Below are positions 1 through 63,476 of a DNA stretch of 63,476 bases, piece after piece (positions within the stretch are counted from its first letter, which is position 1; each line of letters begins with the position of its first letter). Below the pieces are notes generated by a model, which saw only the letters and a list, made by a program, of their open reading frames with translations, was not told where the DNA came from and searched no databases. Origin of the DNA: a virus (taxonomy: Duplodnaviria > Caudoviricetes). The stretch spans positions 1-63,476 of the IMG/VR virus record IMGVR_UViG_3300025894_000010. The stretch is one strand, 5' to 3'. The position numbers and the translations under genes were made by a program.

Positions 1-156
1 AGCCCTACGTTCAGTCGCCGCTTCAAGCATTGCGGCACGTTGAAGTTCAGCATCCTGCTTCAACTGATTCGTAAAGTTGGACATGTTGTCCGTTTGCAGA
101 TTTATAAATTCTGTTTGGAGTTCTAATTCCGATACTACGTCTTGTAGTGTTGCCAT
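1..156 (-). CDS. N-terminus of a probable tape-measure / helical tail protein (runs off the window edge)
   Basis: ATG at 156, open frame to position 1: MATLQDVVSELELQTEFINLQTDNMSNFTNQLKQDAELQRAAMLEAATERRA. Heptad-like; lies directly downstream of the chaperone-like pair. Function inferred from position only. Confidence 0.5.
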   Translation of the reverse strand, partial: MATLQDVVSELELQTEFINLQTDNMSNFTNQLKQDAELQRAAMLEAATERRA

Positions 157-158
157 GT

Positions 159-347
159 CTACGACCTATTTTGTTTTTCTCTGGCTTGTTTTTCTTCTTC
201 CAATGCTTGCATTAACATAATAAGTTGTATTTCTCGCTCCCAAGGCATCATCATATCTAGTTCTGTCAAAGTATATTTATGATGCCTCTGCAACAAAAAG
301 TTAGTTTTATAATAATTTGCTAACTCTTCATGGGAGAGGCCAACTAA
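159..347 (-). CDS. gp51: gp51-like baseplate hub/tail assembly chaperone C-terminal frame, probably reached by -1 frameshift from the upstream gene
   Basis: Manual translation: LVGLSHEELANYYKTNFLLQRHHKYTLTELDMMMPWEREIQLIMLMQALEEEKQAREKQNRS*. The Y..NF.L..HHKY.LTEL..M.PWERE motif is typical of gp51-like ORFs. No start codon precedes the conserved part. Confidence 0.75.
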   Translation of the reverse strand, partial: LVGLSHEELANYYKTNFLLQRHHKYTLTELDMMMPWEREIQLIMLMQALEEEKQAREKQNRS

Positions 348-1039
348 AAAAAACTTTGCATACCTCGCACTTCAATATCATTATGATGCCCGCATTCCAC
401 ACAGTCAAATATAATGTGGTGTTCTACTTGTGGCATTGTTCTTACAAAGTCAGACAGTTTTGCAAATTGTGTGCTAGTCATAGACTCAAGGAACGCAAGA
501 ACTGTCTCTTGTGGTTCTTCGCTCACATCTATTCGTTCATCTTTTGTAAGGACTGCTTTGAGACTACTCGCCATAATATTGAATGCGGCGTCTGTTGCTT
601 CTTCGGTACGCTCTATCTCTACATAACTTGGATACTTCATCTCAACAGAAATGTCATCGTCAATCTTGATCACATTCTTTTTCTTACTGTCTACAGGACA
701 CTGGACCTCATCTAAATTCAATGATGCTTCGTTGGATGCTTTGCATTCACTACAGGGCAACACCAAGTTTACAGTCTCACCGACAGACTTGGCACGAATT
801 TTTACAAAGAGATACTCTAGATCAAATGTTGTAAGATCATTAAGTCGGACTTTATCAGCGGTACATGCCCGAACCGTATCCGACACTGCTTCCATAATCT
901 GATCTTGGTCTTTACTCTCCTTTGCGAGAAGAAGAATCTTTTCTTCTTTGACTAAGTAAGGACGATACTTGACCGATTTGCCTGTTGATGGTATTTTTAA
1001 TGTATACTTTGGAACGTCATTCAATAGTGGTAATGCCAT
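344..1039 (-). CDS. gp26: gp26-like baseplate hub subunit / tail assembly chaperone
   Basis: MALP..P.Y.L.IPSTGK.VKYRPYLVKEEKILL, DLEYLFVKIRAKSVGE, two CxxC pairs, ends GMQSFF. Confidence 0.85.
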   Translation of the reverse strand: MALPLLNDVPKYTLKIPSTGKSVKYRPYLVKEEKILLLAKESKDQDQIMEAVSDTVRACTADKVRLNDLTTFDLEYLFVKIRAKSVGETVNLVLPCSECKASNEASLNLDEVQCPVDSKKKNVIKIDDDISVEMKYPSYVEIERTEEATDAAFNIMASSLKAVLTKDERIDVSEEPQETVLAFLESMTSTQFAKLSDFVRTMPQVEHHIIFDCVECGHHNDIEVRGMQSFF

Positions 1040-1054
1040 AATTTACTCCATGTG

Positions 1055-1720
1055 TTACCGATTAATAAAAATAGATGCTTTCTGTTTGCCGTTACTTACA
1101 GGTTCACCTTTCCAACTCTTGTATTCAAAACTCACAGTCACCGTATGAATCTCACCTGATCCATCTGCCATCTCGCTGGATGAAACGTTGACAGGAAACG
1201 CACGATCAATAATCCAGTGGTAATTTGAAATAGCAGGTGTGGCTACATCAACATCAATATCAAGACTCAGATTGATTGGTCCTAACTTCTTTTCAAACTG
1301 CTTGTTGAATACAGGAAACCCTTTACCACGTTCTAACTGATATATGTGAAGCGGCGCTGTATATTTATCGGGATACTTGGCTTCAAATCTGGCTTCATCG
1401 TCCGAGTATTCGGGCAAAATGAACTGTTGCCATGACTCAAAATAATTTCTGGCACCCTGGTTGTTCAGAACACGAAATGTGGCTGAGATAGGTGGGTTGA
1501 CATAACCATGAACAACTTTCTGTCGTGTGACACCAAGGTCACGTTCTACGCTGGTCAACTGACGGGAGGGTAAATTTATGTTACTGCACAAAAGCCCCAT
1601 ATCATATCCCGTAATGCCCGCTACTGTGGGAAACTTTACGAAATACAGATTGCTCTTGCTGAATCCACCACCGTCTGTTATTGCAGACTTGATTTCGTCT
1701 ACTGTGCCTAATTTAAGCAT
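1055..1720 (-). CDS. Tail-tube-fold protein (gp19/gp54 family), likely baseplate-tail tube initiator
   Basis: GGFSKSNLYFVKFP, LCSNINLPSRQ, YFESWQ, RAFPVNV, VTVSFEY parallel the motifs of the gp19 at 60706. Confidence 0.7.
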   Translation of the reverse strand: MLKLGTVDEIKSAITDGGGFSKSNLYFVKFPTVAGITGYDMGLLCSNINLPSRQLTSVERDLGVTRQKVVHGYVNPPISATFRVLNNQGARNYFESWQQFILPEYSDDEARFEAKYPDKYTAPLHIYQLERGKGFPVFNKQFEKKLGPINLSLDIDVDVATPAISNYHWIIDRAFPVNVSSSEMADGSGEIHTVTVSFEYKSWKGEPVSNGKQKASIFINR

Positions 1721-2297
1721 TTATCTTTTTCCTAGAATCTTTGTATACCTGGTTCTTGTTACCTTGCCATTGTGCTGTTGGTAAGAACGTAGCAATCTCC
1801 CATTCAGGAGCAGGCACCTTTGCGAAGTTACCTTCCACTTGCGATGTTAGGTAGTGTTTGTAGCAGGGCCTAAAATATTTCATTGATGCCGCTCGGTTCA
1901 AAAAACTATATGTCACTCTGAACTTGGTATTCTCGTTATATTTTTTGTCGCTTGTCACACCCATCAGTTCATCAAGAAACTTGGCTCTCAATGGTATGGG
2001 CAGATAGTGTAGATTCATGCCATAAAAACCTTTCTCAGCAGGTCCAATGGCAATAATGAGAGGAAACGAATCCCAATACGGAAGTGTCTTTCTATGCTTT
2101 GCATCGTAGAAAAACATATACATGTTGCCGGTAATCGTATCGCTCTCTTTTGAAATAGGTTCTTCCCGCATTAACTCACGCCTATTGACTCCCATTCTCT
2201 GCACTTTTTTGCGGAACCATGCGCGTGATTCTTTGGTGCGAGGCGTAATACCAGCACGAAATGCCTCTTGCTCTACCGTTTGAAAGAGATTACTCAT
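1713..2297 (-). CDS. gp2: DNA end protector protein
   Basis: GNMYMFFYDAKHRKTLPYWDSFPL, GMNLHYLP, CYKHYL, WEIATFLPTAQW. Confidence 0.9.
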   Translation of the reverse strand: MSNLFQTVEQEAFRAGITPRTKESRAWFRKKVQRMGVNRRELMREEPISKESDTITGNMYMFFYDAKHRKTLPYWDSFPLIIAIGPAEKGFYGMNLHYLPIPLRAKFLDELMGVTSDKKYNENTKFRVTYSFLNRAASMKYFRPCYKHYLTSQVEGNFAKVPAPEWEIATFLPTAQWQGNKNQVYKDSRKKINA

Positions 2298-2436
2298 GTC
2301 GGTTGTCCATCATAGTTCGGGCTTTATTCTGCCAGAGATTTGGAAATAGACCATGCACTAGAAGCACGACCGCAACTTTCCAAGCAAATCGTAGATGCTG
2401 AAAGTATGTTTCGTTAATTTCTTTTAAATGACTCAT
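2290..2436 (-). CDS. Small 48-aa hydrophobic protein (not in ORF track)
   Basis: MSHLKEINETYFQHLRFAWKVAVVLLVHGLFPNLWQNKARTMMDNRHE*. Fills the gp4-gp2 gap, overlaps the gp2 start, and has TATAAATA just upstream. Confidence 0.7.
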   Translation of the reverse strand: MSHLKEINETYFQHLRFAWKVAVVLLVHGLFPNLWQNKARTMMDNRHE

Positions 2437-2441
2437 GCATT

Positions 2442-2449
2442 TATTTATA
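2442..2449 (-). promoter_or_regulatory. T4-type late promoter TATAAATA
   Basis: Exact consensus on the minus strand just upstream of the ATG at 2436. Confidence 0.7.
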
Positions 2450-2454
2450 CGATT

Positions 2455-2955
2455 TTACCGAATTTGTTTCGTACATTTCTTCCTCGTAAAGGGCTTCATT
2501 TTCTTTAACGGTTTTAGTTTCTTAGGCATGATACCCATTTTGGTCAGTTCAATTTCAGTCCATATTTCAAACTTCCAATCACGATCTTTAGCATATTCAG
2601 CCGCGGCTTCCCACTTGTTAATGTTCTTGACGTAGGTGTATCCTTCAGAAATGTATCTTTTGGTACGCTTATTGCCTGTGGGTGGTTTAGTTTCTTTATT
2701 GGGTTTGACTTCAATCAGTGTGGTTGTACCATCTTTCCATGTCACCTTGAAGTCCATAAAGTATCGGTGATATTTTCTATCAACCTCATACAGATAAGGT
2801 ATCACAACCTCTTCGCTTGACCATGATGCCACATCACTGTGAGCATCAAAATACATCATACAGTATTTTTCCCACATGGATCTATAAATGACACCGCCGG
2901 CATTGCCTTTATACTTTAAAGGGTTTTTAACTTTATATCGTCCAGAGTATGCCAT
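2455..2955 (-). CDS. gp4: Head completion nuclease
   Basis: MAYSGRYKVKNPLKYKG, YRSMWE, WSSEEVVIPY, HRYFMDF, LIEVKP, NINKWEAA. Confidence 0.92.
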   Translation of the reverse strand: MAYSGRYKVKNPLKYKGNAGGVIYRSMWEKYCMMYFDAHSDVASWSSEEVVIPYLYEVDRKYHRYFMDFKVTWKDGTTTLIEVKPNKETKPPTGNKRTKRYISEGYTYVKNINKWEAAAEYAKDRDWKFEIWTEIELTKMGIMPKKLKPLKKMKPFTRKKCTKQIR

Positions 2956-2962
2956 AAATGCC

Positions 2963-2986
2963 TATAAATAAAATAAAAGTATTTAG
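2963..2986. promoter_or_regulatory. Divergent late promoters: TATAAATA (+, 2963-2970) and CTAAATA variant (-, 2980-2986)
   Basis: Both motifs lie in the 40-nt gap between the divergent gp4 and gp48 genes. Confidence 0.65.
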
Positions 2987-2995
2987 CGAGTTGAT

Positions 2996-4165
2996 ATGGC
3001 AACAGAAGCGCAACTAGAAGCCGTTCGGCAAAGGGCTAATCAAGAAGCATTGGATGCGATTGATCAGGCAAATGCCGAGCAAGAATTGTACAGCGAAAAA
3101 GCAGATGACTCTGAAAACGCGGAGGCATCCGGTTCTTCTCAAGCGGACAAAGACAAAGCACGAGATCTTTTTTATCCGCTGAGTATGAGCAAGAACTTTC
3201 CTGCAAGAATCATCTTTAAGGTTATTAAAATAGAAGGTGAAAACATTCTTGATGCTGTTGGCATTACGAAGGTGATTAACTCAAATAACGACTCATTGAC
3301 CAGTGTCACTACTCAGTCTGTTGCCGACGAAAGCACATCATCTCAAGACAAAAAACAGATCATTGAAGACTCTAAGAAAAAACAGAAAGAGTTGGTCAGT
3401 TATGAGAACAATTCAGGTGGTGAAAATTATGGCAAGATAACACTGCCTTTACCAAAAGGTCTGGCATATAATGATGCAGTATCATATCAAGGCGCTGATC
3501 TTGGTATCTTAGGTGGGGCAGCCGAAGACGCATTGCTAGGTAGAAATCCTTTTGCGGGTGCTACTACAGCAAATGGCGAACTAGTCAAAGCGGCGAGTGC
3601 AATCGCAGGTCAAGTTGTCGCCGCAAACGCTGGCAGTATTGCTGGTGCTAGTCTTGGCTTGTTGCCTAAGATTGGTGGCGGTGTCGCTGGTGCCGCTGGT
3701 GCTGTTTTAGGTTCTAATCTCACAGGTAATCTTGGCGCCGCAGTAAGTTCAGCGTCACGAGTTGCAAGTGCGCCCAACACAAGAACACTGTTTGAAAAAG
3801 CCTCTATTAGAAATTTTGCGTTTAACTTTAAGATGATTGCCAATTCACCCGAAGAGGCCCGGGCGATCAAAAGCATTGTACAGATGTTTCGTGAAGAATT
3901 ATATCCTGAGAAAGTGCCTATCGGTAACTCGGGTGTGCCTCTTGCGTACAAGTATCCTAATGTGTTTGAGATAGAAGTAAAGAACAGACAGGGTGGTAAT
4001 CCTGGATTCAAGATTCAACGATGCTATCTTCAAAAGGTTGATACAACATTTAACGAGACCGCTGATGGAATGTTTAACGACGGTAGTTTCATTGAGGTTG
4101 GAATTGCACTTGGATTCACAGAGATTGTGGCACTGGATAAAGATAAGGTGAGGCAGGGTTACTAA
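2996..4165 (+). CDS. gp48: Baseplate tail-tube cap
   Basis: ITLPLP, APNTRTLFE..SIRNFAFNFKMIANSPEEA..I..I...FR..LYP, YPNVFEI, CYLQ.VD, L.FTEI; precedes gp53. Confidence 0.8.
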   Translation: MATEAQLEAVRQRANQEALDAIDQANAEQELYSEKADDSENAEASGSSQADKDKARDLFYPLSMSKNFPARIIFKVIKIEGENILDAVGITKVINSNNDSLTSVTTQSVADESTSSQDKKQIIEDSKKKQKELVSYENNSGGENYGKITLPLPKGLAYNDAVSYQGADLGILGGAAEDALLGRNPFAGATTANGELVKAASAIAGQVVAANAGSIAGASLGLLPKIGGGVAGAAGAVLGSNLTGNLGAAVSSASRVASAPNTRTLFEKASIRNFAFNFKMIANSPEEARAIKSIVQMFREELYPEKVPIGNSGVPLAYKYPNVFEIEVKNRQGGNPGFKIQRCYLQKVDTTFNETADGMFNDGSFIEVGIALGFTEIVALDKDKVRQGY

Positions 4166-4977
4166 TGAGTAATTATTTCAAGAATTTTCCAAAGACACTG
4201 TATCTGTTTGGTGATGAAATCACACCGACGGCTGTACAGAATATCAGTAAGTTTACCAATACGATTGATCAGATTGCGGATCAGATATCGGCGTACATTG
4301 AGTATGAGATAAAAGACTTTGAACGCCCTGACACATTATCACACAGACTGTATGGTACCAGCGAATATGACTGGACATTTTTTGTGATGAATGATAAACT
4401 TCGTGAACGCGGTTGGCCATTATCAATGCAAAACGTCTATGATCTAGCACAGAACGATCTCTACACCGGTTGGACAAGCAAGATTGAATTCGCAAATGAT
4501 ACCGTAGACAGTGCGGCATCATGGGCACTTGACAAAACAACAATACCTCCGACTGAACTTTATCCTGTAGGTCAAGAGGTGTTGTTGAATGGTAGACCCA
4601 TGATCGTCAAGAGCAAGAATCTTCAAGTTGGTGAAATCACATTCTACTCACCCTATTACAATATTGATCGTGATAGCGATTACAGCACATCCTCTCAAGT
4701 ATCATATACTACGGGTGCACACACCAAGATGCTAGAGAGCACCGTGAGAGAATACTTTGGTACATATGAGTACCGAAACGACAGTGGTTTGCCTATTGAT
4801 TTATACTTTGGTGAGTGGAACAATCAAACAGAAACGTATCAAATACCCGCCACAAGAATTCAAGTCACAAACCTAGACCATTTGATTGAAGAGAATGATG
4901 AACTGAAAAGAATACGAATCATCAAATCAGATCTAATCGCACAAGTAGCAGGTAAGTTCAAGGCGGCAATCGGCTAA
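4165..4977 (+). CDS. gp53: Baseplate wedge subunit
   Basis: MSNYFKNFP, YEIKDFERPDTLSHRLYG..EYDW, WPLS, N..LKRIRII. Confidence 0.88.
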   Translation: MSNYFKNFPKTLYLFGDEITPTAVQNISKFTNTIDQIADQISAYIEYEIKDFERPDTLSHRLYGTSEYDWTFFVMNDKLRERGWPLSMQNVYDLAQNDLYTGWTSKIEFANDTVDSAASWALDKTTIPPTELYPVGQEVLLNGRPMIVKSKNLQVGEITFYSPYYNIDRDSDYSTSSQVSYTTGAHTKMLESTVREYFGTYEYRNDSGLPIDLYFGEWNNQTETYQIPATRIQVTNLDHLIEENDELKRIRIIKSDLIAQVAGKFKAAIG

Positions 4978-6344
4978 TGGCTGATGAAACAAACAATACA
5001 ATTCTAGAGGCTGTTCTTATATCTTCTAGAGTGCAGGGCAATGATATAGAAGTTGATATCAAGTCTAGCCTTCTAGAGTTCAAGACATTTGAGAACATAG
5101 GCAAGCCTTATATTGATGCTCAACTGGTGTTCATTGATGACTTCGGTCTCAAGGACACATTGTCAATCGCAGGCACAGAGAAGTTTAGAATCGTTCTGGG
5201 TAATCCCAATGATCCTCAAGGCGAGGTGTTTACTAAGTTCTTCTTTATTAGCCAGATCAACGACAGTCTCCGTCAAAACGATAACAGCGAAATCATCTCG
5301 GTGTCTTTGGTAGAAGATCAACTGTATATAGATTCTGTCAAACAGATCTCACGATCTTTTACAGGTAACATTGAAGATATCATTACTAACATTTGCAGTA
5401 TTGAACTGGGCAAAACTGTTGAAAAGTTTATCACTCAGAGTGGTTCTGCCCAAGGTGTACGAAAGATCGTTGTACCTTACATGAGTCCACTAGAGGCGAT
5501 CCAATGGATACTGACGCGAGCGACGACTCGCATTGGTGGTCCATTATATCTTTACTCTACACTATACAGCAACAATCTTTTGTTGTCTGACTTTGATGGT
5601 TTGATGCAACAACCTATATTCAACAAAGACTTTCCTTTGCGCTATGCAGATGCGGGTGCGGCGCTTGATCAGGAAGATGAAAGACTCCGACCGTACTTTC
5701 AGGTGTTAAATTATCGTGAACAGAACGGTGATAATTTGATGTTGCAAATGGAGAATGGCAACGTGGGATCAATGTACACGAATGTTGATGCAGGTAGTGG
5801 TAGTGTGTTAGGCGATCATATTTCAATTCGCGACATCGTTGATGAGTTCTATATAAACGATCTGTTAGATCCAAACACCGCACAGACGATGTTTGATCCA
5901 TCACTGTTAATTGGTGATAAACTGGCAGATGAGTATAACTCTGCCAATATCTTTCAAGTCACATCAACAGGCACCTATAATCAGTTTTTAGGGTATCATG
6001 ATGAAGCAGTACTGACAGACACAAATGGTAATTTGATTGAATCACGACTAAAGATCAAGAACAAGATCATTCGTGCCATTCTCAAGAAGAACATCATAGA
6101 TATAGGTATTGATGGAAGACTTATGATAGAATCTAAGTGTTCAGTGGGTGCAAGAATTCGTGTGTTGTTCCTTTCAACACAACCCGAAGCATCAGACGAA
6201 GCCACATTGTACGACAGACTAGACAAGAAAAAGAGTGGTGATTATCTGATTATGGCAGTCCAGAATTATTTTAGACAAGAGAATCATGCCGCAACCCTCA
6301 GACTAGCCAAGATTGGCGACATACCAGAAGACGCAGAAATTTAA
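4977..6344 (+). CDS. Probable baseplate hub protein (gp27-like)
   Basis: 455 aa between gp53 and gp5; FENI..PYI, ISRSFTG, VPYMSPLEAIQW, KSGDYLI motifs. Call rests on synteny. Confidence 0.55.
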   Translation: MADETNNTILEAVLISSRVQGNDIEVDIKSSLLEFKTFENIGKPYIDAQLVFIDDFGLKDTLSIAGTEKFRIVLGNPNDPQGEVFTKFFFISQINDSLRQNDNSEIISVSLVEDQLYIDSVKQISRSFTGNIEDIITNICSIELGKTVEKFITQSGSAQGVRKIVVPYMSPLEAIQWILTRATTRIGGPLYLYSTLYSNNLLLSDFDGLMQQPIFNKDFPLRYADAGAALDQEDERLRPYFQVLNYREQNGDNLMLQMENGNVGSMYTNVDAGSGSVLGDHISIRDIVDEFYINDLLDPNTAQTMFDPSLLIGDKLADEYNSANIFQVTSTGTYNQFLGYHDEAVLTDTNGNLIESRLKIKNKIIRAILKKNIIDIGIDGRLMIESKCSVGARIRVLFLSTQPEASDEATLYDRLDKKKSGDYLIMAVQNYFRQENHAATLRLAKIGDIPEDAEI

Positions 6345-7192
6345 TGAATGTATTAAGACCTATACAAAAAGAGTATTATGGTGATGACAATCGCTGGTTT
6401 CTAGGTTATGTCATTAACTCTGCGCCGCCGGCTGGTCTAGAGGGCAGAGTCAAAGTGCGAATTATTGGTGTTCACAATCCAGAAACGGGTGAAATACCAG
6501 AAGCCGATCTGCCTTGGGCACAAGTGTTGATACCTACAACAGAAGGTGGATCATCGGGCATTGGACGAATACCTCAGTTGACAAAAGGTGCGTTTGTGTT
6601 TGGTATCTTTATGGATGGTGTTGCATCTCAAATACCACTTGTATTAGGTTCACTACCTCACACCGAGATGCCATCGTCTATTCAAAAGAATAAGACAACC
6701 GGATTCAGCGATGGATTTCAGTACAATCAAAGCAGAGTACAAAATGTTATCATATCACCTTTACTAGATGATGAGAAAGCCGAAGCCGAAATTGGATTGA
6801 GACGCCAACAATCTATGAAGTTTTTTATAGACAATGGTTACGAAGCGATATATGCGGCCGCGATTACGGGTGCACTTCAAAAGACGAATTCATTTAAGAC
6901 TGACGGCGGAGGCATTGCCAAATGGGATATCAATGCTTCGGTAGGTAGTCGTTATGTGGGTCTGCTTCGGTTTGCTCAACAGTATCAACCGACGATAGAT
7001 CCTCAGTTGTATTCTACCCAACTTCAGTACGTGTTGTTTGAATTGAGAACACGATTTAATCTTGCCAATTCTAAAATTCTATCCGCTAACAATATTAAAG
7101 ACGCCAGTAAAGCAGTCAATAGTTTCTATTTACAGTCTACTGCAAAAAGTGATCAGTTAGCCCAACGCGCATATGAAGAGGTATTAACATAA
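6344..7192 (+). CDS. gp5: gp5 N-terminal OB-fold domain fused to a degenerate phage tail-lysozyme-like domain
   Basis: WFLGYV, GRVKVRIIGVH, LPWAQV, G.FVFGIFMDG...QIPLVLGSL; C-terminal AAAITGALQ..GIAKW..TQLQYVLFEL. Confidence 0.8.
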   Translation: MNVLRPIQKEYYGDDNRWFLGYVINSAPPAGLEGRVKVRIIGVHNPETGEIPEADLPWAQVLIPTTEGGSSGIGRIPQLTKGAFVFGIFMDGVASQIPLVLGSLPHTEMPSSIQKNKTTGFSDGFQYNQSRVQNVIISPLLDDEKAEAEIGLRRQQSMKFFIDNGYEAIYAAAITGALQKTNSFKTDGGGIAKWDINASVGSRYVGLLRFAQQYQPTIDPQLYSTQLQYVLFELRTRFNLANSKILSANNIKDASKAVNSFYLQSTAKSDQLAQRAYEEVLT

Positions 7193-9165
7193 TGACTGAA
7201 ATAGTAGACGCTAAAACAGGTAAGATTAAGAATGTATCGCAAAGGGTAGCCAATGCCTCAACCGAGTCTTATAGTGAAGAGTTAAAGGAAACGGTCTCTA
7301 ATACCAGTGATGCAATATCCAGATCGGGTATTAATGCGACTGCGGCAAATGCCAAGAGTGCATTGACAGACGCGACTACTGGTGTAACAGGTCAGATTGC
7401 GGGTCAAGTCACTGGCGGTATTGAGAGTCTGACACAACAAGCAGATGCGTTTAAAGGTGAACTCAATGAAGCCAAAGACACAGTAACTGGACTTCTCAAT
7501 GGTGATGCGTCAAGTCTAACGAACATGGCAACAGATATGGTAGAAGGTGCTGTCGCTGGACTTCTTGGTAAACTAGGCACCAAAGTTGAAATTGAGTTCA
7601 CGTTTGATCCAGACACAGGCGTGACATTGCCCGTCACATCATCTCTCAATCCTGAAGGTGGTGCAGACGCCCTCGCAGGTATTCTGTCATTGATCACGGG
7701 TCTTGGAATCTCCACTGATCCATCAAGCATGATAGGAGATCTGCAAAAGGTTGCAACAAATGCATCGCCGGCGGGTCTTCTTAGTGCGGGTAAAGATTTG
7801 GTGGCAGGTAAAGTGGGTGCGTTTACATCCACATCCATAAACAGTCTTGCATCCGATGCAATTAAAAGTGTTACGAGCGAAGTTAAATCAACCATCACAC
7901 AGGGTTTGGCATCGGCTGGTAATGTAAACAAACTTGTTTCATATCAGATATTGCTTGATGATGGATTGGGAAAGCCGCCCAGTGTAGACTCTGACGGAAG
8001 TATCACGTATTCTACTGCTACCACATCAAATCCAGGAACAGGTGGTGTTCTAGGCCGAACAGATAGTGATGAACTCTTTGGTGCTATCAAAAACATAGAC
8101 TCCGATGCCCTTACTGACTTGAGTAATATTGTTACCCGAGGCAATGAGATAAGACAAAACATAGAAGGTGCTAAAGACGATCTTACCAATCTAAGTGGTG
8201 GTAAAGACGGTGCTCAGGTTCTGAATTCAGTAAGTACACAAACTGCCACACAAAATGATTATCAAAGAAACGTAGAAGAGTATAAAGGTCTAGTCAAAAC
8301 GCAAGCAGGCAACAATAGCGAATCTGGTATTATACAAGGTTTGAGTACCAAAGTATTGACACAGATTGAAGATCAGATTCGTGGCATATGTCCGGTATTA
8401 TCTGACGAGAAGATTCAAGAAGTCATTGCACTATCGCAGGGTGATGCCGGTGATGAGAGTAAAGCAATCCAGATTCTTTCAGATTGTAGCGGATTGTCTT
8501 ATGAAGAACTCAGACGATTTGTGAAGTCTATTGACACCACTATCGCCAGTGCAACACGGTTACCACCGGACGTTACGGTGTTCTCTGACCCATATGAAAT
8601 TGGATCATACTCAAAGTCATGGAACAAAGGGCAAGGCAATCCAGTGTTTCCTTATGTGTCGTCCGTAGAAGAACTATCGGCGGAGTTTCGTGCGATTACT
8701 CGTGAATTGGATCCTGAGGTCACGGCTGTAGTTCATTGGACAGAGACACACACAAACAAAAATGTGGGTAGTGAGGAGATTAACTCTTGGCACCTAGCGG
8801 CAGGACTAGATGGTCTGGGATATCATTATGTATGTCGGCGTGATGGATCTCTGCAACGTGGACGTCCAGTCAACGAAGATGGACAACACACACCTGATTA
8901 TGACAAAGGAACATTGTCGTTTGTATTTGTGGGTGGCATTAATGCTCCAACAGGTACACCTAACGCGGCTAACTTCCTATCATCTCAATCATTGACACGA
9001 AGCCAAATAAATACCTTTGATCATTGGTGCCGAGCATTCTTTGCGATATATCCAGGAGGCATTATCAAAGGTCACTCTGAGTTAGATTTTACAGGACAGA
9101 ACGTTGATCCTGGATTTGAAGTTACCGATTATGTTTTAACAAGGTTTGGAAAACACTATGACTAA
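7192..9165 (+). CDS. Virion protein with C-terminal N-acetylmuramoyl-L-alanine amidase (Amidase_2, T7-lysozyme-like)
   Basis: VVHWTET, INSWH, GLGYHYVCRRDGSLQRGRP, FVGG, IKGHSE, VDPGFEV; long Ala/Ser/Gly/Thr-rich N-terminus. Confidence 0.85.
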   Translation: MTEIVDAKTGKIKNVSQRVANASTESYSEELKETVSNTSDAISRSGINATAANAKSALTDATTGVTGQIAGQVTGGIESLTQQADAFKGELNEAKDTVTGLLNGDASSLTNMATDMVEGAVAGLLGKLGTKVEIEFTFDPDTGVTLPVTSSLNPEGGADALAGILSLITGLGISTDPSSMIGDLQKVATNASPAGLLSAGKDLVAGKVGAFTSTSINSLASDAIKSVTSEVKSTITQGLASAGNVNKLVSYQILLDDGLGKPPSVDSDGSITYSTATTSNPGTGGVLGRTDSDELFGAIKNIDSDALTDLSNIVTRGNEIRQNIEGAKDDLTNLSGGKDGAQVLNSVSTQTATQNDYQRNVEEYKGLVKTQAGNNSESGIIQGLSTKVLTQIEDQIRGICPVLSDEKIQEVIALSQGDAGDESKAIQILSDCSGLSYEELRRFVKSIDTTIASATRLPPDVTVFSDPYEIGSYSKSWNKGQGNPVFPYVSSVEELSAEFRAITRELDPEVTAVVHWTETHTNKNVGSEEINSWHLAAGLDGLGYHYVCRRDGSLQRGRPVNEDGQHTPDYDKGTLSFVFVGGINAPTGTPNAANFLSSQSLTRSQINTFDHWCRAFFAIYPGGIIKGHSELDFTGQNVDPGFEVTDYVLTRFGKHYD

Positions 9166-10621
9166 TACCGTAGACGATATTTCAGGAAGAGAGAAATATC
9201 TTGATGAGGGTCAAGAAGCAACACAAGGAGTGCCTACTGATGGCATGGTTGATCCTACAGGCGAATATCCTAAGCGAGACTACTTCTTCGGCACTAGTAT
9301 TAACAAAGCGGCTGTTGGTGCAAAGATCAACAATCTGGCTCTAGGTGGCAGTGTGTATGGGGTTGATCTACAATTACCGGATCAGAAATCCTCAGAGTAC
9401 CCGTTCAATCAAGTTCAAGAAACTGAGTCTGGTCATGTTATTGAAATAGATGACACTCCTGGCGGTGAGAGAATTCTGATCAAACACAGAACAGGCGCTG
9501 GCATGGAACTTCGTGCTGACGGTAGTGTTTTGATTTCATCACAACGACAGACTGTACAGGTTACAGGCGGTGATGCAACTGTCATTGTAGAAGGCGAAGG
9601 CAATCTTATTTACAAGGGTGATGTTAACTTTAAAGTGGCTGGTGATTTCAATCTAGATGTTGAGGGTAACTATAATCTCAACATTGCGGGTGACAAGATA
9701 GAGAAGGTCAAGGGCAGACACACCAAGACTGTTGATCGTGATCAAAACTACACCGTTCGTGGATCAAGAAGTGCAAACGTGATAGGCAAAAACACAGAAG
9801 TAATTCTTGATGACCACAATACGATTGTGTCCGGCAATGCTAACTATCGCAGTGTGGGCTCAACAGAACTGACAGCAGGTCAGAATCTTGTGACTACGGC
9901 AGTATCAGAATGGACTGCCGCCGCAAGCACAGCCAACATTTCTGCTAGACATGTTTCATTAATCGGACACAAAGGAACCATTGGTGGTTCTTTGATTGAC
10001 TATTACGGCAAGTCATACGGTGGACTTCCTGGCGGTGTAACAAACATTGCGACATTCTATGGCGCTTTGGTAGGAAGAGCAACAGAAGCATTCCATGCTG
10101 ATTATGCAATGAAAGCATCTCAGGCGGGCTACGCCATAGGTGCGGGTGCCGCACTTACAGCAGTCACAGCCAAAGACGCAAAGCCAGGTCCAAAACCCAC
10201 GATAGTACCACCTAAGCCCGGCATCATGCCCTATCCAGTTTTGCCTCCCACTGCACCATTACCAAATCCAGGTATCGTTGAACTGATGCTGGCAACAAGT
10301 GCATATGGTGTGAGAAATGTGGCAGTAGATCCTAAACTCAAAGATAAGATACTCAAGTCAGATGACTATGATGATCTGTTTAACTTTGATCCTACGATAG
10401 CAGAGATCCGAAGTAAACTCCGATCACCCGCAAATATGAAGAACGGAAAGTTGACTGGCATCTTAGTGAGTGAGGGGCTGTTAAGTGAGAACTACAATAA
10501 GACCATACCTAAGAACATAGGACGATCTGCAAACAAAGAAGGTACTATACGATTTGGTGTTGAATTATTAGGCAACAATCCTGCTGACAATAGAAGCAAG
10601 CGTTTCAAGGTGAATAAATGA
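9158..10621 (+). CDS. gp5: gp5 C-terminal part (spike beta-helix)
   Basis: SEYPFNQVQETESGHVIEIDDTPGGERI..HRTG followed by VxGD/VxGN 8-residue repeats. ATG at 9158 preferred to TTG at 9146. Confidence 0.85.
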   Translation: MTNTVDDISGREKYLDEGQEATQGVPTDGMVDPTGEYPKRDYFFGTSINKAAVGAKINNLALGGSVYGVDLQLPDQKSSEYPFNQVQETESGHVIEIDDTPGGERILIKHRTGAGMELRADGSVLISSQRQTVQVTGGDATVIVEGEGNLIYKGDVNFKVAGDFNLDVEGNYNLNIAGDKIEKVKGRHTKTVDRDQNYTVRGSRSANVIGKNTEVILDDHNTIVSGNANYRSVGSTELTAGQNLVTTAVSEWTAAASTANISARHVSLIGHKGTIGGSLIDYYGKSYGGLPGGVTNIATFYGALVGRATEAFHADYAMKASQAGYAIGAGAALTAVTAKDAKPGPKPTIVPPKPGIMPYPVLPPTAPLPNPGIVELMLATSAYGVRNVAVDPKLKDKILKSDDYDDLFNFDPTIAEIRSKLRSPANMKNGKLTGILVSEGLLSENYNKTIPKNIGRSANKEGTIRFGVELLGNNPADNRSKRFKVNK

Positions 10622-11376
10622 ATATATTAGTTGATGCACAATATGATCCTACCGGTCAGATTATTACATCTGCCACTCAGTTAGGTCCTGGTATTACAAT
10701 GGCTAAGTTTCTGGGTGCACCAGGATCACGTACACAGTTAAAGAAGTTATATAACGATTCATTTAATGGACCACCTGACTTTCAGCAACTAGCAAGAAAT
10801 CTGGTGCTTCATGCCAAAATCATCCAGTCTATCTCGGGCATGAAACAGTTTGAGCAACACCGACTGGTAGTCAGTGAAGGTATATACGAACCTAATCCTA
10901 AGTTTGAGGTTCAAGAGATTCAAGCAGGTAACAAAGACACTGCAAAAAATATGGCGAGTGCAACGCCCGGTGCATCATACAAAGAAAAGAAGAAAGGAAT
11001 TGACGGACGAAATCAGAACGATGTGATTGGATGGGTTGTCAACAAGCCAAACTATATTGGTGAACGACCATCGGGTATTCTAGATCTAAGACGAAAAGGT
11101 CAAGCAGTCGTTTATCAGTTGATTGATCGTTCTGGACAAACAGATCCCGAGAAGACGTTTGATCTGGCAGTCTACTGGAAAGATTATATTGACTATGATA
11201 AACTGACACTGGACTATGACACGTTTGATCCAAAAGGTTCTCTTACGTGCCAGATTGTTATTGAAACACCTGAGGTGCCTGATACGTATGAAGTATCTTA
11301 CAAATATGGTTTGGAGACAACATATAACGGCGAAGTACAAACAAGAAACGAACTTTTAGAAATTCTTCCTGAATAA
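10618..11376 (+). CDS. Hypothetical baseplate-associated protein, possibly a degenerate peptidase M15-like fold
   Basis: LVVSEGIY, GQAVVYQL and YDKLTLDY echo M15A motifs (SSGYR, G.AVD, FDQLILE) but the His/Asp ligands are absent. Confidence 0.4.
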   Translation: MNILVDAQYDPTGQIITSATQLGPGITMAKFLGAPGSRTQLKKLYNDSFNGPPDFQQLARNLVLHAKIIQSISGMKQFEQHRLVVSEGIYEPNPKFEVQEIQAGNKDTAKNMASATPGASYKEKKKGIDGRNQNDVIGWVVNKPNYIGERPSGILDLRRKGQAVVYQLIDRSGQTDPEKTFDLAVYWKDYIDYDKLTLDYDTFDPKGSLTCQIVIETPEVPDTYEVSYKYGLETTYNGEVQTRNELLEILPE

Positions 11377-11379
11377 TCA

Positions 11380-11387
11380 TATAAATA
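11380..11387 (+). promoter_or_regulatory. Late promoter TATAAATA
   Basis: Exact consensus upstream of gp25. Confidence 0.75.
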
Positions 11388-11410
11388 AAAGCATTAATTA
11401 GGGTATAATA

Positions 11411-11989
11411 ATGGCAAATTCAAACGAAGACGGAAACTTATCGAAGAGTCCTCGCGTAACCAAGGAGATACCTTGGTCTGACTTTGATTTGAGTTTCTTT
11501 GCTCGTACGGCTACAGATGGTGATGTCTTTAAAAAGACAGACGCCGCGAGTGTAAAGCAGTCACTCAAATCTTTGCTCCTTACGAACAGATTTGAAAAGC
11601 CATATCGTCCTGCCTTTGGTGGTAATTTATCTGGCTTGTTGTTTGAGATGGCAGATGAGAACACAGGCGAAGAGATTGCGACACGAATCAAATCAGCGGT
11701 TGCTCGATATGAGCCACGTGTAAAAATAATCAATCTCAAGGTAACAGCAAGACCAGATCGTTATACCGTTAATGTTATAATAGAATTCAGAATAGTTAAT
11801 ACTGGTATTGTTGACGTATTGAAGTTGGTGTTAGGTGCGAGCGAAGATTGTGCACCAGAATTTAATCCAGCACCCGCTAAGTTACCGCCACCTAACGATA
11901 GAATTCTCACAGAAGATCTGCGAGGTCTTGTCACAGAAGGCGGTGGTACGATACAGTTTGACGATGCAGTACCTGGAATTTACCCATAG
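11411..11989 (+). CDS. gp25: Baseplate wedge subunit
   Basis: WSDFDLSF, SVKQSLKSLLLTNRFEKPYRPAFG, LLFE, YEPRV. Confidence 0.9.
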   Translation: MANSNEDGNLSKSPRVTKEIPWSDFDLSFFARTATDGDVFKKTDAASVKQSLKSLLLTNRFEKPYRPAFGGNLSGLLFEMADENTGEEIATRIKSAVARYEPRVKIINLKVTARPDRYTVNVIIEFRIVNTGIVDVLKLVLGASEDCAPEFNPAPAKLPPPNDRILTEDLRGLVTEGGGTIQFDDAVPGIYP

Positions 11990-11998
11990 GAGATATAG

Positions 11999-13804
11999 AT
12001 GGCTACCACAATAAAATCTACTGAGTTAGATTTTAATACAATTAAAAACAATCTTAAAACGTTTTTGGCACAGAGCGATGAGTTTGCTGATTACAATTTT
12101 GAGGCAAGCGGGTTGTCTAGTCTTCTTGATGTAATGGCATATAACACACATTATAATTCTCTTCTTGCCAACTTTGCACTGAACGAATCGTTTTTGCCTA
12201 CAGCACAATTAAGATCGTCACTTGTAAGTCTTGCTGGTGGATTAGGCTACACGGTAGGATCTAAAAATGCGTCATGTGCTTCTATTAATTTGTATGTTGT
12301 GAACCCATTATTTCCATCGTCAATGACATTGCCCGCTGGTTTTAAATTGACCACATCTGTTAATAACAAGTCATACACGTTTAAAACTCGCCAAACACTG
12401 ACCGCAACCAACAATGGTGCTAACCAATACTTCTTTCAGTTAGGTGAGAATAGAAACGTTGCGATTCACGAAGGCACACAGAAGCGAAATATCTTTATTG
12501 CAGGTCCTGCAAAAGAAAACGAAAGTTACGTATTACCGACACAGAACTTAGATCTGAATACTGTCCAGGTAAGAGTTTATACAGATGTTTCTACAACATT
12601 CTATGATGTGTATAACAACCTCAATGACACCGTAAACATTGACAAGAACTCTAAGATATTTGTCATCAAAGAAACACCGAATGGTGACTATGAGTTGACG
12701 TTTGGTAATGGTGCTAAGTTAGGTCAGTTCCCAGACGCAGGTAACAAGATAGAAGTCATATACGATCAAGTAGCAGGCGCAGAAGCCAACGGCGCAAGAA
12801 CCTTTCAAGCCGTTGATGCTGTTTTTGATGGGAATGGTGAGTCGCTGCCTGTTGTTATTACTACAGTCAAGAGTGCGACTGCTGGATCAGAGAAAGAAGA
12901 AATTGCCTCTATTCGGAAAAACGCACCTTATTTGTATGCCGCTCAAAACAGAATGGTAACTGCTAAAGATTATGCCTCACTAATTCTAAGATCATATGGC
13001 AATGTTATCACCGATATTAAATCGTGGGGTGGCGAAGATAACGTACCTGCCAACTATGGTTCAGTCTATGTGTCTATTGTATTTAATACCCAAGACACTA
13101 CTATTCAAGATGCAACAAAGACTGGCGTCATAGATCTGGCAAAGAATCTGTCGGTCGCATCGTTTGATGTTAATTTTACAGATCCTCTTACGACATTCTT
13201 GCAAGTCAACAGTGTGTTCCAGTGGAATCCTACACTGACAAGTTCATCACAGACAGCGATTGAAACGCTTGTTACACAGACTGTGGAGAATTACTTCAAT
13301 GATCAATTAGGTGGATTTGATAAGTCGTTTAGACGATCTAATCTTCTCACGTTAATTGATGATGCTGATCCATCTATTCTTTCATCACGAGCAGAGATCA
13401 CAATGCAGTACAGATTTATACCGACGGTGGGTCAAAGCACGTATAGTCTGATATATCCTGCATCAATCGCCGCACCTGATGATACCAATTACATCGTCCG
13501 AAGTGATATATTCACTATTGATTCAAGAAATTGTTTCTTAAGGAATAGATTGAACTCAAATGTCATTGAGGTCATTGATGCATCTCAAGGTACGACATTC
13601 ATTGATAACATTGGTGAGTATGATGAAACGACAGGTGTGATTTCATTGAGTGGTTGGTCTGGTACACTTGCGACTGCAACACCTTACTTAAAGATAACAG
13701 CAAGGCCTGCTAACCAAGCAACGATCAATGCACAAAGGAACAACGTTCTGGCTTTTGATACATCTGCTTCAAATGCTTCATCCGTTATCACAGATACCGT
13801 ATAA
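11999..13804 (+). CDS. gp6: Baseplate wedge subunit
   Basis: LDFNTIKNNLK, DYNFEASGLS.LLD..AYNTHY, NESFL.TAQLRSS, QNRMVTAKDY, WGGEDN.P..YG.VY. Confidence 0.93.
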   Translation: MATTIKSTELDFNTIKNNLKTFLAQSDEFADYNFEASGLSSLLDVMAYNTHYNSLLANFALNESFLPTAQLRSSLVSLAGGLGYTVGSKNASCASINLYVVNPLFPSSMTLPAGFKLTTSVNNKSYTFKTRQTLTATNNGANQYFFQLGENRNVAIHEGTQKRNIFIAGPAKENESYVLPTQNLDLNTVQVRVYTDVSTTFYDVYNNLNDTVNIDKNSKIFVIKETPNGDYELTFGNGAKLGQFPDAGNKIEVIYDQVAGAEANGARTFQAVDAVFDGNGESLPVVITTVKSATAGSEKEEIASIRKNAPYLYAAQNRMVTAKDYASLILRSYGNVITDIKSWGGEDNVPANYGSVYVSIVFNTQDTTIQDATKTGVIDLAKNLSVASFDVNFTDPLTTFLQVNSVFQWNPTLTSSSQTAIETLVTQTVENYFNDQLGGFDKSFRRSNLLTLIDDADPSILSSRAEITMQYRFIPTVGQSTYSLIYPASIAAPDDTNYIVRSDIFTIDSRNCFLRNRLNSNVIEVIDASQGTTFIDNIGEYDETTGVISLSGWSGTLATATPYLKITARPANQATINAQRNNVLAFDTSASNASSVITDTV

Positions 13805-13807
13805 ATA
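13800..13807 (+). promoter_or_regulatory. Late promoter TATAAATA
   Basis: Overlaps the gp6 stop, upstream of gp8. Confidence 0.75.
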
Positions 13808-13830
13808 GATAGGTTGAAAAGAGAAAAAAT

Positions 13831-15249
13831 ATGACATCTATTACAACCAACAGTTTTAGTGAGAACACATTTAGGCTTTTAAAGAAGGATCTAGACAGTG
13901 CGTCCACGCCTTATCATCTCGCATATTCAAGAGTTGATCCTCTGACTGAAGGTGAAGACATCAAGTCTGATTCTTTTCAAGAGGGTGTGAGACACACAAT
14001 GTTAGCAGTAAAGACTGTCGGTGGTAGTTCTTATGTGGTACCATCTAACTCTTGGAACTCAGGAACCATATATCCAAGTTATGACAATGATTTAGATATA
14101 GGTTTTTATGTTGTCAACAGTGCAAACGAAGTGTTTGTCTGTGTTGAAACAGGCAAGTTTACAGACGGTACTCAGGTGCCTTCTATTGTTGAACCATCAT
14201 CAATCTTGGCAGATGCATTCAAAGTAGGTGTCTCAAAAGGAAAGACGTTTAGAACCACCGATCAATACAAGTGGCGCTTTCTGTATCCTTTAGGCAATAG
14301 TGCCGTAGCAACTTTTAAAACAAACGATTGGTTGCCTGTTAAGACAATCACTGACACATCGGTGTTTCTACCTATACCACAAGAAAGTATTCAACGAAAT
14401 CTTCAAGACTCGTCGGTAGGTGGTGAAATCATTAACATTCAGATTGATAGTGGTGGTTATGGTTTCTCTAACACCAGCAATAATATTGCCTTGACTGTTG
14501 AGGGTAATGGCACAGGTGCTTCTTTTACTGCCGAAGTTGATGCAAACAAGATTGTGAGAATTCGTGTTGACTCTGATGCCGCGGGCACATTCTCTCATGG
14601 TAGTGGATATGATTATGCGTCAATCAAAGTAACAGGTGGAGATGGTGTGGGCGCAGTGTTGCGACCTATCATTGCACCGTATGGTGGTTTGAATGCAAAT
14701 CCATCACGCACACTCAAGACAAAGCACTTTATGCTTCAGACAGATGTTGCGGGTGATGAGTTTGATACCATTCTCGCAGAGAACGATTTCAATCAGGTGT
14801 CTATTGTCAAAGGATTTAAAACGGCGGCTGATCCAACGGTTGACTTTACACAGAACACCGCAAATGGCGCAAAGTATTTTTCTGGCATCAGTGCAAGCGG
14901 AACATTTTCCGAAGACGCTACCATTACCAATAGTGGTGAAACCGCTAAAGCAAAGGTCGTTTTTCATGATACGGTCAACAACCGACTGTATTATTATCAA
15001 GATACTACCACAGGATTTGGTGAATGGACGGTTGATCCAACACCAGCAAATAATTCGGTAGTACAAACGATACCATCGTCAGTGGAAGCAACATATGTTG
15101 CTAAAGTAGAACCTACATTCAATCCATATACGGGTGAAATACTGTACATAAATAATGTAAACTCACTTGGTCTGGGTACTGTTACCGAAGGTATTACGAG
15201 AGCAGACACACAAACCGAAGACATAAGAATAGTTATTCAGTTAGGATAA
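13831..15249 (+). CDS. gp8: Baseplate wedge subunit
   Basis: VVP...W.SGT.Y..YD, FYVVNS...VFVC, D.YKWRFLY, W.PV, GEILYINN, R...QTEDIRIVIQL. Confidence 0.85.
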   Translation: MTSITTNSFSENTFRLLKKDLDSASTPYHLAYSRVDPLTEGEDIKSDSFQEGVRHTMLAVKTVGGSSYVVPSNSWNSGTIYPSYDNDLDIGFYVVNSANEVFVCVETGKFTDGTQVPSIVEPSSILADAFKVGVSKGKTFRTTDQYKWRFLYPLGNSAVATFKTNDWLPVKTITDTSVFLPIPQESIQRNLQDSSVGGEIINIQIDSGGYGFSNTSNNIALTVEGNGTGASFTAEVDANKIVRIRVDSDAAGTFSHGSGYDYASIKVTGGDGVGAVLRPIIAPYGGLNANPSRTLKTKHFMLQTDVAGDEFDTILAENDFNQVSIVKGFKTAADPTVDFTQNTANGAKYFSGISASGTFSEDATITNSGETAKAKVVFHDTVNNRLYYYQDTTTGFGEWTVDPTPANNSVVQTIPSSVEATYVAKVEPTFNPYTGEILYINNVNSLGLGTVTEGITRADTQTEDIRIVIQLG

Positions 15250-15252
15250 AAA

Positions 15253-18200
15253 ATGGCAAGCACATTTAGTAGTACAACATTATCTGGAACGTACAACGAC
15301 GATTGGACAGAAGATGACAATTATCACCAGATACTATTTAACTCTGGAAGGGCACTTCAAGCAAGAGAGTTAACACAACTTCAAACTATGATCTACCAAG
15401 AGATGGGTAGATTTGGACGAAATGTGTTCAAAGAAGGCGTGGCTGTTTCTGCGGGTAACATGGACTGTATAACGGACACTGATTTTGTGAAAGTCACAAT
15501 GACCAGTGGAACCTTTACCGATATTCCTGTTGGATCTGTTATTCAACAAAACCCAGAGAATATCCGAGCAAGAGTAATAGCAGTCAAAGCGACAGGTTCA
15601 GGCACTGTGTCTGCACCCATCACTGATAATACATTGTATATTCAGTACATAGATGGCGCATCCCAGCCTTTGAGTAGCGAGCCTGTACGATTTAGTTCAG
15701 GTGTAGGTAAATCGCTAAGTGTTGTTGGACGTTCTGAAACAATGACCGCTACAGCACTTACTCCTACAGGTTTTAGTACACGGTTTGAAGTAGACGCAGG
15801 CGAGTTTTTTGTTCTCGGGCGATTTGTATATTCAGAACCTCAATCACTCATATTATCTCCTTACACTGCTACGTTTGAGGGTGATATTGGATTTAAAGTC
15901 ATTCAAGAAGTGGTCACTGTAAATGACAGTCCGGCACTCTATGACAATGCTGGCGATACTCCTAACACCGCGAGCCCGGGCGCTGACCGATACAGAATTA
16001 CGCTTCAGTTAACTAACAAGGCTGACCTCGCTGCCGATGACACGTTTGTCTTTCTTGCACGAGTTGAAAATGGCACAATTGTAGAAGAAGTTCAAGAGTC
16101 GGACTCTTACAATAAGATTGCAGATGCTATGGCACTGCGAACAGAAGAAGAGTCTGGTGATTACATTGTTAATCCTTTCACATTAGACTTTGATGAGATA
16201 GACGGTGACACAGAGAACTTGGCTGTCACTATCGGTGCGGGTACTGCTTATGTAAGTGGATATCGTGTTGACAATCCATCACCTATTGAGTTAATTATAC
16301 CACGATCTCAAGCGTTTGAAAGTGTTCCGGGTGAGCCTGTGTCTGTGATCTACGGTAACTATGTTCTTCTTGACAGTGCCCGTGATTTGCCAGAACTGGA
16401 TCTTGGTACTGTTCACAACATGTACTCAGACACAAACGCAACAGAACTTCTTGGTACTACACGAGTTCGTGCGATTGATGCCGCGAGCGATAACATTAAA
16501 CTCTACTTGTTTGACTTTACGTTTAACACCGCATTATCGCTGGGCGATAGTGATCTAGGTAAACTCCGATCAATCAAAGATCCTGCCGCTACTGGTAAGT
16601 ATGCGATACGAAACGAAACAGGCACTGATGCGTTTTTGAATGGCGCAACAGACAACGACTTGTTAATGCCTACAGCCAGACCACGATTAAAAGCCACGTC
16701 AACTGCCGCTGCCGATGGCGGATTCTTATCTACTGCACAGTATAGTCAAACGTTCACTGTCTCTACAGGATCGTTTTCATTGACGCAGTTGGGTAACGGC
16801 TCAGGTCCTCGCAGATACTCAGACAAAGAATTCTGGTTGATCGCCAAGACTGATGGTACTGAAGCGGCATTTACACCAACAGTAACCGAAGCAATGCCTA
16901 GTTATGATGCGACAATCACGGGGCTCTCTAACGTAGAATATAGATTGATCTATTACATTCAAGACACTGAGACTGCCAAGAAGACGAAGACGTTTACGAC
17001 ATCTACTGCCGCTACGTATGCAGTAACTAACGGTGTTGTTGATCTTGGTGTTCCTGATGTTCAACAAGTATCCCTGATTACCAAAGGCACAGTTGCCGGT
17101 GGTATTGATGTAAGCGACCGATTTGTTCTAGATGATGGTCAGCGAGACAACTATTATGATTACAGTCGCCTGATATTAAAAGAAGGTGAGACAGACCCCG
17201 GTGATGTATGGGTTCAGTATACGTACTGGGCACACAGTGGTGTGGGTGGTTTCTATTCTCCAGAATCATATGCTGGTGCTACATATGCAGATATACCCGA
17301 GCATACAACAGCAGACGGTACTGTTATTGATCTGAGAAACTACTTAGACTTAAGGCCAGACAAATCATCTTCGGGTGTTTTTACAAACATCATGGCATTA
17401 CCTCGCAGTGGCACTGCATTTTTAGGTAAAATTGATTACTGGTTACCACGTGCTGACAAGTTGATCGCTACAAAGAGTGGCGAAATCCAAATGCTTTTGG
17501 GTCAACAGTCGCGTGATCCACAATTAAAGCCTACTCCTGAAAACTCTATGGAGTTATATCAGGTTCTCATGAATGCAAATACGGCAGACGCAGACGATCT
17601 TCAGACTCGTGCGATTGAACACAAGCATTACACTATGGCAGATATTGGCAAACTAGAGAATAAGATAGATGATCTTAGAACATATACAGAGTTCAATATT
17701 GCTGAACTCCGTGCGTTCCATACTCCTAGTTTAGATAGTGCGGGCGAAGAACGAGCAGATGCGGGTCTTTCTATAGATCTAGGCGATGATCAGACTGGCT
17801 CTGATACAGAGAACGATGACTATGCCGCATCAATTGATCCTGAAAATCAATTGATTAGACCCAAGGCTAATGAAGACAACATTCGTTTGATTTGTGAGCC
17901 TAACTATGGTACTGTCAATCCCACAATTCCTGGTACTGATCCTGGTATTCTGAAGAAAGGTGACAATGTTTATCTTTCATATGATTCAGATGAGTGGAAG
18001 TTTCAGTCACTCGCTTCACGATCAGTCAATCCAAATCCGTTTGGAAGAGTAGACAATGTAGGCGTCATCAAATTATCTCCTTCATCTGATGAATGGAAAG
18101 ACTCAAAAGAAGATGCTATCAAAGCATTAAGAGGCGCTGGTAAATTAGATGTGAAGCAAGCCTTCTTGTGGAACAACTGGCAGTGGAACTGGAAAGGTCG

Positions 18201-20727
18201 TAATGACGAAGATCTTTGGCAGTCTCGAGGTACTGTAGGCAGATGTGGAAAGCCCACAACTACCTCGCGAGACGCAGTTAACGCAATATCTCCTTATGCG
18301 TCAGAACGTGGTAGAACAGACACTCTTGGATTTGTACGAAGAGTTGTTCAAAACGACACATTAAGAATGCGAGTGGGAAGACGTTATATTGATCTTGCTT
18401 TGATACCTTGGATGAGATCACGTAAAGTCTACTTCAAGGCGCAAGGTCTTAAGCCTAACACTAAGTTCACTCCGTTTTTTGATGGCAAAGATGTATCTGC
18501 ATGGTGTAAAGAAGAAGCCTTTGTTCAGTTCTCTGACAGAACAGACGACAACGGAAACTTGTTTACTCAAAACACATTGACAGGTCACCCCGACACTGCG
18601 TCTGATTTGATCTCAGATGCCAACGGTAATGTTGAAGGATCATTCTTCATTCCTAATCTAAAGCCATCTTATTACTTGACGAAGAAGGGCAAAAGACGTA
18701 GAGTACTTCAGAACTATCTCAGGTTCAGATCCGGTATTCGTGAGTTTAAACTGCTTGATATTAATGTCAATGATTGGGCAGCCGCAGACAGCAAAGCATT
18801 TACATACTACAGTGTATTTGGTGCGATGTGGCACAAATATCGAAACATACTTACAACACGCGGTATGTCATATGCATGGCCATTATCAACTGGTTATGGT
18901 CTGTTTCCCAATGCTTTCAACCAGAAAGAACTCAGAAGAGCAGTCAATGAGGTATCTGCGGGCAGTGTTGGCTTGTATAAACCACAAGTCTCAGGTAGAT
19001 ATGGACCAGACACGACTCCTATTTCTACATTGTCAACATACAATGGAGAGATGGGACAAGTCATATCGGATTATGTGAATGTCAACAACAAGCAGTTTGC
19101 GGGCACAGCAATTATACCCACAAACTTACCACAGAATCCAATGGCACAAACGTTCTATGTGGACAATCCGTTTGGTCTAGTCCTTGCGAAAATAGGGTTG
19201 TTTTTCCAGACAAAAGATGATACACTGCCTATCTCTATTCATATCAGACCTGTTATAAATGGCAAACCTTCTGATAATGATATAGTTCCAGATTCACATG
19301 TATTTAAATCACCTAGTGAGATAAATGCGATTGGTCTGAGTCCTACGTTATCGGTTATCCAAGGTGGCGAAACATCGTTTGTATTTGATGAGCCTGTATT
19401 CTTACAACCTTGGACTCACTATGCAGTTGTGATCACATCACAATCTTCAAACTATAAGTTGTTTAGTGCGAAGACTCGTGAATCTGTGTTAGGTTCTACA
19501 GCAAGAACTGTGTCAACACAGCCTTCACCAGGATCTTTGTTCTTACCACAGAATGGTATTCACTGGTTTGAAGCAAAAGATCAAGACCTCATGATGAGAA
19601 TTGCACGAGCCAAGTTTAACTTAGGTGGTGGTACACTTATGTTAAAGAATGCGGATGCACCTAATGTTCTTCTTGACGATAATCCAATCCGATTGGTGAA
19701 TGACAGTACGGCAATGTATGTGAGAGCGCCTTGTAATGGTCTTCAAGCAGGTGATACTGTTCAAATTAGCGGTGCGACAGATATTACAGATGGTGTTGAA
19801 ACGTTAACTGCATCTAGTAATATTAATCAGATTCTTACCGTGGTCAAGGCTGACATCCACGGCTTCCAAGTAACATTAGGAGCAAAGTGGTTAGGTGAAA
19901 GTATGAGCGGTGGTGGTTCTGAGTGTATCACACAGCAAACACGAGTCTTTGATACTGCAAACCCAACCGTAGAGCAGATTATACCTGAAGGAACATCCGT
20001 TGACATGTCAGCACGATTCATCTCAGGTATTCATGCGAGCGGTGATGTAGCAAATCGTTTTCAGCCTGGTACTGGCTGGTTAACATCCAACTTTGAAAGG
20101 CTTACCGCTGATCAAAACATAAACTTTGATTCGCCGCGAGCAATCTATCACGCAGGTATCACCGAAACTGATAGCGGCATTGGTGGTGCGGTGGCTGGTA
20201 AAAACGCAAGTGCATATGTCAAGTTAGATTTGAAAACGACTAGTGATTATGTTTCACCTATTATTGATTTGCAACGAGCATCATTGACATTGGTAGAACA
20301 ATGCATTGATGATCCTGATCAAGCATCAGCAGATCAAACGATATCTGTGTGGTCTACAGATGAAACTGAACCCTCTGGCGGTAGTACCGGTTCCAAACAC
20401 ATCACAACACCGGTTACGTTGGAAGTCCCTGCTGTAGGTATAGATGTACAAGCAGATCTTTCGCTACCGCCTGGTTCAGGAGTAGACTTTTATTATAGAA
20501 CAGCAGTTGCAGGAGAAGATATTACTCTGAGCAACTGGATCTATAAGCCACCGGTATCATCAGTAGCAAATACTGCGGCTGGACAATTCACCCGAGCAAA
20601 CTATTTGCCAGGTGGTCAAGGTGGTTCTCTCAAAGAGTTCACTCAAGTCCAAACAAAGTATGTGATGAAAGGCACTATTGAATCGCCTGCCATTAGAGGT
20701 CTTAATATTAAGTATCTTGCTACTTAA
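15253..20727 (+). CDS. Large virion structural protein (VrlC/DUF4815-like)
   Basis: Y.DD..EDDNYHQILF..GRALQARELTQLQ, PGADRY, RT.EESGDY, DDGQRDNYY, YTM.DIGKLE, PMAQTF, SPIIDLQR. Confidence 0.8.
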   Translation: MASTFSSTTLSGTYNDDWTEDDNYHQILFNSGRALQARELTQLQTMIYQEMGRFGRNVFKEGVAVSAGNMDCITDTDFVKVTMTSGTFTDIPVGSVIQQNPENIRARVIAVKATGSGTVSAPITDNTLYIQYIDGASQPLSSEPVRFSSGVGKSLSVVGRSETMTATALTPTGFSTRFEVDAGEFFVLGRFVYSEPQSLILSPYTATFEGDIGFKVIQEVVTVNDSPALYDNAGDTPNTASPGADRYRITLQLTNKADLAADDTFVFLARVENGTIVEEVQESDSYNKIADAMALRTEEESGDYIVNPFTLDFDEIDGDTENLAVTIGAGTAYVSGYRVDNPSPIELIIPRSQAFESVPGEPVSVIYGNYVLLDSARDLPELDLGTVHNMYSDTNATELLGTTRVRAIDAASDNIKLYLFDFTFNTALSLGDSDLGKLRSIKDPAATGKYAIRNETGTDAFLNGATDNDLLMPTARPRLKATSTAAADGGFLSTAQYSQTFTVSTGSFSLTQLGNGSGPRRYSDKEFWLIAKTDGTEAAFTPTVTEAMPSYDATITGLSNVEYRLIYYIQDTETAKKTKTFTTSTAATYAVTNGVVDLGVPDVQQVSLITKGTVAGGIDVSDRFVLDDGQRDNYYDYSRLILKEGETDPGDVWVQYTYWAHSGVGGFYSPESYAGATYADIPEHTTADGTVIDLRNYLDLRPDKSSSGVFTNIMALPRSGTAFLGKIDYWLPRADKLIATKSGEIQMLLGQQSRDPQLKPTPENSMELYQVLMNANTADADDLQTRAIEHKHYTMADIGKLENKIDDLRTYTEFNIAELRAFHTPSLDSAGEERADAGLSIDLGDDQTGSDTENDDYAASIDPENQLIRPKANEDNIRLICEPNYGTVNPTIPGTDPGILKKGDNVYLSYDSDEWKFQSLASRSVNPNPFGRVDNVGVIKLSPSSDEWKDSKEDAIKALRGAGKLDVKQAFLWNNWQWNWKGRNDEDLWQSRGTVGRCGKPTTTSRDAVNAISPYASERGRTDTLGFVRRVVQNDTLRMRVGRRYIDLALIPWMRSRKVYFKAQGLKPNTKFTPFFDGKDVSAWCKEEAFVQFSDRTDDNGNLFTQNTLTGHPDTASDLISDANGNVEGSFFIPNLKPSYYLTKKGKRRRVLQNYLRFRSGIREFKLLDINVNDWAAADSKAFTYYSVFGAMWHKYRNILTTRGMSYAWPLSTGYGLFPNAFNQKELRRAVNEVSAGSVGLYKPQVSGRYGPDTTPISTLSTYNGEMGQVISDYVNVNNKQFAGTAIIPTNLPQNPMAQTFYVDNPFGLVLAKIGLFFQTKDDTLPISIHIRPVINGKPSDNDIVPDSHVFKSPSEINAIGLSPTLSVIQGGETSFVFDEPVFLQPWTHYAVVITSQSSNYKLFSAKTRESVLGSTARTVSTQPSPGSLFLPQNGIHWFEAKDQDLMMRIARAKFNLGGGTLMLKNADAPNVLLDDNPIRLVNDSTAMYVRAPCNGLQAGDTVQISGATDITDGVETLTASSNINQILTVVKADIHGFQVTLGAKWLGESMSGGGSECITQQTRVFDTANPTVEQIIPEGTSVDMSARFISGIHASGDVANRFQPGTGWLTSNFERLTADQNINFDSPRAIYHAGITETDSGIGGAVAGKNASAYVKLDLKTTSDYVSPIIDLQRASLTLVEQCIDDPDQASADQTISVWSTDETEPSGGSTGSKHITTPVTLEVPAVGIDVQADLSLPPGSGVDFYYRTAVAGEDITLSNWIYKPPVSSVANTAAGQFTRANYLPGGQGGSLKEFTQVQTKYVMKGTIESPAIRGLNIKYLAT

Positions 20728-20954
20728 TGAGGGATCTAATTGAAGTTCGAGGATATCCCGGGCTAGTTCGCGACACCGAAACCAATACAATATTAAATGT
20801 AGATGTTAAAAAGGTAGAACTAGCCCGGGCTAAGAAATTAGCCCGTCAAAAACAATCTCAAAAGCAAGAATTAATAGAGACTCGCCTGAGTAGTATGGAG
20901 ACGGATATGAAAGATATAAAAGATCTGCTCACACTGCTCACCAAAAACTTATAA
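20727..20954 (+). CDS. Small coiled-coil protein following the VrlC-like gene
   Basis: V.GYPGLVRD..TN.ILN followed by a heptad C-terminus; start overlaps the upstream stop. Confidence 0.75.
   Translation: MRDLIEVRGYPGLVRDTETNTILNVDVKKVELARAKKLARQKQSQKQELIETRLSSMETDMKDIKDLLTLLTKNL
20757..20845 (+). repeat. Nested inverted repeats (13-bp arms plus an 8-bp GAAA-tetraloop hairpin)
   Basis: CCCGGGCTAGTTC (20757-69) pairs with GAACTAGCCCGGG (20817-29); CGGGCTAA-GAAA-TTAGCCCG (20826-45). Confidence 0.85.
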
Positions 20955-20957
20955 ATA
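20950..20957 (+). promoter_or_regulatory. Late promoter TATAAATA for the giant repeat-fibre operon
   Basis: Exact consensus 30 nt before the GTG start. Confidence 0.75.
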
Positions 20958-20987
20958 GCAGTAATGATTTTATAAGATTGGTATAAC

Positions 20988-23900
20988 GTGTCTTCAAGAC
21001 CTTTTAGATTTTCAAATTCTTTAGCCAATGATGGTGCGGTCAAAGAATTTCTGGTATCCGAAGAAGATTGGTTAGCCTATCGTGCGGGTCTATATCTAAG
21101 TAATATTACCACCACTGAAGCAAGTTCACTCACATCTGGTCAAACAGCGAACAGTGTGGACGTTGGTACGTACATTGATACCTTCTATGATGAGAATGCG
21201 GCGAGTGATCCACCTGTTACAAGAACACGAAACTATACAGTAGATGTTAGGTCCGTAGGTGGTGGTCATACCAATACATTTAGAAATCCCGTTGAGTTTC
21301 CACCGTTATGTTATGATGATGATACGATTATTATCAATGTCATCTTTGATACCGAAACTGCACCTACGGGCAATGGGTTTGAAGAACTTCAAGCCAGTTT
21401 AACGTTTAATACCAGTCCCGCTTATATTGTCACTAATGTCACTGCGACACCTGCCGCATCAAATATTAATGGTAATGTTGTCACCTGGGAGAAGTTTACC
21501 AATCCACGTTTAAAGGGTCAGTTCACCGCAACATATGAGATATCATTTACTCAGAACGTTGGCCTCTTTCAAGCGACTCTTGATGTATCATCACAAGATT
21601 CTGAAAACACACCCGCACAGGTAAGTTCTTCTTTTGTTGGAACAACACGGGTAGAAGATAGAAATGCGCCTGGCGCAAGCACCATATCTCATCCGCTATA
21701 CCAAAACAACAATCAAATACCTCTTCAGACAAGTAGTGAGAAAAGAAATCCAGTTTATTTTGATCGTGTGAGAAACGGTCTGAAAGAAATGAATGATAAT
21801 GAACTAGAAGTGATGTGCGCACGAGTCATTTCTAACATTATGCAGAATGAAAGACCTGGTACGTACAGACTCTCCAACGAAGCGCCTAGTGCTGACTACA
21901 CAGCCTATCTTGAAAACATCTTTACTGATACTCGGTCAGACGGTACTGCGATAACATACAGCATATACATCAAGACTTCAGATATAGTACCGACAGAAAT
22001 AAGACCACTTGCAATCAAACGCAAGAACGATAATGTATTTGAAGCATTGCAAGAGATGACTGTACCTCAGATTGACTTCACTTTAGGTGAACGATCTAAA
22101 AAAGTCATTATGGACACGGGCATTGGTACCTATCAGTTAAGAAGCAGTGCGCAAGGTGCTCCCACAGATACTGGTGTATGGCAACCCAGAGGCAAAGCCG
22201 TTGACTCGCGATTAAATTATGACTTTGCGGGTGGCTATGAGGGTGATCGGACCGAAGAATTCCAATATGAGTCTGAATATCAGGCAACCTATATCGGCAC
22301 TTATGTGGCTTCATATGAGGGCATTTATGTTAGTGAATATGAATCAGAGTATATCGCCTCTTATGTAGGTACATACACTACAGAGTATGAAGGTTCATAT
22401 GTCGGTGAATACATTTCAGGATACACGGGTTCGTACATCTCCGAATATGTGTCTGTGTATGAGGCACTCTATACAACTTCATATGAAGGATCATATCTTG
22501 GTCAGTATGACGGCGCAATTGATGTAGAGTTTTTCTCTGACAAGTATGAAGGTTTACCTGTTGAGGAAGTCTATGAGCAACAATTCTATACGGGTACAGT
22601 GTATGATTCAACCTATACAACCACCTATGATTCCAGTTATACAACTGGATACGAGTCTACTTATGAAGGAATTTACACAGGTCAAATAGAAGAGACCTAT
22701 GAAGGATTCTATGAAGGCGATATTGCTGAACAATATATTGCCACTTACGTCGGACAAGTTGAAGAGTCTTACGCAACGACATATACTGGTCAAGTGCCTG
22801 AACAATATACCACACGATATGCTGGACAGATTGCTGAAGATTATGTGGGTGCATACACCGGTCAAGTCATAGAAGACTATACCACGTCTTATGTTGGCCA
22901 AGTACCCGAACAGTATGAAACTGCTTACACCGGTGGTGTTCCTGAACAATATGTCGGTGCATACACTGGTCAAGTCATAGAAGACTATACCACTGCTTAC
23001 GTGGGTCAAGTGCCAGAACAATATGAAACAGCATATACAGGTCAAGTGCCTGAGCAATATGTCGGTGCATACACAGGTCAAGTGCCTGAGCAATATGTAG
23101 GAGCGTACACTGGTCAAGTACCCGAACAGTACGTCGGTGCTTATGTTGGTCAGGTAGAGGAAGATTATACAACTGCTTATGTTGGTCAAGTGCCTGAGCA
23201 ATATGTTGGCGCATACATCGGTCAAGTACCCGAACAATACACAACAGGTTACACGGGTCAAGTACCCGAAGATTATGTTGGCGCATACATCGGTCAAGTA
23301 CCCGAGCAATATGTTGGGGCATACTCTGGACAGATACCCGAAGATTATGTCGGCTCTTATATCGGTCAGATACCCGAAGATTATGTTGGTGCATATCAAG
23401 GTGAAATACCCGAAGATTATGTTGGATCATATGTTGGTCAGATAGCAGAACAATATGCGACATCTTACGTAGGTCAAGTACCCGAGGATTATATTGGCGC
23501 TTATGTCGGTCAGATAGAAGAAGATTATGTTGGCGCTTATGTCGGTCAGATAGAAGAAGATTATGTTGGCGCTTACGTTGGTCAGATAGCAGAACAATAT
23601 ACGACTGGATACACGGGTCAAGTACCCGAAGATTATGTTGGCGCATATACTGGTCAAGTTCCTGAAGATTATGTAGGCGCATATGTCGGTCAAATAGCAG
23701 AACAATATGCAACATCTTACGTTGGTCAAATAGCCGAAGATTATGTTGGTGCATATACTGGTCAAGTACCCGAGCAATATGTAACATCTTATGTCGGTCA
23801 AGTGCCCGAAGATTATGTCGGTGCTTATGTCGGTCAAGTACCCGAACAGTATGAAACTGCTTACACCGGTGGTGTTCCTGAACAATATGTTGGTGCATAT

Positions 23901-26900
23901 ACAGGTCAAGTACCAGAACAATATGTTGGCGCTTACGTTGGACAAGTGCCCGAGCAATACACAACGTCTTATGTTGGTCAGGTAGAGGAATATTACACAA
24001 CTGCTTACGTTGGACAAGTGCCCGAGCAATATGTGGGTGCATACATTGGTCAAATAGCAAAACAATATGTAACATCATATGTCGGTCAAGTACCCGAAGA
24101 TTATGTCGGTGCTTATGTTGGTCAAGTGCCAGAACAATATGTTGGTGCTTACGTCGGTCAAATAGAAGAGTTTTACACAACAGGTTACACGGGTCAAGTA
24201 CCCGAAGATTATGTTGGCGCATATACTGGCCAAGTTCCTGAAGATTATGTAGGCGCATATGTCGGTCAGATTCCTGAGCAATACACAACGTCTTATGTTG
24301 GTCAGATTCCTGAGCAATATATTGGCGCTTATGTTGGACAGATAGAGGAAGATTACACAACATCATATGTCGGTCAAGTGCCCGAAGATTATGTCGGTGC
24401 TTATGTTGGTCAGATTCCTGAGCAATACACAACAGCATATGTTGGTCAAGTACCCGAACAATACACAACGTCTTATGTTGGTCAGGTAGAAGAAGTTTAT
24501 GGTGCTGAGTACATTGGTCAAGTTCCTGAAGATTATGTTGGCTCTTACATAGGTCAAGTACCAGAAAACTACTTGGCTCAATATGAAGGTCAAATATCTA
24601 AACCATATTCAGCAGAATATACCGGTCAAGTACCCGAAACTTACTTTGGAACTTACTCAAGAAACTTTGAAGGCACTTATAGCCGAAACTTTGAAGGCAC
24701 TTATGGCGGTCAGTACTCACGAGACTTTGTAGGGCAGTATTCAAGAAACTTTGAAGGCAATTATATTGGTCAATACGCTAGAGACTTTGTAGGGCAGTAT
24801 TCAAGAAACTTTGAAGGCAATTATATTGGTCAATATGCTAGAAACTTTGCAGGCACTTTTAGTCGAAACTTTGAAGGCACCTACATCGGACAGTATTCAC
24901 GATTGTTTGCGGGGCAGTATGCACGAAACTTTGAAGGCAATTATATAGGGCAGTATTCTCGAAACTTTGCAGGCGTATATTCAAGAAACTTTGAAGGAAG
25001 TTATGTTGGTCAGTATAGTAGAAACTTTGCAGGCACTTATAGTCGAAACTTTGAAGGTACCTATGGTGGTCAATACTCACGAGACTTTGTTGGTCAATAC
25101 GCACGAGCCTTTATTGGTCAATACACGGGCACATACGCACGAAACTTTGAAGGAAGTTATTCTCGGGCCTTTGAAGGCAATTATATAGGCACATACTCGC
25201 GAAACTTTGCGGGTAACTATCTAAACAACTTCGCTGGTCAGTATACTGGTGCGTATAGTAGAAACTTTCTAGGCAACTACGCACGAAACTTTGAAGGAAG
25301 TTATGTTGGTCAGTATAGTAGAAACTTTGCGGGTAACTATGCCAGAAACTTTGCGGGTACATATACTGGTACCTATTCCCGAAACTTTCTTGGTAATTAT
25401 GCCAGAAACTTTTCTGGTCAATACACTGGGACATACTCTCGAAACTTTCTTGGTAACTACTCACGAAACTTTGCTGGACAATACACTGGCACATACTCCC
25501 GAAACTTTCTTGGTAATTATGCCAGAAACTTTTCTGGTCAATACACTGGCACATACTCTCGAAACTTTCTAGGCAACTACGCACGAAACTTCGCTGGTCA
25601 GTATACCGGCAATTATGCCAGAAACTTTGCTGGTCAATACGCGCGAGAGTTTTTGGGTAATTATCTTGGTAACTATGCCCGAAACTTTACTGGTTTCTAT
25701 GCTCGAACCTTTCTAGGCGCTTATGTGGGCAACTACTCACGAAACTTTGCTGGTAACTATGCCAGAAACTTTACTGGTCAATATACGGGCAACTACGCAG
25801 GAAACTTTACTGGTAACTATGCCAGAAACTTTGCTGGTCAGTATACTGGTAACTATGCCAGAAACTTTTTAGGTAACTATGCCAGAAACTTCGCTGGACA
25901 ATACACCGGTAACTACGCTAGAAACTTTTTAGGCAACTACGCTCGAAACTTTGCGGGTCAATATACTGGTCAGTATAGTAGAAACTTTTCTGGACAATAT
26001 ACTGGTCAGTATAGTAGAAATATTACTAACAACAATACGCCTGCAGGCAGTGCTACAATAACTATCGGCTTGACCCCCAACCCTTATGTGTCCGATGAAT
26101 ATGGTTATATGTTCGGTGGCGGCTCTGGATCTATTAGTCCATCATCGTTTTCGTTTGGTATTCCATCTGTCACCATGTATAATTTTAGTAAATTTGTACC
26201 AATCGGCGCGCCGCAGAACCTGCCCATAATCAGGGTATCGGCGGGGGGTACTCACCCTCAGTTCACCTTTACTCGTGTTCAGATAGTAGGTGCAAGTGGT
26301 ACTCATCCGACAGGACCTTACTCAAGCCCCACAAAGAACTTATATACTTCTCCCAGTTTTGGTAGTGGACCCGCCGGCGGTTATTTTGTGAGTACCCCAC
26401 CCTTCGGGCCCAGCCCTCTGACCAATTGGACGTGGTCAGTGCCGTACCCATTCGGAGGTTGGACTGACAGTTTTGATAACCCCGTAGGAACATCATTTGG
26501 TATCAATTTCTTTGCACAGTCAACTACGAGCCAAAACTTTTCTGGACAATATACTGGTCAGTATAGTAGAAACTTTTCTGGTCAATACACCGGTAACTAC
26601 GCTAGAAACTTTGCGGGTAATTATGCCAGAAACTTTGCTGGTCAGTATACCGGTAACTACGCCAGAAACTTTGCGGGTAATTATGCCAGAAACTTCGCCG
26701 GTCAGTATACCGGCAACTATGCCAGAAACTTTGCAGGTAACTATGCCAGAAACTTTGCGGGTACATATGCTGGTAACTATGCTCGAAACTTCTTAGGTAA
26801 CTATGCCAGAAACTTCGCTGGCGCTTACGTTGGCGGCTATGCCAGATTCTTTCTTGGTCAGTATAGTAGAAACTTTGCTGGTAATTATCTTGGCGCATAC

Positions 26901-29900
26901 ACCCGAAACTTTACTGGTAACTATTCTCGTCAGTTTGCTGGTCAATACACCGGTAACTACGCTAGAAACTTTGCAGGTAACTATTTAAACAATTTTGCTG
27001 GTCAATATACTGGTCAGTATAGTAGAAACTTTGCGGGTAATTATTTAAACAATTTTGCGGGACAATATACTGGCAACTACGCACGAAACTTTGCGGGTAA
27101 CTATCTAAACAACTTTGCTGGTCAATATACTGGTCAGTATAGTAGAAACTTTGCGGGTAACTATCTAAACAACTTTTCTGGTCAATACACCGGTAACTAC
27201 GCTAGAAACTTTCTTGGTAATTATGCCAGAAACTTTCAAGGCACTTATATTGGTCAGTATAGTAGAAACTTTGCGGGTAACTATGCAAGACAGTTTTTTG
27301 GTCAATACACCGGCAACTACGCACGAAACTTTCTAGGCAACTATTTAAACAACTTTTCTGGTTCATATTTAGGTTCGTATTCAAGAGTCTTCATAGGACA
27401 GTATTCAAACAACTTTGCTGGACAATATACTGGTGCGTATAGTAGAAACTTTGCAGGTACGTATAGTAGGCAGTTCGGTGGTAATTACATTGGTCAATAC
27501 TCTCGAAACTTTGTAGGACAGTATGCACGAAACTTTGAAGGCACTTATACTGGTCAATACGCACGAGATTTTACAGGTGAATATGCACGAAACTTTGAAG
27601 GCACTTATACTGGACAATACGCACGAAACTTCACTGGTAACTATTCAAGAAACTTTGAAGGTTCGTATACGGGTCAATATGTTAGAGACTTTGTAGGACA
27701 GTATTCAAGAAACTTTGAAGGCACTTATACTGGTCAATACGCCCGAAACTTCACTGGTACGTATACACGAAACTTTGAAGGCACTTATACTGGACAATAC
27801 GCACGAAACTTCACTGGTACGTATAGTAGGCAGTTCGGTGGTAATTACATTGGTCAATACTCTCGAAACTTTGTTGGTCAGTATTCACGCGACTTCATTG
27901 GTGGCTATGAGGGCTTTTATGAAAGAACTCAATCTATTACTTACGTTGGAGAATACGAACGACAAGAGAGTGTTGTTTACCAGGGCTTGTATGAACGTCA
28001 ACAAGACATTACATACCAAGGGCTTTACGAAAGAAGTCAGACCATAGGATATCAAGGCTTATATGAACGCCAACAGGATATTACCTATGAAGGCTTGTAT
28101 GAACGTCAACAGGACATCACATACGAAGGTCTCTACGAACGCCAGCAGGATATTACATACACTGGACTCTATGAACGTCAACAGGATATTACATACACGG
28201 GCTTCTACGAACGTCAACAAGATGCTACCTATGAGGGCTTGTACGAACGTCAACAGGATATCACATACGAAGGTCTTTACGAACGCCAGCAAGATATTAC
28301 CTACACTGGATTGTATGAGCGAACTCAAGAGATCACTTATACTGGACTTTACGAAAGAACTCAAGGTATAACGTACACGGGATTTTATGAAAGACAGCAG
28401 GATCTAACGTATGAAGGTCTTTATGAACGCCAGCAGGATATCACATACACTGGATTGTATGAGCGCCAGCAGGATATTACTTATGAAGGCTTGTACGAAC
28501 GCCAGCAAGATATCACATATGAAGGTCTCTATGAGAGACAACAAGATATCACCTACTCGGGCTTATACGAACGCCAGCAGGATATCACTTACGAGGGTCT
28601 TTATGAACGTCAACAGGACATCACTTATGAAGGCGCTTACGAAAGAACACAGGAAATAACTTACGAAGGTATCTACGGTCGTACTCAAAACATAACTTAT
28701 GAAGGTTTGTACGAACGCCAGCAGGATATTACTTATGAAGGCTTGTATGAACGTCAACAGGATATCACTTATGAAGGCGCTTACGAACGAACAGAAGAGA
28801 TAACGTACACCGGCTTGTACGAAAGACAACAAGACATAACTTATGAAGGTTTGTACGAACGTCAACAGGACATCACATACGTTGGATTATACGAACGAAC
28901 AGAAGAGATAACGTACACAGGTCTGTATGAAAGAACTCAAGGTATAACCTACGAAGGTTTCTATGAACGTCAACAAGACATTACATACACTGGCTTGTAC
29001 GAACGTCAGCAAGATATTACCTATCAAGGTTTCTATGAGCGGCAACAAGACACTACGTACACCGGATTATATGAGCGGCAACAAGACATTACTTATGAGG
29101 GTCTCTATGAGAGACAACAAGATATCACATACACTGGTTTGTATGAACGCCAGCAGGATATAACTTACACTGGATTATACGAACGCCAGCAGGATATAAC
29201 TTACACTGGATTATACGAAAGAAGTGAAGAAGTTACCTATGAGGGTCTCTATGAGAGACAACAAGATATCACATACACTGGTTTGTATGAACGAACTCAA
29301 GGTATAACGTATGAAGGCCTTTATGAGAGACAGCAGAACATAACGTATGAAGGTCTCTATGAAAGACAACAAGATATCACCTACACAGGTGCTTATGAAA
29401 GAACCGAAGAAATAACCTATGAAGGCTTATATGAAAGAACCGAAGAGATAACCTATGAAGGTTTGTATGAGCGAACTCAAGAGATCACTTATGAGGGTCT
29501 GTATGGTCGTACTCAAAACATAACTTACGAGGGTCTTTATGAACGACAGCAAGACATCACTTACTCTGGTGCTTACGAAAGAACGCAGGAAATAACTTAC
29601 GAAGGTATCTACGGTCGTACTCAAAACATAACTTACGAGGGTCTTTATGAACGACAGCAGGATATCACCTACTCAGGTGCTTACGAAAGAACTCAAGAGA
29701 TCACATACACTGGTCTCTATGAGCGACAGCAGGATATTACTTATGAAGGCTTGTACGAACGAACCGAAGGGATAACGTACACTGGATTTTATGAGCGATC
29801 ACAGGACACTACTTACGAAGGCTTGTACACTCGTGAATCGCCTGAAGAATACACTGGATTTTATGAGAGAGAATCTATAGAATCTTATGACGGTGAGATT

Positions 29901-30428
29901 TATGAGACGACATATACCAGTGACTACTCTTCAGCATATACCTCTGAGTATGAGTCATCATATCTCGGAACATATACTGGCTTTTATATACCGTCATATC
30001 AATCCACTTATGTAGGAATATATGTTGCAACTTACGATGCAATAGGTTATACTGGTAGTTATGAGACAACTTACACAGGTCTCTATGATGCGGCATATGA
30101 TTCTGAGTATGAAGCACTGTATGAATCGGCTTATGTGGGTGAGTACGGTGGTGATATTATTACAGCCAACTATGATGGGGCATCATATGATGGTGCGGGT
30201 TACACTAGTGTCTATGATTCTGGTTACAGTGGAATATTTGAAGGCGCGCCTGGCGCAGGCGGTAATAATCTCAATCCTCTTGATAAAGAACTGCCTTACG
30301 AGGGTGCTATATACACTAGTACATACAGCGGTACTGAGTTTTATTCTGGTGTATACGGCGATAGAGACAATCTGTTACAGCCGCCCGTGACTTACGAGAT
30401 ATGGACTCTCTGGTGTAGAGTCGCTTAA
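20988..30428 (+). CDS. Giant mirror-symmetric Tyr-repeat protein, putative hairpin fibre with central tip domain
   Basis: 3146-aa ORF: N-domain, acidic Y-x3 repeats, 55x YxGQxxEx-Yxxx, 114 Y/F tetrapeptides, 172-aa unique domain, 114 tetrapeptides, 55x Yxxx-YERxxxIT, acidic Y-x3 repeats, short C-terminus. The ORF is clear; the function is inferred. Confidence 0.8.
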   Translation: MSSRPFRFSNSLANDGAVKEFLVSEEDWLAYRAGLYLSNITTTEASSLTSGQTANSVDVGTYIDTFYDENAASDPPVTRTRNYTVDVRSVGGGHTNTFRNPVEFPPLCYDDDTIIINVIFDTETAPTGNGFEELQASLTFNTSPAYIVTNVTATPAASNINGNVVTWEKFTNPRLKGQFTATYEISFTQNVGLFQATLDVSSQDSENTPAQVSSSFVGTTRVEDRNAPGASTISHPLYQNNNQIPLQTSSEKRNPVYFDRVRNGLKEMNDNELEVMCARVISNIMQNERPGTYRLSNEAPSADYTAYLENIFTDTRSDGTAITYSIYIKTSDIVPTEIRPLAIKRKNDNVFEALQEMTVPQIDFTLGERSKKVIMDTGIGTYQLRSSAQGAPTDTGVWQPRGKAVDSRLNYDFAGGYEGDRTEEFQYESEYQATYIGTYVASYEGIYVSEYESEYIASYVGTYTTEYEGSYVGEYISGYTGSYISEYVSVYEALYTTSYEGSYLGQYDGAIDVEFFSDKYEGLPVEEVYEQQFYTGTVYDSTYTTTYDSSYTTGYESTYEGIYTGQIEETYEGFYEGDIAEQYIATYVGQVEESYATTYTGQVPEQYTTRYAGQIAEDYVGAYTGQVIEDYTTSYVGQVPEQYETAYTGGVPEQYVGAYTGQVIEDYTTAYVGQVPEQYETAYTGQVPEQYVGAYTGQVPEQYVGAYTGQVPEQYVGAYVGQVEEDYTTAYVGQVPEQYVGAYIGQVPEQYTTGYTGQVPEDYVGAYIGQVPEQYVGAYSGQIPEDYVGSYIGQIPEDYVGAYQGEIPEDYVGSYVGQIAEQYATSYVGQVPEDYIGAYVGQIEEDYVGAYVGQIEEDYVGAYVGQIAEQYTTGYTGQVPEDYVGAYTGQVPEDYVGAYVGQIAEQYATSYVGQIAEDYVGAYTGQVPEQYVTSYVGQVPEDYVGAYVGQVPEQYETAYTGGVPEQYVGAYTGQVPEQYVGAYVGQVPEQYTTSYVGQVEEYYTTAYVGQVPEQYVGAYIGQIAKQYVTSYVGQVPEDYVGAYVGQVPEQYVGAYVGQIEEFYTTGYTGQVPEDYVGAYTGQVPEDYVGAYVGQIPEQYTTSYVGQIPEQYIGAYVGQIEEDYTTSYVGQVPEDYVGAYVGQIPEQYTTAYVGQVPEQYTTSYVGQVEEVYGAEYIGQVPEDYVGSYIGQVPENYLAQYEGQISKPYSAEYTGQVPETYFGTYSRNFEGTYSRNFEGTYGGQYSRDFVGQYSRNFEGNYIGQYARDFVGQYSRNFEGNYIGQYARNFAGTFSRNFEGTYIGQYSRLFAGQYARNFEGNYIGQYSRNFAGVYSRNFEGSYVGQYSRNFAGTYSRNFEGTYGGQYSRDFVGQYARAFIGQYTGTYARNFEGSYSRAFEGNYIGTYSRNFAGNYLNNFAGQYTGAYSRNFLGNYARNFEGSYVGQYSRNFAGNYARNFAGTYTGTYSRNFLGNYARNFSGQYTGTYSRNFLGNYSRNFAGQYTGTYSRNFLGNYARNFSGQYTGTYSRNFLGNYARNFAGQYTGNYARNFAGQYAREFLGNYLGNYARNFTGFYARTFLGAYVGNYSRNFAGNYARNFTGQYTGNYAGNFTGNYARNFAGQYTGNYARNFLGNYARNFAGQYTGNYARNFLGNYARNFAGQYTGQYSRNFSGQYTGQYSRNITNNNTPAGSATITIGLTPNPYVSDEYGYMFGGGSGSISPSSFSFGIPSVTMYNFSKFVPIGAPQNLPIIRVSAGGTHPQFTFTRVQIVGASGTHPTGPYSSPTKNLYTSPSFGSGPAGGYFVSTPPFGPSPLTNWTWSVPYPFGGWTDSFDNPVGTSFGINFFAQSTTSQNFSGQYTGQYSRNFSGQYTGNYARNFAGNYARNFAGQYTGNYARNFAGNYARNFAGQYTGNYARNFAGNYARNFAGTYAGNYARNFLGNYARNFAGAYVGGYARFFLGQYSRNFAGNYLGAYTRNFTGNYSRQFAGQYTGNYARNFAGNYLNNFAGQYTGQYSRNFAGNYLNNFAGQYTGNYARNFAGNYLNNFAGQYTGQYSRNFAGNYLNNFSGQYTGNYARNFLGNYARNFQGTYIGQYSRNFAGNYARQFFGQYTGNYARNFLGNYLNNFSGSYLGSYSRVFIGQYSNNFAGQYTGAYSRNFAGTYSRQFGGNYIGQYSRNFVGQYARNFEGTYTGQYARDFTGEYARNFEGTYTGQYARNFTGNYSRNFEGSYTGQYVRDFVGQYSRNFEGTYTGQYARNFTGTYTRNFEGTYTGQYARNFTGTYSRQFGGNYIGQYSRNFVGQYSRDFIGGYEGFYERTQSITYVGEYERQESVVYQGLYERQQDITYQGLYERSQTIGYQGLYERQQDITYEGLYERQQDITYEGLYERQQDITYTGLYERQQDITYTGFYERQQDATYEGLYERQQDITYEGLYERQQDITYTGLYERTQEITYTGLYERTQGITYTGFYERQQDLTYEGLYERQQDITYTGLYERQQDITYEGLYERQQDITYEGLYERQQDITYSGLYERQQDITYEGLYERQQDITYEGAYERTQEITYEGIYGRTQNITYEGLYERQQDITYEGLYERQQDITYEGAYERTEEITYTGLYERQQDITYEGLYERQQDITYVGLYERTEEITYTGLYERTQGITYEGFYERQQDITYTGLYERQQDITYQGFYERQQDTTYTGLYERQQDITYEGLYERQQDITYTGLYERQQDITYTGLYERQQDITYTGLYERSEEVTYEGLYERQQDITYTGLYERTQGITYEGLYERQQNITYEGLYERQQDITYTGAYERTEEITYEGLYERTEEITYEGLYERTQEITYEGLYGRTQNITYEGLYERQQDITYSGAYERTQEITYEGIYGRTQNITYEGLYERQQDITYSGAYERTQEITYTGLYERQQDITYEGLYERTEGITYTGFYERSQDTTYEGLYTRESPEEYTGFYERESIESYDGEIYETTYTSDYSSAYTSEYESSYLGTYTGFYIPSYQSTYVGIYVATYDAIGYTGSYETTYTGLYDAAYDSEYEALYESAYVGEYGGDIITANYDGASYDGAGYTSVYDSGYSGIFEGAPGAGGNNLNPLDKELPYEGAIYTSTYSGTEFYSGVYGDRDNLLQPPVTYEIWTLWCRVA
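22674..24653 (+). repeat. Coding tandem repeat, 55 x 36 nt (consensus YVGQVPEQYVGA)
   Basis: First unit starts at 22674 and last at 24618; difference 1944 = 54 x 36. Confidence 0.95.
24654..26021 (+). repeat. Coding repeat, 114 tetrapeptides (YSRN/YARN-FxGx-YTGx), outgoing arm
   Basis: 1368 nt, with an aromatic residue every fourth position. Confidence 0.9.
26538..27905 (+). repeat. Coding repeat, 114 tetrapeptides, return arm
   Basis: 1368 nt, identical in length to the outgoing arm. Confidence 0.9.
27906..29885 (+). repeat. Coding tandem repeat, 55 x 36 nt (consensus YEGLYERQQDIT)
   Basis: YER units from 27918 to 29862; difference 1944 = 54 x 36. Confidence 0.95.
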
Positions 30429-30440
30429 TGAGGAAGATCA

Positions 30441-30884
30441 ATGAATCACTATTATTACCAAGACAATGCGTTTTGGACCAATGATACAAAGACCGCTCTT
30501 AAATGCATTAGAGTCAGTAGACTAGAGAACGGCAAAGAAAAAACTGAAGTATTAACCAGCGAACAAGGCGATGGTATTTGGGATTCTATCATTAGTGAAT
30601 TAACCATTCCTGGTATTGATGCATCAAGTGAAAAGCGAAGACAAGAGAAAGAGAATAGTCGTGCCACTCAAATCGTTCGGGACGAGCAACAAAAGCAAGC
30701 CAAAAAACTAGAATCGTTATTTGACCTCAAGATAAAAGCGTTTGAGATAGAAGCAATTAAGAATTGTGAGAACAGAAAACTCCGTTCTAAATTACGCCGA
30801 GCAGAAAATGAAGTTGAAATGAATGCCCTTGCGACTTTAATTATTGCTATTGATATGGGCATATTGGAAGATCCAGATGTCTGA
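30441..30884 (+). CDS. Hypothetical helical protein (possible fibre assembly factor)
   Basis: GAGGAAG RBS; charged helical C-terminus LF.LKIKAFEI..IKN...RKLRSKLRRA. Confidence 0.65.
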   Translation: MNHYYYQDNAFWTNDTKTALKCIRVSRLENGKEKTEVLTSEQGDGIWDSIISELTIPGIDASSEKRRQEKENSRATQIVRDEQQKQAKKLESLFDLKIKAFEIEAIKNCENRKLRSKLRRAENEVEMNALATLIIAIDMGILEDPDV

Positions 30885-31620
30885 AGGTTATGTTGTTGTA
30901 GCGTCAACCAAAAAACTGTTTTACGATATGGCAATCAATCTGATTGATTCTATCAAAGATTTTCATCCTGACGCTCAGTGCGCACTCTTTACTGAAGAAA
31001 GATTTCTTGATGGTAAAGAAAAAATAGTGGATCATCTGGGCTTCATTGAAGATCATAAGCGTTCCAAACTCAAAGGTATGGCAATGAGTCCATACGACAA
31101 GACGTTTTATATTGATGCCGACTGTGAAGTTGAGCATGAAGACATTGCAAAAGTTTTTGATGAATTGAAAGACAATGATTTAGTTTTTACCGGCTTGCCC
31201 GAAGACCGACACTATTGTTATGCAGAGGTATTTTTTGAGGGGGCGCGAAAGCCTGATGGAAAACCCGGCGGCTTTGATCTGTGTGGTGGTGTGTGTTTGT
31301 ATGATATGACTAACCCGCTTGTACGAGAATTTATGAAAGAGTGGTATGAACTGACCGTAGAACAATATGCGGGCAGATGGTGGCCGACGAAAGCAGACGG
31401 CACTGAAGATCTAGAGAATTATCCACAATCATTCAAACGATGGGATCAATTCTCACTCTGGTGGTTGGTCAACAAAGTACCCAAGTACAAAGATCTCAAG
31501 GTAAGTATTTTTGAAGACGATGCGAGATGGAATTATTTCAATGGATACTTGTATAAGCACAACCAAGATCCAGTTGTCATAAGGCACTACTCTAATATAC
31601 AAATGAAAAGAGACCAATGA
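30877..31620 (+). CDS. GT-A-fold glycosyltransferase-like protein
   Basis: GYVVVAS, A.NLIDSIKDF, SPYDKTFYIDAD (DxD), GGVCLY, WDQFSLW, RWN, VVIRHYS. ATG at 30877 overlaps the upstream gene end. Confidence 0.75.
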   Translation: MSEGYVVVASTKKLFYDMAINLIDSIKDFHPDAQCALFTEERFLDGKEKIVDHLGFIEDHKRSKLKGMAMSPYDKTFYIDADCEVEHEDIAKVFDELKDNDLVFTGLPEDRHYCYAEVFFEGARKPDGKPGGFDLCGGVCLYDMTNPLVREFMKEWYELTVEQYAGRWWPTKADGTEDLENYPQSFKRWDQFSLWWLVNKVPKYKDLKVSIFEDDARWNYFNGYLYKHNQDPVVIRHYSNIQMKRDQ

Positions 31621-32306
31621 ATCATAGTTTCAGAAAAGGAATGCAAGACATTCCGCTCAATAATTATGCTTTAAGCAAACTCAAAGAAGTAGAGTGGTTA
31701 ATAACAGATGACAACTATCTAGTAACAGAACCTACTTGTTGGAATCAGAGACACGAACAAGAACGGTTTACTTCTGACGAAGAATTGTTTAAAATAATGG
31801 AGATGGGACGAGGTCATGACGGCTTTCCCGAAGCCATTTATGGTTACTCCATGACAAACAATTTAAAGTTTAAACCCGACAGCACTAGTGCACAAAAGGC
31901 AGAGTTTGGCAAGCGTGTTCAGAGTATGATGAGCAATATCATGCTTTCTTTTAACTTCAAGACCAACGCTTTGTTCACTGTCTATCCTCCTGGTGGATAT
32001 ATCTCGTGGCATAACAACGCAAACGCACCCGCATACAATTTTATATTTACATGGTCTGAGACTGGCGATGGTTGGTTCAAGTATTGGGACATGGAGAAGA
32101 AAGCGATTGTGACAATGCATGATACTCCGGGATGGCAATGCAAGGCAGGTTTCTTTGGTGCCTATTCACATGGTGAAGAGCATTTGTTTTATCATGCCGC
32201 ATCAACAAATTGCACGAGAATGACCGTTGCCTTCACACTTTCCCGCGATGAAACATCGTTAAATTGGCAAGATGACATCATTGAAGAGATAAGTTCTTAT
32301 AAATAA
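31617..32306 (+). CDS. 2OG-Fe(II) oxygenase-like (double-stranded beta-helix) protein
   Basis: YPPGGYISWHNN, FIFTWS..GDGWF, FYHAA....RMTVAF; H-x-N in place of H-x-D. Confidence 0.6.
   Translation: MNHSFRKGMQDIPLNNYALSKLKEVEWLITDDNYLVTEPTCWNQRHEQERFTSDEELFKIMEMGRGHDGFPEAIYGYSMTNNLKFKPDSTSAQKAEFGKRVQSMMSNIMLSFNFKTNALFTVYPPGGYISWHNNANAPAYNFIFTWSETGDGWFKYWDMEKKAIVTMHDTPGWQCKAGFFGAYSHGEEHLFYHAASTNCTRMTVAFTLSRDETSLNWQDDIIEEISSYK
32298..32305 (+). promoter_or_regulatory. Late promoter TATAAATA
   Basis: Overlaps the end of the upstream gene; starts the next unit. Confidence 0.75.
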
Positions 32307-32334
32307 AACCATAGTAATATGGAAATTATAAGAC

Positions 32335-32685
32335 ATGGCACACTATGAAGATCTAACGATAGATCAAGGCACAGATGTTGCAATAGAAATCTACTTGGTT
32401 AATCCAGACGGCACTAAGAAAGACCTCACTGCACACACCGCTGCCGCTTCCATGGCTACCAGGTATGATGCGCCAGCGGGTGAAAAGATCGCCTTCACTG
32501 CCGCGATAGGATCACCCGCAACAGATGGCATAGTAAATCTATCACTTACCAATACAGAATCTCAGGCATTAAATCCTAAAAAACGTTATGTATATGATGT
32601 AGAAATATCTGTGGGCTCCGATCCAGTAGTTGTGGAGAGAGTTCTACAGGGGAAAATAACCGTTTCTCCTTCTGTCACTGAGTAA
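32335..32685 (+). CDS. Small beta-sandwich virion protein (fibre adaptor-like)
   Basis: DLTIDQGTD, DLT, G.VNLSLT, RYVYDVEI, RVLQG.ITVSP.VT pattern typical of T4-like fibre clusters. Confidence 0.65.
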   Translation: MAHYEDLTIDQGTDVAIEIYLVNPDGTKKDLTAHTAAASMATRYDAPAGEKIAFTAAIGSPATDGIVNLSLTNTESQALNPKKRYVYDVEISVGSDPVVVERVLQGKITVSPSVTE

Positions 32686-32688
32686 CGT

Positions 32689-33861
32689 ATGACAGATATC
32701 CGTGTTGATAAGATACTTGTAGGTTCACCTAGTTATAAAGTTTTAGTTGGTGAAACAACCAAAGTAGAAAAAATTGTTGTAGGTGTTCCTTTATCCACAA
32801 TAACAATTGGTCCTTATGTTGATATTGATAACATAGTAGGGCTAGACACTTCGGGTGCGACCGACGGTGGAGTTATTACTTATGACTCCGATGCTGGTGG
32901 GTATATTGTTACTGACAGTCCTGTTCTAGAGGTAGATGGCAAGACATATCCTAGTGATAGTGATCATACAAACATTCTTATCCGAAGATCAGGCACTCAA
33001 GGTGAGCCTGTCATTCTTCAGCAAGGCGAGATAGCATATTCTTACCTTGTTGACAATGCGACTGATGGTTTTGGTAATGGTGGTGATAGATTATATATCG
33101 CCACAGGTGCCAACAATGACAGCGGTTACTCTACCAATATAGAAACAATTGGTGGTAAATACTTTACAGATCTGCTGAATCATCAACAGGGTACTTTGAC
33201 AGCAAACAGTGCACTGATTACAGACGCAAACAAAACCCTTGATCAGATTCTAGCAGATAGTGCCACGTTTGTCAACATGCGGGCATCAGGCGCAGTTTAT
33301 ACACCTGAAATTATTTTAACACAATCGTTTATCACCTCTGACTCAGCAATGCTTCGTGACGGCACGGGTGCGCCTTATCTCACTTGGTCCGACGGACTGA
33401 GCGGGCAACTAGCCAAAGGGTTAGCAGGATATTACGACGGCAAGCAAGCATTTTATTCAGACTCCGCAAATAATCCCATTACGGATTCTGATCATATTGG
33501 TATTACTGCACCCAACTTTGTAAAAACACTAGGATGGCTGGAAGGTAAGAGCCTTTATATAAATGAAAATGCAATCATCACCGGTAATTTAACAGTTAAT
33601 GGTGACCAAACGAATCTTAATACCGGTAAAGTATTAATAACTGATAAAAGAATTATCCTTGCCAACAATATACCAACAGCACGAGACGCTGATCAAAGTG
33701 GTATTGCATTAGGAGATTCAAACACACCTATTGCCACAATCACTTACGTCAATAACGGTATAGACTCAGCGAGTTGGACGTTTGATCCTGGCATTATAGC
33801 GCCGTTTATTAAAGTAGAGAACTTAGAGTTCGCAGTCATTGACTGTGGAAAATACGCATAA
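32689..33861 (+). CDS. Tail fibre-like virion protein
   Basis: ILIRRSGTQGEP..LQQGEIAYSY...DRLYI, IGGKYFTD, GNLTVNG, DKRIILA, IDCGKY. Confidence 0.65.
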   Translation: MTDIRVDKILVGSPSYKVLVGETTKVEKIVVGVPLSTITIGPYVDIDNIVGLDTSGATDGGVITYDSDAGGYIVTDSPVLEVDGKTYPSDSDHTNILIRRSGTQGEPVILQQGEIAYSYLVDNATDGFGNGGDRLYIATGANNDSGYSTNIETIGGKYFTDLLNHQQGTLTANSALITDANKTLDQILADSATFVNMRASGAVYTPEIILTQSFITSDSAMLRDGTGAPYLTWSDGLSGQLAKGLAGYYDGKQAFYSDSANNPITDSDHIGITAPNFVKTLGWLEGKSLYINENAIITGNLTVNGDQTNLNTGKVLITDKRIILANNIPTARDADQSGIALGDSNTPIATITYVNNGIDSASWTFDPGIIAPFIKVENLEFAVIDCGKYA

Positions 33862-33864
33862 ATA
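33858..33864 (+). promoter_or_regulatory. Late promoter variant (C)ATAAATA
   Basis: Overlaps the upstream stop, about 30 nt before the 2773-aa gene. Confidence 0.55.
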
Positions 33865-33892
33865 AAGAATAATATTTCAGAAGAACCCTGAT

Positions 33893-36800
33893 ATGGCAGC
33901 ACGTAAAAAAATATTATTGCCTAGAAGCGATATTCCTAACCGAGCACCGACGGTCAACGAGATTGATTACGGTGAAATTGCTATCAATACGCATGATGGC
34001 AAGGCGTTTATCAAGCGCGATCAAAACGGTGAGGTAACAATAGAATCAATCGGTTCTGAACAGGTTGAGAATGTTTATTACGTCTCTAAATCAGGAGTTT
34101 ACGGTAACGACGGTCGATCATTGATGAACTCAATGAAGACACTAGACTCGGCTGTTGCCACTGTGTTGACCAAGCAAGGCTTTAAGTTTGATAAAATTAC
34201 GTGTGAACGTGACACGCAGTTAATCATGGACGCTGTCCGTTATGACATGGTATTAGAAACAAACTTTAACTCTGTTAATGCTGGACTCGCATATAAAAGA
34301 GGCAACGCCGGCAAAGTAACAACTGAACAGAAGTATCAGACTCGCCGAGCAATCAATGAAGAACGTGTTGGCATGTTATCAGCGCCTCTGGTGGCATCAA
34401 ATCCAACTGCAACAGCACGAGTAGGTGCAGGCTTTACAGAACTTATTGACATTTTCTATGACGGTGAGCCTGATGATTATTACTTTACAAATCCACCTAT
34501 AGAGTCACAGACAGACGCAAACAATGCATCACAAATTCTTCAAGAGAACAGAGCGGCGATTCAAGATGCTGTACTGTCCTATCTGAACAATGCCAATCTA
34601 GATCCTTATGACTCTGCTAAATGCGAAAGAGATATAGGATTGATTCTTGATGCAGTCGTGGATGATCTGATAACAACGTCTGACTATAGAACTATTACTG
34701 CCGCAAATGCATATCTTCGTGCAAACTCTGCCTATGTGTTGAGTGATCAGTTTGAAATGACTGTGGCGGCATTAGAGTTTGCGAAGGGTCAAGTACAGTC
34801 TCTTGTTGGTGTACCAAGTGATGCGCTTATTGCTACGTTCTTTGATCGGGTAATTAATGTTGTCAATGGAACAACGACAACTTATCCTGCTCCAACATAT
34901 CCTACGACTGGTACTGCTACGTATCAAACGGCTGATAGAATTACGGCAAGTGCGGCACTGATAACAAATCGTGCGACTCTTGTATCAGACACTACGGCAT
35001 ATATTACTGCCAACTATCCTACTTTAGACTACGACTCAGCGGCATGTGAAAGAGACGTTGGTTATATTATAGATGCTTTAGCGCACGATGTCAAGTACGG
35101 TGGTAATGGTGGAACACGAGTAAACGCAGAGGCTTACTTTGTTGGCACAGAGTCACAGTTAGGCTTTGGTGAAGGCACTGCCACAATTGCGGCTTATAAT
35201 GATCTAAAAACACGAATTAATGTTGTTGTTACTACCGCACCTGAGCAAACTGATATCGGTGCTCTGATAGACGAAATCACGGGTGTTATTACTGCGGGTG
35301 ATCTGACTGGTTTGTCGGCACCTGTTGCGATTGATCTAGATGGTTATCTCAGTGGTGTTCTCAGCGAAAGAACGATAATTCTAACCAACAAGTCTACGAT
35401 TGAAGATGATACAATTGAGTATGTGGATGATAACTGGGCAATCAAGAACACTAATATCAAGTCATACGATGCTGGTAAGTGTTCACGAGATGTAGGTATT
35501 ATTCTCGATGCCGTCCGAAGAGACTTTATTTTAGGAACAGACTACTGGACGATTACCGCAGGTAACTCATATCTTCGTGCGAATACAGCATACTTGAAAT
35601 CTGAACAGAATTATGCTACTATTGAAGCAGTAAAGTTCGCAAGAGACACTGTTAAGACACTACAGAATGGAATCCCAGCAACCAATGTTTTCAGTTCAGT
35701 TCAGCAGACCACACTTGATACTTTATTTGAGCGTGTTATTGATGTTATTGACGGCACAGTTACCACTCCAATTACAGCGATCACGTATCCAACAGCAGGC
35801 GATTATGCATCGGTGGCAGGTAGAGCCACGCAATCAGCAAATATTATAACATCAAGAACTACTCTTGTCAACAACTTAACGTCATTTGTTTCAACTACGT
35901 ATCCTACATTTACTTACGACCAAGCGGCATGTGAGGCAGACACAGGCTTTATCATTGACGGCTTGGTGGCAGACTTACTGTACGGTGGTAACACAGCAAC
36001 AAGACAGGCGGCATTTGCTTATTATGTCGGTGCTGTATCTCAGTTAGGTGCTGGCGAAGAGAAAGTAACGATTGCGGCATACAACAATTTGGCTACAGAC
36101 ATCAAAGCCCTCGTTGGTGTCACCGAAGATGCTCGGGTAGATGAACTCATAGCAATCATCACCACGGTGATTGAAGAAGGTGACACGTCCAGTCTTCTTC
36201 TCAATGAAGTAGAAATAACAACAACAGGGTTGACAACTACCGAATATGATGTTATACTAAGTGAAACGCCTGATATACAGACTGCTACACTTGCATTCGT
36301 AGATAAAACATTCATACCAGAACTACCAGATTACGATCAAGTTAAATGTTATCGTGACGTAGGTCTCATCCTAGATGCTGTAAAACGAGATCTGATTACA
36401 GGATCTACTTACAACACCATCACTGCGGGTTTCTCATATCTTCGTGCCAATGCGTCTTATGTCCAATCGGATCAGTTAGAAAAGACGCTTAAAGGTATTA
36501 ATTATGCCCGAGATGAAGTCAAGAAACTAGTTGGTGCGTCCGATGCAAGTATCGATATATTGTTTGCACGAGTCACCGATGTTCTCAATGGAATTGTAAC
36601 CACTTACGAAACACCAACTTATACTGCTCCTGGTGGTACTCACGACGGTTCACTAGGCGGAGACAGGATTACTGCGGTATCAAATCTTCAAACCAATCGA
36701 TCGGCTGCTGTAACCGCTCTTATTGATTATATTGATCTAGAATATCCTGCACTTGAGTATGACACAAATAAATGTAAGCGAGACGCAGGTTATATTATTG

Positions 36801-39800
36801 ACGCCATATGTCACGATCTTCTTTATAGTGGTAACACTGCCGCAAGACAGAACGCCGCTTCATACTACGTAGGCAGTGTAAGTCAATTAGGTCCATTTGA
36901 AACAACAGCAACAGTTGCTGGTTACGAACAATTTAAAAGCATACTGTCAACTTACACCACTGGTCTTGACACTACAATCATTACCGAAATTCAAGCATCG
37001 CTTGACATTATTATTGATGTAATTGAAGATGGTAATTTAGACAATCTTCCAGCGGAAGTAGAAATATCAACCGCAGGGTTGACAAGTACAGATTTTGATG
37101 CTATAACAACCGCAACATTACAGATTCAAGATGATACAATATTATTCATCAATGATTTATTTTTTAATCCTGCATACGATCAAGCAAAATGTGCGAGAGA
37201 TATTGGTCTCATTGTAGATGCATTATCACTCTTCATTATTGCAGGAAGCGAAGCACCAGATCGTTTCGTTGCATTGTCGTACCGACGACCTAGTGCACAA
37301 AATGTTTATTTGAAACAAAGGGCTGCAACACTGGCGGCAGTTAACTATGCAGAAGATTTATTAAAGACTGCATTGACCAATGGCGGTGGTGATCCACTCA
37401 AAACAAATGACCCGTTCGATAGAATTCGTGAAGGAATCAACGCAGGAGTATACACTTCTGGTGTAGATCGTGCTTGGGTTAACCCGAATACTTCATTGTA
37501 CACCGGTACTGTCGGTGGTGTAGACAGTACGGGTTCTACCGCTAACACGATTGCGGCACAGAACACACTGAATCTGCAAAACAATGCCTATGCTGATGCC
37601 GTCATAAACTATGTTAACAATACATTAGGCATTACCTCGTTTGATAATACCATATGTAAAGAAGATTTGATCATTCTTTTGCAAGCACTTGCATATGATG
37701 TAGATACCGGCACGAACTGGTGTATTCGCCAATTTGCTGAGAGTTATTTTACGGGTGTTGTCAATGCTTTAGGCAATGATAGTGCCGAAATAGAAGCAAC
37801 CATTGCCGCATATGAATATCTGAAAACTTATCTTACGACTAATCTACCTCTTGATGCTAACCTAGCCCAAGGCACAGATCAAACAGCATCCATTCTTGCG
37901 TACATCACGGGCGAAATTGATATTGTAATTGACGCAATCAAAGCAGACACCACACAAAACATGCCGGCATTGGTATTGCCTTCAACAATAGGTGAGGATG
38001 CTACTGACATAGCAGGCTTTAATGCAGTTCAAACAGCAAAGACTCAAACGCAAAATGCAGTCATTGATTTCGTTAATGATTCTAATCCAGTGGATGCTTT
38101 TGATGATGAAAAATGTGCACGAGACTCTCTCTTAATTATTGATGCGATTTGTCTTGACATCCAGAACCAAACCAATTATAATAGCATTACTGCTGGTTTA
38201 GCCTATCAAAGAGGCAATGCAAATAAAGTCCAAAGTGACCAGTTAAAATACACCATCCTTGCGATCAACTATCTTCGTGATCTTATTAACGGCACGCCTA
38301 GCATTGATTCTACCACAAAGACTTATGTGACCGCTCGGACTCTAGAGATTACTGATCTGCTGACTCAAAGCACCGAGTATGGTAAAGTAGATGGTGATCC
38401 AATATCATATAACACGACCAATGTTGTTCTTGATAAAGTCAATGCTGCCAATGCACTTCGTGCCAACAGGCGTCAACTTCAGAAGCAAATCACCACTTGG
38501 ATCCAAGTCAACTACGACACCTTTGAATATGATCCCGATGCGTGTGAACGGGATATTGGTTATATTGTTGATGGACTTGTTCATGATATTCTATATGATG
38601 GACAATATGCTGCCGAAACTATAGCCCGATCTTACTGGGTTGAGACAGATCTTAACATAGAAAACAATCCAAATCAAAGCGAGAATCTGGACGGTGTTGC
38701 TGACACTTATAAGAATCAATTAGGTCAGAACGAAGTAGTAACCACTGCCGCGGCATATGCGCAACTTAAGGCTTTCATCAATCAAATCGTGACGACTACT
38801 ACCGAGCAAAGCGCTATTGGCAATCTGATGGACATCATTATTGATTCTATTACTGCGAGTGATAACACAGCGATTCCATCAACACCAATCTCATTTTTAA
38901 ACGATCCGTTGTTGATTCAGGCGCAGAAAACAATCTACAAAGATCAGACAGTTCTTTATGCGAATCAGATATTCCCCGCATATACTTACAATCAATCTAA
39001 GTGTAGACGTGACGTTGGATTTATTCTTGACGCACTGACATATGATATCAAGTATGGTGGTAACAGTGCTACGTCCATTGCGATGAGATCTTACTTCTCT
39101 ATATTCAACAATGGATATGGTGATCTGTTAGGTCAGAATGAATTCACAATGACCATTAAAGCATATAGACATCTGAAGAGAAACATTCTCAAGAATTACT
39201 TTGAGACTCTGGACGCAGGCATTGAAACTACGAAGAACAATCTGCTTGATATTATTCTCAAAGCAATCATTCAAACAAATCAAGGCACATTTACACTAGG
39301 CAATTTCTTTGGTGCTGACAGATCTTTAGACTTGTATCAGTACAACTATCCTACAGGATTGGCAGTTGGATATGATTCACAAACATTCCCAGATCTGATT
39401 GCTTTGGGTCATAAAGTGACATACAATGCTTTGTATCTAGCCCACCAAGAATTCAACGTTGGTGCGAGTGAAAGACTTACGATTGTCCGAGCGACAAATG
39501 CTGTCGCAAATAACCAAGGGACAGACACGACGATCTTCTTGAAGTCTGGTGATTATGTTATCAATAACCCGATTAAACTACCACCCAAGACTGCGATTAT
39601 TGGTGATGCACTCAGAACAACAACCATTCGTCCTAAGAACGTTGATAGTGATATCTTCTGGGCAGACAATGGTGTATACATCAAAGAGATTACCTTCCGT
39701 GATCATCAGGATGGTGCCGCTGTTCTCGCATTTGATCCTCGTGTTGATTCGCCCGGAGCAGGACCATTTATTACACAGTCACCTTATGTACAGAACTGTA

Positions 39801-42214
39801 CGTCTTTGACTTCATCTGGTATTGGTTTACGAATTGATGGAAGCAAAGTGTCTGGTCTCCGAAGTATGGTACTAGACGCATTTACACAGTTCAACGCTGG
39901 TGGTACAGGTGTGTATCTCCTAAACCGTGGATACTCACAGTTAGTATCATTGTTTACAGTATCAACAACCACCTCAGTTTTGGCTGAGACTGGCGGTCAA
40001 TGCTCACTCACAAACTCAAACTCATCGTTCGGTGAACGTGGTCTTGTTGCTACAGGTGGATCACCATCACTTTACAACGGCGATCTTCACGCAAACTATA
40101 TTCAGAACGACGACTTCATTCGGGTCAACGGAGTTATCACACAAGACTCGGCAGACTACACGTTGAATCTCGGTGATTACAAGAAGCCTAACTACAATGA
40201 TGCTATCAAATTTGACTCGGATAACTTCTATTATACAATTCTCAATGTATCAGATGAGATTACTCAGGACTGGGGAACAACTGGAAACACCACCGAATCA
40301 ACCACACTGAAACAAACAAACACAGTTAATCTTACTAAGTATGGTTCAAGTGTTCACATGAGTTCAAACGATCTCTATGCCGCAGTGGGTCAAAGTGCAA
40401 CATTGCCGGGCGAACTGGCGGCTGTTGAGATTCGCAAATCAGACATTGTAGGCGGTATACCACAGTGGGACTTTGTACAAACAATTAATCCTGCGGTTGC
40501 ATTTGGCACAAACACAACATCCGACATTGACTTTGGATACGAAACACGACTGAACGAAGACGGATCTTATCTGGCAGTCAGTGCACCTAGTCAAAAGAAT
40601 GTAGACGGAAGTGGTGGTGCGCAGAACAACGGTGCGATCTACATGTTCAGAAGAAGTGGTGAATCTTGGACACAAGATTCCATTGTTAATCTTGCTGAGG
40701 TTGCAGACCGATCACGATTCTTTGGTAGATCGTTTGACATGAGCGAGAGTGGATTATATCTTGCCGCTTCTACTGTGAACGATGTAAGTCCCGCAAGTGC
40801 TGGTGCTGTATACGTCTTCCAGAGAACTGCGCCGGCTTCATCATCTTGGTCACAGACTCAACGTATTACGATACCTGATGGTACGGGCGCAAACGCGGGT
40901 GAACCTGAAGTCACAATAAATGATGACGGTGCTGATCTTCTAATCCAATGGAAAAATTCACTCACCAATAAAATTTATTACTATCAGAAAAACATTGACA
41001 ACGTATTCATTCTAGCACAGGTAATCATACCGCGGTCAAACGTTGGGGCTAACGGTAGAGATTCCAAGATTAGACTTGGAAAGAACACCACACACTTTGT
41101 CATGGGTGATAAGAATGCGCCTCGTGGTTACTTCACGAACATTCAAACTGACAGCGATCTTGGTGGTCAACTTCAATATGCAAGAAAACAGAAATTAGAT
41201 CAGGCAACATTATCAGGTACTCTTTTGTCTACGACTGACGTTGATCGGTGGATAAATTTCACAACAGATTTTCCAACGAACACAGTAGTGACAATTGAAG
41301 GTGCTGGTGCAAACGATGGTGATTATACAATCACCGACAGAACATCTAACACACTGTCAGTCACGCCTGCATTTACACCGGGTGGTAACTTCACGGACGT
41401 CCAGGTGTATATTCAGAACACAGGTGTCAGTGAGTTCTTCTTGTTTGATGAAGGTCAGTGGGTAACAGAAGATATTATTGAAGCACCTTATGATGCTGTC
41501 AAAGACTTTGGATATGGATACGATGTTGATATCAACACACGAGGTGATCTTGTTGCTGTTGGTAACAATCCAAACGTCAACTCAATCAAGAACGAAGTCT
41601 CGGTTATTGAACGTGCCCGAAGTGACTGGAGAAGGATCTCTAGACTTGAACCATTGACTCCTGCAAATGCGGCATCAATAGGTAACGACGAATACGGTGG
41701 ATCAGGACACTCAGTCGCCGTCGGCGGCACAGGTGATTATATTCTTATTGGTGCTCAAGATAGACGATCTGATCAAGGAGATGCAAACACACAATTTGGT
41801 GCATTTTTTGAATACTGGTCTATTCTAGATGAAACAGGATCATATGAGATAGAACTTGCGCCTGCATTGAACAGGAATTTGAAGTCACTTCAAAATGTAA
41901 GTTTCCATCAGAGATCATTGATTACCGCATCAGGTCATACATTTGAATATGTAGGATCCGGAACAAACATGTTCACGGCTATCCCACAAAACGGTGGTGT
42001 ACCCAAGAAACAAAACGAAATACAATTTGACTCGGCAGATGCCGCCACACCAAACTTTGGTCTGGTATATTTTACTGCGACAGACGAACGTGGTGACTTT
42101 AGAATTGGTGAAGACTTAACAATTAACAGAGAACAGGGTAACATTACTGGTGTAACATTTGACAGATCATTGTTTGCAGTAATGACCCCATTCATATTAG
42201 CACTAGAGGGATAA
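33893..42214 (+). CDS. Giant virion structural protein: split beta-helix domain, 12 helical C-x-R-D repeats, FG-GAP-like propeller
   Basis: GEIAINTHDGK; VYYVSKSG; 12x (Y/F)Dxx(K/A)CxRD; TIFLKSGDY..NPI..P...IIGD.LR; QSPYVQNCTS; FG/YG...GAVYVF repeats; SGHTFEYVGSG; TDERGDFRIG. Confidence 0.75.
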   Translation: MAARKKILLPRSDIPNRAPTVNEIDYGEIAINTHDGKAFIKRDQNGEVTIESIGSEQVENVYYVSKSGVYGNDGRSLMNSMKTLDSAVATVLTKQGFKFDKITCERDTQLIMDAVRYDMVLETNFNSVNAGLAYKRGNAGKVTTEQKYQTRRAINEERVGMLSAPLVASNPTATARVGAGFTELIDIFYDGEPDDYYFTNPPIESQTDANNASQILQENRAAIQDAVLSYLNNANLDPYDSAKCERDIGLILDAVVDDLITTSDYRTITAANAYLRANSAYVLSDQFEMTVAALEFAKGQVQSLVGVPSDALIATFFDRVINVVNGTTTTYPAPTYPTTGTATYQTADRITASAALITNRATLVSDTTAYITANYPTLDYDSAACERDVGYIIDALAHDVKYGGNGGTRVNAEAYFVGTESQLGFGEGTATIAAYNDLKTRINVVVTTAPEQTDIGALIDEITGVITAGDLTGLSAPVAIDLDGYLSGVLSERTIILTNKSTIEDDTIEYVDDNWAIKNTNIKSYDAGKCSRDVGIILDAVRRDFILGTDYWTITAGNSYLRANTAYLKSEQNYATIEAVKFARDTVKTLQNGIPATNVFSSVQQTTLDTLFERVIDVIDGTVTTPITAITYPTAGDYASVAGRATQSANIITSRTTLVNNLTSFVSTTYPTFTYDQAACEADTGFIIDGLVADLLYGGNTATRQAAFAYYVGAVSQLGAGEEKVTIAAYNNLATDIKALVGVTEDARVDELIAIITTVIEEGDTSSLLLNEVEITTTGLTTTEYDVILSETPDIQTATLAFVDKTFIPELPDYDQVKCYRDVGLILDAVKRDLITGSTYNTITAGFSYLRANASYVQSDQLEKTLKGINYARDEVKKLVGASDASIDILFARVTDVLNGIVTTYETPTYTAPGGTHDGSLGGDRITAVSNLQTNRSAAVTALIDYIDLEYPALEYDTNKCKRDAGYIIDAICHDLLYSGNTAARQNAASYYVGSVSQLGPFETTATVAGYEQFKSILSTYTTGLDTTIITEIQASLDIIIDVIEDGNLDNLPAEVEISTAGLTSTDFDAITTATLQIQDDTILFINDLFFNPAYDQAKCARDIGLIVDALSLFIIAGSEAPDRFVALSYRRPSAQNVYLKQRAATLAAVNYAEDLLKTALTNGGGDPLKTNDPFDRIREGINAGVYTSGVDRAWVNPNTSLYTGTVGGVDSTGSTANTIAAQNTLNLQNNAYADAVINYVNNTLGITSFDNTICKEDLIILLQALAYDVDTGTNWCIRQFAESYFTGVVNALGNDSAEIEATIAAYEYLKTYLTTNLPLDANLAQGTDQTASILAYITGEIDIVIDAIKADTTQNMPALVLPSTIGEDATDIAGFNAVQTAKTQTQNAVIDFVNDSNPVDAFDDEKCARDSLLIIDAICLDIQNQTNYNSITAGLAYQRGNANKVQSDQLKYTILAINYLRDLINGTPSIDSTTKTYVTARTLEITDLLTQSTEYGKVDGDPISYNTTNVVLDKVNAANALRANRRQLQKQITTWIQVNYDTFEYDPDACERDIGYIVDGLVHDILYDGQYAAETIARSYWVETDLNIENNPNQSENLDGVADTYKNQLGQNEVVTTAAAYAQLKAFINQIVTTTTEQSAIGNLMDIIIDSITASDNTAIPSTPISFLNDPLLIQAQKTIYKDQTVLYANQIFPAYTYNQSKCRRDVGFILDALTYDIKYGGNSATSIAMRSYFSIFNNGYGDLLGQNEFTMTIKAYRHLKRNILKNYFETLDAGIETTKNNLLDIILKAIIQTNQGTFTLGNFFGADRSLDLYQYNYPTGLAVGYDSQTFPDLIALGHKVTYNALYLAHQEFNVGASERLTIVRATNAVANNQGTDTTIFLKSGDYVINNPIKLPPKTAIIGDALRTTTIRPKNVDSDIFWADNGVYIKEITFRDHQDGAAVLAFDPRVDSPGAGPFITQSPYVQNCTSLTSSGIGLRIDGSKVSGLRSMVLDAFTQFNAGGTGVYLLNRGYSQLVSLFTVSTTTSVLAETGGQCSLTNSNSSFGERGLVATGGSPSLYNGDLHANYIQNDDFIRVNGVITQDSADYTLNLGDYKKPNYNDAIKFDSDNFYYTILNVSDEITQDWGTTGNTTESTTLKQTNTVNLTKYGSSVHMSSNDLYAAVGQSATLPGELAAVEIRKSDIVGGIPQWDFVQTINPAVAFGTNTTSDIDFGYETRLNEDGSYLAVSAPSQKNVDGSGGAQNNGAIYMFRRSGESWTQDSIVNLAEVADRSRFFGRSFDMSESGLYLAASTVNDVSPASAGAVYVFQRTAPASSSWSQTQRITIPDGTGANAGEPEVTINDDGADLLIQWKNSLTNKIYYYQKNIDNVFILAQVIIPRSNVGANGRDSKIRLGKNTTHFVMGDKNAPRGYFTNIQTDSDLGGQLQYARKQKLDQATLSGTLLSTTDVDRWINFTTDFPTNTVVTIEGAGANDGDYTITDRTSNTLSVTPAFTPGGNFTDVQVYIQNTGVSEFFLFDEGQWVTEDIIEAPYDAVKDFGYGYDVDINTRGDLVAVGNNPNVNSIKNEVSVIERARSDWRRISRLEPLTPANAASIGNDEYGGSGHSVAVGGTGDYILIGAQDRRSDQGDANTQFGAFFEYWSILDETGSYEIELAPALNRNLKSLQNVSFHQRSLITASGHTFEYVGSGTNMFTAIPQNGGVPKKQNEIQFDSADAATPNFGLVYFTATDERGDFRIGEDLTINREQGNITGVTFDRSLFAVMTPFILALEG

Positions 42215-42215
42215 C

Positions 42216-42620
42216 ATGGCAACTCCATTAAATGCGTTTAAAACTAAAGTCTGGACGTTGAGAGACTCAGCGGCAAGCCAGGGTAAGTTAATATATAACA
42301 CACCTCCAGGCGTGACCGCTATTGTTTTAATGGCGCAGATATCTAACGTAGATTCTGACGGAGGAGGTACATCAAGATTCTCTTTTGTGCACAAAGATGT
42401 TGGCACTGGACAAGAAACACCACTGGTGAATAAGTTTCCGGTAAGGCAAAATGATGCGGCGACACCTCTGACAGGTAAATTAATTATTCAAGAGGGCAAC
42501 CAAATATATGGATACTGTCATAAAAGGGTTACTCGGTCAGATGCTGGTGGTTCAGGAACAAATGACGCAGATGATACATTGAATTTAGTACTATCATTGT
42601 TAGAATCTTTGAACGCTTAA
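42216..42620 (+). CDS. Small virion structural protein
   Basis: LNAFKT, IYNTPPGVTAIVLMAQISN, GKLIIQEG, LSLLES; a pattern seen next to large fibre genes. Confidence 0.65.
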   Translation: MATPLNAFKTKVWTLRDSAASQGKLIYNTPPGVTAIVLMAQISNVDSDGGGTSRFSFVHKDVGTGQETPLVNKFPVRQNDAATPLTGKLIIQEGNQIYGYCHKRVTRSDAGGSGTNDADDTLNLVLSLLESLNA

Positions 42621-42632
42621 ACGGAAGATACG

Positions 42633-44849
42633 ATGTCGCAACTCACTACAATATCAGGTTACGTTCCACTTAGAGATAAATCCGAGTTAGATTCTGATCG
42701 TTATGAATTCATAACATTAGATCAGACAGAACCAAACGCGGGTTTACCTGATTCAGAAGGTGCACTCTTTATATCGGGTGTTGATGGGACTCGGAGTTTT
42801 ACTACAGAGCCACGTCTTACTCAGTTATCGTTTAAGTCAGGATCTCTTGAACAGATTGATCCACCCAGCCAGCCTAGTTATTTTCTTGTCTTCAAGGAAG
42901 AGCCTGGTTCACAAGCAGGCATTGGATTAGATGACAGTGTTGCGTGGTCGCTGGGTGAGTTTGAAGAAGTAGATACTCTTCAAACTGTTACCGATCGTGG
43001 TAATGTCACTACACAGTCCATAACAATTGCTAACTTAGATGCTGACTCTGCGGTCTTTTCGGGCGGTGTAAGAATTGATGGTAACTTGTGGGTCAATGGT
43101 ACTGAGACAATTATCAATTCAAGCACTCTTACGGTTGATGATAAGAATATTGTAATCGCTGAAGGTGCACCAGACGCGGCGACTGCGGACGGTGGTGGTC
43201 TCACATTAGACGGTGCAAATGCCACAATAACATATCAAGCATCAAGTGATCGCTGGAGACTCAACAAAGATCTTGAGTTAGACGGCACTGATAAGAAAAT
43301 ATATTTCGGTAACAACAATCTTACTTTCGTAGGCGAAAATGGTACAAGTGATAAGTTAAGTCTCAGTGGTGGCGGTACAGGCAATCCTACCGATACCGTC
43401 ACGATTGATGCTGTAGGACAGGTTGGTATTGGAACAGACAATCCTTCGGTAGCACTTGACGTTCAAGGTAGTGCGAATGTATCTGCCAATCTTGATGTTG
43501 CAGGTCTAACTCAGTTAGACTCTACCACGATTGATGGTCTTCTAGAGTTAAAGGAAGTTCTTCCAAAAGATCCTACAGCAAAGATATTGTTTCGAAGACA
43601 ATCAGATGGTGTCATTCTTGAAGGCGAGACTACAGTTGCCAACGTAGATCAGATATCTACGAGCGACACAGACTCAGATGCTACTCACTATCTCATGTTC
43701 ACTTATGCAAACAACGGTGTAGGTGGATTTGATAGTGCGCTGATAGACACAACAACACTCACATACAATCCCAGCACTAACATTTTTACAACCGAAAATA
43801 TTGTTGCCAATGGATTAACAAATCTTGATTCAACATTTATCGCAGGTGATGTACAGATTCAAACCAATTCCGGCAGACTGCTTGACAGTGCGGGTAGATC
43901 GTTTGTCATTTACGATTCAGCGGGTGCTTTGCTGTGGGGTAATAACGGGACTAGTGCAGGCAATCTAGGTGGAGCAAGTGCGGTTGCAAGACTCATTGAT
44001 CTAGCAGATGTTTCTATATCAGAGCCTATCACAAGTGGATATGTTGTCAAGTGGGACGAGTTTGCGGCAGGTGGATCAGGTGCTTGGGTTGTAGGACCAG
44101 ATAATACAGGTGTCGGCGGTGCTGGCATTGCGCTCACTGATCTTTCAGTTGTACAACAAGTCGCATCAGGTACTGGTACATTATCTTATAGTAATGTAAG
44201 CGGCGTATTTACATACACTCCTCCTGAGTTATCACTTCTAAATCTGACAGATGTTGCAAGCGATGGCACGAACGGACAAGTTCTCCAGACAGATGGCGCA
44301 GGTAACTTCTCATTTGTAAATCAGACGGGCGGTGGTGGCTCTAGCATCACAACTTCAGATGAGGGCTCAAGTCTTACGACTGGTACGACCTCGTTCAACT
44401 TTGTTGGTACTGGTGTTACTGCAACAAACAGCGGCGATGATGTCACAGTAACCATTCCTGGAGTAACCGGTGCACTCAGTACACGATCTACTATTATTGG
44501 CACAACAGGTACGATATCAGATAACAACTCAGCAGACTTAGACATTACTGGTGGTGCACCTACTTATGCACTTCTCAAGATTCAATCAAATGATGCATCA
44601 TGGGTGCGATTGTATACAGACACCGCATCAAGAACAGCAGACGCCTCACGATTAATTACAGACGATCCTGCGCCCGATGCTGGTGTTGTAGCAGAGATTA
44701 TTACCACAGGTAACCAGGTGATCAAGATGTCACCCGGCGTCATAGGTTGGCTTGACACGGGAACAACCGTTCATGCGAGAGTTACCAATCTTAGTGGTGG
44801 TGCAAGAGCAATCACAGTAACGCTCACCTTGCTCGCACTGGAAGCATAA
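42633..44849 (+). CDS. Tail fibre-like protein
   Basis: DTLQTVTDRGN, GNLWVNGT, VDDKNIV, GQVGIGTDNP, L.DL.DV, GQVLQTDGAGNFSF, WVRLY...SR.AD. Confidence 0.7.
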   Translation: MSQLTTISGYVPLRDKSELDSDRYEFITLDQTEPNAGLPDSEGALFISGVDGTRSFTTEPRLTQLSFKSGSLEQIDPPSQPSYFLVFKEEPGSQAGIGLDDSVAWSLGEFEEVDTLQTVTDRGNVTTQSITIANLDADSAVFSGGVRIDGNLWVNGTETIINSSTLTVDDKNIVIAEGAPDAATADGGGLTLDGANATITYQASSDRWRLNKDLELDGTDKKIYFGNNNLTFVGENGTSDKLSLSGGGTGNPTDTVTIDAVGQVGIGTDNPSVALDVQGSANVSANLDVAGLTQLDSTTIDGLLELKEVLPKDPTAKILFRRQSDGVILEGETTVANVDQISTSDTDSDATHYLMFTYANNGVGGFDSALIDTTTLTYNPSTNIFTTENIVANGLTNLDSTFIAGDVQIQTNSGRLLDSAGRSFVIYDSAGALLWGNNGTSAGNLGGASAVARLIDLADVSISEPITSGYVVKWDEFAAGGSGAWVVGPDNTGVGGAGIALTDLSVVQQVASGTGTLSYSNVSGVFTYTPPELSLLNLTDVASDGTNGQVLQTDGAGNFSFVNQTGGGGSSITTSDEGSSLTTGTTSFNFVGTGVTATNSGDDVTVTIPGVTGALSTRSTIIGTTGTISDNNSADLDITGGAPTYALLKIQSNDASWVRLYTDTASRTADASRLITDDPAPDAGVVAEIITTGNQVIKMSPGVIGWLDTGTTVHARVTNLSGGARAITVTLTLLALEA

Positions 44850-46678
44850 TGGAAGAATATCTGGTTTTATTACATAGCCATGATGACCTAGATACTTTCT
44901 ATGCGGACATGGAGACAACTGGCGGTATTTTAGAACGTGCTATCGATATCTGTTGTCGCAGACCTTTGTCGCGAACAACTATGTACATGCTCACATCAGA
45001 AGAGGCGGCCGCAGTCAAGGCTGATTCTCGTGTAAGACAAGTTGCTCGTTGGTCAGATCGCCCAGAAATGAAACCCACCGCATTTACTCGTACAGACTTT
45101 GAGTATGACAAAGGCGCAAACGAACCACCCAATGATTCACAATCAAAGAATTGGGGCACATGGCGTTCTAGAAACACATACGAAGGCAACGAGTCTATTA
45201 TCGACAACTGGGCAGATGACTTTTTAAATCCTGATCAGGTAACGGGTGAAAAATATACCAGTAGTGAGACATTCACCGAGACTGGTAAGCACGTTGACAT
45301 TGTGGTTAAAGATGGGCATCCAGATCCTAACATGCCAGACTTACAGATTAACGCAGATGGTACGGGCGGCTCACGAGTTAACGAGATTAACTGGAATCTA
45401 TACACGACCACTGTACAGGGTTATGAGGCTTTTGGTTCTTCTGATTATTTCTTAGCACAGGATTATGTGTACAGCCCATACACTTCAGGCAATAGTGATA
45501 TAAGCAGACAAAGGCAACACGGCGCTTCGGTTTCAACATGTGCCGCTGGCTCAACGCTGGGTCTGGCGCCGGGCGCAAACATATATTCGTTTGATCCGTA
45601 TACTGCCAGTCAACTAGACTACGGCAATTTCAGTTCCCCAGATGGCTATCCTAATTACACTGACTTCGATTATATTCGAGCGTGGCACAATGCAAAGACG
45701 GTAAACCAAGCAACAGGATTTAAGAATCCTACTATCATTAATTGTAGCACTGGTTTTAGTGAACTGTTTTCAGAAGGTGATAACACATGGCCTGTACAAG
45801 CCACAAATCGTGGTGTTACTTATGGCGATGGTATCAACCCAATGACGAATCAACAAGTCGAAGATGCTCAATTGGCTGGCGTAGGCGATATAGTCGGCAG
45901 CGCCGGGAATCGATATTTTTATTCGGTAATGGGCACTAATGGTAGTAACAGTTTCATTGACTTTGTTATTGCAGATGTCGAAGACTGTATCAACGATGGC
46001 ATTCATGTTGTTATCTCGGCTAGTAATGATAACACATTAATGGCTTTCACAAACACCACTGAACACACAAACAATACTGTTACACTACAAGATGCGACAA
46101 CACAAAACTGGAAGTCGCGCTCTTTTGGTACCGACCAAAAAGGATGTTACATTGTTGGAACACTCAGCACAAAATCAAGACTGAGAGCCGGCGGTAGTGC
46201 AGGTCAAGGCGAGTGTCGGGTGTCTTATTCAAATTGTGGATTAGGTGTAGACTTCTATACATTTGCAGATGGTGTCACCGCGGGTTACAATGGAAACGGT
46301 GGGCAGGTCGCTGATCCTCGAAACGCAAGTTATACTCTTAGAACATTTAATGGTACTTCGGCGGGTGCACCGATGCTCACCGGGCAACTTGCTTGCATAC
46401 TAGAACGTTTTCCTGATATGACACCCGCACAACTATATGACTATATGGTGATGAGAAGTCGAACATTAGCAGAAAATGAATGTGGAGATTTAGGCAACGA
46501 TTGGCCTAATGCGTTTTGTTTTGAATCGACTGAATCACCACGTGTGGCTATGTCTATTGGTGATATTCGCCCACAGTCTGGCAGAATAGAAACAAAGAAT
46601 ATACATCTTGCAAGACCCTCATCAGGTGTCGCATACCCTAGACAAAGAACTGCCCGAACGTGGCGCCGAGTCGTATAA
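44849..46678 (+). CDS. Subtilisin-like S8 serine protease
   Basis: Catalytic Asp VDIVVKDG, His QHGASVSTCAAG, oxyanion SASND, Ser FNGTSAGAP; N-terminal propeptide-like segment. Confidence 0.85.
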   Translation: MEEYLVLLHSHDDLDTFYADMETTGGILERAIDICCRRPLSRTTMYMLTSEEAAAVKADSRVRQVARWSDRPEMKPTAFTRTDFEYDKGANEPPNDSQSKNWGTWRSRNTYEGNESIIDNWADDFLNPDQVTGEKYTSSETFTETGKHVDIVVKDGHPDPNMPDLQINADGTGGSRVNEINWNLYTTTVQGYEAFGSSDYFLAQDYVYSPYTSGNSDISRQRQHGASVSTCAAGSTLGLAPGANIYSFDPYTASQLDYGNFSSPDGYPNYTDFDYIRAWHNAKTVNQATGFKNPTIINCSTGFSELFSEGDNTWPVQATNRGVTYGDGINPMTNQQVEDAQLAGVGDIVGSAGNRYFYSVMGTNGSNSFIDFVIADVEDCINDGIHVVISASNDNTLMAFTNTTEHTNNTVTLQDATTQNWKSRSFGTDQKGCYIVGTLSTKSRLRAGGSAGQGECRVSYSNCGLGVDFYTFADGVTAGYNGNGGQVADPRNASYTLRTFNGTSAGAPMLTGQLACILERFPDMTPAQLYDYMVMRSRTLAENECGDLGNDWPNAFCFESTESPRVAMSIGDIRPQSGRIETKNIHLARPSSGVAYPRQRTARTWRRVV

Positions 46679-46681
46679 ATA
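46674..46681 (+). promoter_or_regulatory. Late promoter TATAAATA
   Basis: Upstream of gp13. Confidence 0.75.
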
Positions 46682-46703
46682 AACATAAACCGGAGACATT
46701 TAC

Positions 46704-47465
46704 ATGGCATCGCCCACAACAAGACAAGAACTAGTTGATTTCTGCTTGCGGAGATTAGGTTCGCCTGTTCTTGAAATTAATGTAGACGATGATCAACTTG
46801 AAGATAAAGTTGATGATGCGCTTCAGATGTTTCAAGAGTATCATGCCGACGCTACTTTTACCACTTATATTAAGCATCAGATAACAGCCGATGATGTAAC
46901 AAATGAATACATTACTATTCCAAACACAGTGCTGTATCTTACCAAAGTATATCCATTTAGCAAGACCTTTGGTAGTACCAACATGTTTGATATTAAGTAT
47001 CAGATGATGTTGAACAGCATGGGCGACTTTATGAACTTTGCGGGTGGTTTATCGTATTACTATCAGATGGAACAGTATTTAGAATTTATTGCTGATATTC
47101 TAGACGGTGAGCCACGAGTTAATTTTTCAAGGCATCAGAATAGATTATATATTTTTGGCGAATGGGCTCCTAATCAGTATAACAATTTAGCCGTAGGTGA
47201 TTACATCATTGCGGAGTGTTTGTCACTTGTTGATCCCGCATCATTCGCTGACGTTTGGAACGACAAATTTCTCAAAGACTATACCACACAGTTGATCAAA
47301 CAACAGTGGGGTGGTAACATGATGAAATTTGAAGGCATGACTTTACCAGGTGGTGTGCAATTAAACGGTCGTCAATACTATGACGATGCTACAGCAGAAC
47401 TAGAAAAACTGGAAGAAAAATTACGTAATGAAAACGAATTTCCACCAGATTTTTTCATGGGTTAA
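46704..47465 (+). CDS. gp13: Neck protein
   Basis: P.TRQEL..FCLRRLG.PVLEINVDDDQ, FLKDY...LIKQQWG.N..KF.G..LPGGV.LNG. Confidence 0.93.
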   Translation: MASPTTRQELVDFCLRRLGSPVLEINVDDDQLEDKVDDALQMFQEYHADATFTTYIKHQITADDVTNEYITIPNTVLYLTKVYPFSKTFGSTNMFDIKYQMMLNSMGDFMNFAGGLSYYYQMEQYLEFIADILDGEPRVNFSRHQNRLYIFGEWAPNQYNNLAVGDYIIAECLSLVDPASFADVWNDKFLKDYTTQLIKQQWGGNMMKFEGMTLPGGVQLNGRQYYDDATAELEKLEEKLRNENEFPPDFFMG

Positions 47466-47468
47466 TGC

Positions 47469-48371
47469 ATGGCTACTAATCTCTATTTTACTCAAGGCAG
47501 ATACTCAGAGCAAGAACTCTATGAAGATCTGATTATTGAATCTCTCAAAATATATGGACAAGATGTCTATTATATGCCAAGAGAGATGGTCAATAAAGAT
47601 TCTATATTCCAGGATGATAATGTATCACGGTTTGATGATGCATATAAACTGGAAATGTATATTGAGAATACCGAAGGCTTTGACGGAGAAGGAGATCTGT
47701 TCACTAAGTTTGGTGTAGAGATTCGTGATGCCGCTACCTTTATTGTATCACGTAGGAGATTTTTGTCAACCGTTTCTAAGTATGAACAGACATTAGAACC
47801 CGGCGGCCAGTTTTATAGGCCTCGCGAAGGAGATTTGATTTCTCTTCCACTTTCTAACTCTATATTTGAGATCACGAAGGTAGAAGACGAATCACCTTTC
47901 TATCAGTTAAAAGATATACCAGTGTTTAAGATTCGTGCAGAATTGTTTGAGTACAACGACGAAGACTTTGATACGGGTGTACAAGCAATTGATAATGTTG
48001 AGGGAGATCATGCGTTTCAGACCGTGTTTACATTCCCATCAGTCACGGGTGCGTTTGCATTTAATGAGACTGTGACTCAAACAAATGATTCGTTTACTCT
48101 CACCGGTGAGATTGTCAAAATAGACAATTCAAATCCATCGGCTAAGAAGATATATGTTGCTCACACTGGAGGTGCTTCAGACGGTGAGTATCATGAGTGG
48201 ACCACTACCGCTCCTATGGTTGGTTCAACATCAGGTGCTACTGGTACGCCTAATGCTATAGGAGAAGATCTACAAGACAGTGCTATGAATACTGCCTTTG
48301 ATACAACACTAGAAGGTGGAGAGATCAATTTTATTGATTTTTCAGAATCTAATCCGTTCGGAGATCCATAA
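47469..48371 (+). CDS. gp14: Neck protein
   Basis: EQ.LYEDLIIESLKIYGQDVYY.PR, LFTKFG.EIRD, RPREGDLI, PFYQL, DFSESNPFG. Confidence 0.93.
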   Translation: MATNLYFTQGRYSEQELYEDLIIESLKIYGQDVYYMPREMVNKDSIFQDDNVSRFDDAYKLEMYIENTEGFDGEGDLFTKFGVEIRDAATFIVSRRRFLSTVSKYEQTLEPGGQFYRPREGDLISLPLSNSIFEITKVEDESPFYQLKDIPVFKIRAELFEYNDEDFDTGVQAIDNVEGDHAFQTVFTFPSVTGAFAFNETVTQTNDSFTLTGEIVKIDNSNPSAKKIYVAHTGGASDGEYHEWTTTAPMVGSTSGATGTPNAIGEDLQDSAMNTAFDTTLEGGEINFIDFSESNPFGDP

Positions 48372-49657
48372 TGTTTGGTACTCATTTTTATCATCAGCGA
48401 ATTAGAAAAGCCGTTGCTGTTTTTGGATCATTGTTCAATGACATATATGTGGTAAGAAAAGACGCCGCAGGTAACTCATTATCACAAGTCAAAGTACCTT
48501 TGTCATACTCTCCTAAGAGAGATTTTGTAGCACGTATTGATGCAATGAACGATGGCGAAAACGCTGAGAGACAGATTGCTTTAAAATTACCCAGGCTTTC
48601 TTTTGAGATATTAGCCATGCAGTATGATGCCGCGCGACAAATGCCTCGGACAAATTCATGTGTAGTGTTTCCTGATAACTATGGCGATGGCGCTAGTAAG
48701 TTATACACTCCTGTTCCTTACATTATATCGTTTCAGTTGAATGCATATGCCAAGACACAAGATGATGCCTTGCAGATTGTTGAACAGATTCTTCCTTATT
48801 TTACACCAAATTACACAGTGACAATCAAGCCACTCAACGACTTTGATGTTGTAGAGGATTCGCCTATTACCATGACAGGTATTACGTTCTCAGATGATTA
48901 TGAAGCGCCTTTAGAGAGCAGGCGGTCTATCATATACACGATGGACTTTGACATGAAACTATACCTGTACAAGTCAATTGCAGATGGTTCTAAGATTATT
49001 GAAGAAGCGTGTGTAAACTTTTTGAATCTAGACGGCGGCACAGACGAAGAATTGTTTGTCAAGACATGTACTGATAGTGCATGGACAGCCAGTCCTTTGA
49101 GTTTGAATCTTTCTGAAGATAACGCACAGTATGTGGCGCCGTTCACTATTGTAAATATTCCAGGAACACCCACGTCATTTACAGTGAGTGATCCACAAAA
49201 TGGAACTGCTTCGGCGGAATATCAAACGCTGACTACAAACAACGAAGGTATTATTACTGCGAAAGGTACTTGGAGTTATCAATCTAATCCAGATTGGAAC
49301 GGAACAGACTCATTTAATGTGAGTGTTCTAGGCGATTGGGGTGCGAAATATTTCCCCATATCCATCACAGTTGATCCAGTCCAAGATGCATATGCAGTCA
49401 GTGCCTCAACCACTGTTGACACACCAGTTGATATCACAGTGAGTGGCAATGATACTTGGCAAGCAGGCAATACAGTATTCTCTGTTGCTGTAGGTGGACA
49501 ACCATCTAACGGATCTGTGGTCGTACTAGATGCTTCCGCTGGCACATACACATATACACCTAATCCAGGATACACTGGGCAAGATACCTTTATCTATCGT
49601 GCATCACCAGAACAAGGTATTTCAGAAACAGCAATCGTTACTGTTACCATAACGTAA
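48371..49657 (+). CDS. gp15: Tail sheath stabiliser/terminator with C-terminal Ig-like domains
   Basis: MFG.HFYH..IRKAV..FGSLFN, KVPLSY, LPRLSFE, DALQIVEQILPYF.P; extension with W.GTDSF and YTYTP..GYTG.DTF.Y. Confidence 0.9.
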   Translation: MFGTHFYHQRIRKAVAVFGSLFNDIYVVRKDAAGNSLSQVKVPLSYSPKRDFVARIDAMNDGENAERQIALKLPRLSFEILAMQYDAARQMPRTNSCVVFPDNYGDGASKLYTPVPYIISFQLNAYAKTQDDALQIVEQILPYFTPNYTVTIKPLNDFDVVEDSPITMTGITFSDDYEAPLESRRSIIYTMDFDMKLYLYKSIADGSKIIEEACVNFLNLDGGTDEELFVKTCTDSAWTASPLSLNLSEDNAQYVAPFTIVNIPGTPTSFTVSDPQNGTASAEYQTLTTNNEGIITAKGTWSYQSNPDWNGTDSFNVSVLGDWGAKYFPISITVDPVQDAYAVSASTTVDTPVDITVSGNDTWQAGNTVFSVAVGGQPSNGSVVVLDASAGTYTYTPNPGYTGQDTFIYRASPEQGISETAIVTVTIT

Positions 49658-49661
49658 CCGA

Positions 49662-49669
49662 TATAAATA
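49662..49669 (+). promoter_or_regulatory. Late promoter TATAAATA
   Basis: Exact consensus in the intergenic gap. Confidence 0.75.
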
Positions 49670-49694
49670 AACCAAAGAAACGAGATCAGGTACA

Positions 49695-51482
49695 ATGGCA
49701 GACATAAAAATTTCAGGTTTAAATTTGATAGACGGGACAACGGTGCCCCCTCTAGGATTGGAAGATGAAATCATCGTCAATGACGTTGATGTCGGACCAC
49801 CTATTACTGCTATTACGAAGAGAACCACTCTTCAGGCACTCCGAGATCTCGCAAACCAAAACATTGATGATGATCCTAGTGGATCTACAGTCACGGGTGA
49901 TCTTACGGTCACGGGTACAATCAATGGCGTTGATATTTCTGATTTAGAAGCAAGCACTATTAATTGTGCCCGAGACTCGGTAGACGCCGATGGCATATGT
50001 GGTCTCAGAATTTTAGGTGATACTGTTATTGACAGTGATCTTACTGTTAGAGATAATATTTTCTGGGGAGGTGTTGCATCTGGTGATGGCCGTAATATTA
50101 CCGATATTCAGTTTGCTCTCCGTTCTGATTCTGCCGATCATGCCCGAGTCAGTAAGTTTCAAGAAGTAGCAACTTTGGTTGACGCACAAAATTACTTTAT
50201 AACCATGTCGCCAATACAAACAGGCGAAGATAGTGTTAATACAGACCCTGCGGTTTATTTTGATAAAAACACTGAAGCATTATATTCACCTTTATTCGCT
50301 GGCGATGGTTCGCTTCTTATAAATGTAAATGCAGATAGTGCGGATCATGCACGAGTCAGTAAGTTTCAAGAAGTAGCACAAACAGACGCTGGCACTTACT
50401 ATCCCCTCATGTCTGGTTTATTAGATGGAGTAGATAGTGTAAATACAAACTCACTAGTCAATTACAATACCGTCACTGAAGTATTTTCTGCACCTTTCTT
50501 TTCAGGTGATGGTAGTCTGTTAACAAATGTCACTGCGAGTGCCACAGTAACCGAAGCGACTAAAATATATACGAAACAGGCAACATTGTCAAGTCTTCAT
50601 TATCTCACGATGGTTGAAACCACAGGCAGTGGTGTGAATCCTTTAGCAGATAGTGCGTTAACAGATAACAATCTTTTGTATGATCCTATCAATGCGATCT
50701 TGCAAGATCCCGGCAATGCTTTGTTTGGAGCGATGGGTGTTACTTACGCTCAACAGACGACTGCTAAGGTTCCCGAAGATGGTGTTAACTATCTTATGAT
50801 GAGGGAAACCTCAACAGGTCAAGACAGTGTGGGTTGTATCACAGATCTCACGTATAACACGACTACCGACGGCGGCACACTATTTTCTCCACAATTCTCA
50901 GGAGGCGGTGCATCACTCACAGATGTTGACGCAATAACAGCAACAACGGCAACCAACGTTGCAGTAACTGCTGACACTGCCAACTCAGTAAACTATCTCA
51001 TGTTTAGTGGTAGTACCAGTGGAGGTAATGGCACAAAAGTTAACTCAAACATTCGGGTGAATCCAGGATTAGACGCGATGCATCTGTCTGCTTCAGGCAG
51101 TAGACTGTTGCTAGGTGCAGACTCAGACATTAGTATGTCGGTAGGCACCGGCGTACAGTATTCGTTTAATGTCACGAACAACGGATCAACTGATTACGTT
51201 CTGTCTGATACAGGAAATGTTTGGTTCCCTACAAGCGAAAACGATCCTATACTTTACCTGAGGCGAGGTGATACATATAGATTCGATCACAATCATTCGG
51301 GTCATCCATTTGAGATCAGAGTAAGTAATGCAGGTGCGGCTTACACAACAGGTGTTTCAGTAATATCTGGCACAAGTCAAGTTGGCATCACACAGTTTAA
51401 AGTACCAATGAGTGCTCCGCCAACCTTGTATTATCAGTGTACTGCTCATTCTGGTATGGGTAATACCATTAACATAGTATAA
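49695..51482 (+). CDS. Fibre-like virion protein with internal ~69-aa repeats and a C-terminal cupredoxin-like domain
   Basis: MADIKIS.L start; F.GDGS.L.NV repeats; DPILYLRRGDTYRF..HPF..YYQCTAHSGMG. Confidence 0.7.
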   Translation: MADIKISGLNLIDGTTVPPLGLEDEIIVNDVDVGPPITAITKRTTLQALRDLANQNIDDDPSGSTVTGDLTVTGTINGVDISDLEASTINCARDSVDADGICGLRILGDTVIDSDLTVRDNIFWGGVASGDGRNITDIQFALRSDSADHARVSKFQEVATLVDAQNYFITMSPIQTGEDSVNTDPAVYFDKNTEALYSPLFAGDGSLLINVNADSADHARVSKFQEVAQTDAGTYYPLMSGLLDGVDSVNTNSLVNYNTVTEVFSAPFFSGDGSLLTNVTASATVTEATKIYTKQATLSSLHYLTMVETTGSGVNPLADSALTDNNLLYDPINAILQDPGNALFGAMGVTYAQQTTAKVPEDGVNYLMMRETSTGQDSVGCITDLTYNTTTDGGTLFSPQFSGGGASLTDVDAITATTATNVAVTADTANSVNYLMFSGSTSGGNGTKVNSNIRVNPGLDAMHLSASGSRLLLGADSDISMSVGTGVQYSFNVTNNGSTDYVLSDTGNVWFPTSENDPILYLRRGDTYRFDHNHSGHPFEIRVSNAGAAYTTGVSVISGTSQVGITQFKVPMSAPPTLYYQCTAHSGMGNTINIV

Positions 51483-51485
51483 ATT

Positions 51486-54400
51486 ATGTCACACGAAAGA
51501 TTTGTTAATAAACGCAGACGCTCTCTCAACCTGAGAGAGCCGGCTATTGGCAATATATTGCCTGAGCATTTTGCGGCGTTATATCCAAAATTCATTACTC
51601 TGTTAAAGAAGTATTATGAGTTTCAGGATCAGAACGAGTCTACAGAATTGCTCAATCACTTATTTGCAACTCGTGATATTAATGAAACCGACATCACTCT
51701 TCTCACTTATATTGAGGACGAATTACTTTTAGGCGAATCCTATTTTCAGAAGTTTGGTTCAAACGATACTGAACTCCGAGCGGCAGCAAACTTTTCCAAC
51801 ACACTGTTTAGATCAAAGGGTAGTAAGTTTGCGATAGAATGGTTCTTTAGATCTTTTTATGGTGAAGACGTTGAAGTATTGTATCCAAAAGAGAATGTCT
51901 TTAAGATAGGTGAAACAGATTCACAGATCGGTGCTGACTCTCTCAAGTATATCACAGATGACAAGTTATATCAAACGTTTGCGCTTTTGGTTCGTGTGGG
52001 TGTTCCTATTGCGAAGTGGCGAGAAACGTTTAAACTGTTTGTTCATCCTGCAGGAATGTATCTTGGCGGTGAGGTGTTCATTGTTGATGATGTTGCGGTT
52101 GATATTCAAGCACTCAATGACGCATTACTCACATACAACACGCCCGTTTATTCGGCCAGCGTAAATGCAACCACACAGAACGAAGGCACTGATTTCGTCT
52201 TTACCATTACAGGAACAAATGTGCCTGATGGCATAGACGCACTCTATTGGTATGGAGTACACGGTACGACAAATGATGCTGACTTCGGCATTAACTCGTA
52301 TGATCAAACAACAGGTTTACCTGATGCGAATAACAAACAATACTTTGAGATCAATGGGTCAAGTGGTATGTTCTCAGTGGTCTCTGTCATTGATGCCGAG
52401 ACAGCGATAGCCGAAGGTGATGAGACGTTTACAGTCTACATTGAAGACGGTGATGGTCGTGCTATTGATAACTTCCCTCTTACGATAACGGATCTTATTC
52501 CTTCATATACTATATCAACAGATGCACCCGATCAAACCGTAGAAGCCGGCGATACCTCAGATGAAGGTGACAATGTAACATTTACCATTAACGGAACAAA
52601 TGTGCCCAATGCTGGCAGTGCTGTTCTTAAATGGTATGTTGATTTTGGAGTTAGTACAACCGATCAAACCAACTTTGAAACGACAATACCAACATCACCT
52701 GGCACAGCACAAGATGTTACGATAACAGGCAGTACAGGTTCGTTTCAGATAAAAAGCCGAGTAGATGGTGATCCTCAGTCAAACAGCAACTATGTTATCA
52801 AACTTCTGAATGAGAACAACATTGAAAAAGTTTCTCGTGTTCAGTATCTTACACAGGTAGTACCCACACTTACCGTAGCACCAGGTGTGACAGTTATTGA
52901 GGGTAACAACTTAGAGATTACAATCACCTCAGGCGGTTATAATGTAGGCAAAGATATTGATTATGCGATTACAGGTGCCGTGGTATCTGACGGTCGTATC
53001 GCAACCGCTGATCTTACAGGCTCAGTCACCATGATAGATGACGGTCTAGGTGGATCAACTGCGGTTACTTCTATTCCTGTTAGCGCAACGGACACTTACG
53101 AAAGCCCTACTGCGGGTACGTTTACTGCAACAGATAATAATTTAGACGCTGGTTTTCAAATTTCAGACAACGAGTCATTCACTGTTAACGATGGACCACC
53201 CGCCTACACGATCACCGGCAGTCCTGCCGTAGGTCAAGACGGTGGTGCTGTTACTTACACAGTGGGTGGTCAAAATATTCCTGACGGGACAGTTTACTTT
53301 TATATCAATGATATTGACACTGACGATGCTGACTGGGTAGGTACTCCACCCAGAAATGGCAGCAGACTTGCAGTCACAGTATCAGGTGGTACTGGAACTG
53401 TTACGAATCCAACTGCTTATACTGCCGACGGTGATACTGCGGATAACTTCTATCAGATATTTGTATATGATCAAGCCACAGGCGGCACTGAATTAGCAGA
53501 AGGTAATAGAATTATCGCGGGCACATCTAACTCGGTTACCATAACTCCAAGTGATTTGGCTCCTGAAGAAGGCGATACGATCACTGTGGATGTAACACTA
53601 GGTGGAACTTATCAAGACACAGGAAGTGGTGGTGTTTACAAGTATTGGATTGCTGGCACTAATGTCACGTCTTCAGACTTTGACTCGGGATACTCAAACG
53701 TTTCGGCACCCGTAGACTTGACAATCACTAGCAGTGCCGGACAAGTATCTCTTGCTATTGCAAATGATTTTAAAACAGAAGGCTCAGAAACCTTTACTGT
53801 TGTGGTAGGAGAAGAGACAGCACCAGGATCAGGTGTGTTTGCAATTATTGGTGAAAGCGCGGGTGTTGTAGTTCAAGATACTAGTCAGCAAACATACTCA
53901 CTAACTATGCCCGCAACGGTTACAGAAGATGAAAATTTGGTACTTACAATTACAGCAACCGATGTTGGTGCACCCGAACCATTGTTTATACGTCTTACGC
54001 CGAGTTCTATTGGTACACAATATGTAGGAGGTGCAGATAAAGAGATCATAGGACCAGATTCCGGTGAATCTGTAGAGGTAACATATGTAACACTTGGCGA
54101 CAATCTTACAGAAGAATCTAATAGAAGTTTTCTTACTACGGTTAGAAGAACTAGTTTGGCAGGTCCAACTGTTGCGCTTGATCCAATCACTACACTGACT
54201 GATCCTCAAAACTTTACGTTGACTGCGAGTGATACTACACCAGATGAAGCCACCACTGTAACTTTTACTGTGACTGGACCCGATGGCACTTACTATTACA
54301 GACCTCAGGGTTTTGAACCTGTAATAGTTGACAGTGTATCAGGCAGTACGATTTTGTCCACACAATCTGCCACTTCTTCATATTCTACCTTGCTCGCAGG

Positions 54401-55223
54401 AGACACACAAAGAACTACTGGGGTCAATGGAACCATCAATAATATTAATTCGAACTCGCTGACCATGTCGGCAACATCGTCTCTTACTGTACTCGGCATG
54501 CTTCCTGTGTTTGCTAGTGCTTCAAATTATGCCTACTTTGATGGTGCAAATAAACCTACAGGTACGGTGGTTATTTCAGGTGGCACAGGAACCTTTGATG
54601 TAGATATTACTACGAGCGCCGTTCAGGAAAACAAAGCGTTTGTTTACGAACTGCATGATGTTGAAGAGAATGTAAACTCAACTGTGTTGGCGTCTGAGAC
54701 GATCACCATTCAGAATGTCGCAGGTAATGGCATATTAGGATATACTGCGTTATTAAGTTACACTAATGAGGCGTATGAACAAGTATATGATACTTTTTCT
54801 CCCGTTACTGCCACTGCTAATGTTAGATTTGATAATGATGGTGGTATATACGCTCGCGGCAGAGATTCTTTCAATAGTGGGCGGACACCGGACTCGGCTT
54901 TGTATGTTAAGGTAGGCACTTGGATATCAGGAGGCACTGCGCCCTATACAGGTTACAAACTTATTGCGACAAAAGGTACCGAGAATATCACGGGCGCTAC
55001 TGTAGGTGGATCTTTTGATACTCCACTGGACATTGGTAATGGGACACAATCATCTCCTTATGCGGATTTTTTCTTGTCTTTTAAACTAGGTAATTATGGT
55101 AGTGTCAGCAGAGAGTTAGAAATTGATTTTCAAATCTATGAAGCGGCGGCACCAGGCAACAACATTGTTATTAACTGGGATTTAATCGTGATCGCGACCC
55201 TGGATAACAATGGTGGGAACTAA
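51486..55223 (+). CDS. gp7: gp7-like baseplate wedge protein fused to tandem Calx-beta/Ig-like repeats
   Basis: LPEHF...YPKFITLLKKYYEF, FRSKGSK.AIEWFFR.FYGEDV, WRETFK..VHPAGM; then repeated EG..VTFT, DF, EGDETFTV. Confidence 0.65.
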   Translation: MSHERFVNKRRRSLNLREPAIGNILPEHFAALYPKFITLLKKYYEFQDQNESTELLNHLFATRDINETDITLLTYIEDELLLGESYFQKFGSNDTELRAAANFSNTLFRSKGSKFAIEWFFRSFYGEDVEVLYPKENVFKIGETDSQIGADSLKYITDDKLYQTFALLVRVGVPIAKWRETFKLFVHPAGMYLGGEVFIVDDVAVDIQALNDALLTYNTPVYSASVNATTQNEGTDFVFTITGTNVPDGIDALYWYGVHGTTNDADFGINSYDQTTGLPDANNKQYFEINGSSGMFSVVSVIDAETAIAEGDETFTVYIEDGDGRAIDNFPLTITDLIPSYTISTDAPDQTVEAGDTSDEGDNVTFTINGTNVPNAGSAVLKWYVDFGVSTTDQTNFETTIPTSPGTAQDVTITGSTGSFQIKSRVDGDPQSNSNYVIKLLNENNIEKVSRVQYLTQVVPTLTVAPGVTVIEGNNLEITITSGGYNVGKDIDYAITGAVVSDGRIATADLTGSVTMIDDGLGGSTAVTSIPVSATDTYESPTAGTFTATDNNLDAGFQISDNESFTVNDGPPAYTITGSPAVGQDGGAVTYTVGGQNIPDGTVYFYINDIDTDDADWVGTPPRNGSRLAVTVSGGTGTVTNPTAYTADGDTADNFYQIFVYDQATGGTELAEGNRIIAGTSNSVTITPSDLAPEEGDTITVDVTLGGTYQDTGSGGVYKYWIAGTNVTSSDFDSGYSNVSAPVDLTITSSAGQVSLAIANDFKTEGSETFTVVVGEETAPGSGVFAIIGESAGVVVQDTSQQTYSLTMPATVTEDENLVLTITATDVGAPEPLFIRLTPSSIGTQYVGGADKEIIGPDSGESVEVTYVTLGDNLTEESNRSFLTTVRRTSLAGPTVALDPITTLTDPQNFTLTASDTTPDEATTVTFTVTGPDGTYYYRPQGFEPVIVDSVSGSTILSTQSATSSYSTLLAGDTQRTTGVNGTINNINSNSLTMSATSSLTVLGMLPVFASASNYAYFDGANKPTGTVVISGGTGTFDVDITTSAVQENKAFVYELHDVEENVNSTVLASETITIQNVAGNGILGYTALLSYTNEAYEQVYDTFSPVTATANVRFDNDGGIYARGRDSFNSGRTPDSALYVKVGTWISGGTAPYTGYKLIATKGTENITGATVGGSFDTPLDIGNGTQSSPYADFFLSFKLGNYGSVSRELEIDFQIYEAAAPGNNIVINWDLIVIATLDNNGGN

Positions 55224-56191
55224 TGTCTATTAATGCTATTTTGTGGGATCAGGTTATCTGGGACAGCGACAATCAACTTAAAGCCATAACTAAATTTAAT
55301 GGCTGGAAAGAACAGACTGTACCGTGGACTGGCGACACCGAGTATGCCTATCATTATGAATATCAAGGTGCAAACATGTTTGCGGCACCTGCCCTCAATG
55401 ATCTAGGTAATATAGACTCCGCAGAAACATTAGCGAATGCACTTGAAACCATAAACTATAATAATTTTGCTCATTGGATATCAACCAACCATTATGACGT
55501 TCCTGACAACGAAAGATACATCACACCCCAGATTATTCTTTTAAAAACTGTACGTGATAATATGTACTATGAGGGTCAACTTCAACGAGTAGATATTGGT
55601 CCTCGTGATTCAGCCGCAAAGCCTTACATTGATGAAATTGTGAGTATGTTTTCTGAATATGACAGCGATTTTTTTCTTACCCGAGAAAGTAATTTTATAG
55701 GCGTTGCTCAAGGATATCGTCAACCGTACACGGGAAGACACGTTAGTTGGTACAATTTTGCTGAATTAGATAGTGTTACCGCCTCTTATTTTCCTGACTC
55801 TGCATCTCAAGTGTTGGATATGACGAATTCATCTTTAACAGGTATTTCAAATCATTACGGTCTTAAATTTAATCTAGATAATGGTACAAAGATACTTAAA
55901 GCCGCAAAATTAGAGTTTGGTGGAATAACACCTGAGTTACCAGAAGGCGCACACGTAACGCACACAAGTCGTTCATGGGATGCCAATGGAGAATTACCTC
56001 AAGCGGATGCTTACTTCATATCTTACACTGAGCAACCTGTTCGTGATTTTTGTACGGAACATGGATTTACATGGCCAGTGCCGTCTGATATAACCGCAAG
56101 ACCGTGGTTATTTTCTGCTGTATATGACAGAACAGATTCCGATCTAAATGTGCTTGGAATAAAAGCCTACATATCTAAGAAGCGATTATGA
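55223..56191 (+). CDS. Hypothetical protein
   Basis: 322-aa ORF translationally coupled to the upstream gene; no motif recognised. Confidence 0.7.
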   Translation: MSINAILWDQVIWDSDNQLKAITKFNGWKEQTVPWTGDTEYAYHYEYQGANMFAAPALNDLGNIDSAETLANALETINYNNFAHWISTNHYDVPDNERYITPQIILLKTVRDNMYYEGQLQRVDIGPRDSAAKPYIDEIVSMFSEYDSDFFLTRESNFIGVAQGYRQPYTGRHVSWYNFAELDSVTASYFPDSASQVLDMTNSSLTGISNHYGLKFNLDNGTKILKAAKLEFGGITPELPEGAHVTHTSRSWDANGELPQADAYFISYTEQPVRDFCTEHGFTWPVPSDITARPWLFSAVYDRTDSDLNVLGIKAYISKKRL

Positions 56192-56197
56192 TAAATA
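56191..56197 (+). promoter_or_regulatory. Late promoter variant (G)ATAAATA
   Basis: Upstream of the terminase genes. Confidence 0.45.
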
Positions 56198-56272
56198 TAG
56201 ACATAAAAGACATTGACGATAGATTCTGGCAACAAATAGCAGAAGACCGAAGAATCTATAAAAGGAATCATA

Positions 56273-56632
56273 ATGACCGACAAAGAAAACCCGAACATCA
56301 AGAACGACTACGAAACGAGTCGGGACACGTACCTGGAACTGATAGAAGGCGGTAAACGCGGTCTTGATTTGATGATTGAGGTGGCTCGTGAAAGTGAGCA
56401 TCCCAGAGCATTTGAAGTATTATCTGGCATGATTAAAAATGTTGCAGATGTTACTGACAAATTAATGGATCTAAACAAAAAGCACAAAGATATTACCCAC
56501 GTGCCTTTGAAAGAGCAAAAGAATATTACTAACAACAATGTGTTTCTAGGAAGCACAACTGATCTACAAAGATTATTACAGAATGAAGAAAAGGTGATTG
56601 AAGTTGAGTCTGATTCTACCAATGTCCAATGA
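56273..56632 (+). CDS. gp16: Terminase small subunit
   Basis: DYE.SR.TY..LIE.G, A.ESEHPRAFEV, NNNVFLGST.DLQ.LL. Confidence 0.92.
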   Translation: MTDKENPNIKNDYETSRDTYLELIEGGKRGLDLMIEVARESEHPRAFEVLSGMIKNVADVTDKLMDLNKKHKDITHVPLKEQKNITNNNVFLGSTTDLQRLLQNEEKVIEVESDSTNVQ

Positions 56633-58232
56633 CACGTATCAATATAATCACTTAGTCAAGAAAGATGGTGTAGTCCAAGAGTGGACACAGGAGGAAGTTC
56701 TTGAATATAAAAAGTGTATGGAAAATCCCTCATATTTTGCAGAAAAATATGTCAAGATTATTTCACTGGATAGGGGTCTTGTTCCTTTTAATCTTTATCC
56801 CTATCAAGAACGTATGTTCCATCATTTTAACAGCAATCGTTTTAACATTGTACTTGCTTGCAGACAATCTGGCAAATCAATTTCGTCTGTCGCCTATCTT
56901 CTCTGGTATGCGATTTTCAATCCCGAAAAAACCATTGCTGTTCTGGCTAACAAAGGTTCCACTTCGCGAGAAATGCTCGGACGTATTACACTTATGCTTG
57001 AGAACTTGCCGTTCTTTTTACAACCTGGCTGCAAGACTCTTAATAAGGGTAGTATCGATTTTTCTAATAACAGTAGGATTGTGGCTGCTAGTACTAGCGG
57101 CAGTTCTATTCGGGGTATGTCTGTTAATCTCCTCTATCTCGATGAGTTTGCTTTTGTTGAGCGAGCATCAGAATTCTACACTTCCACCTATCCTGTTGTC
57201 TCTGCCGGAAAAGATACAAAGGTTATTATCACATCTACAGCAAATGGTATCGGAAATATATTCCATAAAATATGGGAAGGCGCCAACCAAGGGATAAATC
57301 AGTTTATACCTTTTCGTGTGGATTGGTTTGACGTGCCAGGACGTGATGAGCAATGGAAAGCGGAGACCATAGCAAACACTAGCATTCTTCAATTTGACCA
57401 GGAATTCGGTAACACATTCTTCGGTACGGGCGACACATTAATAAGCGCCGACACCTTGATGAAATTACGTGCCACAGATCCTATCACACATATGGAAGGT
57501 GGCGATCTTCTTGTTTATCAAGAAACGCAACCAGATCATGATTACATCATGTGTGTTGATGTAAGCAAGGGAAGAGGACAGGACTATTCTACATTCAATA
57601 TCATCGACATTAGCACGAGACCTTTTAAACAGGTGGCTGTGTATCGCTGTAACACTATCTCGCCCTTGCTCTTTCCTAATATTATCTATAAGTATGCGAA
57701 AGTCTACAATGAAGCATATGTTGTTGTTGAATCAAATGATCAAGGTACTTTAGTATGTAATGGCTTATATCTAGATTTAGAATATGAGAACATGCATGTT
57801 GAATCAGTATCAAAAAATAAAATGGGCATTGAAATCAATCGGAAGACTAAGCGGCTTGGTTGTTCGGGTATCAAAGATCTATTAGAAGAAAACAAATTAG
57901 AAATTGTTGATGAGAATACTATATTAGAAATATCTACGTTTTGTGCCAGAGGGCAATCATATGAAGCAAGCGATGGCAACCACGATGATCTCATGATGAA
58001 TTTGGTGATGTTTGGATATTTTACCACCGACAGTAGATTCAACGATCTCACCGATATTGATATGAAACAAATGTTATTTCAAAGTAGAATGGATTCTATT
58101 GAGGCAGATTTGGTGCCGTTTGGTTATCATGATAACAATGATGAGTATATTGATTCGCTAGAAGATATTGAAAGTATGAAAGACAAAAACTGGTCAATAC
58201 CTTGGGATCATGATCTACAAAATCCGTGGTAA
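56622..58232 (+). CDS. gp17: Terminase large subunit
   Basis: LYPYQ, RQSGKS (Walker A), LLYLDEFAF (Walker B), ITSTANG, VDVSKGRGQDYS, HDDLMM. ATG at 56622 preferred to TTG at 56598. Confidence 0.96.
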   Translation: MSNDTYQYNHLVKKDGVVQEWTQEEVLEYKKCMENPSYFAEKYVKIISLDRGLVPFNLYPYQERMFHHFNSNRFNIVLACRQSGKSISSVAYLLWYAIFNPEKTIAVLANKGSTSREMLGRITLMLENLPFFLQPGCKTLNKGSIDFSNNSRIVAASTSGSSIRGMSVNLLYLDEFAFVERASEFYTSTYPVVSAGKDTKVIITSTANGIGNIFHKIWEGANQGINQFIPFRVDWFDVPGRDEQWKAETIANTSILQFDQEFGNTFFGTGDTLISADTLMKLRATDPITHMEGGDLLVYQETQPDHDYIMCVDVSKGRGQDYSTFNIIDISTRPFKQVAVYRCNTISPLLFPNIIYKYAKVYNEAYVVVESNDQGTLVCNGLYLDLEYENMHVESVSKNKMGIEINRKTKRLGCSGIKDLLEENKLEIVDENTILEISTFCARGQSYEASDGNHDDLMMNLVMFGYFTTDSRFNDLTDIDMKQMLFQSRMDSIEADLVPFGYHDNNDEYIDSLEDIESMKDKNWSIPWDHDLQNPW

Positions 58233-58777
58233 ATCAATGGCATAATTTTAAGATTGATACGATCTTATCTGACGCAGAAATGCAGAGTCTCTGGGAGTTA
58301 TATAATAAATCCAGACACGAGTACATAGATCAATTCTATAACCTTTTCAATCTACACCGATACAATCCAAGAAGTGAAGACGTAAAAGATTGTCCTGCTA
58401 TTAAGCATTTAGATAATTATGCCGCAACACGAGGGTTAAAAAATTACTCACATTATTTTCTTAAGTATATTCCGTATTCATTTACGCGACTCCATGAAGA
58501 CAATAATGAGTTGGTTGAAAAAACAATCATTACGTTTCTAGAATCATCTGAAGACTTGGTTGGTGGTGACACGTTGGTTATGGATAAACACTACGACTTG
58601 CCACAGGAAGGAGTAAGAAAAGGTCCTCTCAATCACAAAAAAGATATCGTTCCTGTTGTGGCGCCCTCTCAAAATGGTAGCAGTCTGGTCTATAATCATG
58701 ATGTACTCCATGGGGTTAGTCAAGTCCGACAGGGACATCGGATAGTGCTGGTCAGTTGGTATGTTAAGAATTCATAG
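58226..58777 (+). CDS. 2OG-Fe(II) oxygenase
   Basis: RLHED (HxD), GGDT, LHGVSQV..GHRIVLVSW. Confidence 0.8.
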   Translation: MVNQWHNFKIDTILSDAEMQSLWELYNKSRHEYIDQFYNLFNLHRYNPRSEDVKDCPAIKHLDNYAATRGLKNYSHYFLKYIPYSFTRLHEDNNELVEKTIITFLESSEDLVGGDTLVMDKHYDLPQEGVRKGPLNHKKDIVPVVAPSQNGSSLVYNHDVLHGVSQVRQGHRIVLVSWYVKNS

Positions 58778-58779
58778 TA

Positions 58780-58787
58780 TATAAATA
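58780..58787 (+). promoter_or_regulatory. Late promoter TATAAATA
   Basis: Upstream of gp18. Confidence 0.8.
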
Positions 58788-58850
58788 AATACATTGAGAA
58801 ATCTCCGTATTATGATATCTTATTCATGTTAACGAAAAAAGGACACGACT

Positions 58851-60683
58851 ATGGCATTTTCACCATCTGAGTCTCCCGCTGTCACAATCAGAGAAGTAGA
58901 TCTATCAGGTATTGTTCCTGCGGTGACTTCCTCTACTGGTGCGATGGTTGCAGACCTCAACTGGGGACCTGGCGATCAACCAATTCTTGTTGGTAACGAA
59001 GCAGAATTGATTGCAAACTTTGGTTCCCCCACGTTAGTTGTAGACAGTAATAATATAGATTTTCTGTCTGCCGCTAGTTTCTTAAAATACTCTGGATCTC
59101 TGTATGTTTCACGGGCACTTGACACGGCTGACTTAAATGCTGTGGACTCTGCCTCAGGTGTCACTGGCACTCTTGTCAGTAACGCGGCAGATTGGGAAGC
59201 AGACAAGAGCGGTTACATTCTTGGTGCAACAGGCACTCCTGCCGAAAAGCGTTTCATCGCAAAATATCCTGGCGAAGCAGGAAACTCATTATCAGTTTCT
59301 ATCTGCCCATGGTCAGGTCTTGCGGGCGATGGCGGTAAAGCGGCGGTGGCTGACAGTGCATTCACTAACTGGACATATGTAAGCCAGTTTGATGAAGCAC
59401 CCGGAACATCATCTTTTGTTGCGGCACGAAGCATCGACGGTGCGAAGGCACACGACGAAGCACACGTTGTCGTCGTTGACGAAGACGGTGCTTTCACGGG
59501 TACTCCTGGTACTGTACTAGAGACTTTCCCTCACGTTTCTTACGCCACAGACGCGAAGACTACCGACGGTAGTAACAATCACATTGTTGATGTTATTAAC
59601 GAGCAATCTCAGTATATCTGGATGGCACGTCAAGGTGAACTGAACAGCACCACAACTGCGGCTGCCGATTGGACTAAAGCCACGATTGCTGCCAACGTCG
59701 GTGGACCATTAGCATCACCCGGTGGTCAGAATACGCAAACACGATCTTTCAATGGAGGCGCTCAGACCAAACAAGGTCATGGAATAACCACATATAAAGA
59801 TGCGTTTGAAACTGTGTACAATGATCCAGATGTCTTACAACTTGACTTTTTGATTGCACCTAGTTTGGCAACATCATCAGATCAAAAGACTTTGGTTGAA
59901 GCAATGGAAGTAGTTGCACGAAGCGACCGAAAAGATTGTGTTGTTGTATCATCACCGAACCGAGCGGCAGTTGTAGGTCAGCAAAGTGCTTCTACGATTA
60001 CCACTTCTATAGAAACTTTCGCTAAGAGTTTGGCATCATCTTCATACTTGATTATGGATGGTAACTTCCTCAAAGTGTATGACAAGTACAACGATAAGTA
60101 TACTTTCATACCAGCGGCAGCATCTACTGCAGGAATCATGGCAGCGACAGACAATGTTCAAGCCCCTTGGTTCTCACCAGCAGGTAACAGACGTGGTCAA
60201 TACTTTGGTGTAAGTGCACTCGGCTTTAGTCCAACTAAGTCTCAACGAGACACGTTGTACAAAGCAGGTGTTAACCCCATCGTTAACTTCCCTGGTCAAG
60301 GTGTGTTGCTCTTCGGAGATAAGACTAAACTAGCACGTCCTTCAGCATTTGATCGCATTAACGTTCGCCGACTATTCTTAGTCATGGAACGAGCAATCAA
60401 ATCAGCGGCTCAAAACGTAATGTTTGAATTCAATGATGAATTCACAAGAGCCGAATTCGTTAACATCGTTGAACCTTTCTTGAGAGAGATTAAGGGGAGA
60501 CGCGGAATCACTGACTTCAGAGTCGTTTGTGACGAAACAAACAACACTGCTCAAGTGATTGACACCAACCAATTCGTGGCTGACATCTATGTCAAACCTG
60601 CACGTTCTATCAACTACGTTACTCTAAGTTTCGTAGCAGTGAGAACTGGGGTTGACTTTGAAGAAGTCGTTGGATTGGCATAA
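58851..60683 (+). CDS. gp18: Tail sheath protein
   Basis: SPAV.IREVDL, WGP, AKYPG..GNSL, PWFSPAG..RG, FDRINVRRLF, FEFNDEFTR, IYVKPARSINY. Confidence 0.96.
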   Translation: MAFSPSESPAVTIREVDLSGIVPAVTSSTGAMVADLNWGPGDQPILVGNEAELIANFGSPTLVVDSNNIDFLSAASFLKYSGSLYVSRALDTADLNAVDSASGVTGTLVSNAADWEADKSGYILGATGTPAEKRFIAKYPGEAGNSLSVSICPWSGLAGDGGKAAVADSAFTNWTYVSQFDEAPGTSSFVAARSIDGAKAHDEAHVVVVDEDGAFTGTPGTVLETFPHVSYATDAKTTDGSNNHIVDVINEQSQYIWMARQGELNSTTTAAADWTKATIAANVGGPLASPGGQNTQTRSFNGGAQTKQGHGITTYKDAFETVYNDPDVLQLDFLIAPSLATSSDQKTLVEAMEVVARSDRKDCVVVSSPNRAAVVGQQSASTITTSIETFAKSLASSSYLIMDGNFLKVYDKYNDKYTFIPAAASTAGIMAATDNVQAPWFSPAGNRRGQYFGVSALGFSPTKSQRDTLYKAGVNPIVNFPGQGVLLFGDKTKLARPSAFDRINVRRLFLVMERAIKSAAQNVMFEFNDEFTRAEFVNIVEPFLREIKGRRGITDFRVVCDETNNTAQVIDTNQFVADIYVKPARSINYVTLSFVAVRTGVDFEEVVGLA

Positions 60684-60705
60684 AGCGCACAAGGAGATAT
60701 AAACA

Positions 60706-61233
60706 ATGGCAATTTTAGGCGTAGATGATTTTAAATCAAAACTGCGAGGTGGTGGTGCGCGACCGAATTTATTCAAAGCGACCATTAACTTTCCCGCATA
60801 CGCAGGGGGTGATGTTGAACTAACATCCTTCATGTGTCGGGCTGGGCAGTTACCAGGTTCTACCATTCCTGCATTAAACGTACCTTTCAGAGGCAGAATT
60901 CTGAAAGTGGCTGGCGACAGAACGTTTGAGCCTTGGGAAGTTACTATCTTAAACGATACTGGCTTTGAGGTTCGTGATGCTATGGAGCGTTGGATGAACG
61001 GTATGAACGGTCACAGTGCAAACACTGGCTTGACCAATCCAACAGACTATCAAACCGATCTCATTATTGATCAGTTAGATAGAGATGAGTCTGTTATCAA
61101 ACGGTACAATATTCGCGGTGCTTTTCCAACGGCAGTTGGACCGATTGAATTGACCTATGATAACGGTGGTGAAGTAGAGACATTTACCACAACGTTTGAT
61201 TTCCAATATTGGGAGTCAAATACTACTAGTTAA
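60706..61233 (+). CDS. gp19: Tail tube protein
   Basis: GGGARPNLF, VPFRGR.LKVAGDRTFEPW, QLDR, AFPT. Confidence 0.95.
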   Translation: MAILGVDDFKSKLRGGGARPNLFKATINFPAYAGGDVELTSFMCRAGQLPGSTIPALNVPFRGRILKVAGDRTFEPWEVTILNDTGFEVRDAMERWMNGMNGHSANTGLTNPTDYQTDLIIDQLDRDESVIKRYNIRGAFPTAVGPIELTYDNGGEVETFTTTFDFQYWESNTTS

Positions 61234-61240
61234 TAGTAGG

Positions 61241-61247
61241 CTAAATA
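61241..61247 (+). promoter_or_regulatory. Late promoter variant CTAAATA
   Basis: Between gp19 and gp20. Confidence 0.5.
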
Positions 61248-61249
61248 AC

Positions 61250-61282
61250 AGGGTGCTCTCGGGCACCCTTGTTATTATTTTT
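61250..61282 (+). terminator. Intrinsic terminator-like hairpin after gp19
   Basis: AGGGTGCT-CTCG-GGCACCCT followed by a T-rich tract (TGTTATTATTTTT). Confidence 0.6.
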
Positions 61283-61295
61283 GATAGGAAAAGGT

Positions 61296-63003
61296 ATGGC
61301 AGACAACGATAACGCATTGTTAAAACTTTTTGGTTTTGAATTGAAGAGAACATCTACTAAGAAGAAATTACTTCCTTCAGTAGTACCTCCCACTGACGAA
61401 GACGCCGCTGGCTATATCAGCACTGGTGCCGGCGCTTACGGACAATATATTAATTTTGATGGTGATCAATCAAAAGATAACGCGCAACTTATAATGCGCT
61501 ATCGTGGTGTTGCTATGAATCCCGAAGTGGATATGGCGATTGATGAAATAGTCAACGAAGCAATTGTATCTTCAGAACTAGAGTCGTCGGTTGACTTGAA
61601 GGTAGATGAGATTGAAGCGCCCAAGAAAATCAAGGATCAGATTCTAGAAGAGTTTGAGAATGTTGTGGGGCTTCTCAAGTTTAATGATATTGGACACGAC
61701 ATTTTCAGATCATGGTACATTGATGGACGTACGGTTCATCACTTGCTAGTCAATGAAAGTAATGTAAAGGCAGGTATCCAAGAGATCCGTCACATTGATT
61801 CAGCAAAAATAAGAAAAGTAAAAGAAATAAAGTATAAGAAAGATCCTCAAACAGGTGTTAAAATTGTAGACAAAATTGATGAGTATTATGTTTACGAAGA
61901 GAAGCCTGGTTCTAATACAGTTCAAGGTGTCAAGATCTCAACTGACGCCATTTCATATATCACATCGGGCTTGCTTGATGAGTCAAAGAAAAAGGTTATA
62001 TCTCATCTTCACAAAGCACTAAAGCCTATCAACCAACTGCGGATGATGGAAGACTCGTTGGTCATCTATCGTTTGGCTCGTGCACCTGAAAGACGTATTT
62101 TTTACGTAGACATCGGTAATTTGCCACGAGGTAAAGCAGATCAATACATGAAAGATATTATGACCAAATATCGGAACAAGTTGGTTTATGATGCAAGCAC
62201 TGGTCAAATCAAAGACGACCGAAAGCATATGTCTATGCTTGAAGATTTCTGGTTACCACGGCGTGAAAATGGACGTGGCACATCCGTAGAGACTCTGCCT
62301 GGTGGTGATAACTTAGGTCAGATTGACGATATCATATACTTCCAGAAGAGATTATATCGTAGTTTGAACGTGCCTGTCAATAGGTTAGAGCAAGAAAATC
62401 AATTTAGTTTAGGTCGGTCGTCTGAAATCACTCGTGATGAAGTGAAGTTTCAGAAGTTTATTGACCGCATTAGACGACGATTTGGTACCATGTTTTTGGG
62501 TATTCTCAAGAAGCAATTGATTCTCAAAGGCATCATTACTGCACAAGATTGGGAAGAGTGGAAAGACGATATCTACATTGATTATATCAAAGACAACCAC
62601 TTTGCTGAACTCAAGGACGCAGAGATTCTCCAAAATCGGATTGGTCTTATGAACGAAATTACTCAGTACGTAGGTGAATACTACAGCAAAGAGTGGGTTC
62701 AAAAGAACGTCATGATGCTTGATGACGAAGAAATTGCACAAATGAAAAAGCAAATTGACAAAGAAATGGCAGAAGGTGACATACCTGATCCTGAGGAAGA
62801 AGAAGAGAAAGAGAAAGAAAAGATCGCCATGGCGAATCAACCGCCTGCTCCTACACCCGTGACTGTTGTTGAGCCTAAGTCTGAAATGGAACGCCAGAAA
62901 GAAGCAGAGAAAGCGAAAGCAGATAAAGAGAAGAAAGAAGAATATATACCTACACATGAGGATGAATTGACTGAAGAATTGACTAGGTATATGGCGCGAT
63001 TAA

Positions 63004-63020
<17 letters not shown>
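61296..63020 (+). CDS. gp20: Portal vertex protein
   Basis: LFGF, PEVD.AIDEIVNEAIV, WYIDGR, NQLRMMEDSLVIYRLARAPERRIFY, EDFWLPRRE, ITRDEVKF. ATG at 61296 with an AGGAAAAGG RBS. Confidence 0.96.

Positions 63021-63476
<456 letters not shown>

Follow-up and report, generated by a model that had tools for sequence, protein, structure and literature searches.

Our study revealed a giant gene whose protein carries two long repeat arms that co-vary with each other in mirror order. The gene lies in the window, which here means the whole stretch of viral DNA analysed (63,476 nt, positions 1 to 63,476 of IMG/VR record IMGVR_UViG_3300025894_000010), and we judge, with a probability of roughly 0.7, that its product is a fold-back fibre from an uncultured marine T4-like myovirus. 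Such a fibre would have its N- and C-termini at the baseplate, and its mid-chain portion would form a receptor-binding tip. Most likely the polypeptide extends as far as a tip domain and then returns along its own length, giving one enormous antiparallel hairpin; this interpretation was first proposed in a reading of the DNA made without database searches (the sequence-only reading), and it was supported by our analysis, two of the three computational checks suggested there turning out favourably. Our data establish mirror co-variation between the arms, a lack of symmetry in the DNA, equal arms throughout the protein family and, in a sister phage, compensating changes of arm length.

Mirror-order co-variation of the two arms

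The sequence-only reading had described arms of exactly matched length around a unique centre. Within the single ORF, 1116 aa were found on either side of the 172-aa centre, and the make-up claimed for each arm (55 12-residue units plus 114 tetrads, in mirror order) was confirmed (Table 1). In each arm, 224 of the 279 tetrads have an aromatic residue at position 1, and the counts are identical between the arms (178 Y and 46 F each). In the outgoing inner zone the 20-residue unit reads Y-x-G-x, Y-x-R-N, F-x-G-x, Y-x-R-N, F-x-G-x, and Pro stands at position 6 in 36/55 of the outgoing 12-residue units. The proposed ladder of aromatics at every fourth residue holds for the inner zone but not fully for the 12-mer zone, in which just two of three tetrads carry one. 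A collagen-like triple helix was ruled out, as the repeat period is 4 instead of 3 and Gly stands at tetrad position 3 in just a part of the tetrads, in place of a Gly at every third residue. The N-terminal domain comprises a variable insert (approximately aa 60–235) and a conserved core, and the first residues of the protein agree with the starts of its homologues. The irregular segments of the two outer flanks show no mirror match to each other.

Table 1. Features of the giant gene and of the genes downstream of it (positions in the window)
Feature	Position	Strand	Description
Whole gene	20988..30428	+	3146 aa, ~358 kDa, GTG start, single ORF
N-terminal domain, aa 1-407	20988..22208	+	Variable insert and conserved core; basis: family search and AlphaFold2 model of family member P0079
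Outgoing flank, aa 408-562	22209..22673	+	Irregular aromatic tetrads, including a 32-aa irregular stretch
Outgoing arm, outer zone	22674..24653	+	55 12-residue units, consensus Y-V-G-Q-V-P-E-Q-Y-V-G-A
Outgoing arm, inner zone	24654..26021	+	114 tetrads, mostly in 20-residue units
Central 172-aa non-repeat domain	26022..26537	+	Interrupts one Y-S-R-N / F-S-G-Q unit
Return arm, inner zone	26538..27905	+	114 tetrads
Return arm, outer zone	27906..29885	+	55 12-residue units, consensus Y-E-G-L-Y-E-R-Q-Q-D-I-T
Return flank	29886..30386	+	Irregular aromatic tetrads plus a Gly/Pro-rich loop of 20 aa
C-terminal end motif	30387..30425	+	Variant of family motif I-E-T-Y-T-L-Y-V-R-x-x
Three downstream genes	30441..32306	+	147, 258 and 229 aa; kept beside the giant gene in distant relatives

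Outgoing unit n corresponds to return unit 56-n, and the pairs singled out in the sequence-only reading were present in our unit table. Outgoing units 8, 11 and 34 face return units 48, 45 and 22, which are the sole three Y-G-R-T-Q-N-I-T units, outgoing units 17, 27 and 43 face return units 39, 29 and 13, and outgoing unit 19 faces return unit 37. T is found at position 2 in 17 outgoing units, 16 of which face return units carrying T at position 8; the one remaining return unit that carries T there, number 42, faces an outgoing unit without T ([[37,1],[1,16]], Fisher p = 9.5e-12). A second association links Q at outgoing position 8 with E at return position 2 ([[27,2],[0,26]], Fisher p = 1.1e-13). 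The register n+m=56 ranked top of 110 circular registers, parallel and antiparallel, the best -log10 p values among the other 109 being 2.3 and 2.9. Summed mutual information at the mirror register was 19.7, compared to 10.5 ± 1.2 (maximum 15.2) in 2000 shuffles, and was the highest among the 110 registers, so that the comparison of unit n with unit 56-n exceeds all 109 alternatives and every shuffle. The direction of residues within the unit is weakly resolved, with mutual-information sums, added by hand from the matrix, of 3.77 for the antiparallel (p+q=10) and 3.1 for the parallel order.

The inner zones also run in mirror order, with 112/114 return tetrads being type-complementary to the outgoing ones, although this complementarity is nearly as high at 5-tetrad shifts because the zone is very regular. 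Side-chain co-variation here is weak, with 12 of 22 position-2 residues identical (permutation p = 0.03).

Duplication is how arrays of this kind evolve, and both arms contain duplicated blocks of three units; the mirror pattern could in principle reflect nothing but DNA history (inverted duplication, gene conversion or mis-assembly) and be structurally meaningless. We regard this as highly improbable and already largely refuted. The DNA contains no palindrome, as the 12-mer zones, compared as reverse complements in the mirror register, are 23.6 % identical, against a background of 25.3 %, and just five inverted pairs were found, all short (16–23 nt). Both arms lie on the same strand and in one reading frame. 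When unit-similarity matrices were compared in mirror order, all sites together gave r = 0.349, the top of 110 registers, whereas synonymous sites gave a marginal and non-unique r = 0.075, approximately 2.4 SD over random permutations and second of the 110. A clear shared duplication history is not seen at synonymous sites and, with the DNA palindrome also absent, the mirror signal is therefore one of the amino-acid level. The consensus units differ between the arms, yet specific residue classes are matched, and the mirror property is seen again in two homologues (L007 and L011) and across the family. No independent contig spans the arrays, since Logan contigs from four runs end inside them; however, the local array pieces in these contigs are identical to the window, and mis-assembly would be expected to ruin a mirror register rather than to produce one.

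A large family with near-equal arms

A search with aa 238–445 returned 303 representatives (clustered at 50 %) at E≤1e-3, of which 200 were at E≤1e-10. The giant protein belongs to a large family defined by the N-terminal domain, the aromatic tetrad arms and the C-terminal end motif. In 116 complete proteins, local alignment with aa 356–407 reached a score of at least 60. In the family the N-terminal core ends in G-x-W...G-x-A-x-D, and the final strand of this core in the giant protein is G-x-W...R-G-x-A-x-D. The end motif is present in nearly all complete members, in most of them 9 aa before the stop in its canonical form, and the giant protein carries the diverged form T-Y-E-I-W-T-L-W-C-R-V-A. 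Two near-equal arms, a 4-residue aromatic spacing and an aperiodic middle are likewise found in it. Despite its size, the family is unnamed in Pfam or PHROGs, and searches of these two together with PDB and BFVD gave no meaningful match to the giant protein. The N-terminal domain matched nothing in Pfam or PHROGs and the central domain nothing in Pfam, PHROGs or phage records, while the Pfam hits to both arms contained no stretch that passes alone.

Arm asymmetry across 99 complete members had a median of 0.10, compared to a null of 0.50 (5000 simulations, minimum 0.285). Homologues with unequal arms would have spoken against the sequence-only reading; equality is mostly kept, with asymmetry below 0.1 in 48 and below 0.2 in 67 of the 99 members, and at 0.2 or more in the other 32. 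Member P0006 has arms of approximately 160 and 318 residues, member P0005 and the homologue of Phage C48C1 have complex layouts, and an outgoing-side insertion of 114 aa that has no mirrored counterpart distinguishes P0003 and P0004 from each other. Central regions vary among members in both length and sequence, and both ends are conserved.

Two homologues are informative on the level of single units. In the sister contig L011, whose C-terminal end is identical to that of the giant protein, the inner arms have 133 and 133 segments, compared to 114 and 114 here. Type complementarity reaches 124/133 at mirror shift 0 and at most 84 % at the other 161 shifts; this paired change is an example of compensatory length evolution among tandem repeats that is both clean and rare. 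One copy of the central domain, 60 % identical, occupies the same position in L011. Homologue L007 (3243 aa) has an N-terminal domain that is 48 % identical and different repeats, with a unit length of 28/29; its aromatic-anchored segments number 326 in one arm and 328 in the other. Of its 46 special segments, 40 face a special segment of the opposite type at a single mirror offset, which ranks first among 242 registers, whereas the best parallel register matches just 26.

The window's own gene was detected in marine metagenome runs from 20 studies. Among 50,697 phage records the sole match was WJE88074.1 of Phage C48C1 (OQ984149.1, Kyanoviridae), with 32 % identity to the N-terminal domain over aa 264–471 (E 2e-29). 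This protein has the end motif, aromatic tetrad repeats and three downstream genes in common with the giant gene. It differs in its length of 3347 aa, its many globular insertions, its 17 aperiodic islands and arms that are not simply equal, and is annotated as a hypothetical protein only.

Possible fold of the shaft and comparison with known fibres

In a fold-back fibre the N-terminal domain would be a baseplate-attachment module, placed together with the conserved C-terminal strand at the virion end, where the end motif would pair with the last strand of the N-terminal domain. The chain would travel outwards via arm 1, place the 172-aa domain at its far end as the distal tip, and come back via arm 2, with outgoing residue i against return residue j, i+j being constant, for approximately 1100–1250 residues per strand. 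Fourth-position aromatics, alternating with Gly, would make one face of the paired strands, with small residues of one strand opposite bulky residues of the other, and the polar face would hold compensating pairs (V:Q or T:T; Q:E or D:T). Host receptors would probably be bound by the central tip domain, at a reach set by arm length, and an insertion in one arm would be tolerated only with a match in the other. By analogy with other fibres, a trimer is probable.

Structure prediction, another check proposed in the sequence-only reading, was applied to the short family member P0079 with a 78-sequence family alignment. AlphaFold2 predicted a confident N-terminal domain (pLDDT 92–98) and, beside it at the arm bases, two long uninterrupted strands at residues 255–289 (pLDDT 97–78) and 502–538 (pLDDT 76–98), with the arm middles unstructured (pLDDT under 40). 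Foldseek of this model against PDB found nothing at E≤0.001, and a profile search against PDB sequences gave one chance match (E 0.31). Co-variation statistics and the secondary-structure strings together argue for pairing of the arms.

A contrasting picture came from AlphaFold2 run on the single sequence of aa 1439–2090, which drew the inner arms as solenoids of 20 residues per turn with strands of 6, 6 and 2 (pLDDT approximately 70–79 in arm 1, 36–67 in arm 2 and under 30 in the centre). Each arm might thus wind into a compact beta-solenoid in which every coil is one unit of 12, 20 or 28 residues, and the two might lie side by side antiparallel with unit n touching unit 56-n, giving a rod of just ~40 nm (77.8 coils × 4.8 Å, our own estimate). 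The strict 20-residue strand-turn pattern of the model favours such a fold, and unit-level mirror co-variation and equal unit counts fit it equally well. Known beta-solenoids (pentapeptide-repeat, insect antifreeze and ice-nucleation proteins) likewise have short tandem repeats and ladders of identical residues. However, they have a constant coil length and a known repeat family, whereas the giant protein matches no Pfam repeat family and its coil size would have to differ between the zones of one arm (12 and 20) and reach 28/29 in L007. In the return units, two Tyr, a Leu and an Ile would need to fit into a 12-residue coil, judged by the geometry of antifreeze-protein solenoids, and a single solenoid does not need mirror-order matching of arms. 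The constant feature of the family is instead an aromatic spacing of four residues or a multiple of it in 107/116 complete members (period 4 in 79, and 8 or 12 in 28 more), with higher-order periods that differ, a pattern more in keeping with a repeat at strand level than with coils of fixed size. With the family alignment, AlphaFold2 starts the repeats as continuous 35–37-residue strands and not as coils, and the program is prone to over-predict solenoids for repeats without alignments. Typical members, with arms of 100–350 aa, would be left with shafts of a few nanometres. We therefore consider solenoid arms unlikely and favour an extended ribbon. The ~0.37 µm length given in the sequence-only reading stands as an upper bound only and is fold-dependent, because the single-sequence model draws solenoids; the fibre would be approximately 0.04–0.4 µm long, depending on the fold.

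Co-variation and equal arms do not separate contacts within a chain from those between chains. Two or more extended chains could be arranged head-to-tail, with arm 1 against arm 2 of the next chain, the centres mid-filament, and one N-terminal domain and one C-terminal end at each end of the filament. We find this arrangement improbable, as a fibre requires one attachment end and one binding end, and conserved termini with a variable middle are what is expected of a base and a tip. In P0079, the approximately 20 residues that separate the mirrored zones resemble a turn, and its monomer model suggests, at the level of secondary structure, that both long strands lie beside their own N-terminal domain. 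A precedent for pairing within one chain, which we infer here too, is the T4 gp37 tip needle (Bartual et al. 2010, cited in PMC9659904); according to an excerpt of the citing paper, each chain reaches the receptor-binding head and folds back on itself, and the needle shaft consists of antiparallel outgoing and returning strands, six from three chains. This fold-back portion measures ~150 × 25 Å (PMC3004832).

Co-variation, equal arms and the strands predicted at the base point to a possible gp37-like arrangement of antiparallel strands with the binding domain at the turn. In gp37, however, the fold-back is confined to the last part of the fibre, whereas in the giant protein the whole shaft would fold back, approximately 1100–1250 residues each way, and both termini would sit at the base. 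The core of the gp37 needle is formed by His-bound iron with His-x-His motifs, whereas neither arm of the giant protein has any His (0/1116 residues), and no sequence or fold match between the two was found. Other T4 fibre proteins (gp12, gp34 and gp36) are parallel trimers with triple beta-helix or beta-spiral shafts (PMC3004832). The giant gene shares with such canonical fibres a baseplate/fibre neighbourhood, a repeat shaft and an assembly-factor-like neighbour. Canonical chains are parallel, attached by the N-terminus and ending in a tip at the C-terminus; the tip of the giant protein would instead be mid-chain and its C-terminus would return to the base. The design thus differs from most of the T4 fibre, as the sequence-only reading had proposed for canonical parallel trimeric T4 fibres, and fold-back has a small-scale precedent in the gp37 needle. 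The fold-back design has not been described before at whole-shaft scale, and its concept has a relative in that needle.

We tentatively suggest an undescribed fold, in which one chain may form a two-stranded antiparallel beta-ribbon of >1100 residues per strand and a shaft of up to ~0.4 µm. Aromatic/Gly knobs-into-holes packing and a co-evolving polar face would hold the strands together, with the receptor-binding domain at the turn and the termini locked in one baseplate module, and the arms would be lengthened by paired mirror-image insertions.

Implications and gene neighbourhood

Host range is decided by phage fibres; those known are trimers of parallel chains that run from base to tip. 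If true, a hairpin shaft that has a mid-gene binding domain and is anchored at the base by its two ends would amount to a different fibre building plan, and marine T4-like phages would gain a tunable reach. Annotators would read such genes otherwise, as the tip would not be C-terminal, and for host-range engineering the swappable module would be mid-gene. An extended ribbon, if true, would far exceed every known intramolecular hairpin in length and represent a new fibre construction; protein designers would find in the arms a four-residue beta-ribbon code that keeps register and can be tuned in length.

The giant gene sits after baseplate wedge genes and a DUF4815/phrog_358 giant, and is followed by a fibre-assembly-like gene and a 2773-aa tail-fibre protein. 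In an excerpt of a study on pelagimyophages, the genes located after VrlC are, for most genomes, described as tail fibres (PMC7029224). The three genes directly downstream are candidate assembly or modification factors, although their membership of the system is uncertain. They show 34, 53 and 37 % identity to those after the C48C1 homologue, and the 258-aa and 229-aa ORFs are also found downstream of the giant gene in L011. In L007, ORFs of 159 and 256 aa come after it.

Genomic setting and layout of the giant gene

The record is a linear virus of 63,476 bases with an estimated completeness of 36%. Compared with 50,697 phage records, its gp6-like wedge protein reaches no more than 38.5% identity (Phage C48C1; Methylophilales phage Melnitz has 35.5%, Pelagibacter phage HTVC008M 34% and Synechococcus phages around 31%), values that by sequence comparison point to the source phage being an uncultured marine T4-like myovirus. 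Upstream of the giant gene lie baseplate wedge genes (phrog_219 and phrog_438), followed by a gene for an 1824-aa protein, which we take to be probably a VrlC-like large baseplate protein, the replacement for T4 gp7 in marine myoviruses. A passage of PMC7029224 describes what follows VrlC in pelagimyophages and cyanomyophages as a hypervariable host-recognition cluster with tail fibres.

Phage C48C1 carries the same three small genes downstream of its homologue (34, 53 and 37% identity), and ORFs of 258 and 229 aa were found downstream of the giant gene in the sister contig L011, and of 159 and 256 aa in L007, a contig whose homologue has different repeats. No usable PDB or NCBIfam match was obtained for the downstream small genes. 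A D-x-D-like stretch occurs in the 258-aa protein, whose Pfam hit to glycosyltransferase family 2 (E 0.059) is sub-threshold and counts as no evidence. At the position equivalent to the 116-aa gene, C48C1 has the same L-shaped tail fibre assembly annotation. The 2773-aa tail-fibre protein had no match in Pfam.

Positions of the giant gene, its neighbours and two homologues
Sequence	Feature	Position	Strand	Size	Matches and remarks
Window	Large protein	15253-20727		1824 aa	phrog_358 (E 2e-283); Pfam DUF4815; between wedge genes and giant gene
Window	Giant ORF	20988-30428	+	3146 aa	GTG start
Window	Arms and centre of giant gene	22674-29885
Window	Three small genes	30441-32306		147, 258 and 229 aa	Directly downstream of giant gene
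Window	Small gene	32335-32685		116 aa	phrog_1084 (E 2e-19); phrog_3304 (E 5e-12; L-shaped tail fibre protein assembly)
Window	Second giant gene	33893-42214		2773 aa	Tail fibre/short tail fibre: phrog_5342 (E 1e-97), phrog_4527 (E 7e-83)
Phage C48C1 (L001)	Homologue (WJE88074.1, OQ984149.1)	11668-21711		3347 aa	Several globular insertions along repeats
Contig L003	Partial homologue	10001-11945			89% identical

The giant protein has a computed mass of about 358 kDa and, with the boundaries of the sequence-only reading, consists of arm 1 (outgoing, 1116 aa), a centre of 172 aa and arm 2 (return, 1116 aa). Arm 1 runs through 55 twelve-residue units and then 114 tetrads, arm 2 through 114 tetrads and then 55 twelve-residue units, and the centre interrupts a single Y-S-R-N/F-S-G-Q unit; irregular aromatic tetrads go on beyond both arms. 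In both arms, 224 of the 279 tetrads have an aromatic residue at position 1, divided alike into 178 Y and 46 F, and the other 55 sites hold Val/Ile in arm 1 versus Gln/Glu/Ser in arm 2. A composition count found no His, Cys, Met or Trp in either arm, and Pro occupies outgoing position 6 in 36/55 units. Long minus-strand ORFs overlap the arrays and were read as a by-product of the repeats. Near-identical words of the giant gene occurred in marine metagenome runs from 20 studies. Logan contigs of four runs contained pieces identical to the window, none of which spans the arrays; joints with sides of 20-22 letters inside the repeats were excluded.

Mirror co-variation between the arms

The sequence-only reading described the gene as a protein palindrome in which outgoing unit n matches return unit 56-n. 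All of its unit pairings are present in our table of outgoing versus return units, and the mirror order was confirmed by Fisher tables at n+m=56 and by summed mutual information (MI). Threonine at outgoing position 2 was associated with threonine at return position 8 (counts 37,1/1,16; p=9.5e-12), Q at outgoing position 8 with E at return position 2 (27,2/0,26; p=1.1e-13), and D at outgoing position 8 with T or S at return position 2 (30,4/4,17; p=3.4e-7), while the best p values in the 109 other circular registers (54 antiparallel and 55 parallel) were about 1e-2.3 and 1e-2.9. Summed over all column pairs, MI was 19.7 at the mirror register, compared to 10.7 +/- 1.9 (maximum 17.7) in the other registers and 10.5 +/- 1.2 (maximum 15.2) in 2000 shuffles, which bears out the comparison of n with 56-n that had been proposed as a check. 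In the inner zone, Y-x-R-N lies opposite F-x-G-x and Y-x-G-x opposite Y-x-G-x at 112 of 114 positions in mirror order, although this zone is so regular that shifts in multiples of five tetrads score nearly as high. Side-chain matching there is weak (12/22, p=0.03).

A palindrome or inverted duplication at the DNA level was rejected. When arm 1 was reverse-complemented and aligned with arm 2 in the 12-mer zone, the mirror register gave 23.6% identity, where the average of all shifts was 25.3%; for whole arms the figure was 29.6%, inside the spread of other shifts (up to 36.7%), so that identity is at background. A search for inverted pairs turned up just five, each 16-23 nt long. The unit-similarity matrices of the two arms, compared in mirror order at all sites, correlated with r=0.349, the best of 110 registers, against 0.00 +/- 0.06 under random permutations. 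The synonymous-site matrices in mirror order ranked second of 110 registers, but at r=0.075 a shared history of duplication is insufficient as the sole cause of the signal. Because there is no DNA symmetry, and the correlation is high at all sites and low at synonymous sites, the mirror signal is carried by the amino acids, which points to selection for matched residues over common duplication history.

Extent of the family and arm symmetry among relatives

The family, defined by the N-domain, the arms and a C-terminal end motif, was surveyed by an HMMER scan with aa 238-445 against 1.84 billion representatives, which matched 303 proteins at E<=1e-3; 200 of them passed 1e-10 and 45 passed 1e-30. 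Among the best 150 of the 303, nearly all complete members carry I-E-T-Y-T-L-Y-V-R-x-x nine residues before the stop, of which the end of the window protein is a diverged variant, and a typical member is 400-1500 aa long; the window protein, at 3146 aa, is therefore among the most expanded. Aromatic residues are spaced by 4 in 79 of 116 complete members, by 8 or 12 in 28 and by 6 or 10 in nine, and the length of the higher-order repeat differs among members.

Neither the N-domain, the centre nor the C-terminal end matched Pfam or PHROGs, and six short family members gave nothing meaningful in PHROGs. Hits on the arms (NA-iREase3, DUF1677, phrog_35255 and others) were dismissed as summed repeat noise, since not one stretch passes alone. 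A sequence profile search of the PDB gave a single hit at E 0.31 and hence no sequence relative, and the best ESM Atlas score for the N-domain was 0.77 (a DUF11 cluster), below the usable level. The only relative in phage records is that of C48C1, annotated as hypothetical. Literature searches found no description of the family or of a fibre that folds back over its whole shaft; the supplementary gene tables of PMC7029224 and PMC10665884 might list family members.

The expectation that homologues keep equal arms held for most of the family but not for all of it. The starting set was 116 complete members carrying the two terminal modules, from which fragments and C-terminally extended proteins (P0005 and P0006 among them) had been removed beforehand; asymmetry was measured in the 99 whose chain is interrupted by an aperiodic region of 40 aa or more. 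By this crude measure, the periodic lengths on either side of the middle had a median asymmetry of 0.10 (Pearson r 0.81, Spearman 0.58, n=99), compared to 0.50 for a null with a uniformly placed middle (lowest value 0.285 in 5000 simulations). Asymmetry was below 0.1 in 48/99 and below 0.2 in 67/99, while 32/99 were at 0.2 or above.

The L007 homologue (3243 aa, N-domain 48% identical) has outgoing units of 29 and returning units of 28 residues, yet its arms measure 1365 and 1347 aa between landmarks and contain 326 and 328 aromatic-anchored segments. Five-residue segments of one arm lie opposite F-x-G-Q tetrads of the other, with the roles swapping between zones, and a single mirror offset brings 40 of the 46 special segments up against a partner of the opposite type and none against one of the same type. 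That offset was the best of 242 registers; the runners-up, one unit off, reached 34 and 32, and the best parallel register 26. L011, which is 5'-truncated and has a centre 60% identical to that of the window, has 133 segments in each inner arm (532 and 533 aa), where the window has 114 in each, and types are complementary in 124/133 at mirror shift 0, while none of the other 161 shifts exceeds 84%. Its irregular spots close to the turn are mirrored as well. The return 12-mer arm of L011 has 39 units against 55 in the window, the outgoing arm being cut by the contig end.

Other relatives depart from this pattern. C48C1 is an exception with many inserted domains, P0006 has unequal arms (about 160 vs 318 residues), and in P0005 the zone order A-B-C-centre-A'-B' would pair unlike zones and would require a separate turn within a 555-aa zone. 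Comparison of P0003 with P0004 revealed no mirrored indel pair; what sets them apart is an insertion of 114 aa on one side only and a diverged middle. L002 and L003 carry only the beginning of the outgoing arm.

Further features of these relatives were observed. The repeat zones of P0005 and P0006 follow an A-B-centre-A'-B' order, which would set unlike zones opposite one another; both proteins have large extra domains beyond the end motif, and in P0006 about 2000 aa precede the N-domain. In L003, outgoing units 10-17 (about eight) are in another frame without stops and the frame later returns shifted, which reflects a genuine frameshift or else misassembly within the repeats. Near aa 2055-2205 of the C48C1 homologue, a block of about 75 residues occurs twice in identical form; the second copy may have arisen by recent duplication or be an artefact of assembly.

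A proposed fold-back fibre model

Most likely, the two termini of the giant protein would join as a single base module, arm 1 would pair antiparallel with arm 2, and the 172-aa centre would sit at the distal end as a fast-evolving binding domain. The evidence for the fold-back hairpin put forward earlier is indirect but convergent, and supports that reading. Within units, the antiparallel register p+q=10 gave the top summed MI (3.77); the other antiparallel registers came to 2.54, 2.21 and about 1.6, and the highest parallel register to 3.1, all being hand sums from the MI matrix. This register sets outgoing Y1 against return Q9, G3 against R7, V5 against Y5, E7 against G3, Y9 against Y1 and G11 against I11. 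Every Gly of the aromatic face would thereby lie opposite a bulky residue, and the co-varying pairs 2:8 and 8:2 would occupy the other face. By general beta-sheet geometry, Pro at outgoing position 6 is compatible with incomplete hydrogen bonding along a strand edge. With extended strands, the arms by themselves would reach about 368 nm (1116 x 3.3 A). A trimer is likely only by analogy with other fibres.

The nearest concept is the tip of T4 gp37, a six-stranded antiparallel needle in which three chains fold back at the head domain, as a section of PMC9659904 describes, and which measures about 150 x 25 A according to a passage of PMC3004832. The window protein would resemble it at a scale more than 10 times larger and along the whole shaft but, unlike gp37, would place both termini at the base. 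Membership in the gp37 family was rejected, given no sequence or fold match, no His residues in the arms and both termini at the base.

Structure prediction offered a second picture of the arms. AlphaFold2 without an alignment rendered the inner arms of aa 1439-2090 as solenoid-like 20-residue strand-turn units, and if the arms were side-by-side solenoids, the rod would be about 40 nm long. That single-sequence model is poor (mean pLDDT 50.9; arm 1 70-79, arm 2 36-67, centre <30), and it was kept solely as the basis of this rival reading. A complex prediction of outgoing units 5-20 with return units 36-51, also without alignments, scored 0.00 with no answer returned, and weighs neither for nor against the pairing.

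P0079, a family member of 540 aa, was modelled by AlphaFold2 with a 78-sequence family alignment. The N-domain reached a pLDDT of 92-98; one continuous strand (255-289) exits it and another (502-538) ends in the C-terminal motif. Block pLDDT was 97, 96 and 78 over residues 251-280 and 76, 94 and 98 over residues 511-540, with mid-arms below 40. DSSP strands this long must be paired, and each is the sole candidate partner of the other, so they were read as a predicted two-stranded ribbon at the base, which on either side continues into the first aromatic tetrads. Foldseek with this model found nothing at E<=0.001 in the PDB or BFVD. P0079 has a clean A-B-turn-B-A layout with a turn of only about 20 residues and eight-residue Y-V-G-N-P-x-I-x units on both sides, and is a handy small model for experiments.
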